Positions 1 to 19,578 of a stretch of DNA of 19,578 nt are shown here, one piece after another; positions within the stretch are counted from its first letter, which is position 1; every line of letters begins with the position of its first letter. Both the position numbers and the translations under genes were made by a program. Where the stretch lies: IMG/VR virus record IMGVR_UViG_3300047620_000017; one strand, 5' to 3'. Origin of the DNA: a virus. The notes under the pieces are model-generated. The model saw only the letters and a list, made by a program, of their open reading frames with translations. It was not told the origin of the DNA and did not search any database.

Positions 1-2
1 TG

Positions 3-185
3 ACGCTGATCGCGTGGGCGTGCGGGGTTGACGCTCATTGGCTGAGGACGGGAAAGGCCCCGTCACCAGATGATGACGGGGCCGGTGGGCTCCCGCGGCT
101 GGACTTGAACCAGCAACCGTTCGATTATGCGGATGCCCAGGTCACAGCCAGATCGAGGCTATCACTCGCACGCACGGCGGCATAA
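3..185 (+). CDS. 3' portion of the XRE repressor-like gene (continuation of 19271..19578 when the two repeat copies are merged); ends ...SLARTAA*
   Basis: Same frame as 19271..19578 under the 19451 offset. It reads ...TLIAWACGVDAHWLRTGKAPSPDDDGAGGLPRLDLNQQPFD YADAQVTARSRLSLARTAA, with TAA at 183-185, 8 nt before the int ATG. Confidence 0.6.
   Translation, partial: TLIAWACGVDAHWLRTGKAPSPDDDGAGGLPRLDLNQQPFDYADAQVTARSRLSLARTAA
53..83 (-). terminator. Hairpin (10-bp perfect stem GGCCCCGTCA/TGACGGGGCC, 8-nt loop) followed by TTT on the minus strand, just 3' of the tRNA-like segment; second copy at 19504..19534
   Basis: Stem arms 56-65 and 74-83 are exact reverse complements. On the minus strand TTTCC follows the hairpin. 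The U-tract is short, so this is a weak terminator call. Confidence 0.35.
90..127 (-). other. tRNA 3'-half-like segment (candidate att core), copy 1
   Basis: Minus strand reads T-AA / TCGAA / CGGTT / GCTGG-TTCAAGT-CCAGC / CGCGGGA / G. These are the anticodon-loop 3' side, anticodon-stem 3' strand, variable loop, T-arm with a TTCAAGT loop, 7-nt acceptor 3' strand and discriminator. No complementary 5' acceptor strand (TCCCGCG) or anticodon-stem 5' strand occurs in 128-170, so this is a fragment, not a gene. Confidence 0.6.
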
Positions 186-192
186 TTCCTCC

Positions 193-984
193 ATGAGTGC
201 TGATAACTGGACAGTGGCAGAGCGGGCCTATGTAGTGGCCCTGAGGGCAGGCGGACGGTCTGACGGCACGATCCGCCTCCATCGGCATTACCTGGACCAG
301 GCACGGCGGGTCATTGCGGACCCGTACCGCGCGAGCACAGGTGACCTACTGGAGGTCCTCGGGCGGCCAGGATGGGCCGCTGAGACAAGGAAGTCATGCC
401 GGAGCGTGCTCGCGTCGTTCTATCGGTGGGCGCACGGATCGGGACACATGGGCGCCGACCCGGCTGTAGGACTCCCCACGGTGCGCGTCCCGGCGGGACG
501 GCCCCGCCCGACACCCGAGACGGTGTATGCACGCGCGCTCGCGCTCGCGGATACCCGGGGACGGCTCATGCTGAGACTCGCGGCCCTGGTAGGTCTACGG
601 GCGTGCGAGATCGCCACCGTGCACACAGGGAACTTGGTCGAGGACCTGCTACGGGTCACCGGCAAGGGCGGCAAGGTCCGCGTAGTCCCGGTCCTGGACC
701 CTGAACTCACATCTGCGATCCGAAAGGCGGGCGGGTGGCTGTTCCCGGGCCGGATCGACGGTCACCTCTCGGCCGGATACGTCTCCCGACTGCTCGGAGA
801 GATGCTCCCGGACGGGTGGACCGGGCACACACTCCGACACCGGTTCGGGACACGGGCCTATGCGGGCACTCGTGACCTGCTGGCGGTGGGCGAGCTGATG
901 GGGCACACCCGTCCGGAGACCACCCGCCGGTACGTCGAGTTGCCGGGCGATGCCCTGCGCCTCGCGGCCGCTGCGGCCGCCTAA
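193..984 (+). CDS. int: Tyrosine recombinase / phage integrase (short XerC/D-like, 263 aa)
   Basis: Catalytic signature is visible: LVGLRACE (Arg), GKGGKVRVVP (Lys), HTLRHRF (H-x-x-R), GHTRPETTRRY (His...Tyr). Start set at ATG 193 (MSADNW...); the 127-192 extension in the ORF track translates as unconvincing sequence. C-terminus is ...ALRLAAAAAA. Confidence 0.9.
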   Translation: MSADNWTVAERAYVVALRAGGRSDGTIRLHRHYLDQARRVIADPYRASTGDLLEVLGRPGWAAETRKSCRSVLASFYRWAHGSGHMGADPAVGLPTVRVPAGRPRPTPETVYARALALADTRGRLMLRLAALVGLRACEIATVHTGNLVEDLLRVTGKGGKVRVVPVLDPELTSAIRKAGGWLFPGRIDGHLSAGYVSRLLGEMLPDGWTGHTLRHRFGTRAYAGTRDLLAVGELMGHTRPETTRRYVELPGDALRLAAAAAA

Positions 985-1184
985 GGGTGCTTTGCCTGCT
1001 CGGCTGCTCGGTCCAGAGCACGGGCCAGGACTGGCATAGCGTCCCGGACGATCTGCTGTGCTTCACGGTGAGCAGCCGGATATCGGCCGGCCTCGGTCCA
1101 CGCACGCACAACGGCGTCATCCGGGGCCACACGGTCGTAGACCCGTAGGCCAGCGTCAGTTACGGGCGTGCGTGGTGTCCTCAT
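981..1184 (-). CDS. Hypothetical protein, 67 aa (last gene of the minus-strand array)
   Basis: Internal ATG of ORF 981..1295, 10 nt after the upstream stop. Translation is protein-like (MRTPRTPVTDAGLRVYDRV...ARALDRAAEQAKHP). No SD and no recognised motif. Confidence 0.4.
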   Translation of the reverse strand: MRTPRTPVTDAGLRVYDRVAPDDAVVRAWTEAGRYPAAHREAQQIVRDAMPVLARALDRAAEQAKHP

Positions 1185-1194
1185 GGAGGCAATG

Positions 1195-1461
1195 CTACGT
1201 CCCGGTGTTGACGTTCGCATCGGCCAGGGGCAAGCCGACCAGGGCAGCCGCCAGCGCTCCCCAGAGTGCAGCCGCCGAGTCCTCCACCAGGCCATAGGCG
1301 GCGCACAGTGCGATCACGGCAAGTGCGACCCGGTAGACCCAGCGCCGTGCGGCCGGGGACGTGATGATCCGTCCGGCGCGCTCGATCGGATCGGCAGTCT
1401 CCGCACGGTGTGTGGGCTCGTCGTCGGTATCCGCCCGGTGTGCGGGCTGGTCGTCAGTCAT
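1195..1461 (-). CDS. Small membrane protein with two predicted TM helices (holin-like), 88 aa
   Basis: ATGA start/stop overlap with the upstream gene. Hydrophobic stretches WVYRVALAVIALCAAYGLV and AAALWGALAAALVGLPLA. Located in the lysis cassette. Confidence 0.65.
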   Translation of the reverse strand: MTDDQPAHRADTDDEPTHRAETADPIERAGRIITSPAARRWVYRVALAVIALCAAYGLVEDSAAALWGALAAALVGLPLADANVNTGT

Positions 1462-1826
1462 GGTGAGTCCCTTTCTGCTGGTGGTGATTCGAGTGAGCGG
1501 ATGCGCACGCGGAGGTCTTCGAGCTGCTGCGCGCCGTCCTGCTCGTGGGCGCGTAGGTCGCCACGGAGGTAGCGGATGTCCCGGCCCTGCTCCGAGACCA
1601 TGGCCTCGATCCGGGAAATACTGTCCTTCATGGATCCACCCGAGTTGTGCTGTACCTCGTGGGCAACGGTGGCCGCGTCCGCGCGAATCTTGCGCCACTC
1701 GGGACGTATTTTCACGACCACGGCGAGGACGGCACCCACGGTCACGCCGACGGCGGAGACCATGGCGACGGCGATCACGGCGAGTCCTCCGATGAGGGCC
1801 GCTACCTCGTCGGGCGTGTGCGGCAT
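1458..1826 (-). CDS. Membrane protein, N-terminal TM helix plus coiled-coil C-terminus (holin-like), 122 aa
   Basis: TGATG overlap with the endolysin stop. TM segment VAALIGGLAVIAVAMVSAVGVTVGAVLAVVV is followed by a charged helical region. It is the C-terminal part of the artefactual 486-aa ORF 1458..2918. Confidence 0.7.
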   Translation of the reverse strand: MPHTPDEVAALIGGLAVIAVAMVSAVGVTVGAVLAVVVKIRPEWRKIRADAATVAHEVQHNSGGSMKDSISRIEAMVSEQGRDIRYLRGDLRAHEQDGAQQLEDLRVRIRSLESPPAERDSP

Positions 1827-2716
1827 CAGCGAACCGGTTCCTCCCACGCGGCGCGCCACGTGTCGGGGCCGATCTTCCCGTCCACCTTCAGGCTGGCGAT
1901 CTTCTGGAGGTTCCGTGCCGCCTTCTCGGTGACGGGGCCGTAGCGTCCATCGGCAGCGATCGAGTACCCGCGCCTCTGCATCCGCCGCTGCCACCTGGCG
2001 AGGCCCTTGGAGTGCCAGCGGCCGCTCTTGTCCTGGTAGACGTCGCTCCCTGCGTGCGAGTTGGACGCACGGCCACTCACGGACTGGACCGGTCCGCCAA
2101 CGGGGCCGTAGTAGCACAGGTCCCCAGACTTGCGCGGGAGCGGGAATGCCGGCGCCTTGGTCGTGGGGACGGGCTTGGACGGCTTGGACGAGCCGCCGGG
2201 CCCGCGGTAGTGGAACCGGCCGGCACGCAGGAGGTTCATGACCGGCGTGCCGGGGCAGTCCGTGGACGCGTCCGGGGACTGCTGGTGACCACGCACATAG
2301 GTAGCGGTGCTGTACCGGTCCTTGAGAGCTGCGAGGACCCGGAGCACGCCGTCGATCATGGCCTGCGTGGGCACCTCCTTGTCTCCCACGAGCAGCAGGA
2401 TCGCGGCCGCCTCGTTGTTGGAGCTGCTGCCCCCGTTCGCCCCGGACTCGTGGAACAGACCGCGGAGCTCCCAGATTCGCCCGCGCCCGTCCACGGCGAC
2501 GTTGTAGGCGACATCGAGCCACCCACGCTGGTTGACGTGCATGTCCCGATATCCGCGGAGTCGGGCCGCGATCTGGGCATCGGACTCGCCCTGCAACTTG
2601 ACGTTGCCGGATCCGGGGTAATGCAGGTAAGCACCGCGCACGGTGTGGTCGAACGCGTGCGAGCGGGTCGTGGTGGTGGTCCACGCGGAGCGCAGGTGGT
2701 CGTAGATGCTGGACAT
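1826..2716 (-). CDS. Endolysin: N-acetylmuramoyl-L-alanine amidase (Amidase_2/PGRP-like) with C-terminal peptidoglycan-binding domain, 296 aa
   Basis: Amidase_2-like features: LHYPGSG, WLDVAYNVAVDGRGRIWELRG, HQQSPDASTDCPG. C-terminal PG_binding_1-like repeat: GRYGPVTEKAARNLQKIASLKVDGKIGPDTWRAAW. AAAGGA SD lies upstream of the ATG. Confidence 0.9.
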   Translation of the reverse strand: MSSIYDHLRSAWTTTTTRSHAFDHTVRGAYLHYPGSGNVKLQGESDAQIAARLRGYRDMHVNQRGWLDVAYNVAVDGRGRIWELRGLFHESGANGGSSSNNEAAAILLLVGDKEVPTQAMIDGVLRVLAALKDRYSTATYVRGHQQSPDASTDCPGTPVMNLLRAGRFHYRGPGGSSKPSKPVPTTKAPAFPLPRKSGDLCYYGPVGGPVQSVSGRASNSHAGSDVYQDKSGRWHSKGLARWQRRMQRRGYSIAADGRYGPVTEKAARNLQKIASLKVDGKIGPDTWRAAWEEPVR

Positions 2717-2727
2717 GGTGGGTCCTT

Positions 2728-2918
2728 TCAGTTGGTGGCCTGTGGCACGGTGAGCGCGTCGATGAGTTTGTCCTCGTCCCCGCCACCAGCCCGGAACGTC
2801 TTCGCCAGTTGTTCGATCTGGTCGGGGATCTGGGCGAGGTCGCGCGGCGTTCCAGTTCGGTGAGGACGTCCCGTCGATGCTGTGCGAGTTCGTCGTCAGA
2901 GAGAGATTTCAGGTCCAT
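2728..2918 (-). CDS. Small coiled-coil protein whose reading frame is interrupted (needs a -1 shift near 2841-2849); about 63 aa if joined
   Basis: ATG 2918 with AAAGGA SD gives MDLKSLSDDELAQHRRDVLTELERR. The convincing continuation, RDLAQIPDQIEQLAKTFRAGGGDEDKLIDALTVPQATN*, is in the -1 frame, has high GC3, and stops at 2728-2730 just before the endolysin SD. That frame has no start codon of its own. Confidence 0.5.
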
Positions 2919-2931
2919 TTCTCGGTTCCTT

Positions 2932-4707
2932 TCAGGCCGGGGTGCCGGGCAGCGTGGTCGGCCACGCCTGCTGTGTGGTCCAGGTCATGCGGCAGGTCAT
3001 GGCGGCGCCGGCCTCCATCGCGTAGCCGAGCAGCGTCCCCGTGTTGGACGCGTTGATCGTTTCGCCGAGGTTCGCGCGCGTCGTGTTGGGTCGGAACCAC
3101 GGGGCGCGCTCGACATGGAACGGACGGAACCCGGCTGGGATCCCGAACAAGGTCCCAGTGCCGGTGAGGGGCACCACGAGGTCCACGAGTTGCAGCGTCA
3201 CCTCATCCCCCCGGCGCGAGAGGATCACCTGCCCGGACGTGTACCTGTCGGCTGGGATCAGCGAGGTGATGTCCCGGTATCCGGTGTCGTAGTTCGCCGC
3301 CTCGGTCACGATCGAGGCCGGCACGGCAGCAGCGAGCCGGGCGTGCCCGGCAGTGGTGACGTGCGTGCCGTCCGAGTCGATCGCGGGATCGAGGGTGCCG
3401 TCCGCGAGGGACACGGCGCCGGCGAGGTCGATCACTCCATCGAACAGGCCGGATCCGGGCATCCACGCGTTCACAGAGGTGCGTACGTTGTCGTTGTCTG
3501 GTTTCGGGCTGCGCGGCGTGATCGTCGTGCCGTACAGGGTGCCGCCGATCCTCCGGCGTAGTTCGGCCACGGTCGAGGTGACCCGTTCCCGGAGTTCGGC
3601 CGCGGTGATGTTCCCTGCCCAGTCGTTCGACCCCATCGCGTACAGGACCACGTTCGGCGCGTTGATGCTCGACCCGTACAGCTCCCACTTCCGGTTCGCG
3701 GTCTCGGTCCACGACGAAGCGGAGTCCCCGGAGTGTGCCCAGTACGCCGGCACGGCACCGTTCGCGCGTGCCCACTGCCCGAGCCACGAGTCAATGACGG
3801 GACGGGTCGCGCCGACGCCAGCCGCGGTGGACGACCCGTAGGCGGCCACGACGGGCGTTGTGTTGGGGACCTCGACTTCAAGCCATGTCCACAGCTCGGG
3901 ATTGTTCGTGCGGGTCCCGTCGGACCACGCCGTGCCCATCGTCCGGGTCACGTCAGAGCCGGTCCACGTGTACTGCACGACTACCTCGGCGCCACGGAGC
4001 GCGAGCGGCACCGTGAGCCATCCCGACGTGTACGCCGTCGCACCGGACGGGAGAGTGACCCAGTCGGTGCCGTTGCCGTTGGTGGTGTGCCGGCCGATCC
4101 GCACGTTCGCAAGCGTTGCCGTGTCCCGGTCCGCGTTGATATATCGGGGGTTCCAGTTGCGGATATGCACCTGCAACCGAGTCACCGATGCCGGGAGGTA
4201 CTGAATAACCGAGATGGTGCCCGTTCCGCTGGTCGTGGCACCTCCGTAGCCGGTGGTCATGGCGAGCGGCGCGATCGTCATGCCGGCGGGGCCGGCGGTC
4301 TTGAGTTGTTGCACGGGGGCCCGTGTCCCGCCGATCTGTGTCCATCCGGACCATCCGCCGGACAAGCGAGCGTTGATCCAGAGGGTCGGCTTGAGGGAGC
4401 GGGATGCTGCCAGGGCCAGACCGCCGGAGGTTCCCCACCGGGACATGATCATCGTGCCCTGCGCGGTGAACGGCATGCCGAGGGCCTCGGCAGCGTCTCC
4501 GGACCACCACGTGTAAATGTTCGTGGGGAGGTTGTCGAAAACTGCGGAGGTGCCGAGGGGAACGGCGGTTTGGTCGAAACGGGCGTCTTCGATCCGTTCC
4601 CAGAGGACGCGGGCGTTCGCGCTGATCGCGTCGTCCCCGTCTTTGATGTAGTCCCCACCGATCGGGAGGTGGATCCCTGCGGCTTTCATTTCGGTATCGG
4701 TTGCCAT
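2932..4707 (-). CDS. Minor tail / receptor-binding protein with internal SGNH(GDSL-like) esterase module, 591 aa
   Basis: Start at internal ATG 4707 (MATDTEMKAAGIHLPIGGDYIKDGDDAISANARVLWERIE) with AAAGGA SD. SGNH blocks lie at about 3319-3855: VVAAYGSSTAAG, MGSNDW, DSDGTHVT. Position is downstream of the tape measure and first minor tail gene. Confidence 0.8.
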   Translation of the reverse strand: MATDTEMKAAGIHLPIGGDYIKDGDDAISANARVLWERIEDARFDQTAVPLGTSAVFDNLPTNIYTWWSGDAAEALGMPFTAQGTMIMSRWGTSGGLALAASRSLKPTLWINARLSGGWSGWTQIGGTRAPVQQLKTAGPAGMTIAPLAMTTGYGGATTSGTGTISVIQYLPASVTRLQVHIRNWNPRYINADRDTATLANVRIGRHTTNGNGTDWVTLPSGATAYTSGWLTVPLALRGAEVVVQYTWTGSDVTRTMGTAWSDGTRTNNPELWTWLEVEVPNTTPVVAAYGSSTAAGVGATRPVIDSWLGQWARANGAVPAYWAHSGDSASSWTETANRKWELYGSSINAPNVVLYAMGSNDWAGNITAAELRERVTSTVAELRRRIGGTLYGTTITPRSPKPDNDNVRTSVNAWMPGSGLFDGVIDLAGAVSLADGTLDPAIDSDGTHVTTAGHARLAAAVPASIVTEAANYDTGYRDITSLIPADRYTSGQVILSRRGDEVTLQLVDLVVPLTGTGTLFGIPAGFRPFHVERAPWFRPNTTRANLGETINASNTGTLLGYAMEAGAAMTCRMTWTTQQAWPTTLPGTPA

Positions 4708-4718
4708 TGGTGGTCCTT

Positions 4719-5957
4719 TCAGGCAGCGTTCCAGGTGCGGGACTCGGCGGACCACGCATAGGTGGCCGAGTCCCAAACACGGGCGGGGACGGTGGGCGAG
4801 ATGGATCCCACGACGTGATACGACGGAGCGAGCTCAAGGTTGAGGGTCCAGCCGGCGCCGGTGATGGTCTCGGTGATTCCCACGGCAAAGTGGATGCCTT
4901 GGAGTTGGTGGTGCCAGTCGCCGGACAGGTAGATCGGGGAGCCGGCCTCGAGGACGAGCAGGCGCGCGGCCTGGTCCCTGTCGTACTTCCGATCCGATGT
5001 GATCAGGTGCAGTAGGTCGATTTCCACGCTCGGCAGGTCGTATGCTGTTTCCCATTCCAGGGCCCGGAGGCGCGCGCCCTCGGCGCGTACCTGGTCTTCG
5101 TTGTTGAACCGGGCGTGCGTGAGGTCGTGGTCCACCACGACTGCTGTCGGATCGTCCACCTGTCCCCACGTCGCCGAGTTCGTCCCGTTCCCGCTGCCCC
5201 ATGTGAGCCGCTGGTTACGGGGGATGCCCTCGGCGGATTGCTGCCACTTGGCGGGGGCGAGGGCTTGCGATCGGATCACGGGTAGGGACGTGTCGAGGCC
5301 GTCCTGCGCGTCCTCCCAGCGTTGCGCGTGCGTGAGGATCTGCCGGCCGCCGGCGCGGGTCTCCCGCACCGTGAAGCCGAGGGCGCTGGTCCACTTCCCG
5401 ATATCGCTGTAGGACTGCGGATCCTGCACCTTGTGGACGGTGCCGTACTGGTCCGGGGTCCCCATGCGTGTCGGGTCACCGAGGCGAGGGAGCGCGTTGG
5501 ACGTGAGCAGCTCGGCGATCACGAGCGCGATGTTGGATCCCACCGGCGGAGTGACCGTCTTACGGACCCGGGCCAGCTGTGCCGTCCACGAGGCTGCGAG
5601 TAGCGTCGTGGTCTGCCTGGTCCCTCGATCGTCCACGGTCTGCCGGCCGATCCTCCCGGAGAACCGCGGTTGCACGGTCGCGGGATTCACGCCTACGAGG
5701 TCGGCCATGAGCTGCGCACCGGACGTGGTGAGGTTGACCTCACAATGGTTCCCGGCCTGCACGGCAGCGAACCCGGAGACACCGACCTCAAGCGTGGACG
5801 GGGCGACGCCGCCGGCCGGGGATCCGTCCCCGCGCTTGATCGTGATACCGGTGATCCCACCGTCACGGAGGTCGGTCCCCTGCTCGGTAGTGAACCGGAA
5901 CAGGGGTTGTGCAGGGTCGAGCTTGCGGTAGAGGCGTCCCGGGGTCCGACGTGCCAT
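4719..5957 (-). CDS. Minor tail protein (distal-tail-protein position), 412 aa
   Basis: TAATG overlap with the tape-measure stop. It directly follows the tape measure, as Dit-type proteins do. No catalytic motif recognised. Confidence 0.75.
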   Translation of the reverse strand: MARRTPGRLYRKLDPAQPLFRFTTEQGTDLRDGGITGITIKRGDGSPAGGVAPSTLEVGVSGFAAVQAGNHCEVNLTTSGAQLMADLVGVNPATVQPRFSGRIGRQTVDDRGTRQTTTLLAASWTAQLARVRKTVTPPVGSNIALVIAELLTSNALPRLGDPTRMGTPDQYGTVHKVQDPQSYSDIGKWTSALGFTVRETRAGGRQILTHAQRWEDAQDGLDTSLPVIRSQALAPAKWQQSAEGIPRNQRLTWGSGNGTNSATWGQVDDPTAVVVDHDLTHARFNNEDQVRAEGARLRALEWETAYDLPSVEIDLLHLITSDRKYDRDQAARLLVLEAGSPIYLSGDWHHQLQGIHFAVGITETITGAGWTLNLELAPSYHVVGSISPTVPARVWDSATYAWSAESRTWNAA

Positions 5958-8530
5958 TACGCCTCACCACCGGTCACGAGCAGGTGGCGATCGGAGAGCA
6001 GCCGCTCAATCTCACGGGCGAGGCCGATACGGTCACCGATGAACGCGCCGTCCACGTGCACGTGGACGTGCTGCTCCACGGAGCGCCCGGGAGTCGTGCC
6101 CGTGGTGCCCGTGACGCCCTGCAGGGGGATCCTCGGGGCCGAGGGGACCGAGACCAGATCAGCCATGGCGCGGGATGCTTCCCGGGTCATCGCGCCGACA
6201 CCGTTGATCAGTCCCTGCCCGGTCCACTTACCGACCCGGAACAGCACTTTAGACGGGGACGCAATGCCGAGCTTGGACTTGATCGCGTCCACGGCGCCGC
6301 CGGCGAGGGACGAGGCTTTGTTCTTGAGCGCGCTGCCCATGGATCCGATGCCGTTGATGAGTCCTTGGATCAGGTCCTTACCGGCTCCCACGAGCAGACT
6401 GCCCATGTTGGACAGGGCCGAGGTGATCTTCCCGGGGATCTGTCGGACCACACCGAGCAGCCGGCCCACGGCACCGGTGACGGTGGTGACGATCGCGGAC
6501 CACGCCGAGTTGAACAGGGATCGGGCCGTGGTCAGGACGTTCGTGATGATCGAGCGGACCGCGTTCATCGCGTTGGTGATCATGGTGCGGATGCCCGTTG
6601 CGGCTGCCGTGACGGCCTGCTGGGCATAGGCCCACGCGCCCGCAAAATCACCTTGGAGTAGCGCGAGAATGCCCTGCACGACATTTCGGCATACCGTCAG
6701 GACCATATTCACGAAAGTTGCGATCTGCTGGACCACATAGGAAACGACGGTCACAACATTCTGAATTGCCGGAATGAGTACGTCGAGCAGCATCGAGACG
6801 AGCGGGGCGATCGCCTGCGTGAACGCGACGATGTTCTGCACCACGGTCACGATTACCGGGATGAGCGAGGGCAGCACGTCGGCGACGAGCTGCACGATGA
6901 TCGGCGCAAGGCCGGCAACGAGCTGCTGCACGAGCGGGGCCACGGCCGCGACGAGCTGCACGAACAGGGGGGCGAGCTGCGTCACGAGGTCCACGAGCGG
7001 GGGGAGCGCGGTGGTCACGATCTGCAGCAGGACCGGCGCGAGCTGCGAGAGCAGGGCACTGCCGAACTGCACGACGGCTTCGACCACGGGCATGAGGACC
7101 GGGAGTAGCTGCGTGAACGCCCCGAGGACGAGGGGCAGGATCTGCTGTGCGAGGCTGGCGAGCGGTGGCAGCAGGGTCTGTACGGCACCGAGCAGGGCGC
7201 CGCCGATCTGCTCCACCACGGGGGCGAGGGCAGCGGCGAGCGTGGTCATGATCGGCGCGAGGGTCGCGAGCAGCTCCGCGGCGATCGGGAGGACGGCCTG
7301 CACGAGGGTGCCGAACAGTCCGAGCAGCTCACCGAGTAGCGGGGCGAGGACCTCGAGCGTGGGAGCGAACGCCACGAGGGCGTCCGAGATGTCAGAGAAC
7401 GCGATCTGCAGGCCACCGGCGACGGCCGGGGACGCGAGGACCCCGGCGAGGGTCTCGAGCAGGGTGCCGATCGCGAGGGAGGCGTCATCGAACACCGAGG
7501 CGATCACCGGGGCGAGCGCGGCGAGCATGCCACCGATCGCGGACATAGCCGGGGCCAGGTTGTCCATGGCCTTCCCGGCGCCGGCGAACAGGGTCCGTAG
7601 CAGGTCCTGCCCCATCGGCCCGCTGATCGCCGCATTGATGGACTCGAGGCCGGAGGCGAGGGAACCGAGGGTTGCACCTCCAACGGACATCGCGGCCTTG
7701 CCGATTCCGCCGATGATCCCGCCGAGGTCACCGAGGATCGAACCGAGCAGATGCAGCCCCTGGATCCCGGTGTCGATCCAGTCGAACATGGCACCGGAGT
7801 CGATCGAGGCCTGCACCCACGAGTCGAACCGGCCCGTAATGTCCGTGAACCACTGCGCGAGCTGTGGGAGGTACGTTGCGCCGGCGCCGGCGAGGCCGAG
7901 CAGTCCAGAGGTGAGGGACTCCATGCCGGCCGTAGCGAGTCCGATGCTGTCGGAGGTCGCGGCGAGAATGTTGCCGATCACCTCGAGTCCGCCGGTGGAT
8001 CCGAGCACGCCAGCGATTCCGGCGAACATCCCGCCGAGTTGAGAACTGATCGCAGTAAGGCCGGTGCCGAGGGTCGGCAGGAGGTTGTCCACGAGGGAGC
8101 GGATCGGCTGCTCGGCGCGCTCCCAGAACGCGGCCGATACGGAGTCCTGCAGGGCCGTGAACTTGGGGCCGAGATCCGCGAGGACGGTGCCGGCGTCCTT
8201 GAGGGCGAGGACGAGGGCCACCACGCCGACTGCCATGCCGGCGAGGATCCCTGGCAGGACGAGGGCCGCGGGAGCTATCGAGGCGAGGGAAACGGCGAGA
8301 GAAAACAGGTTGCCGGCGCCGGCCATGGCAGCGGCCGCGAGGGTCGCGATCGCGGACGCGATCACGGCGACCTTGGGCGCGGACTTGACGAGCGCGGGGA
8401 TCGCGGTTCGGGCGCGCTTCGCGGCCTTGTCGAGACCGGTTACGGCTGCGGCCGTGCGGGTCAGTGCACGCACACCACCGGAGCTGTCCCCGGTGACGCG
8501 TACCGACAGGATCGCCGTCTTACCGGCCAC
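5957..8530 (-). CDS. Tape measure protein, 857 aa
   Basis: Longest ORF. GTG start with GAAGGGGGA SD. Long Ala/Leu/Gly/Val-rich helical and hydrophobic segments. Located between the chaperone and the minor tail genes. Confidence 0.9.
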   Translation of the reverse strand: MAGKTAILSVRVTGDSSGGVRALTRTAAAVTGLDKAAKRARTAIPALVKSAPKVAVIASAIATLAAAAMAGAGNLFSLAVSLASIAPAALVLPGILAGMAVGVVALVLALKDAGTVLADLGPKFTALQDSVSAAFWERAEQPIRSLVDNLLPTLGTGLTAISSQLGGMFAGIAGVLGSTGGLEVIGNILAATSDSIGLATAGMESLTSGLLGLAGAGATYLPQLAQWFTDITGRFDSWVQASIDSGAMFDWIDTGIQGLHLLGSILGDLGGIIGGIGKAAMSVGGATLGSLASGLESINAAISGPMGQDLLRTLFAGAGKAMDNLAPAMSAIGGMLAALAPVIASVFDDASLAIGTLLETLAGVLASPAVAGGLQIAFSDISDALVAFAPTLEVLAPLLGELLGLFGTLVQAVLPIAAELLATLAPIMTTLAAALAPVVEQIGGALLGAVQTLLPPLASLAQQILPLVLGAFTQLLPVLMPVVEAVVQFGSALLSQLAPVLLQIVTTALPPLVDLVTQLAPLFVQLVAAVAPLVQQLVAGLAPIIVQLVADVLPSLIPVIVTVVQNIVAFTQAIAPLVSMLLDVLIPAIQNVVTVVSYVVQQIATFVNMVLTVCRNVVQGILALLQGDFAGAWAYAQQAVTAAATGIRTMITNAMNAVRSIITNVLTTARSLFNSAWSAIVTTVTGAVGRLLGVVRQIPGKITSALSNMGSLLVGAGKDLIQGLINGIGSMGSALKNKASSLAGGAVDAIKSKLGIASPSKVLFRVGKWTGQGLINGVGAMTREASRAMADLVSVPSAPRIPLQGVTGTTGTTPGRSVEQHVHVHVDGAFIGDRIGLAREIERLLSDRHLLVTGGEA

Positions 8531-8543
8531 GGTGTCCCCCTTC

Positions 8544-8663
8544 CTATTCCTCGTCTTGCTCTGCGATCAGCTCGAGCGCTGTGGTGATGACTGCGGGGTC
8601 CTCGTCCACCCATGTGCTCACCGGGATTCCGGTACGGAGCGCGAGGGCGACGATGGAACGCAT
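8544..8663 (-). CDS. 39-aa ORF in the -1 frame relative to the tail assembly chaperone (gpT-like extension or separately coupled small gene)
   Basis: MRSIVALALRTGIPVSTWVDEDPAVITTALELIAEQDEE. Its ATG shares the A of the chaperone TGA (TGATG). The frame is also open further upstream, but that part translates as Arg/Gly-rich junk. Confidence 0.5.
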   Translation of the reverse strand: MRSIVALALRTGIPVSTWVDEDPAVITTALELIAEQDEE

Positions 8664-8962
8664 CAGCTCACCGGGTCCGTAGGGTCCTGCTCGGACGGCA
8701 CCTCCGTCTCGGTCTCGTCCTCGTGCTCGGCGACCCACGAGGCGTCCGTGGTCGAGAACTCGTCCCACGTCCCCGCGTACTGCCCGGTCCGGTGCAGGGA
8801 GTGCCACACCATGAATGTCTGTGCGAGCAGCTCGTCATCGGCTGCCCATCCGCGGGCTCGTGCGGTCTTGGACCACTGGATCTGGTCGGGAATGCCGAGC
8901 TGTGCCTGCAGCTCGTCCCCGTTCATCATCAGAACGTCCACCTTGGGTGCCTTGATCGTCAT
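8663..8962 (-). CDS. Tail assembly chaperone (gpG-like), 99 aa
   Basis: ATGA overlap with the upstream gene, very acidic C-terminus (EHEDETETEVPSEQDPTDPVS), and position immediately before the tape measure. Confidence 0.65.
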   Translation of the reverse strand: MTIKAPKVDVLMMNGDELQAQLGIPDQIQWSKTARARGWAADDELLAQTFMVWHSLHRTGQYAGTWDEFSTTDASWVAEHEDETETEVPSEQDPTDPVS

Positions 8963-9366
8963 CTCTTCCCCTTCACCTTTCGGATTGCTTCCAGTAGTTC
9001 TTTTTCGTAGATCGGGACCCACGTCGGCTCCGTTACCTGTGCGGCGCGGGTCATGAACGGATTGCCGCGGATCGGTCCGCCGGCCCATCCCTGGGCGGGG
9101 TTGGGTCGCGTGAGCCAGCCCCAATGGATCGGGCCGGCGTACGGGACGCGCTTCCGGCCGGCACGGATGATTCCGGCCTTTGCGGTAGCTCCCACGCGGA
9201 CCGAGGCGGCGAGGCGTCCAGTCCGCTTGGGAGCCATGGCCGCGGCCACGGGGGCCACGGTGGAGGCTGCGTGGCGGTTCGCGGCCTTGAGGTCGGATAG
9301 GTCGGATCCGGCGCGCTTGAGCGTCGCGCGGAGGCGTCGCGCACCGTCGATCCGAACCCCGGCCAC
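8959..9366 (-). CDS. HK97 gp10-family head-tail joining protein, 135 aa
   Basis: Pattern typical of the gp10 family: VRIDGARRLRATLKRAG...VAPVAAAMAPKRTGRLAASVRV...VPYAGPIHWG. GTG start 3 nt after the upstream stop. Confidence 0.75.
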   Translation of the reverse strand: MAGVRIDGARRLRATLKRAGSDLSDLKAANRHAASTVAPVAAAMAPKRTGRLAASVRVGATAKAGIIRAGRKRVPYAGPIHWGWLTRPNPAQGWAGGPIRGNPFMTRAAQVTEPTWVPIYEKELLEAIRKVKGKR

Positions 9367-9369
9367 GGA

Positions 9370-9795
9370 TCAGCCCTCGGGAGCTGCGGCGTAGTCCGCC
9401 GTGATCACTGGACGGCCGACCACGGGCAGCTCGAGCTCGGAGGTGTTGCGCTTCTTGACCTCCCCGCCGAGCGAGCCGGCTCGGATCACCACACGGCCCT
9501 TGGCCTGCAGCTTTCCGGCCTTGTCGGGCACGAACGTGAACGGGAGTTCCTCCCCGGAGTTGTCATAGAGCCACAGGTCGAGGGACTCGGCCGTGTAGTC
9601 CTGGTACTTGGTGAACGTGAGGGTCCACGTTTCGGTCTCGTCGCCGGGCACCTCGTCACCGGACAGGAGGCTGATCGGGTCGTCGGAGTCGAACTCGGGG
9701 GCGAGGGTGGCCTCGGAGACGGCCACGCCGAACTCCTTCGCGTCTGCTGCTTCGCCGAACGTGAGCAGGCCGGGGCCGAGCTTGGACAGTGCCAT
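9370..9795 (-). CDS. Putative major tail (tube) protein, 141 aa
   Basis: Good SD (AGGGAG), acidic beta-rich sequence (LTFGEAADAKEFGVAVSEATLAPEF...), and suitable size and position. No diagnostic motif, so the function is tentative. Confidence 0.5.
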   Translation of the reverse strand: MALSKLGPGLLTFGEAADAKEFGVAVSEATLAPEFDSDDPISLLSGDEVPGDETETWTLTFTKYQDYTAESLDLWLYDNSGEELPFTFVPDKAGKLQAKGRVVIRAGSLGGEVKKRNTSELELPVVGRPVITADYAAAPEG

Positions 9796-9801
9796 GGGTA
9801 A

Positions 9802-10179
9802 TCACTCCCTGGTGGTGGTGGTGTCGAGGGTGAGGACGAGGCAGGGCCACGGGTCCCCGTGTGCCGGTTGCCATGTGGTGACGCGCGAGGTGTCGAGCGC
9901 CAGGGGCTCCACGAGCTGCTCGGCCAGAGCGTCCAGCTCGGGCCATGCGGTCAGCGGATCGGTGTCGGTCGAGATCACGAGGACCTCGAACGCGTGGACG
10001 GCGACGTGATAGGTCTCCCACGTGGTCGTGGGCGGACCGGCGAGGACCACGGGACGGCCGGCGCCGAGCGCGGCACCGGCCTCGGCCGGGTCCAGGGTGG
10101 TGAGCGCGTCGATCTGCACGGCCTCGAGAGCGCGTCCCACGTCCTCGATTACCTGCTGCGCGGCCTGATACCCGGTCAT
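9802..10179 (-). CDS. Head-tail connector / tail terminator-like protein, 125 aa
   Basis: ATGA overlap with the adaptor gene. Start at internal ATG 10179 (MTGYQAAQQ...). Function inferred only from position and size. Confidence 0.5.
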   Translation of the reverse strand: MTGYQAAQQVIEDVGRALEAVQIDALTTLDPAEAGAALGAGRPVVLAGPPTTTWETYHVAVHAFEVLVISTDTDPLTAWPELDALAEQLVEPLALDTSRVTTWQPAHGDPWPCLVLTLDTTTTRE

Positions 10180-10502
10180 GCGATCACCGGGCCGAGCCAT
10201 GGGGCGAGGACGGCACGGGCCGAGCGACTCGGGTCAAGCCCGACCCGCACCGTTTCCAGGGCACCCTCGGACTCGTACGTGGCGACCCCGTTACGGGCCT
10301 GCTGTCGCCAGTACAGGTCCGCGCCGGCCTCGACCATGGCGCGCTCGAGGATGGACTTCGGGACCTCACGCTGCCCGACGATCTGCGTCACGAGGTCGAT
10401 CGCCTCGGTCGCACAGCTCTTCAGGTACGTCTCACGGTCGGCGCCGGCGCGGGTCGCGCCGACGTGTTGCGCGAGCCGCGTCGCGAGGGTCGCGGGATCC
10501 AT
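10176..10502 (-). CDS. Head-tail adaptor (gp6-like connector), 108 aa
   Basis: Directly downstream of the capsid gene. Helical sequence typical of gp6-like adaptors (TLATRLAQHVG...YLKSCATEAIDLVTQIVG...ADLYWRQQARNG). Confidence 0.7.
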   Translation of the reverse strand: MDPATLATRLAQHVGATRAGADRETYLKSCATEAIDLVTQIVGQREVPKSILERAMVEAGADLYWRQQARNGVATYESEGALETVRVGLDPSRSARAVLAPWLGPVIA

Positions 10503-10505
10503 GGA

Positions 10506-12179
10506 TCAGTCCTCGGGCGGGGTGGTGGTGCCGGTGAAGGACACCGGGAGCAGCGCGCCGGGGTGCGGGGCGATGTGCGCGATGTACCCGTAGCAGGCGT
10601 AATCGCGGGACAGGTTGAGCACGCCGTCGGCCTGCAGCCAGAACGGGGCACCGGGCGACTCGAGGGTCTCGATCGCCACCGGGTCGTAGAACAGAGCGGT
10701 ACCGGCAGCGGCGCCGTTGAGGACGGCCACGGGGATACGGAGCAGCTCACCGGACAGGCCGGGCAGGTTCGCGGTGCCGACCACGTTCACGCCGGTGGAG
10801 GACCCGGAGACGGTGAGCAGGGGCCGGCCGTCCGTGCCGGCCTCGGACGCCAGCCGCTTGAAAACATCGGCGGACACGGCGAGGGCCTGCAGGTCGTATC
10901 CGCGATCGTCGAGCAGCCCGGCGGAGTCCACGGCGGAGTCGATCCAGTCGAACGCGCCGAACGCGGCCGGTACCTCCACGTAGTCGGTGCCGGCGGTCCC
11001 GGCGAGCTTCGTCGCGGCCTGAGCCACGATGTAGGCCTTGGTTGCGGCCTCGGTCTGCCGGGCGTACTGCAGGGCGAACGCTTCGAACATGGTGGTCAGT
11101 GCCCATGCCTCGGACCGGTCGATCACCTGTCGGGCGACGGTCTCGGCACCACCGAACGTCCGCACGGGGGACGAGGCAGCCGTGACGGTGAACCCTGCAC
11201 CCTTCGCGAGCTCTTCGAGCTGCTCCTCCTGCTCGGCCACGGTCGCCGTCGCGGTGGTCTTGATGTAGTCGACCGTCATCCCCTTGCGCGGCAGGCTGCG
11301 CGTGTTGAACCGGGAGAGCCACCGGCGACGCTCGGTGACCTTCTTGGACAGGTCACCGATGAAGCCGGGCGTGTTCACGAGGTGCGAGGGGATGTCCGAC
11401 GTGGTGATGTCACGGTGCAGCAGCATCGCGACCTCGTGCCGGGGATCGCCCTCGGAGGTGATCGCCTGCACGTAGTCGCCGATCGTGGCGAACTGCTCGG
11501 CTCGGGCCGCGAGCATGTCGGCCGGCGTCGGGTCACCGGCGGACGCGACGCGACGGGTCACGTCCTCGATCGCGGCGCGGACCTCGGTCATGGTCTCGTC
11601 GTGCTCGGCACGGGTCACGAGGTCCTCGGTTGCGGTGGGCATGGTGTCCTCCTGGTGGGAGCGGTGGTGGTCGGTGGATCGGACGGACGCGATCTGAGCG
11701 CCCGCATACGCTGGGAACGGGACGAGGGAGTACTCCCGGACCTGTACGGACTCGTGGACGATCAGGGGACGCTCGTCGCCCTCGTCGTGTTCCTCGCGCC
11801 ACTTCACGGGCACGAACCCCACGGACAGGCCACGGATCACGCCGTCCTGGGCGAGCGTGTGCGCCTCGTCCGCGGTGGAGGTGCGGGAGAGCGTGAGGGT
11901 GACCTCTCGGCCGGCGTCGATGTCCTTGGATGCCGTGACGCGACCGATCGGGTCGATGTGCCGGTAGTACGCGAGAGCTGCCGAGTCATCGGTGATCGCG
12001 CCCGGCTCGAACCGCTCCCGGAACCACGGGGTTTCGTACTCCTCCCCGTAGGGGACGCCGAGACCGGTCACGGTTCGGGCGCCGTCCTCCCTGGTCTCGG
12101 CGCGGAGCTGCATGCCGGTGAAGTCCCGGACGGCCAGACCGTCCGGCCCGGTGAGCTGCTCGGGCAGGGTCGCGGTCAT
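10506..12179 (-). CDS. Fused prohead protease (HK97/S78-like) - scaffold-like linker - HK97-fold major capsid protein, 557 aa
   Basis: ATGA overlap with the portal stop. The N-terminal ~175 aa carry protease motifs (YYRHIDPIGRV, GVIRGLSVGF, EYSLVPFPAYAGAQI). A helical linker follows, then a capsid-like region (NTPGFIGDL...GMTVDYIK...TFGGAETVARQVIDRSE). It is one uninterrupted frame. Confidence 0.88.
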   Translation of the reverse strand: MTATLPEQLTGPDGLAVRDFTGMQLRAETREDGARTVTGLGVPYGEEYETPWFRERFEPGAITDDSAALAYYRHIDPIGRVTASKDIDAGREVTLTLSRTSTADEAHTLAQDGVIRGLSVGFVPVKWREEHDEGDERPLIVHESVQVREYSLVPFPAYAGAQIASVRSTDHHRSHQEDTMPTATEDLVTRAEHDETMTEVRAAIEDVTRRVASAGDPTPADMLAARAEQFATIGDYVQAITSEGDPRHEVAMLLHRDITTSDIPSHLVNTPGFIGDLSKKVTERRRWLSRFNTRSLPRKGMTVDYIKTTATATVAEQEEQLEELAKGAGFTVTAASSPVRTFGGAETVARQVIDRSEAWALTTMFEAFALQYARQTEAATKAYIVAQAATKLAGTAGTDYVEVPAAFGAFDWIDSAVDSAGLLDDRGYDLQALAVSADVFKRLASEAGTDGRPLLTVSGSSTGVNVVGTANLPGLSGELLRIPVAVLNGAAAGTALFYDPVAIETLESPGAPFWLQADGVLNLSRDYACYGYIAHIAPHPGALLPVSFTGTTTPPED

Positions 12180-13360
12180 GCGGTGACCTCCTGTGTGGGC
12201 CTGGACGCGGCGAGGTACTGCGCTACCTCGGCCCGTTGATCGGCGGTGAGCGGGTCGCGTCCCTCGAGGGCCCGGACCTCGGTCGGGGTGAGGAAACCGT
12301 GATCGATCGCCACGGCGTACCCGGCGTATCGGGACTCGGTATCGGTCCGGAGCAGGGCCTCCACGTTGAACTTGATCCGCTGCCCGTACGGGGATAGCTC
12401 GGTCAGTGCTTCCTCGATCTTGCGGAGGTACTGCATGAGCGTGAACCGGGTGAACGCGAGCCACTCCTGCTCCACGTTGGAGTAGGTGAGCGAGTTGCCC
12501 TCGAGGGAGACGAGCATCAGCGCGGAGGGGATGCCGAACAGGCGGGCGAGGTCGGTCACGGTGAACGCGCGGACTTCGAGCCATTGCGCGTCCGCCGGAT
12601 TGAGCGCGAGGTGAACGTATTCGGTGTCACCACCGATCACGCGGACACCGGTCGGATTGTCCGGGTCTGCTGCCGCCTCGTTCCAACGGTCCCGTGCCGC
12701 TTTCGCCTCCTCCGCGGTGCGCGCGGCCTTCGAGGTGAGCAGGCCGGAGGGTTGCCCGGACCCGTGGAACCACTGCGAGGCGTAGTCCCGTACGTCGGTC
12801 GCACCGCCGATCTCCCGGCGGGCCGCTTGGATCGGGCCGAGGCCACGGTCATGGCCGGGTAGCCGCATGAGGGTCTGGTGCTGAACCTCGGCCCGCGTGT
12901 ACGGGGTACCTCGGTAGTGGTAGCGGATCGCCCGCGTCTTGGGATCCCTCGTGATGAGCACCTCGGCCGGCGGGAGGATTTCCGCCGAGAGGGTCGTGCC
13001 GTCCGGGCCGGCCTTCTTGAGCAGGAACAGATTGCCGTCCAGAGCGAGGGAGAGCACGGCCTGCTCGATCCAGTCGGACCGGTCCATGTCGGGATCGGGC
13101 TTGCGGACGAGCGCGGGGATCCGGTCGCCTTGCTTGAGGGTCCGTCCGCCCCGCTCCACGGTGAGCGGGAGCTGTCCCGCGGACGTGGTGAGGATCTGCA
13201 ACGCCCGATAGACCGGGATGAGCTGCACGGCCTGCTCGTCCGTGGCCTCGGTCTGCGCGTCACGTGAGGGGAGCGTGACGAGAGGGCGCGCGCCGGACTC
13301 GGCATCGGCTGCGCGCTGCGCCAGACCGAGACCGCGGAAGAGTGCCGAAAGGAACGACAT
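12176..13360 (-). CDS. Portal protein (HK97-family), 394 aa
   Basis: Sits between terminase and protease/capsid. Portal-like motifs: IPVYRALQILTTSAGQLPL, DGNLFLLK, RDYASQWF, TVTDLARLFGIPSALM. Confidence 0.9.
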   Translation of the reverse strand: MSFLSALFRGLGLAQRAADAESGARPLVTLPSRDAQTEATDEQAVQLIPVYRALQILTTSAGQLPLTVERGGRTLKQGDRIPALVRKPDPDMDRSDWIEQAVLSLALDGNLFLLKKAGPDGTTLSAEILPPAEVLITRDPKTRAIRYHYRGTPYTRAEVQHQTLMRLPGHDRGLGPIQAARREIGGATDVRDYASQWFHGSGQPSGLLTSKAARTAEEAKAARDRWNEAAADPDNPTGVRVIGGDTEYVHLALNPADAQWLEVRAFTVTDLARLFGIPSALMLVSLEGNSLTYSNVEQEWLAFTRFTLMQYLRKIEEALTELSPYGQRIKFNVEALLRTDTESRYAGYAVAIDHGFLTPTEVRALEGRDPLTADQRAEVAQYLAASRPTQEVTA

Positions 13361-13429
13361 GCCGGCACACTGCGCCCGGCGGGGTCTCCCCGGCCAGGGT
13401 GCCGGGGCAGGGTGTGACTGTGGGTGACG

Positions 13430-15577
13430 TCAGAGGACGATCGGGGGTGCGGGGGTCTCGGCGGGGTGCTCGTGGGCGTACAGCGCGACGGCGGCCGCAA
13501 TGAGGGCGGGCACGGGCCGCGGGGAGTCCCGGGAGAACCGCCGGACGCCGTTGCTGCTGCGAACCTCGACGCTCCCCGCCTGCGTGCGGAGTTCATCGGT
13601 TCCGTCGTGGATCAGGGTCTCATCCACGCCCGCGTACGCGAGGACGGCCTCGCACCCCTGCCCGTACTCGCTCATGGTCAGCGTCCGGACCTCGTGTCCG
13701 AGCTCCTCGAGTCGTGCGACGAAGCGGCCCACGGGGCCGGCGGAGTCCGCGACGTAGGTGGGATCGAGTCCGAGCTGAGCGGGCAGCTCCCGCGTGACGT
13801 AGGGGATCAGCCACTCCGTGCCGGGGGCCTGGTGGACGATGCGTATGCAGGGCCGCTCGGTTCCCTCATCGATCCAGGCTGCAACCACGGCGGCAGCGGA
13901 GTTGCCGGGAGCGACCTCGATCGCGTAGGTGACCTCAGACGGGTCCGGTGCGAGGACCTCGATCCCCAGATCGTCCCATAGCGCCAGGTCGAACAGGGTG
14001 CCGTCCGAGGCCACGATCCGATTGCAGTACGCGCGGAGCAGAGTCGCCCAGCGCCCGGGGTCGTCCTTTGCCCGGGCTGCACGCGCGGCAAGGTCCTCGA
14101 CAGCGATTGTGTTCCCCACGGCGGGGTGGAACTTCGTCCAGGTGTCGGGGTCCAGCGGGTCCATGCCGTCTGGCATCGAGTACTCGATGTAGCACAGGTC
14201 CGGATCGGTGTTGGCGCGGCCACGGTCCACGTACTCGTTCATCCAGTCCGAGGAGACGGTGCCCATCGTGGATATGAGCCATGTCTGCGCCCGGGATCCG
14301 AGAGTGATCTGGCCGGGCTCGACGGCACCAAGGAGAGCATCCCCCAACTCCTTCGAGTAGTGCCAAATCTCGTCCATCGTGACGAGGTGCGGATGCTCGC
14401 CGTGGAGCGCGGAGAAGGTAGGCGAGAACCGGGTGATGTGAGTGCCCGACATCTCGGCCACACGGACACCCTCGGCGCCGTTCGAGCGGGTGGACGTGAA
14501 CAGCAACCGCATGAGCGATTCCTCGACCCTCTCAATCAGGTCCATCATCCGCTTCCGTGCATCCTGCCCGGACTGCGCGGTGTACCAGCACGAGGCCGGC
14601 TCCCCTCTGGTGAGTGCTCGATGAACCTGTAGCGGGATCGTCAGGTCAGTTTTCCCGGATTGCCTCGGAACAGTGACCAGCACGGTCGTGTAGTGATAGC
14701 AGCGCCGACCCCAGGCGTCGAGACGATACTCGGTCGCCACGTCGAGCGCCTTCCGCTGCCACGGCATGAGGTGGCGGCCCATCGCCTTCGCCACGGCGGC
14801 AATTTCGTGGCCCTCGGTGAGGTACGACGGGTCCCGCTCCGGGTGGTGAGCGGCCGGCGGGAGCACGGTGAAGATCGATGGCTCCGTGTCCATCGCGGAG
14901 GTCAGGAGCGCGTCGATGTCCCCGGCGTCGGCGTCGGTCTCAGGCCGGGGAAGGCGCTCAATGATGGTCTGCATGACCGAGGCGAGCAGCGCGAACCCCG
15001 ACGGGGCGCCGACGTGCAGCGCACGGTCGAGGTCGCGAGCTGCCATGAGCGCGAGCTCCTCGTGCGCGGCCCACTGCCGGGTGGAGAGCCCGGCCTCGTG
15101 GCGGGCGCGGAGTGTGAGACGCACACCTGCTTCCTGGACCCCGGTGTCATCGGTGGGGGGATCCGCAATGGGCAGCGCGTCCTCGGTCGCTCCATCGTGT
15201 TCCTCGGCCGCGGTGCCGAGGAGCACACCGATGTAGGCGGCGAGCATGCCCCGTCCCTGAGTGCTCGGTGACGGAAGCGCCTCGAGGGCCTCGGACATGG
15301 CCTGCAGGAGCTTCGCGCGGCCAGACGGTCGGCCGTGGGTGACTGTCGCGTCGAGCTTCGCGGCGTCGGCGAGGACGAGAGCGACGAGTGCCGAGTCCAG
15401 GGGGTCGAGCAGTCCCGCATCCCGGCGAGCTTGGACGGTGATCTCAGTCGCCAGCTCCAACTCGTGCGTGCTCCGTGGGCGTGGGTCGAGTCCGGGCAGC
15501 ATCAGCACGGATCCGCCCGGATCCGACGTGATTGGACGGTCGGATCCGGGCGTTTTTTCGGCGCGATTCTCGGTCAT
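13430..15577 (-). CDS. Terminase: large-subunit ATPase/nuclease (about aa 250-715) preceded by a ~250-aa N-terminal extension with two homologous modules
   Basis: Walker A VPRQSGKT and Walker B-like HLVTMDEIW, with a nuclease-type C-terminal half. The frame is open from ATG 15577 (ATGA overlap with HNH). An alternative start is ATG 15505. Confidence 0.88.
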   Translation of the reverse strand: MTENRAEKTPGSDRPITSDPGGSVLMLPGLDPRPRSTHELELATEITVQARRDAGLLDPLDSALVALVLADAAKLDATVTHGRPSGRAKLLQAMSEALEALPSPSTQGRGMLAAYIGVLLGTAAEEHDGATEDALPIADPPTDDTGVQEAGVRLTLRARHEAGLSTRQWAAHEELALMAARDLDRALHVGAPSGFALLASVMQTIIERLPRPETDADAGDIDALLTSAMDTEPSIFTVLPPAAHHPERDPSYLTEGHEIAAVAKAMGRHLMPWQRKALDVATEYRLDAWGRRCYHYTTVLVTVPRQSGKTDLTIPLQVHRALTRGEPASCWYTAQSGQDARKRMMDLIERVEESLMRLLFTSTRSNGAEGVRVAEMSGTHITRFSPTFSALHGEHPHLVTMDEIWHYSKELGDALLGAVEPGQITLGSRAQTWLISTMGTVSSDWMNEYVDRGRANTDPDLCYIEYSMPDGMDPLDPDTWTKFHPAVGNTIAVEDLAARAARAKDDPGRWATLLRAYCNRIVASDGTLFDLALWDDLGIEVLAPDPSEVTYAIEVAPGNSAAAVVAAWIDEGTERPCIRIVHQAPGTEWLIPYVTRELPAQLGLDPTYVADSAGPVGRFVARLEELGHEVRTLTMSEYGQGCEAVLAYAGVDETLIHDGTDELRTQAGSVEVRSSNGVRRFSRDSPRPVPALIAAAVALYAHEHPAETPAPPIVL
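15515..15558 (+). terminator. Intrinsic-terminator-like hairpin on the plus (antisense) strand inside the terminase 5' end
   Basis: GCCCGGATCCGAC (15515-15527) and GTCGGATCCGGGC (15539-15551) are perfect reverse complements (13 bp). The loop is 11 nt and is followed by G + TTTTTT (15553-15558). Confidence 0.5.
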
Positions 15578-15924
15578 CCGCTCTCACTGTTTTTTTCTGA
15601 GCGCCCGGGGGAGGGAAAAACATGGGGCGCGGGGTGTTCTGGCGTTCGCGGCGCGAAAAAACCATCTCCATTCACGAGCGCGACTCGACCGTGACGCTGC
15701 CCGTGGTGACCGAAGTTGCAGTTAGGGTGCGCGAGACCGAGATTGTCGTAACCAGTCACTGATCCTCCTTGCTTTCTTCCTCGCTTGTGCTCGATCGTCG
15801 CAATGCGAATGCTCGCGATCCGTGTTCCGCACACGCAACAGATCAGTCCGTCGCGAGCCAGCAGCACTTGCTTGATTGACTGCCGTTTCTTGTACGGAAT
15901 GCGGTTCCACGAGTTGCGACTCAC
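15574..15924 (-). CDS. HNH endonuclease, 116 aa
   Basis: CCVCG...ATIEHKRGRKQGG...NLGLAHPNCN matches the HNH beta-beta-alpha metal motif. GTGA overlap upstream. Lies immediately before the terminase, as in HNH-dependent cos phages. The last ~35 codons have low GC3. Confidence 0.85.
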   Translation of the reverse strand: MSRNSWNRIPYKKRQSIKQVLLARDGLICCVCGTRIASIRIATIEHKRGRKQGGSVTGYDNLGLAHPNCNFGHHGQRHGRVALVNGDGFFAPRTPEHPAPHVFPSPGRSEKNSESG

Positions 15925-16157
15925 GAGCGCTTCTCCTTCCTGGTGCGCGTGGGTTGCTGCACGTGGGCGTCGATGTACTCGACCACGTCACGGGGCCGGT
16001 ACCGGACGGTGGCACCGAGGCGGACAACCGGGGGGCCTCCACCACGGGACCGGAGCTGGCGGAGGGCATCGGGGGTCATGGCGAGCATGCCGGCCACCTC
16101 GGTATGGGTGAGCAGGCGGGGCAGAGTCGGCCGCGGTGCAGGCTGCTGAGCGGTCAT
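15921..16157 (-). CDS. Excisionase-family (HTH_17/MerR-like) DNA-binding protein, 78 aa
   Basis: LLTHTEVAGMLAMTPDALRQLRSRGGGPPVVRLGATVRYRPRDVVEYIDAH is the classic excisionase-type winged-HTH pattern. ATGA overlap upstream. Confidence 0.8.
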   Translation of the reverse strand: MTAQQPAPRPTLPRLLTHTEVAGMLAMTPDALRQLRSRGGGPPVVRLGATVRYRPRDVVEYIDAHVQQPTRTRKEKRS

Positions 16158-16270
16158 CGGAGTACCGTCCGGCAGCGCTCGCATCGGATCGGTCCGGGAT
16201 ACATGATGCTGGAGTGACGACGGTAGTTAGAGCGATGGAGTCCGATACGGCAGAGCAGGCGCCCGATCAT
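16154..16270 (-). CDS. Small Cys/His protein, 38 aa
   Basis: Below the ORF-track cutoff. MIGRLLCRIGLHRSNYRRHSSIMYPGPIRCERCRTVLR. ATGA overlaps at both ends link it to neighbouring genes. Confidence 0.45.
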   Translation of the reverse strand: MIGRLLCRIGLHRSNYRRHSSIMYPGPIRCERCRTVLR

Positions 16271-16515
16271 CGGGTCCCCTCCTTGTCGGGGTCGATCAGG
16301 TTGGAGGCCAGGATCAGCAGGTCTCCGGCCTCCTGGACCATGCGTACGGCGTCGGCGGGGATCGGCAGGCCGGTGCTCTCGGCATCGTCGCGGAGGTCGC
16401 CCCGTGCCACGTCCACGGTTCGGGCCAGGTCGCGGAGTTCGTCGCGGTGGCCGATGAGGTGCAGGCGGGTTGCGACCGTGATTGGCACGGTTGTTTCGGA
16501 GCGTTGGGTCACCAC
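16267..16515 (-). CDS. Hypothetical protein, ~82 aa
   Basis: GTG start at 16515 or 16512, overlapping the upstream stop. Protein-like sequence (TQRSETTVPITVATRLHLIGHRDELRDLARTVDV...). Confidence 0.6.
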   Translation of the reverse strand: MVTQRSETTVPITVATRLHLIGHRDELRDLARTVDVARGDLRDDAESTGLPIPADAVRMVQEAGDLLILASNLIDPDKEGTR

Positions 16516-16649
16516 AGTCCCCCGTCGCTGCTCGTGCACGCGTGGTGCACCAGTTCGTCCTCGTCGTAGACCACTTCGTCGCCGGGTTCGATCGGCTCGG
16601 AGCAGTACGCGCACTTCCCGGGGTAGCGGGCAGCGAACGGGCGCGTCAC
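16509..16649 (-). CDS. Small zinc-ribbon-like protein, 46 aa
   Basis: GTGA overlap with the upstream stop. VTRPFAARYPGKCAYCSEPIEPGDEVVYDEDELVHHAC, i.e. C-x2-C ... H-H-x-C. Confidence 0.6.
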   Translation of the reverse strand: MTRPFAARYPGKCAYCSEPIEPGDEVVYDEDELVHHACTSSDGGLW

Positions 16650-16993
16650 GAGTCGCTCCCGATTGCGCCTCGTCCGCACTTGCGACAGGTCCAACCGTTG
16701 TCCATTTCAGTCACGTACTCGGGCGGACAGAGGCACACGCCCCCGTCGCCCTCGTCCGCGAGGTCTTCGAGGTACTCGGTGGCGAGGGCGACGGGGTCCG
16801 GGGTGAGCGGTGGCCGTGTGCTCTCGGCCTGCTCGATCCACTCGACCATGGTGCGGTGCGTCGCGGACGTGTCCACGGAGCTGAGCAGTTCACGGCGGTA
16901 GGGGTAGAGCGGGGCTACGGCCTCGAGCAGGTACAGGCGTGCGTGCTGCGCGGGCGTAACAGCGGAGAGCGGTTCAGTCTCGGATGTGGTCAT
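16646..16993 (-). CDS. Hypothetical protein with C-terminal zinc-ribbon-like motif, 115 aa
   Basis: Internal ATG 16993 with GGAAGGA SD. The C-terminus VCLCPPEYVTEMDNGWTCRKCG carries two Cys pairs. Confidence 0.65.
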   Translation of the reverse strand: MTTSETEPLSAVTPAQHARLYLLEAVAPLYPYRRELLSSVDTSATHRTMVEWIEQAESTRPPLTPDPVALATEYLEDLADEGDGGVCLCPPEYVTEMDNGWTCRKCGRGAIGSDS

Positions 16994-17159
16994 GGCGGGT
17001 GTGTTCCTTCCTGCGGTTGCGGATCTGGTCGATGAGGTCTCGGGCCTCGGGGCTGCCGGGTACCCACTCGGGGCACTGGGGCCGGCGGCACGTCCCATCG
17101 GCTCGGAGCACGCGGTGGCAGACCGGGCATTGGGGTGCCGAGTCATATAGGCCTGTCAT
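16974..17159 (-). CDS. Small zinc-ribbon protein, 61 aa
   Basis: GAAGGGA SD upstream of ATG 17159. QCPVCHRVLRADGTCRRPQCPEW, i.e. C-x2-C ... C-x4-C. Confidence 0.65.
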   Translation of the reverse strand: MTGLYDSAPQCPVCHRVLRADGTCRRPQCPEWVPGSPEARDLIDQIRNRRKEHTRHDHIRD

Positions 17160-17365
17160 CGCGTTTCCCTTCTTGTCATCGGTGAGGCTGTGGATTCATC
17201 GGATGGTTGAGTGCTGCCCTCCCGCACCACGCGGCCTGCTGCTGCGGGTCGGCCGGTCCGGACTGCGTGGGAGCGTCTGGTAGGTGTGAGAGGGGATCCT
17301 GCTGTTCAGTTGTGGGGGACGTTCCAGGGCTGCCCCTGCGGGGCTGTCGGACCCGCTACGCGGGA

Positions 17366-17389
17366 CCCCTCCCGGAGCGTCCCCTCCCC
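17366..17389 (-). other. Canonical G-quadruplex motif on the minus strand (GGGG-A-GGGG-ACGCTCC-GGG-A-GGGG)
   Basis: The plus strand shows CCCC-T-CCC-GGAGCGT-CCCC-T-CCCC, inside the 440-bp non-coding gap. Confidence 0.5.
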
Positions 17390-17599
17390 AGGTTTGCCCT
17401 CGGACCAGAACCCCCATATACCGAGTCAGGGTGCGCGTGTAGCCTCGGCACTGAAACAGTGCGAGGCTCTGCGCAACCCGTCGGGTGACTGATCAGGTAC
17501 AGCCGAGCGGGGGCCGCCCACGGCAGGCGATTGCTTCTATATGAATCCGTGCGGTCATCGGTTACCGGCTGAGACCGTGAGGGAGAGCGCCGGGGTGGG

Positions 17600-17914
17600 T
17601 CAACGGGTCAGATACCTACCCCCCCCCCCGCCGTAGTAGGTGTCGTCCGTCCATGCGGCCTCGAACTGGGCCACGGTCACGCGCGGGTGGGTCTCCCACC
17701 ACGTGCGGAGTTCCTCGGAGGCGTAGCGGAGTGCTCGGGCCTCGGGGCCGATGAACAGGCTGTAGGCCTCCACGCCGGCGCTGGCAGCGTCCTTGGTGAG
17801 CAGCACGCCCTTGCACGCGACGTGAGCCTGCTGGTACGCGGATTCCCGGTACAGCTCGAATTCATCTCGCATGGAGCGCCAGCGGTGCAGGGCCTCGGTC
17901 ATGATCACGCTCAC
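17600..17914 (-). CDS. Hypothetical early protein, 104 aa (or 100 aa from ATG 17902)
   Basis: GTGA overlap upstream. Well-formed protein sequence (TEALHRWRSMRDEFELYRESAYQQAHVACKGVLL...RTWWETHPRVTVAQFEAAW). Contains a G11 run near its 3' end. Confidence 0.75.
   Translation of the reverse strand: MSVIMTEALHRWRSMRDEFELYRESAYQQAHVACKGVLLTKDAASAGVEAYSLFIGPEARALRYASEELRTWWETHPRVTVAQFEAAWTDDTYYGGGGGRYLTR
17619..17629. repeat. Homopolymer C11 (G11 on the coding strand)
   Basis: 11 consecutive C at 17619-17629. On the minus strand they encode part of GGGGG, 6 codons before the stop of the 104-aa gene. Confidence 0.95.
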
Positions 17915-18081
17915 CGGGCCTCACCTGCCACGGGCTCGACGGGACGGCCGGCGGTGGTCTCAAGTGACCGGAGAGCTGCGGCATGCGACGGGTCATCACA
18001 TGCCGCGAGGGGGCCGACGAACTGGACTTGCAGCGCCGTGGTCGCGGGCTCGTCACACCACGTGCATTCGCGCCTGGGCAT
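17911..18081 (-). CDS. Small Cys-containing protein, 56 aa
   Basis: Below the ORF-track cutoff. MPRRECTWCDEPATTALQVQFVGPLAACDDPSHAAALRSLETTAGRPVEPVAGEAR. TGATG overlap upstream and GTGA overlap downstream. Confidence 0.55.
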   Translation of the reverse strand: MPRRECTWCDEPATTALQVQFVGPLAACDDPSHAAALRSLETTAGRPVEPVAGEAR

Positions 18082-18620
18082 CACCGATCACCTGCCAGAC
18101 TGTGCGCATGGTGAGTTTTGGGGTTCTCGATCAGGCGGTGTCGTGGTTGAACCGGACGCTTGGGCCGCGTCCACAGGGGCACGAGCAGCTCGGCCGTGCG
18201 GTGCAAGGTGTCCAGCAGCTCCCGGCCGGTGTCGGCCAGCAGGCGTCCCACGGCAGCGGTGCCGTGCGCGAGCTGGCGGACGAGGTGATCCGTGAACCCG
18301 TGGACCTCGGAGACCGGGTGGACCTCGAGCACCTCGTGCGCCAGGTGCCCGTCTCGGGGGTGCGCCATCTCTGGGCGGTCCGCAAGGGCCGGAGCGTGCA
18401 CCCACTGGTGAAACTCGGCCGGGACGGTACGCCGGAACCGGGTCCCCGGCTCGGCAGCATCGATCCCGACGACGAGGACATGCGCGAGCTTGGCGGGGTG
18501 AACGTGTGCGTGCTGCGGGTCGCTGTTGACGGCAGGGGCAAGCGTCGAACGGTCGGAGTCGAGGCGATCTTTGGTCGCGAGTACCGGTACCGGCCGCGTG
18601 CCCTGTGGGATTAAGGTCAT
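18081..18620 (-). CDS. Hypothetical His-rich early protein, 179 aa
   Basis: Internal ATG 18620 overlaps the upstream stop (ATGA), and its own stop overlaps the next ATG (TGATG). It therefore fits the unbroken minus-strand chain. A mirror ORF on the plus strand has similar codon-position statistics, so confidence is moderate. Confidence 0.6.
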   Translation of the reverse strand: MTLIPQGTRPVPVLATKDRLDSDRSTLAPAVNSDPQHAHVHPAKLAHVLVVGIDAAEPGTRFRRTVPAEFHQWVHAPALADRPEMAHPRDGHLAHEVLEVHPVSEVHGFTDHLVRQLAHGTAAVGRLLADTGRELLDTLHRTAELLVPLWTRPKRPVQPRHRLIENPKTHHAHSLAGDR

Positions 18621-18862
18621 CGCCAGACCTCGAGTGCCTCGGGACCCCAGTAGACGTGTGCACCGTCGTGCCCTGCGTCCCGCATGCACGAGTAGGTCGT
18701 GCCCTCGTGGCACAAGGTGGAGCGTCGCCAGGCTCGCCGGCGGGGCCGGGACGGATGCGTGATGGTGCGACCTCGAGCGGCGCGGATCAGGACCGCGTGG
18801 TGGTAGTGGCACACGCCGCGCGTCCATGCGGGATCTGTGCATCCGACGTGGCGGCACTTCAT
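18617..18862 (-). CDS. Cys/His-rich (zinc-binding-like) protein, 81 aa
   Basis: Internal ATG 18862 with GGGGAGAA SD. MKCRHVGCTDPAWTRGVCHYHH... resembles the C-x4-C...G-x-C-x2-H motif common in actinophage HNH-type or DNA-binding proteins. Confidence 0.65.
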   Translation of the reverse strand: MKCRHVGCTDPAWTRGVCHYHHAVLIRAARGRTITHPSRPRRRAWRRSTLCHEGTTYSCMRDAGHDGAHVYWGPEALEVWR

Positions 18863-18966
18863 CGGTTCTCCCCTCGGAGGATCGCGGCGACGCCGAGCAC
18901 GGCAGCAGACGCGCACACCATGAGGGCGACCCAGCACAGGCCGTAGCCGATCAGCTCTGCAATCAC
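18859..18966 (-). CDS. Putative 35-aa single-TM peptide
   Basis: The GTG start overlaps the upstream stop (GTGA) and its stop overlaps the next ATG (ATGA). (M)IAELIGYGLCWVALMVCASAAVLGVAAILRGENR is a hydrophobic helix. Confidence 0.4.
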   Translation of the reverse strand: MIAELIGYGLCWVALMVCASAAVLGVAAILRGENR

Positions 18967-19169
18967 TCCCCGGCCTCCTCGCCGTTGGGGGTGGTGTCGG
19001 ACACCAGGGCCTCAATCTGTTCAGCATCGAACCAGAGCGGGCCACGGACGCCTACGCCTCGCACCGCTGGGGCCAGTTCCCCGGCGCGGACGCGACGTGC
19101 GACAGTCTGTGGAGTCACCCCCAGCTTGCGCGCGACCTCGCGCGTAGAGATCAGGTCAAGGTTGATCAT
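18963..19169 (-). CDS. Cro/excisionase-like HTH protein (MerR/HTH_17-type), 68 aa, divergent from the repressor-like gene
   Basis: LISTREVARKLGVTPQTVARRVRAGELAP...LWFDAEQIEAL. It is the first gene of the minus-strand array. Confidence 0.8.
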   Translation of the reverse strand: MINLDLISTREVARKLGVTPQTVARRVRAGELAPAVRGVGVRGPLWFDAEQIEALVSDTTPNGEEAGE

Positions 19170-19176
19170 GTGGGCA

Positions 19177-19206
19177 ACTCTAGGGCCGGCTTGATCTATT
19201 GGTCAA
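19177..19206 (-). promoter_or_regulatory. Candidate promoter of the minus-strand early operon (leaderless)
   Basis: Minus strand reads TTGACC (19206-19201), an 18-nt spacer, TAGAGT (19182-19177), then 7 nt and ATG 19169. The -35 lies back-to-back with a plus-strand TTGACA, forming the palindrome GTCAA-CC-TTGAC (19202-19213). Confidence 0.45.
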
Positions 19207-19258
19207 CCTTGACAGCCCCGGCGTGTCGAGCCACTAGCGCAATGTCCCCCACCTGTTC

Positions 19259-19264
19259 TAGGTT
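19259..19264 (+). promoter_or_regulatory. Candidate -10 element (TAGGTT) for a leaderless repressor-like transcript
   Basis: TAGGTT fits TANNNT and ends 6 nt before ATG 19271. No SD precedes the ATG and no good -35 sits at 17-18 nt, so this is tentative. Confidence 0.3.
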
Positions 19265-19270
19265 GAACAC

Positions 19271-19578
19271 ATGACACAGCAACCGCACAGTGTGGGCGTC
19301 GTCCCTGACATCAACACCTTGCCGATCCGCCTACGTGCCGCGCGCGAGCACGCGGGCCTGGATCAGGGCGAGCTTGCCGAGAGGGCCGGGGTCGCACGTG
19401 GCACTCTGGGCGCGGCAGAGCGAGGCCAGCGGACGCCGAACAACGCGACCTTGACGCTGATCGCGTGGGCGTGCGGGGTTGACGCTCATTGGCTGAGGAC
19501 GGGAAAGGCCCCGTCACCAGATGATGACGGGGCCGGTGGGCTCCCGCGGCTGGACTTGAACCAGCAACCGTTCGATTA
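19271..19578 (+). CDS. XRE/cI-type HTH repressor-like protein, open at the window end (121 aa if continued through the repeat into 128..185)
   Basis: LRAAREHAGLDQGELAERAGVARGTLGAAERGQRTPNNATLTLIAWACGVDAHWLRTG is a typical HTH_3/XRE domain. ATG 19271 is the first start after the in-frame TAG at 19259. There is no stop before 19578. Confidence 0.8.
   Translation, partial: MTQQPHSVGVVPDINTLPIRLRAAREHAGLDQGELAERAGVARGTLGAAERGQRTPNNATLTLIAWACGVDAHWLRTGKAPSPDDDGAGGLPRLDLNQQPFD
19452..19578. repeat. Terminal direct repeat, copy 2 (attR candidate or circular-assembly overlap); contains tRNA-like segment 19541..19578 and hairpin 19507..19534
   Basis: Identical to 1-127. Lies entirely inside the repressor-like ORF, codons about 61-103. 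Confidence 0.97.

What the first reader, a model, noticed from the sequence alone, without database searches (positions are those of the whole stretch)
1..984. Integration-dependent immunity architecture: att core inside the repressor-like gene, next to int, both with Ala-rich C-terminal tails
Seen in sequence: the tRNA 3'-half mimic (90-127 = 19541-19578) lies within codons ~91-103 of the XRE repressor-like ORF (19271..). Once the repeats are merged, that ORF continues for only 19 more codons (YADAQVTARSRLSLARTAA*), and int starts 8 nt later. Int ends ...ALRLAAAAAA*. Site-specific recombination in the core would therefore swap the repressor C-terminus. The excised/viral form carries an ...AA tail; the integrated form ends in host sequence. 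The next codon after 19578 starts TA-, so a flanking A or G gives an immediate stop. Established knowledge: this is the arrangement described for mycobacteriophages such as BPs, Brujita and Charlie (Broussard et al. 2013, Mol Cell). There attP sits within the repressor gene, the viral repressor and Int carry ssrA-like degradation tags, and only the integration-truncated repressor is stable. Inference: the same logic operates here in a much smaller, unrelated-looking genome.
Basis: partly seen in the sequence, partly recalled or inferred. Interest (0 to 1): 0.85.

Follow-up and report, generated by a model that had tools for sequence, protein, structure and literature searches.

The report
Phage repressor gene split by integration
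This small temperate phage of a Brachybacterium-like bacterium keeps its integration site inside its own repressor gene, so inserting into a host tRNA-Asn gene shortens the repressor from 121 to 102 residues; this is a clear natural example of the already known "integration-dependent immunity" switch, not a new kind of system.

Summary
The window is a circular 19,451-bp phage genome with a 127-nt assembly overlap. An XRE repressor ORF (121 aa, ends ...ARTAA) crosses the overlap and contains the reverse complement of a tRNA 3' half. A 263-aa tyrosine integrase (ends ...AAAAAA) starts 8 nt after the repressor stop.

The same phage, 100% identical, is integrated in a 435-kb host contig. The common core is window 88-127. 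It is the 3' part of tRNA-Asn(GTT). Two host-type bases in the int-side core copy place the crossover in 115-127, inside repressor codons 99-103. The host base after the core makes TAA, so the prophage repressor is 102 aa (...NQQPFD*) and lacks the 19-aa tail.

Repressor and Int are homologues of mycobacteriophage BPs gp33 (36% identity) and gp32 (46%). Gene order matches Gordonia phage SallySpecial. Terminal -AA is conserved in 12 of 14 viral-form repressors compared and in 82 of 120 Int homologues.

Tag-dependent proteolysis is inferred, not tested. Small-genome actinophages with this system are already published, so this is a new member of a known kind: new host family, new attB.

A conserved hairpin inside the repressor linker, probably a replacement tRNA terminator, is a side finding.

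The parts
19271..19578 (+). Repressor gene, 5' part: codons 1-102 plus the first 2 nt of codon 103. With the host's next base (A) this is the complete 102-aa prophage repressor, ...LNQQPFD*.
   Evidence: Translation. HTH_3 at aa 21-75, phrog_2328 E=9e-28. Prophage junction L113 gives a 102-aa product.
1..127 (.). Assembly overlap, identical to 19452-19578. It is not a biological repeat. Its right edge (127|128) is the point where the attP form and the prophage junction diverge.
   Evidence: Exact 127-nt terminal repeat. Host contigs L112 and L115 break at related positions.
88..127 (-). 40-bp common core (a second copy is at 19539-19578). On the minus strand it is the 3' part of tRNA-Asn(GTT), running from the anticodon-loop bases TAA to C75. 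It encodes repressor residues about 90-103.
   Evidence: In the lysogen contig, homology to the window stops at 127 on the rep side (L113) and starts at 88 on the int side (L110). ARAGORN calls tRNA-Asn at L113 9557-9631.
115..127 (.). Interval that must contain the strand exchange. In tRNA terms it covers the variable loop, the anticodon-stem 3' strand and the first loop bases. In the repressor it covers codons about 99-103.
   Evidence: The int-side core copy carries host alleles at 98 (A) and 114 (T). The rep-side copy carries the phage alleles (G, C).
128..185 (+). Tail present only in the viral form of the repressor: the last base of Y103, then ADAQVTARSRLSLARTAA and stop TAA. It ends in an ssrA-like -AA. 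In the prophage it lies about 19.4 kb from the rest of the gene.
   Evidence: 12 of the 14 viral-form repressors compared (the window's included) end -AA, although their tails cannot be aligned.
193..984 (+). Tyrosine integrase, 263 aa, with no arm-binding domain detected. It ends ...ALRLAAAAAA. No Shine-Dalgarno sequence precedes it; it starts 7 nt after the rep stop.
   Evidence: PF00589 E=2e-13, phrog_1. 46% identity to BPs gp32 and 47% to SallySpecial Int. C-terminal ends of homologues.
56..83 (-). GC-rich hairpin: stem 56-67/72-83, loop 68-71. On the tRNA-sense strand it lies just 3' of the tRNA end and is followed by TTT. It encodes the conserved repressor linker APSPDDDGA. It is probably a replacement terminator for the tRNA in the lysogen.
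   Evidence: Minus-strand RNA fold -33.3 kcal/mol, z -4.0, 0 of 200 shuffles as stable; plus strand z -2.5. A hairpin is kept at this place in most relatives with different stem sequences. The host's native tRNA terminator is a similar hairpin.
18963..19169 (-). Divergently transcribed 68-aa HTH_17 gene, in the position of cro.
   Evidence: PF12728 E=2e-6. The same position is occupied in all relatives. No detectable similarity to BPs Cro.
19155..19269 (.). Regulatory region. It holds three copies of an operator-like motif TCAAGGTTGAnCA at 19155-19168, 19200-19213 (reverse complement) and 19257-19269. A PR-like promoter lies on the minus strand: TTGACC at 19206-19201, 18-nt spacer, TAGAGT ending at 19177.
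   Evidence: Repeats. 3 of the 5 genome-wide GGTTGAHC matches fall here. Promoter scan. The same three motif positions occur in relative L063.

Best explanation
The window is the excised, circular form of a 19.45-kb temperate siphovirus-like phage of a Brachybacterium-like bacterium (family Dermabacteraceae). It carries an integration-dependent immunity cassette.

Shown:
- rep and int lie in tandem on one strand.
- The 40-bp attP core (88-127) lies inside rep.
- Int-type recombination with the 3' part of the host tRNA-Asn(GTT) gene has inserted the phage in natural populations.
- The crossover falls in 115-127.
- The prophage repressor ends at a TAA formed by the first host base after the core. 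It is 102 aa instead of 121 aa and has lost the tail ending -AA.
- The functional tRNA is rebuilt from the host 5' half and a phage-derived T arm. A compensatory G-C pair replaces the host's A-U pair.

Inferred from homology to BPs gp33 and gp32 and from family-wide conservation:
- The -AA ends of the viral repressor and of Int are ssrA-like degrons, read by ClpXP-type proteases. The full-length repressor would then not accumulate during infection.
- Whether an infection becomes a lysogen would depend on how much unstable Int survives to catalyse integration.
- Only the truncated, stable repressor would shut off the divergent early promoter. It would do so through the three TCAAGGTTGA-type sites.
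- int would be cut off from the rep promoter in the prophage. Translational coupling of int to full-length rep is likely, because 7 nt separate them and no Shine-Dalgarno sequence is present.
For: - Circle and ORFs.
- Phage identity: tape-measure protein, protease-capsid fusion, large terminase, portal, holin and amidase.
- Integrated copy: JGI contig Ga0485925_00036 (435 kb) holds the phage at 100% identity. The rep-side junction is ...CCGTTCGATTA|ACAGTCGAATGCTCTGCCGATTGAGCTACGCGGGA. This gives a 102-aa repressor and overlaps a complete tRNA-Asn. The int-side junction starts at window 88 and has host alleles at 98 and 114. The prophage span is 19,491 bp, that is 19,451 + 40.
- Distribution: the 121-aa form is recorded only on contigs of 50 kb or less. 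The neighbouring HTH gene and Int are recorded on contigs of 0.2-1 Mb in 69 collection blocks.
- Independent relatives in the integrated state: L012 and L109 (tRNA-Asn...NQQPFD*), L057 (tRNA-Arg...PPTF*, TGA), L058 (tRNA-Lys...EPRTH*, TGA).
- Homology: BPs gp33 36% over 89 aa, E=1e-9. BPs gp32 46%, E=6e-49. SallySpecial repressor 47%, Int 47%, same gene order.
- Tails: 12 of the 14 viral-form repressors compared end -AA, one ends -VA and BPs gp33 ends -AS. All 8 neighbouring Ints end -AA. Of the 120 best Int homologues, 82 end AA, 16 VA and 9 AS.
- Definition of the system: PMC9262239, PMC4557955, PMC5559632.
Against: - No stability, immunity or recombination assay exists for this phage. The degron role of -TAA and -AAAAAA is untested.
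- The tails are not canonical -LAA.
- The Ala-rich end of Int partly belongs to a conserved C-terminal motif (DALRAAxxAAAA). Its conservation could therefore be structural.
- Alanine is common in a 68% G+C genome, and a third protein here, a tail protein, also ends -AA.
- An unoccupied attB was not recovered. The host alleles are inferred from the int-side core copy.
- Two HTH_17 (excisionase-like) proteins are encoded, so a directionality factor cannot be excluded.
- The divergent gene shows no similarity to BPs Cro.
Confidence: 0.82

Rival explanations
1. [quoted passage not shown] Both repressor forms are stable and active. Immunity does not depend on integration, and the -AA ends have no role in degradation.
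For: - The whole HTH domain (aa 21-75) is kept in both forms.
- Ala is 12.9% of residues, and an unrelated tail protein also ends -AA.
- The tails are not -LAA.
- No functional data exist for this phage.
Against: - Terminal -AA is kept in 12 of 14 viral-form repressors whose tails cannot otherwise be aligned. It is also kept in 82 of 120 Int homologues.
- One relative (L062) has changed TTAA to GAAA inside the tRNA-like stretch. This keeps the viral ORF open through to its -AA end.
- The proteins are homologues of the BPs cassette, where tag-dependent proteolysis was shown experimentally (PMC4557955).
Confidence: 0.12
2. The viral-only tail is conserved for a reason other than proteolysis. One option is a DNA-level constraint of the attP P' side, such as an Int-binding site. 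Another is a role of the longer protein in activating the rep promoter. In this reading, integration changes the repressor's function rather than its stability.
For: - A conserved CAGGTCA motif (peptide 'QV') lies 9-13 nt right of the core in five relatives.
- In BPs, stabilised gp33-136 modestly raised Prep activity (PMC4557955).
Against: The conserved feature shared by all tails is the very last two residues, not an internal motif. This fits a C-terminal degron. It does not explain why Int has the same kind of end.
Confidence: 0.05
3. The arrangement is an assembly artefact. The terminal repeat would join unrelated sequence, so the repressor ORF across the joint would not be real.
For: The ORF is only complete after the 127-nt overlap is merged.
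Against: The same joint is contiguous, at 100% identity, in independently assembled contigs from other samples and in a different rotation (L003, L004, L006-L011). The 121-aa protein is recorded on about 20 contigs.
Confidence: 0.01

Closest known systems
Integration-dependent immunity of mycobacteriophages BPs, Brujita and Charlie (clusters G, I, N, P; Broussard et al. 2013, as summarised in PMC9262239 and PMC4557955)
   Same: - rep is upstream of int on one strand, with the attP core inside rep.
- attB is a tRNA gene.
- The prophage repressor is truncated: 136 to 103 aa in BPs, 121 to 102 aa here.
- The stop codon is made by the first host base after the core: TGA in BPs, TAA here.
- attP/attB core mismatches keep the tRNA base-paired.
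- Int is small, and an HTH gene is transcribed divergently.
- The proteins are homologous: repressor 36% identity, Int 46%.
   Different: - The host is a Micrococcales bacterium (Dermabacteraceae), not Mycobacterium.
- attB is tRNA-Asn rather than tRNA-Arg.
- The genome is 19.5 kb against 41.9 kb.
- The tail is 19 aa against 33 aa.
- A strong conserved hairpin lies in the repressor linker; BPs lacks it.
- The divergent gene is an HTH_17 protein with no similarity to BPs Cro.
- Proteolysis is untested here.
Small-genome Gordonia phages with integration-dependent immunity: cluster CW (GMA5, GRU3, Jeanie, McGonagall; PMC5559632) and SallySpecial (Emperorvirus, 15.9 kb, MG812496)
   Same: - The genomes are 15-19 kb and siphovirus-like.
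- Gene order is the same: tail genes, int, rep, divergent HTH genes, protease-capsid fusion.
- The SallySpecial repressor is 47% identical and ends -SAA. Its Int is 47% identical and ends -WAA.
- The tRNA-like core and the hairpin sit at the same place in the repressor.
   Different: - There is no nucleotide-level similarity (megablast found nothing).
- The target tRNA and the host order differ.
- SallySpecial has 325 nt between rep and int, against 7 nt here.
- The lysis genes sit elsewhere.
Small Bifidobacterium prophages Bb423phi2 and 689b-1 (PMC6109161)
   Same: They are small actinobacterial prophages with int next to one att site and the repressor next to the other. The reconstructed viral repressor has 18 extra C-terminal residues with an ssrA-like tag.
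   Different: Their target is tRNA-Met. They are known only as prophages, so the viral form was reconstructed in silico. Here both forms are observed directly in metagenomes.

Membership tests
Integration-dependent immunity system (Broussard et al. 2013; PMC9262239) | The repressor gene lies immediately upstream of a tyrosine-integrase gene on the same strand (operon-like). | tested here: met
   rep is 19271..185 and int is 193-984, with a 7-nt gap. The same order is seen in 7 relatives.
Integration-dependent immunity system (Broussard et al. 2013; PMC9262239) | The attP common core and the crossover lie inside the repressor ORF. | tested here: met
   The core is 88-127, defined by the two junctions of the integrated copy. 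The crossover is confined to 115-127 by host alleles at 98 and 114. Both lie in codons 90-103 of 121.
Integration-dependent immunity system (Broussard et al. 2013; PMC9262239) | attB overlaps the 3' end of a host tRNA gene, and the tRNA is rebuilt on integration. | tested here: met
   ARAGORN calls a complete tRNA-Asn(GTT) at the rep-side junction (L113 9557-9631). The two differences in the T stem are compensatory.
Integration-dependent immunity system (Broussard et al. 2013; PMC9262239) | Integration yields a C-terminally truncated repressor that lacks the tail of the viral form. | tested here: met
   The viral form is 121 aa. The prophage form is 102 aa, with a TAA stop made by the first host base.
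Integration-dependent immunity system (Broussard et al. 2013; PMC9262239) | The viral repressor ends in an ssrA-like tag (-LAA or similar). | tested here: met
   This is sequence-level evidence only. The window repressor ends -RTAA. 12 of 14 viral-form family members end -AA.
Integration-dependent immunity system (Broussard et al. 2013; PMC9262239) | The integrase ends in an ssrA-like tag. | tested here: met
   This is sequence-level evidence only. The window Int ends -AAAAAA. 8 of 8 neighbouring Ints and 82 of 120 homologues end -AA, with 16 -VA and 9 -AS.
Integration-dependent immunity system (Broussard et al. 2013; PMC9262239) | The tags cause proteolysis of the viral repressor and of Int, and only the truncated repressor confers immunity. 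| not testable with these tools
   This needs protein-stability and immunity assays.
Integration-dependent immunity system (Broussard et al. 2013; PMC9262239) | The integrase is small and 'armless', with no arm-type DNA-binding domain. | tested here: met
   Int is 263 aa. Pfam finds only PF00589 (aa 119-249) and no arm-binding domain. Homologues are 260-283 aa.
Integration-dependent immunity system (Broussard et al. 2013; PMC9262239) | No recombination directionality factor is encoded. | tested here: inconclusive
   Two HTH_17 (excisionase-like fold) proteins are encoded: window 18963-19169, and an 87-aa one upstream of the HNH and terminase genes. Their roles are unknown.
Integration-dependent immunity system (Broussard et al. 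2013; PMC9262239) | A cro-like gene is transcribed divergently, across a short region with promoters and operators. | tested here: met
   This holds by arrangement: a 68-aa HTH gene, a 101-bp intergenic region, three operator-like repeats and a PR-like promoter. There is no sequence similarity to BPs Cro.
Integration-dependent immunity system (Broussard et al. 2013; PMC9262239) | The repressor and Int are homologous to characterised members. | tested here: met
   BPs gp33: 36% over 89 aa, E=1e-9. BPs gp32: 46%, E=6e-49. Annotated Gordonia immunity repressors: 47-48%.

The most novel reading that the evidence does not exclude
One stretch of the cassette (window 53-127) would carry three overlapping codes. 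It encodes the repressor linker and C-terminal end. It is the attP core. On the opposite strand it also supplies a transcription terminator (hairpin 56-83 plus a T run) for the rebuilt tRNA-Asn.

This terminator would replace the host's own one, which integration moves 19 kb away. It would also shield the prophage repressor gene and its promoter region from convergent read-through out of a strongly transcribed tRNA gene.

The conserved 'APSPDGDGA' protein motif of this repressor family would then be a by-product of RNA-structure selection. I found no description of this in the papers searched.
Probability: 0.45. Interest if true: 0.45.

Novelty: new member of a known kind. Interest (0 to 1): 0.3.

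Why it matters
- It extends integration-dependent immunity to phages of Dermabacteraceae (Micrococcales) and to a tRNA-Asn attB.
- Public metagenomes hold both states of one phage. attP, both prophage junctions, the crossover interval and both repressor forms can therefore be read directly rather than reconstructed.
- The prophage-form repressor overlaps a tRNA gene. The IMG gene calls leave it out, so it is missing from the protein collections. Surveys based on predicted proteins will under-count this system.
- The armless 263-aa Int and its 40-bp core could serve as a compact integration tool for Brachybacterium and related bacteria.
- The biology itself is already established, so the conceptual gain is small.

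Tried and rejected
- An actinomycete integrative conjugative element (size, G+C, tRNA target) was rejected. The element encodes a tape-measure protein, a capsid-protease fusion, portal, terminase, holin and amidase.
- My first guess, tRNA-Met (CAT read from the phage side), was wrong. That CAT lies outside the core. The host junction shows GTT, that is Asn.
- Exact 42-nt searches for the tRNA-Asn with the phage T arm found nothing in 185,579 species genomes or in JGI metagenome contigs. The later explanation is that the host's native T stem has A-U where the phage has G-C.
- A degenerate pattern found 43 tRNA-Asn genes and one more integrated relative (L109). It did not find the unoccupied attB, because the pattern still carried the phage allele.
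- A repressor-profile scan of genome contigs gave only distant XRE hits. The first alignment was too diverse to be searched at all.
- Megablast of the genome against 50,697 phage records found no match.
- Broussard et al. 2013 (PMC3557535) is not held in the library. I used PMC9262239 and PMC4557955 instead.
- MAFFT misaligned the hairpins, so I made no formal covariation count. The evidence is that each sequence folds on its own.
- The simple terminator scan does not flag the hairpin, because only 3 T follow it here.
- The idea that the window's ends are arbitrary was replaced. They sit 127 nt before the core edge, as do the ends of the host contigs L112 and L115. This is what a de Bruijn graph branch between attP and the prophage junction would produce. 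It is an inference.
Full report
**What the window is**

The first and last 127 nt are identical. The window is therefore a circular 19,451-bp genome with the k-mer overlap that assemblers leave on circular contigs. G+C is 68%.

It encodes a tape-measure protein, a protease-major-capsid fusion, portal, large terminase, holin, amidase and tail proteins. It is thus a small siphovirus-like phage, not an integrative plasmid. Megablast finds no related phage record.

At the protein level, gene order matches the 15.9-kb Gordonia phage SallySpecial (Emperorvirus). Its annotated immunity repressor is 47% identical and its Int is 47% identical.

**Checking the observation**

- Read across the merged repeat, the ORF from 19271 is 121 aa. 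It has an HTH_3 domain at aa 21-75 and matches phrog_2328 'transcriptional repressor' at E=9e-28. It ends ...LSLARTAA at TAA 183-185.
- The integrase ATG is at 193, 7 nt after the repressor stop. Int is 263 aa and ends ...ALRLAAAAAA. Pfam finds only the catalytic domain.
- Positions 90-127 fall in codons 91-103. They are the reverse complement of a tRNA T arm, acceptor 3' strand, variable loop and anticodon-stem 3' strand.

**The decisive evidence: the same phage in the integrated state**

The neighbouring 68-aa HTH protein and the C-terminal part of Int are recorded on hundreds of contigs. In 69 collection blocks the longest contig is 0.2-1 Mb. The 121-aa repressor is recorded only on contigs of 50 kb or less.

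The phage is present at 100% identity in JGI contig Ga0485925_00036 (435,359 bp).

- **Repressor side (L113).** Identity to the window stops exactly at position 127/19578. The sequence continues ACAGTCGAATGCTCTGCCGATTGAGCTACGCGGGA, the reverse complement of the 5' half of a tRNA. ARAGORN calls a complete tRNA-Asn(GTT) across the joint. The repressor reads ...CCG TTC GAT TAA, so the prophage form is 102 aa...LNQQPFD*.
- **Integrase side (L110).** Identity begins at window 88.
- **Span.** The two joints are 19,491 bp apart, which is 19,451 + 40. The common core is therefore window 88-127.
- **Crossover.** The int-side core copy differs from attP at 98 (A for G) and 114 (T for C). The rep-side copy has the phage bases. 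These two positions pair with each other in the T stem: host A-U, phage G-C. They are thus the host's own tRNA alleles. They place the strand exchange to the right of 114, in 115-127, which is repressor codons about 99-103.

The crossover is inside the ORF, and the two forms have different C-termini.

Host flanks are 68.4% G+C. Their pyruvate dehydrogenase E1 is 85% identical to that of Brachybacterium endophyticum and 73-76% to Dermabacter and Helcobacillus. The host is therefore a Brachybacterium-like member of Dermabacteraceae.

**Family context**

- The repressor is homologous to BPs gp33 (36% over 89 aa, E=1e-9). Int is homologous to BPs gp32 (46%, E=6e-49).
- In the alignment, all relatives carry a tRNA-derived peptide at the same place. 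It is LPRLDLNQQPFD for tRNA-Asn and RPEGFEPPTF for the tRNA used by BPs. A variable tail follows.
- Of the 14 viral-form repressors compared, 12 end -AA, one ends -VA and BPs gp33 ends -AS.
- All 8 neighbouring Ints end -AA. Of the 120 best Int homologues, 82 end AA, 16 VA and 9 AS.
- In this phage 3 of 28 proteins end -AA, against about 1.7% expected from composition.
- Other relatives caught in the integrated state end just as predicted: L012 and L109 at tRNA-Asn (...NQQPFD*, TAA), L057 at tRNA-Arg (...PPTF*, TGA) and L058 at tRNA-Lys (...EPRTH*, TGA).
- In L062 the tRNA similarity runs on through the anticodon loop, but TTAA has become GAAA. This keeps the viral ORF open.

**How it most likely works**

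Shown:
- the architecture;
- the site, the crossover interval and the two protein forms;
- rebuilding of the tRNA.

Inferred from homology to the tested BPs system (PMC4557955, PMC9262239) and from conservation:
- The -AA ends are ssrA-like degrons, so the full-length repressor and Int are unstable.
- Integration both requires surviving Int and creates the stable 102-aa repressor.
- That repressor acts on the divergent promoter region. The region holds three copies of TCAAGGTTGAnCA at 19155-19168, 19200-19213 and 19257-19269. The middle one overlaps the -35 hexamer of a PR-like promoter. The closest relative with a similar repressor has the same three sites.
- int has no Shine-Dalgarno sequence and starts 7-12 nt after the rep stop in five of the six cassettes examined. 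This suggests translational coupling, which integration would break.

**Comparison with what is known**

The system was defined in mycobacteriophages of clusters G, I, N and P.

- It has since been reported in about half of the Gordonia phages with tyrosine integrases for which an attP site could be identified (27 phages).
- These include the roughly 17-kb cluster CW phages (PMC5559632).
- It has also been reported in small Bifidobacterium prophages with an 18-aa tail (PMC6109161).
- The stop codon made by the first host base, core mismatches that preserve tRNA pairing, and the armless Int are all described for BPs (PMC9262239).

This window is therefore a new member of a known kind. What is new is the host family, the tRNA-Asn target and the direct observation of both states. 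It is not a new variant.

**Side finding**

A 12-bp GC-rich hairpin (56-83) lies on the tRNA-sense strand a few nt after the tRNA end and is followed by TTT.

- The minus-strand RNA fold is -33.3 kcal/mol, z -4.0, with 0 of 200 shuffles as stable. The plus strand gives z -2.5.
- It encodes the conserved linker APSPD(D/G)DGA.
- In most of the 16 relatives examined, a 10-14-bp hairpin sits at the same place. The inner stems differ but still pair: GTCACC/GGTGAC, GTCTCC/GGAGAC, GCCCGG/CCGGGC, GTTGGG/CCCAAC, ACCGGG/CCCGGT. BPs lacks a clear one.
- The host's native tRNA-Asn is followed by the same kind of hairpin plus a T-rich run.

The likeliest reading is a phage-supplied replacement terminator embedded antisense in the repressor gene. 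I found no paper that links this to integration-dependent immunity. MAFFT could not align the stems, so no formal covariation count was made.

**Limits**

- No stability or immunity data exist for this phage.
- The unoccupied attB was not recovered.
- The role of the two HTH_17 proteins is open; either could be a Cro analogue or an excisionase.
- The attP-type joint inside a 685-kb host contig (L111/L114) may be a tandem lysogen or an assembly path.

Noticed in passing
window 56-83 (minus strand); same place in L001, L012, L054, L055, L058, L060-L066, L109: A GC-rich hairpin sits just 3' of the tRNA end on the tRNA-sense strand. It is kept in most relatives with different but still pairing stem sequences. 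It encodes the conserved repressor linker APSPDGDGA. The host's native tRNA-Asn terminator is a similar hairpin. It is probably a replacement terminator carried inside the repressor ORF.
   Followed up: partly
window 1 and 19578; L112 (contig end at window 1); L115 (contig end at window 241): The window's ends lie exactly 127 nt before the right edge of the att core. Large host contigs from other samples break at the same or a nearby place. This is what a k=127 graph branch between the attP form and the prophage junction would give. It implies that excised and integrated forms coexist in those samples.
   Followed up: partly
L111/L114 = JGI 3300045227 Ga0485443_00020, contig positions 412011-433483: A 685-kb host contig holds more than 21.4 kb of uninterrupted phage sequence with an attP-type rep-int joint in the middle. 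It is either a tandem double lysogen or the assembler walking once around the circular form.
   Followed up: no
L113 9535-9900 (minus strand of the locus): The gene calls for this contig list no gene for the 102-aa prophage repressor, which overlaps the tRNA-Asn gene. The short form is accordingly absent from the protein collection, where only the 121-aa form is found. Surveys based on predicted proteins would miss prophage-form repressors of this system.
   Followed up: partly
window 98 and 114; L110 9576 and 9592: attP and attB cores differ at two positions that form one base pair of the tRNA T stem: phage G-C, host A-U. After integration the working tRNA-Asn carries the phage's T arm. It is followed by CCC rather than the host's encoded CCA.
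   Followed up: yes
window 137-143; L060, L061, L062, L066 at the equivalent place: A conserved CAGGTCA (peptide 'QV') lies 9-13 nt to the right of the core, inside tails that are otherwise unalignable. It could be an Int contact on the P' side or part of the degradation signal.
   Followed up: no
L062 2501-2860: In this relative the similarity to tRNA-Asn continues through the anticodon loop and stem, but TTAA is replaced by GAAA. This removes the in-frame stop and keeps the viral repressor open to its -HAA end.
   Followed up: partly
window 13430-15577 (minus strand): The 715-aa ORF matches a small-terminase family (phrog_15169) at aa 42-106 and large terminase at aa 237-704. It is either a fused TerS-TerL or an over-long ORF. 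Other gene calls give 690 aa.
   Followed up: no
L053 834-1400 (IMG/VR UViG 2751185668_000001; the proteins P0008 and P0012 are named Devriesea agamarum by NCBI): Two tandem repressor paralogues, up to 77% identical to the window's HTH domain, end shortly after the domain. They have no tRNA-like core, so they are probably remnants or a different arrangement.
   Followed up: no
L014 10001-10330 (Mycolicibacterium vanbaalenii): A related repressor (51% identity) also ends at GAT TAA, inside the reverse complement of a tRNA-Lys-like anticodon loop. The 3' half of that tRNA looks degenerate and ARAGORN does not call it. It may be a decayed junction.
   Followed up: no

Follow-up and report, generated by a model that had tools for sequence, protein, structure and literature searches.

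The DNA-packaging enzyme of a small, temperate, 19-kb actinobacterial phage appears from its sequence to be encoded as one chain, in which two diverged copies of a small terminase subunit (TerS)-like protein stand ahead of the large subunit (TerL). Its open reading frame of 715 aa lies in the window, by which we mean the whole stretch of 19,578 nucleotides that was analysed, and the parts of the gene and its upstream neighbours are given in Table 1. The gene probably encodes a single-chain TerS2-TerL protomer, whose dimer-like TerS bundle would work with the adjacent HNH endonuclease at a cos site just upstream. A separate, single-copy TerS family was already known in relatives of this phage, and what is new is the two-copy fusion of this family to TerL. 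No natural TerS-TerL fusion was described in the literature searched, the coverage of which was partial.

Table 1. Parts of the fused terminase gene and neighbouring features, with positions in the window.
Feature	Coordinates	Strand	Remarks
Complete fused terminase	13430..15577	-	Leader, module 1, linker, module 2 and TerL; 14 full-length homologues of 689-714 aa
TerL proper (aa 233-715)	13433..14881	-	ATPase with Walker A, and nuclease domain
Module 2 (aa 135-229)	14891..15175	-	TerS-like; AAHE..AARDLD and RLPRP kept; LPG->LPx, SGRA->SG(F/Y)A
Variable acidic linker between copies	15176..15202	-	Poorly conserved stretch as a whole about aa 105-135
Module 1 (aa 26-125)	15203..15502	-	TerS-like; ancestral LPGL and GRPSGRA kept, then LPxP and tail helix
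Variable N-terminal leader (aa 1-25)	15503..15577	-	Holds GGATCCG x3 hairpin
HNH endonuclease gene directly upstream of terminase	15574..15924	-	PF01844 E 1.4e-5, above cut-off; PHROG HNH families match
Conserved non-coding element between HNH and terminase genes, probable cos	15589..15641	-	Kept in five fused loci

The N-terminal extension is made of two homologous modules, each a full-length copy of a helical protein of ~100-130 aa. An earlier note on this DNA had claimed an internal duplication of aa 46-104 (nt 15266-15442) and aa 154-212 (nt 14942-15118), and both these coordinates and the gapless count of 23 identities in 59 positions proved to be exact. The repeat extends beyond those segments to 86 aligned positions: aa 21-106 align without gaps to aa 129-214 with 31 identical residues (BLASTP E 1e-8), and the local alignment score of 106 compares with 33.5 +/- 6.7 in 1000 shuffles (maximum 69, z 10.8). 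At the DNA level the two copies are only 47% identical, which indicates that the duplication is old. Module 1 matches phrog_15169, 'terminase small subunit' (E 3e-8), and phrog_9475 (E 5e-8). Module 2 alone matched no PHROG or Pfam family, and its phmmer matches were stand-alone proteins of 100-140 aa over query positions 138-233 (E 1e-8 to 1e-4). The family HMM gave E 2e-28 for module 1 and E 7e-28 for module 2, values that are partly circular, since the alignment from which it was built (A2) includes both modules.

A separate gene at this position, which the earlier note had proposed to look for in related genomes, is present in about 90 of 109 related loci, where the module protein is encoded by a single gene directly upstream of TerL and in another frame. 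The TerL of those loci is 465-500 aa long and the small gene usually overlaps its gene. Stand-alone proteins of 100-147 aa match one or other of the two modules over the whole length, and the suggestion that a small-subunit function had been fused to TerL gains its support here, each module being a complete copy of what in relatives is a protein with its own gene in the TerS slot. In the nearest unfused relative, Arthrobacter sp. UM1, the small gene and TerL are coupled by a GTGA overlap, and this junction is collinear with aa 215-250 of the fused protein. As expected of a TerS, the module gene thus lies directly upstream of TerL with cos adjacent, and the fused form likewise has a cos-like element immediately upstream; what departs from a free-standing, single-copy protein of ~100-150 aa is the presence of two copies in frame with TerL.

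The family includes annotated terminase small subunits from the Gordonia phages Schiebs and Coeur, Rhodococcus phage RRH1 and Arthrobacter phage Atraxa, and also a protein listed as hypothetical, gp1 of the Arthrobacter cluster AN phages. Five routes link the module family to annotated TerS: the match to phrog_15169; hhalign, where the family profile aligned to Schiebs gp1 (annotated TerS) with 93% probability and E 3e-7; BFVD, where the top structural matches were the annotated TerS of Atraxa and RRH1; PF23931 (Terminase_6), matched below its cut-off (14-14.7 vs 27 bits); and the ESM Atlas, where the neighbour cluster carries the name 'putative terminase small subunit'. PF23931 was weakly matched by 15 of 77 family members (best E 0.001) and no other family recurred, and a relation to PF23931 itself may be taken as a lead only. 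The family's TerS label in public records is annotation, and no experiment on its TerS role or DNA binding was found in the papers searched. Searches by tblastn with the 249-aa extension and with a stand-alone member against 50,697 phage records gave no match, likely through the low-complexity filter and divergence, so profile methods were needed to find relatives; NCBIfam held no model for the module family.

Downstream of the modules the chain is an HK97-type large terminase with a Walker A ATPase and a C-terminal nuclease domain. Residues 237-704 match phrog_9 TerL (E 1e-48), while PF03354 and PF20441 fell just under their cut-offs in this part (20.0 vs 23.7 and 19.7 vs 24 bits, respectively). 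The Walker A motif VPRQSGKT, which had been placed at aa ~304-310, was found at aa 303-310 (nt 14648-14671). The extension that had been put at about 250 aa is indeed present, but its length must be reduced to ~232 aa, since the TerL of unfused relatives begins at the point equivalent to aa ~233.

Fourteen database proteins retain the two-copy fusion, with N-terminal identities of 49-75%, and it occurs in four other genomes of three families (Micrococcus, Brevibacterium, Brachybacterium and one MAG). Purifying selection acts on both copies but not on the linker, with dN/dS of about 0.5-0.6 for module 1, about 0.4-0.5 for module 2 and about 1.1-1.3 for the linker (aa 111-135); module 1 has 20 or more invariant residues among the fused homologues. 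The initial reservation that the upstream part might be left untranslated is answered by these 14 homologues and by the selection on both modules, which argue that the fused frame is translated and conserved. High-GC DNA holds long open frames by chance, and frameshifts or truncations are evident in some of the database relatives (P0018, P0019), observations that would suit an artefact of frameshift or misassembly, or a module 1 that is a decaying pseudogene read through in a high-GC frame. However, the same in-frame architecture is found in independent assemblies from four genera and in the 14 proteins, and both modules combine dN/dS below 1 with a coding GC3 pattern. With this recurrence and this purifying selection, artefact and pseudogene are essentially rejected and can hardly be credited.

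Fused TerLs form a clade (support 99) with unfused sisters. The divergent metagenomic phage L055 has the same two-module architecture on a separate TerL branch, and a single clade of L055 and the other fusions was rejected (p-AU 0.0002); this second type of fusion is represented by one metagenomic sequence, for which neither the protein database nor IMG/VR gave a relative. The homologue searches and the 109 related loci yielded no one-module fusion, nothing beyond the known two-module clade came up when longer fused forms were sought, and a metagenome scan with the N-terminus gave no match.

The leader is not conserved in sequence (dN/dS about 0.7-0.95), codons 1-15 lack the GC1/GC2/GC3 coding signature, and a coding GC3 signature sets in at about codon 16. 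All fused loci retain an ATG that lies 10-25 nt after a conserved CTCAGAAAAAAC motif. Given a stretch of 25 unconserved codons at the start and its missing coding signature, translation may begin at M1 or at M26 (MLPGL), and in the latter case the leader would possibly be untranslated. The public gene call for the same sequence (P0005, 605 aa) begins at M111 and cuts one module off the protein. This call, together with two linkers (aa 105-135 and 215-232) that are variable, unconstrained and predicted to be disordered, would be compatible with a precursor or dual-product gene, from which free TerS-like and TerL proteins arise by linker cleavage or internal starts. We consider such a gene improbable. 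M111, which was rejected as the start of the protein on the same grounds, is unconserved among the 14 fused homologues and lies downstream of a module 1 that is under purifying selection; M229 is equally unconserved, and the TerL boundary carries no conserved Met or Val start. Moreover, if the phages needed separate products, there would be no reason for every member of the clade to keep both junctions in frame. The single-chain protomer would probably act uncleaved and be initiated at its N-terminal end.

In the AF2 model of the two modules (pLDDT 80, pTM 0.71), which is one model from 17 sequences, both copies are packed in one helical bundle, suggesting a dimer-like packing, and the linker has a pLDDT of about 50. 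Module 1 was modelled with four helices (pLDDT 87), and three long helices of 15-23 residues and a tail helix are predicted for the modules. Structural alignments took in helices from both modules, over 85-125 residues at 2-3.6 A. The modules are predicted to be helical, as the earlier note had expected, but the comparison with TerS folds brought no solved TerS above helical-bundle noise and no recognisable HTH. Foldseek against the PDB gave no match at E <= 0.001 with either model, a profile search of PDB sequences gave none, and VIA-align returned generic helical bundles only (Z <= 9.5 for two modules and Z <= 7.1 for one), among which no solved TerS stood out. The HK97 TerS (8pop_A) aligned to a module with Z 6.4 and rmsd 3.1 over 69 residues, at rank 14 and tied with dozens of unrelated helical proteins, which is within noise. 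Neither an HTH nor any other DNA-binding domain was detected in the modules by Pfam and profile searches.

The lack of a DNA-binding signature, of a solved TerS above noise and of an experimental basis for the TerS label in the papers searched would be understandable if the modules were another packaging accessory that is merely tethered, such as an adaptor coupling HNH or portal to TerL, and if cos were read by a different protein. In the cluster AN phages two small genes separate the gp1 homologue from TerL, which points the same way, as does an HTH_17 protein (15921-16184) just upstream of the HNH gene with a weak match to the TerS family phrog_57 (E 0.006). Yet this protein is far better explained as an excisionase (phrog_66, E 2e-8), and the phage encodes an integrase, which needs one; it was rejected as a TerS candidate. 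No other ORF in the window is convincing as TerS, and the absence of a separate small terminase gene noted at the outset stands. The family, on the other hand, is encoded beside cos, where TerS classically lies, in about 90 loci, and a canonical HTH is absent from T4-type TerS as well (PMC9611059). A tethered accessory is on balance unlikely. The modules of the TerS2-TerL protomer would bind DNA.

The surroundings of the gene are in keeping with such a protomer. The HNH gene is the expected partner of an HK97-type cos terminase, and relatives also have an HNH gene upstream, which in Maggie is gp26 at the right end. The conserved non-coding element, probably the cos site, is kept in all five fused loci and recognisable in L055. 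It also matches Arthrobacter phage Maggie, at the sequence formed where the right end of the linear genome is joined to the left.

The origin and working of the fused enzyme may be pictured as follows. The ancestor would have had a separate small-subunit gene of ~110-130 aa with its stop overlapping the TerL start. This small gene would have been duplicated in tandem, both copies then coming in frame with TerL, and the ancestral motifs would have been divided between them. By packing as an intramolecular pseudo-dimer in one helical bundle, as the AF2 model has it, the copies would do the job of the free small-subunit dimer of relatives; the bundle would recognise the cos region immediately upstream of the gene, and position or regulate TerL and the neighbouring HNH nuclease for the cutting of cos and for packaging. 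TerS and TerL would stand in a fixed ratio of 2:1, and the TerS C-terminus would adjoin the TerL N-terminus, as in the mapped contacts of lambda and P22.

Since the fusion of exactly two copies arose independently in two lineages, and that of a single copy in none, it is also conceivable, though we put it forward tentatively and with some doubt, that this small-terminase family works as one dimer per TerL and not as an autonomous 8-12-mer ring, with the single-chain enzyme forming a pentameric motor with ten TerS modules. DNA recognition by TerS, its handover to the motor and the stoichiometry are debated, and neither free TerS rings nor the transient complexes of TerS with TerL are easily trapped (PMC9611059). 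A natural chain in which each TerL carries two TerS modules, encoded beside a mapped cos-like site, would offer a simple system for biochemistry and cryo-EM, and if the dimer-per-TerL unit were true it would be a minimal, stoichiometrically fixed terminase suited to resolving the TerS-to-TerL handover of DNA. The cluster AN terminase was thought to lack a small subunit, and family membership suggests this function for the hypothetical gp1 of many Arthrobacter cluster AN phages.

The modules belong to the same sequence family, with the same predicted four-helix module, as the actinophage TerS proteins (Schiebs gp1 and Coeur gp1 in phrog_15169; RRH1; Atraxa; cluster AN gp1 in phrog_9475, e.g. 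Maggie), and the motifs LPG, AARDxD, GxPSGRA and LPxPE are common to both. The actinophage genes likewise adjoin cos upstream of a related HK97-type TerL, and these phages and the source phage belong to one small-genome lineage, in which protease and capsid are fused and an HNH gene lies at the opposite end of the genome. Unlike the fused copies, which are two, diverged and joined in tandem to TerL, the actinophage TerS is a free protein of ~100-150 aa present once per genome. Canonical phage TerS has an N-terminal HTH and a helical oligomerisation core and forms a ring of 8-12 subunits. The HK97 system (gp1 TerS, gp2 TerL, gp74 HNH) resembles the present one in its HK97-type TerL, in the required type of HNH adjacent to cos across the genome ends and in a short, mostly helical TerS; it differs in its TerS, a free ring of nine subunits that bears an N-terminal HTH and gave no significant sequence or fold match to the modules. 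Lambda terminase needs no HNH partner, and its gpNu1, which carries a winged HTH, is not detectably related to the modules in sequence. The lambda protomer, of a cos-type packaging system, is TerL1:TerS2 (gpA1:gpNu1_2) with the TerS C-terminus contacting the TerL N-terminus (PMC9611059). Two small subunits per large one, the same order of termini and cos-type packaging would be common to both enzymes, as separate polypeptides in lambda and as one fused chain here. The likeness to lambda is best regarded as functional analogy and not as membership.

The window has a GC content of ~68%, and its terminase ORF harbours an internal repeat that the earlier note had placed at aa 46-104 and aa 154-212; its nucleotide positions were correct, and on realignment the two segments match without gaps at 23 of 59 positions. 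The repeat is longer than this, with aa 21-106 and aa 129-214 aligning ungapped with 31 of 86 residues identical (BLASTP E 1e-8) and a local alignment score of 106, against 33.5 +/- 6.7 (maximum 69) in 1000 shuffles. The copies are only 47% identical at the nucleotide level, and the duplication is therefore old. Downstream of the repeat, aa 237-704 matches phrog_9, terminase large subunit (PHROGs, E 1e-48), and the large subunit (TerL) proper starts at about aa 233.

The repeated modules belong to a family that also occurs as free proteins. Residues 26-107 alone match phrog_15169, 'terminase small subunit' (E 3e-8), and also phrog_9475, of unknown function. An exhaustive phmmer search with the 249-aa extension against 1.84 billion representatives gave 26 matches: one cluster of ~708 aa with the same architecture as the window terminase, three truncated or frameshifted fragments of that cluster, and 22 free proteins of 98-147 aa, half of them on module 1 (query ~24-127) and half on module 2 (~138-234). 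In the alignment with the stand-alone proteins (A2), both modules share with the family a short tail helix and the motifs LPG(L/F/M), close to the N-terminus, HAG..LA..AARDxDxS, GxPSGRAxLL and LPxPE. Two members annotated 'terminase small subunit', Schiebs gp1 and Coeur gp1, match phrog_15169 at E 4e-44 and 9e-55, respectively, and hhalign of A2 against Schiebs gp1 gave 93%. In Arthrobacter cluster AN the leftmost gene of the genome, represented by gp1 of phage Maggie (L001:43-348; phrog_9475 at E 2e-57), clearly belongs to one family with the small subunits (TerS) annotated in Gordonia CW/DM phages, RRH1 and Atraxa. The gp1 proteins of cluster AN, that of Maggie included, are annotated as hypothetical, and only one 'terminase' is listed for these phages. 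Pfam PF23931 (Terminase_6, small subunit) was matched weakly by 15 of the 77 module-family members, among which no other family recurs, and was found also on an ESM Atlas neighbour cluster. The proposal that the extension consists of two homologous TerS-like modules is thus sustained at the sequence level, as both align end to end with free family proteins, some of them annotated TerS.

AF2 prediction of the extension (17 sequences; mean pLDDT 80, pTM 0.71) gave each module three long helices plus a tail helix, with disordered linkers, and a single module (77 sequences) was predicted at pLDDT 87. Helices from both modules fall within the structure alignments, which extend over 85-125 residues at 2-3.6 A; this implies that the two are packed into one bundle in the predicted model. 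Among viral structures the two best matches were proteins annotated as TerS, from Arthrobacter phage Atraxa and Rhodococcus phage RRH1 (Foldseek probability 1.00 and 0.96). Solved structures gave no specific match to the extension or module models, HK97 TerS (8pop_A, Z 6.4) being among many tied helical proteins.

The full architecture is shared by 14 database proteins of 689-714 aa, with 49-75% identity in the extension. Many residues in both modules are invariant in the alignment of fused homologues (for example L27 P28 G29 L30, K74 L75 D76 and G82 R83 S85 G86 R87 A88 in module 1, and H172 E173, D182 D184, S193 G194 and R208-P212 in module 2), and aa ~105-135 is variable. The public call for the window gene (P0005, 605 aa, 20 member sequences) starts at M111, by which module 1 is removed; M111 is not conserved among relatives. 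This start is probably a gene-calling error, since the fused frame is conserved and selected and its GC1/GC2/GC3 coding pattern begins at ~codon 16. Translation may start at either M1 or M26 (MLPGL), and every fused locus retains an ATG at the M1 position, 10-25 nt downstream of a conserved motif. Within the non-conserved first 25 codons lies a hairpin of three CGGATCCG copies which is specific to the window phage and absent from its four closest fused relatives. Two database proteins were rejected as split genes and regarded as artefactual short forms: P0018 represents the fused gene with a frameshift, and the LSLIHI at the end of P0019 is the translation of a sequencing-adapter tail.

Features of the terminase region and other window loci; dN/dS by Nei-Gojobori over five genomes, with synonymous sites near saturation and values therefore rough
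Feature	Position	Strand	dN/dS	Remark
Fused terminase ORF	13430-15577	-		715 aa
First 25 codons			~0.7-0.95	
CGGATCCG hairpin	15505-15551	-		
Module 1	aa 26-125		~0.5-0.6	
M111 codon	15245-15247			start of P0005
Linker			~1.1-1.3	
Module 2	aa 135-229		~0.4-0.5	
TerL core			~0.3-0.4	
Walker A VPRQSGKT	aa 303-310			
Conserved non-coding element	15589-15641	-		between HNH and terminase ORF
HNH endonuclease gene	15574-15924			upstream of terminase; PF01844
Tail of HNH ORF	15574-15660	-		
Excisionase-like HTH_17 gene				upstream of HNH gene
Early-region ORF	17600-17914	-		104 aa

The distribution of the fusion was assessed in 108 related loci from IMG/VR, GTDB genomes and GenBank phages, scored with an A2 HMM and the TerL core. 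A separate gene at the position of the extension, which the earlier note had suggested looking for in related genomes, is present in ~90 loci as a single module gene directly upstream of a 465-500 aa TerL, in another frame and usually overlapping it by a few to ~30 nt. Some 12 loci have no module, several of these because the contig starts at TerL. Among the loci scored, a pair of modules in frame with TerL is confined to the window, a Micrococcus MAG (L010), Brevibacterium permense (L011), Brachybacterium massiliense (L012/L029), an Actinomycetes MAG (L013) and the divergent L055. No one-module fusion was found in any search (phmmer of the 1.84 billion representatives, the loci scored, and a search for fused forms). 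In the nearest unfused relative, the Arthrobacter sp. UM1 prophage (L015), the small-gene TGA overlaps the TerL GTG as GTGA (L015:4330-4350), and residues ~215-250 of the window protein are collinear with the small-gene tail plus the N-terminus of TerL. To join the genes, a small indel would therefore be enough, and this overlap is likely the ancestral state of the fusion junction.

A tree built from 94 distinct TerL cores unites the five close fused genes in one clade (support 99), whose sisters, L015, L014 from Rothia and L030, are unfused, and places L055 elsewhere. Constraining all six fused genes together cost 101 log-likelihood units (p-AU 0.0002, 34-taxon IQ-TREE). From these two observations the two-module fusion seems to have arisen twice, the second case being the single metagenomic sequence L055. 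This divergent IMG/VR phage (L055:3497-5533) has a TerL of 39% identity and, as in the window, an HNH gene followed by a two-module TerL; it takes the family profile to recognise its modules (E 4e-9 and 2e-6; hhalign 90%), and no relatives of its type were found in the databases searched. Each copy forms a monophyletic group in the module tree (support 95 for module 1 and 100 for module 2), and from either group the shortest path leads to the stand-alone protein of the sister phage L015, inside an unresolved polytomy, with the longer stem on module 2. This topology fits, but does not prove, a tandem duplication within the lineage. Complementary motif subsets have been kept, LPGL and GRPSGRA in module 1 and AAHE..AARDLD in module 2, where LPG has changed to LPx and SGRA to SG(F/Y)A.

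The conserved non-coding element upstream of the terminase ORF, composed in this order of ACACCCCGCGCC, a T-run with CCC after it, and CTCAGAAAAAA, is found in all fused loci, is recognisable in L055, and matches the sequence obtained when the right end of the linear Maggie genome is joined to its left end. It is probably cos, and the packaged chromosome would therefore begin with the fused terminase and end with HNH, the same order as in HK97-type phages. In relatives the HNH protein ends a few residues past the G-x-FF motif; the HNH ORF of the window continues for ~27 codons more, across the cos-like element and up to the terminase ATG, which it overlaps as ATGA. The extra stretch is probably a chance open frame and not coding. 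The early-region ORF resembles phrog_12049 'head morphogenesis' (E 2e-13) and head-protease families, in both cases in their C-terminal part, which is unexpected for an early gene.

We propose that the window protein is a covalent TerS2-TerL protomer that would stay unprocessed, in which a putative pseudo-dimeric N-terminal bundle would bind DNA, recognising the cos region next to the gene, and would regulate both TerL and HNH. The components are of known kinds, and no description of two diverged TerS copies joined to TerL was found in the literature searched, including a 2022 TerS review. The lambda terminase protomer is TerL1:TerS2, and mapping in lambda and P22 has placed the C-terminus of TerS in contact with the N-terminus of TerL (PMC9611059). 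The proposed chain would mirror the former in its stoichiometry and the latter in its fusion order, in both cases by analogy and not by homology.

Follow-up and report, generated by a model that had tools for sequence, protein, structure and literature searches.

The early region described here, part of a 19,578-nt window of viral DNA, probably belongs to a complete and active temperate siphovirus (19,451 bp; Brachybacterium-like actinobacterial host), whose regulatory arm it forms; the same degree of confidence applies to our explanation as a whole. We propose a layout of two co-directional, tightly packed minus-strand operons (Table 1). Operon 1 would run from a divergent switch, with genes for an HTH protein of MerR/Xis type, a membrane mini-protein, two ORFans rich in Cys, and the 104-aa protein. 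A conserved plus-strand gene interrupts it, and a non-coding, probably structured island of 440 nt follows. Operon 2 would open with a conserved Cys4 zinc-ribbon protein; further mini-proteins and another HTH_17 protein come next, and the operon then continues unbroken into the HNH, terminase, and virion genes. Like the rest of its lineage, the phage appears to encode no replication enzyme, so that its DNA would have to be copied by the host replisome. The early region is mostly ordinary for its lineage.

A direct repeat (positions 1–127 and 19452–19578) closes the genome at 19,451 bp. The phage exists in both integrated and circular forms: an integrated copy adjoins a tRNA whose anticodon loop was read as Asn, with identity stopping exactly at the 127-bp repeat, and 19,481-nt circular contigs of the same phage occur in several DNA and RNA libraries from ant metagenomes. 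The RNA libraries contain the whole genome as one contig and are therefore uninformative on transcription or strand. Family searches of the remaining genome identified integrase, repressor, and virion/tail genes, the integrase (127–984) being the only recombinase, and lysis genes are present among the public pipeline's gene calls on an identical contig. None of 50,697 phage records gave a nucleotide match. Of 551 related stretches in the viral collection, the best 80 loci (13–21-kb contigs) were retained.

Table 1. Features of the early region, in order of decreasing coordinate
Feature	Coordinates	Strand	Basis
68-aa MerR/excisionase-type HTH, Cro- or Xis-like, opening early operon 1	18963–19169	-	Pfam, PHROGs, synteny
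35-aa hydrophobic mini-protein, likely single membrane helix	18859–18966	-	codon usage, public gene call
81-aa Cys/His-rich ORFan, C-x4-C-x9-C-x2-H near N-terminus; reality uncertain	18617–18862	-	motif
168-aa conserved gene	18108–18614	+	substitution pattern, conserved C-terminus, pairwise frame scores
56/57-aa ORFan, CxxC...C..PSH; reality uncertain	17911–18084	-	motif
104-aa protein, last gene of operon 1	17600–17914	-	phrog_12049, homologues
440-nt non-coding island between operons 1 and 2	17160–17599	-	no coding signal, conservation, common fold
61-aa Cys4 zinc-ribbon candidate, opening operon 2	16974–17159	-	invariant residues
115-aa ORFan, C-terminal CxC...CxxC	16646–16993	-	codon usage
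46-aa zinc-ribbon candidate, widespread actinophage family	16509–16649	-	phrog_1581
81-aa conserved protein, cluster c13	16267–16512	-	start corrected from 115-aa ORF (16267–16614)
38-aa C..H...CxxC mini-protein	16154–16270	-	L085 homologue
HTH_17 protein, 87 aa (78 aa from Met10), immediately preceding HNH and terminase	15921–16184	-	Pfam, PHROGs

Organization of the early region

The initial annotation described a continuous, translationally coupled chain of twelve minus-strand ORFs. The ORFs do lie where they had been placed and 4-nt overlaps are present, but the chain is broken twice, because the plus-strand gene and the 440-nt gap intervene. Judged by coordinates, GTGA overlaps join the 68- and 35-aa ORFs, the 57- and 104-aa ORFs, the 115-aa ORFan and the 46-aa ORF, the 46-aa ORF and c13 (at 16512), and the 87-aa ORF and HNH; ATGA overlaps join the 35-aa ORF and the 81-aa ORFan, c13 and the 38-aa ORF, and HNH and TerL. 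The 38/87-aa junction is also ATGA, provided that the 87-aa ORF begins at its Met10, and the 61-aa ORF and 115-aa ORFan overlap by 20 nt rather than 4. The only sigma-70-like promoter match (19206–19177) lies just upstream of the 68-aa gene.

A conserved gene on the opposite strand

One of the two larger proteins singled out by the initial annotation, a "179-aa His-rich protein" (18081–18620, minus strand), turned out to be the antisense shadow of the 168-aa plus-strand gene. Substitutions between close relatives fall on codon position 1 of the 179-aa frame, which was rejected as coding: synonymous-to-non-synonymous counts are 4:21, 1:15, and 3:20 in this frame, as against 16:9, 9:7, and 17:6 in the phase-matched reverse frame. 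The reverse-strand protein also outscores the 179-aa frame in all ten pairwise comparisons and reaches two more lineages; in the positive control of the strand test, the operon strand scores better for each of four genes. The 168-aa gene is called by the public pipeline on 99.95–99.97% identical contigs and conserved in five phage lineages, and the C-terminus G-R-x-Y-x-Y-R-P-x-A-x-W-D, followed directly by the stop codon, is common to the window and the related loci L003, L011, L017, L004, and L085. Its start may lie further downstream, and a 137-aa form also occurs in the collection. AlphaFold2 modeled the 168-aa protein with a beta-rich core at a pLDDT of 51 and the 179-aa frame at a pLDDT of 38; a fold search with the former model found no match, and family searches were negative for both (Pfam, PHROG, and PADLOC for the 168-aa protein; Pfam, PHROGs, and further family libraries for the 179-aa frame).

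The view that twelve proteins form an unbroken coupled chain, in which a new replication or takeover function would be sought mainly in the His-rich and 104-aa proteins, is thus largely refuted and keeps hardly any probability. The 179-aa ORF is indeed open, its start overlaps the preceding stop by ATGA, and a syntenic "homologue" shares 32% identity with it; however, the substitution pattern and the ten pairwise comparisons reject the frame, its model is poor and without a family match, and openness of a phase-matched antisense frame is the default in high-GC DNA. Because early transcription runs head-on into the reverse-strand gene, we tentatively suggest that this gene is expressed from the prophage.

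Proteins of the two operons

The 68-aa protein that opens operon 1 matches Pfam HTH_17 (28.5 bits; cutoff 27) and phrog_66, "excisionase and transcriptional regulator" (E = 9e-7), and has syntenic homologues in 10–15 related loci. The 35-aa ORF has the highest codon-usage score of the region (0.263) and is called by the public pipeline on 99.95–99.97% identical contigs; a hydrophobic 36-aa look-alike in L085 was recognized by eye, with no BLAST match at E ≤ 1. The 81-aa ORFan is likewise called by the pipeline, but all frames here lack a positive codon score, and neither a family nor a homologue was found in family libraries, related loci, or the phage collection. The 56/57-aa ORF, also called, scores weakly positive (0.083) and has no homologue in Pfam, PHROGs, or related loci.

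The 104-aa protein, the second of the proposed larger replication candidates, aligns with positions 650–722 of the 745 in phrog_12049 (E = 2.4e-13), a domain that also occurs at the C-terminal end of MuF-like head proteins and carries no hint of replication. The domain occurs in 47 phage records, standing alone in Microbacterium phages and fused to MuF or a protease in Streptomyces phages. Eight homologues were found, one of them in a Brachybacterium paraconglomeratum prophage, and the sense frame wins all pairs. The ORF ends in a G11 run (17619–17629), which is G10 in the 99.95–99.97% identical contigs.

In operon 2, the 61-aa gene is preceded by a Shine-Dalgarno-like GAAGGGAA, and its sense frame wins; across six phages, C11, C14, C24, C29, R19, G22, and R25 are invariant and the gene always directly follows the non-coding island. 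The 115-aa ORFan has a good codon score (0.234) and no homologue in the phage collection, related loci, or family libraries. The 46-aa protein belongs to phrog_1581 (E = 1.5e-11), with tblastn matches, all annotated as hypothetical, in 142 records of Mycobacterium, Gordonia, Arthrobacter, and Microbacterium phages. For c13, with homologues in 7–8 loci, the original 115-aa start was rejected since homologues align only from residue 35; the best start is the GTG at 16512, the codon score is 0.255 for the short form versus 0.094 for the long one, and the sense frame wins 10 of 10 pairs. The sense frame also wins for the 38-aa gene, whose syntenic 47-aa homologue in L085 (40% identity, E = 3.6e-4) keeps the C/H ligands. 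The 87-aa protein, kept at its position in 25–26 loci, matches HTH_17 (30.5 bits; cutoff 27) and phrog_66 (E = 2e-8), with a weak match to the small terminase phrog_57, and is a candidate late/packaging DNA-binding factor or excisionase.

All six Cys/His motifs reported earlier are found in the sequence, and Cys is enriched approximately tenfold in early over late proteins (29 Cys and six CxxC in 889 residues versus 12 Cys and no CxxC in 3549). Several of the mini-proteins (61, 46, and 38 aa) are genuine, conserved zinc-ribbon candidates of the Cys4 type. The 81-, 56/57-, and 115-aa ORFans have no relative anywhere searched. Relatives were found for seven ORFs, and an eighth (35 aa) has only the unscored look-alike. 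The conserved zinc-ribbon and HTH mini-proteins would seem likelier to bind DNA or proteins and so regulate packaging and the switch from early to late genes than to be replication enzymes.

Replication and the non-coding island

As the initial annotation had observed, no replication enzyme is recognizable in the region, and this extends to the rest of the closed genome and to the approximately 80 related 13–21-kb phage contigs. Searches of the region with Pfam, PHROGs, and NCBIfam found no polymerase, primase, helicase, Rep, or SSB, PADLOC added nothing, and the ten largest ORFs of the remaining genome matched no replication family. Once redundancy is removed, the relatives have 146 ORFs of 110 aa or more upstream of TerL, and these match only integrases, lysins, HTH, AAA_33/18, and HNH. 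The absence of replication genes is thus the rule in the lineage and not a peculiarity of this phage. Dependence on small factors that bind DNA or proteins is a possible consequence but not a necessary one; an origin or RNA that acts in cis from the non-coding island, with host enzymes doing the work, is no less plausible.

Many relatives carry an HTH_36/DnaD_N-like winged-helix protein in their early arm that is absent from this phage. The DnaD_N similarity is weak (E about 3e-3, below the Pfam cutoff), a profile of these HTH_36 proteins finds no solved initiator, and their function as initiators can only be inferred. One of the 81-, 56/57-, and 115-aa ORFans, or the reverse-strand 168-aa protein, may be a new initiator that binds the origin and recruits the helicase loader of the host. 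The mid-size HTH_36/weak DnaD_N proteins of relatives do sit at roughly the same place, shortly after the first HTH gene, and the Cys-rich ORFans could bind DNA; even so, we regard this as quite unlikely, given that none of these proteins resembles a known initiator, that the 81-aa ORFan has no coding signal, and that the orientation of the 168-aa gene is wrong for early expression.

The island contains no ORF with a coding signal by codon usage. An element of ~270 nt is 72% conserved with L085, and a fold common to these two lineages only comprises 60 pairs, none broken and five compensatory, with G-U pairs on the minus strand alone; a G+C-rich hairpin lies at ~17440–17470, and the fold energy is marginally below that of shuffles (z = -1.8). 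Relatives keep a gap at this slot, where eight carry R1, a covariation-supported structured RNA of ~245 nt in which 94% of cells are paired (30–45% with partners slid) and 24 of 57 pairs are compensatory (1–3 with partners slid), values reached by none of 500 shuffles. The island is not a member of R1, and neither matches Rfam. No AT-rich stretch and no DnaA-box-like or iteron pattern was seen in the island. Our best guess is that it is an origin or a cis-regulatory RNA; more specifically, and with some reserve, the origin could lie in or next to the island and be fired by early transcription, host factors, or both.

By analogy with ColE1, the island transcript might fold, persist as a hybrid with its template, and be processed by host RNase H and extended by DNA polymerase I, in which case no phage initiator protein would be needed and the unrelated R1 would do the same job in relatives. 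A structured RNA does occupy the same slot in two sequence-unrelated forms, each closed by a long-range pairing of a G-run with a C-rich segment, in a phage without a replication protein. However, we consider RNA priming very unlikely, as the predicted fold has the G-run paired with RNA and not demonstrably with DNA, and a leader, antiterminator, or sRNA would show the same features. A point in its favor is that the winged-helix candidates are never found in loci with an RNA island, but this weighs little because early modules are exchanged as blocks.

No locus combines an RNA island with the mid-size early proteins c8, c11, or c16; the RNA-bearing loci fall in two TerL clades, with one c8 locus nested among them. 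This exclusion may simply reflect the swapping of whole early modules.

Alternatively, the island could control transcription or translation in cis, as an antiterminator, terminator/leader, or sRNA that times the passage from operon 1 to operon 2 and late read-through, while replication starts elsewhere, for example at a cos nick made by the HNH-terminase and followed by rolling-circle copying by the host replisome. Its location exactly between the early genes and an operon running unbroken into the HNH, terminase, and virion genes would suit such a role, as would the hairpin, the abutting HNH and terminase genes, and the zinc-ribbon gene with its own ribosome-binding site that always follows. 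Yet a scan found no canonical intrinsic terminator, and the island matches no known antiterminator RNA family; to our knowledge, packaging nucleases are not established as rolling-circle initiators in phages of this kind. We judge this reading, in which replication starts outside the island, unlikely.

Comparison with known systems

The closest named relatives are the Arthrobacter cluster AN phages (genus Decurrovirus; TinoCrisci, Maggie; 15.5 kb), which are described as being among the smallest siphoviruses (PMC5513430). Their TerL is 37% identical to that of this phage over the ATPase-nuclease core. Both have a fused protease-capsid gene and lack an annotated replication enzyme; in both, a short arm of small genes begins with a divergent pair, an HTH gene opposite a MerR-like HTH gene, and an HNH gene lies in the terminase packaging neighborhood, adjacent in this phage and across the genome ends in AN phages. 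Unlike this phage, which is temperate and 4 kb larger, AN phages are lytic and have no integrase; they carry the HTH_36 protein gp23, which this phage lacks, and have neither a large non-coding island nor any of the Cys-rich mini-proteins.

Among other actinophages below 20 kb, Gordonia phages GMA5 and GRU3 (17.6–17.7 kb) are likewise described as having very small, high-GC siphovirus genomes with an integrase homologue (PMC4524720). The mycobacteriophages BPs, Brujita, and Charlie, with integration-dependent immunity, are related through the switch and not through the early region studied here; their genomes are ~40–50 kb with more recognizable early genes. The ColE1 RNA II preprimer and the HK022 put RNA are structured cis-acting transcripts that replace a protein, in replication priming and antitermination, respectively, and would offer the island a purely functional analogy, with no sequence or Rfam relation.

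Gene Content of the Early Region

The minus-strand ORFs listed in the initial annotation, their 4-nt overlaps and all six Cys/His motifs are present in the sequence, and the 889 residues of the early ORFs include 29 Cys and six CxxC motifs, compared with 12 Cys and no CxxC in the 3549 residues of six large late proteins. The observation is real in outline, with one prominent detail wrong, and the arrangement is typical of a known lineage. The coupled chain that was proposed holds as far as the 4-nt overlaps go; a gap of 440 nt that shows no coding signal divides it, and the overlap of the 61- and 115-aa ORFs measures 20 nt. A further ORF credited with 115 aa is better read as 81 aa (cluster c13), since its relatives align only from residue 35 and a downstream GTG start gives the better score.

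The 179-aa His-rich protein, previously put forward as one of two larger candidates, is an antisense shadow of a 168-aa gene on the opposite strand. Frame openness was uninformative in this case because both frames are open in all lineages, as expected for high-GC DNA. Exhaustive HMMER searching with the 179-aa frame retrieved a single real relative, in a syntenic position on a phage contig of 17 kb; word-based and Atlas feature searches were both empty, AlphaFold2 returned a pLDDT of 38, and a profile comparison with the gp23-like family (the HTH_36 proteins of Arthrobacter cluster AN phages) was null (probability 0.4%). When three approximately 90% identical copies of the relative were compared pairwise, substitutions piled up on the first codon position of this frame (16, 5 and 6; 9, 4 and 4; 19, 1 and 6 at positions 1, 2 and 3), with synonymous to non-synonymous ratios of 4:21, 1:15 and 3:20; the phase-matched reverse frame gave 16:9, 9:7 and 17:6. 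The reverse frame also outscored the operon-strand frame in 10 of 10 pairs (e.g., 108 vs. 57 bits and 174 vs. 90 bits); in a control on four other genes of the region, the operon strand was better in every pair. Public gene calls on contigs 99.95–99.97% identical to the window include the reverse gene. On the substitution pattern, the pairwise scores and these gene calls, the 179-aa coding frame was rejected.

The product of the 168-aa gene ends in G-R-x-Y-x-Y-R-P-x-A-x-W-D followed by the stop codon in every lineage. It matches no family in Pfam or PHROGs and no defence system in PADLOC, and a word-based search returned the protein itself alone. Its AlphaFold2 model (pLDDT 51) gave no usable fold match (best Foldseek E against the PDB 0.23; TM ≤0.43 in the Atlas shape search). 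The gene converges with an 81-aa ORF, 2 nt separating the two stops; early transcription therefore meets it head-on, an orientation that hints at possible expression from the prophage. The corrected map loses one supposed key protein and gains a conserved reverse-strand gene.

Coordinates of features in the window and in related phage or prophage contigs (L-numbers)
Feature	Location	Strand	Remarks
HTH_3 repressor	19271 through the terminal repeat to 185		
Tyrosine integrase	127-984		
Late genes		-	tail protein with SGNH esterase domain, other tail genes, fused protease-capsid, portal, 715-aa large terminase (TerL), HNH endonuclease
168-aa gene	18108-18614	+	open in five lineages
179-aa frame	18081-18620	-	shadow
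G11 homopolymer	17619-17629		3' end of the 104-aa gene
Non-coding island	17160-17599		440 nt
115-aa ORFan	16646-16993	-	
81-aa c13 gene	16267-16614 as first drawn	-	preferred start GTG 16512
Stretches shared with other ant-run contigs	16169-16187; 18034-18054		19-21 nt
HNH gene	15574-15924	-	
Inverted repeat	15514-15552		perfect 14 bp, 11-nt loop; within the terminase gene, close to its 5' end
TerL N-terminal extension	14831-15577	-	250 aa
R1 RNA	L002:767-1011; L003:1681-1925; L004:2134-2355; L006:1554-1773; L011:1286-1529; L013:1337-1581; L017:1291-1536; L084:10965-11208; L108:6888-7132		
HTH_17 protein with Cys/His-rich tail	L085:2782-3099		
Cys-rich repeat proteins	L006:710-1162; L002:10-366; L084:10563-10910		one or two motif copies

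Genome Form and Host

The first 127 bases of the window are identical to its last 127, leaving 19,451 bp of unique sequence with a G+C content of 68%. In the 99.95–99.97% identical metagenome contigs the phage adjoins a tRNA (anticodon loop read as Asn), and identity ends exactly at the repeat; circular end-joining is seen in another contig and in 19,481-nt contigs from several DNA and RNA libraries of ant metagenomes. The terminal repeat, together with the integrated and circular forms, therefore identifies a complete, active temperate phage, all of whose genes lie inside the window; endolysin and holin genes are present in the gene calls of an identical contig. In the metatranscriptome libraries the whole genome forms a single contig, which informs on neither transcription nor strand, DNA carry-over being possible. 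The host group is indicated by homologues in Brachybacterium paraconglomeratum and in Brachybacterium sp. YJGR34. Megablast matched the window to none of 50,697 phage records. The same ant-metagenome runs contain other phage-sized contigs at deeper coverage (19,479 nt from the DNA run and 16,141 nt from one of the RNA runs), which share only two short stretches with the window and are probably related small phages of the same samples.

Small Early Proteins

Several of the small proteins are conserved. The 68- and 87-aa proteins are conserved HTH_17 members, of the MerR/excisionase type (28.5 and 30.5 bits in Pfam, cutoff 27), and the 81-aa c13 protein is likewise kept in relatives. The 61-aa Cys4 protein, whose four Cys are invariant in six phages, is always the first gene after the gap; the 46-aa protein belongs to phrog_1581, the match spanning the Cys-bearing part, and occurs in 142 phage records; and the conserved 38-aa protein keeps its metal ligands in L085, a related locus. 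These three are accordingly regarded as conserved candidate zinc-ribbon (Cys4 or Cys3His) mini-proteins; none of the region's proteins reaches the cutoff of a Pfam zinc-ribbon model.

The 104-aa protein is conserved among relatives and matches the MuF-like head protein phrog_12049 only at positions 650–722 of 745. Unlike that protein it lacks the N-terminal MuF domain, and so corresponds to a stand-alone C-terminal domain, the same form as is found in Microbacterium phages; its profile matched no solved structure, and an Atlas search was empty. The homopolymer at the 3' end of its gene reads G10 in three of the 99.95–99.97% identical contigs, altering the last few residues; either the site is prone to slippage or the assembly is wrong there.

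For the remaining ORFs, a 35-aa membrane peptide has an unscored look-alike in L085 only, and no relative was found for the 81-aa Cys/His, 56/57-aa and 115-aa ORFs, the first of which also lacks codon-usage support; tblastn of the 81- and 115-aa ORFans against the phage collection gave no match. The HTH_17 protein that comes first in the early arm of L085 has a Cys/His-rich C-terminal tail, and the window has a separate Cys/His-rich 81-aa ORF after its HTH gene, with no sequence similarity between the two. Some relatives have early proteins in which the motif H-G-T-x3-Y-x2-G-C-R-C-x2-C-R occurs once or twice ahead of a helical tail; these proteins belong to no Pfam family and are absent from the window.

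Replication Genes across the Lineage

The reported lack of a recognisable replication gene was borne out: Pfam, PHROGs and NCBIfam reveal no polymerase, primase, helicase, Rep/RepA, DnaD/HTH_36-type organiser, SSB or recombination protein (RecT/Erf) among the region's ORFs, and PADLOC adds nothing. The 168-aa protein and the ten largest ORFs of the remaining genome match no replication family either. A rival, less probable reading is that one of the ORFans is a new initiator.

The absence is not special to this phage but the rule across its lineage. TerL is 37% identical to that of Arthrobacter cluster AN, with which the window shares homologous TerL, portal and fused protease-capsid genes and an HNH gene adjoining the packaging genes, and the cluster AN annotation also lists no replication enzyme. 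The viral collection yielded 551 related stretches, of which the 80 best loci (13–21-kb contigs) were retained; in their early arms, 146 non-redundant ORFs with a length of 110 aa or more matched only integrases, lysins, HTH, AAA_33/18 and HNH families. A TerL-based scan of genome contigs found no relative, and replication is not addressed in the accessible papers about small actinophages. As it stands, the early region is ordinary for a small actinophage.

Many relatives encode a mid-size protein early in the arm; where a first HTH gene is present, the protein comes soon after it. Twelve loci have an HTH_36 protein with weak DnaD_N similarity in this role, and another 26 have a member of one of two families, unrelated to each other, whose matches are either weak HTH or to no clear family. 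Such proteins are plausible candidates for origin binding. In cluster AN a gp23-like HTH_36 protein follows a MerR-like gene, whereas the window has no HTH_36 match; these mid-size proteins are missing both from the window and from its nearest relatives. Against the PDB, the gp23-like profile gave chance zinc-finger rows only, with no solved relative.

Among the packaging genes, the N-terminal extension of TerL is kept in the relative L002, whose full-length protein is 78% identical, and the L085 TerL matches that of the window in size (711 aa). Distant relatives have a TerL of approximately 490–540 aa preceded by a separate gene of approximately 115 aa (cluster c0), which fits a fused small-subunit function for the extension. 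The HNH gene is matched by the Pfam HNH model and has counterparts in 46 related loci, with a codon-usage score near zero; the public pipeline left it uncalled in the 99.95–99.97% identical contigs and listed a 46-aa reverse ORF instead.

The Non-coding Island and the R1 RNA of Relatives

The gap is kept at the same place in relatives, eight of which hold R1, a structured RNA that small Brachybacterium-type phages and prophages carry in this gap of the early arm. Its core of approximately 245 nt lies inside an element that aligns over approximately 330–360 nt, with (CGAC/CGAT)n repeats beyond the core and then a C-rich tract pairing back to a G6 run. Covariation in R1 is strong: pairing is found in 94% of cells (30–45% for slid partners) and compensatory pairs at 24 of 57 (1–3 for slid partners), values reached in none of 500 shuffles; one 8-bp helix has seven covarying pairs, and G-U pairs assign the element to the operon strand. 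Rfam, searched at E up to 1 with R1 and the window, returned chance microRNA-type rows only. The R1 of relatives is a well-supported, undescribed structured RNA and, with the unexplained island of the window, the most interesting by-product of the analysis.

A covariance model built from seven relatives scored 177–268 bits in eight relatives, but found no match in the window with default filters and at best 4 bits with filters off. The window and L085 share a different 270-nt element (72% identity; 60 predicted pairs, none broken), seen in these two lineages only; an exact-pattern scan of viral contigs for it found nothing. Genome contigs contained 89 stretches with an R1 sub-pattern, one of them a true match (Brachybacterium sp. 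YJGR34). In a quick, unfinished TerL tree, midpoint-rooted for drawing only, RNA-bearing loci fall in two clades, with the window sister to an R1 phage and L085 sister to another, and one locus that encodes a mid-size protein branches from within the R1 loci. These placements imply that early modules have been exchanged. RNA island and mid-size protein never occur together in any locus, an exclusion compatible with both functional replacement and plain block exchange.

Proposed Mode of Replication and Comparison with Known Systems

The established features comprise a switch, a pair of compact operons for small proteins of DNA-binding type, a single reverse gene and a non-coding island that is probably structured; replication enzymes are absent. 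We propose that replication would be host-driven, from an origin placed with modest confidence at the island; the mini-proteins would regulate timing and packaging. A repeat search of the region found no iteron-like family. An antiterminator or leader at the island, combined with nick-primed replication, is a rival reading; a scan of the region found no terminator. In a further rival reading, which we consider improbable, the island, like the sequence-unrelated R1 at the same slot, would be an RNA-based origin or preprimer for which no phage-encoded initiator is needed.

Tailed phages with genomes under 20 kb illustrate how small a set of functions can sustain a dsDNA virus, and here a whole widespread lineage, represented in the viral collection by several hundred related stretches at least, has no recognisable replication protein. 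An island acting as an origin or as a protein-free control element would be of wider interest. Were the RNA-based origin correct, it would form a cassette exchangeable with the winged-helix-protein early modules of the lineage's other branches, and a tailed-phage counterpart of ColE1-type replication.
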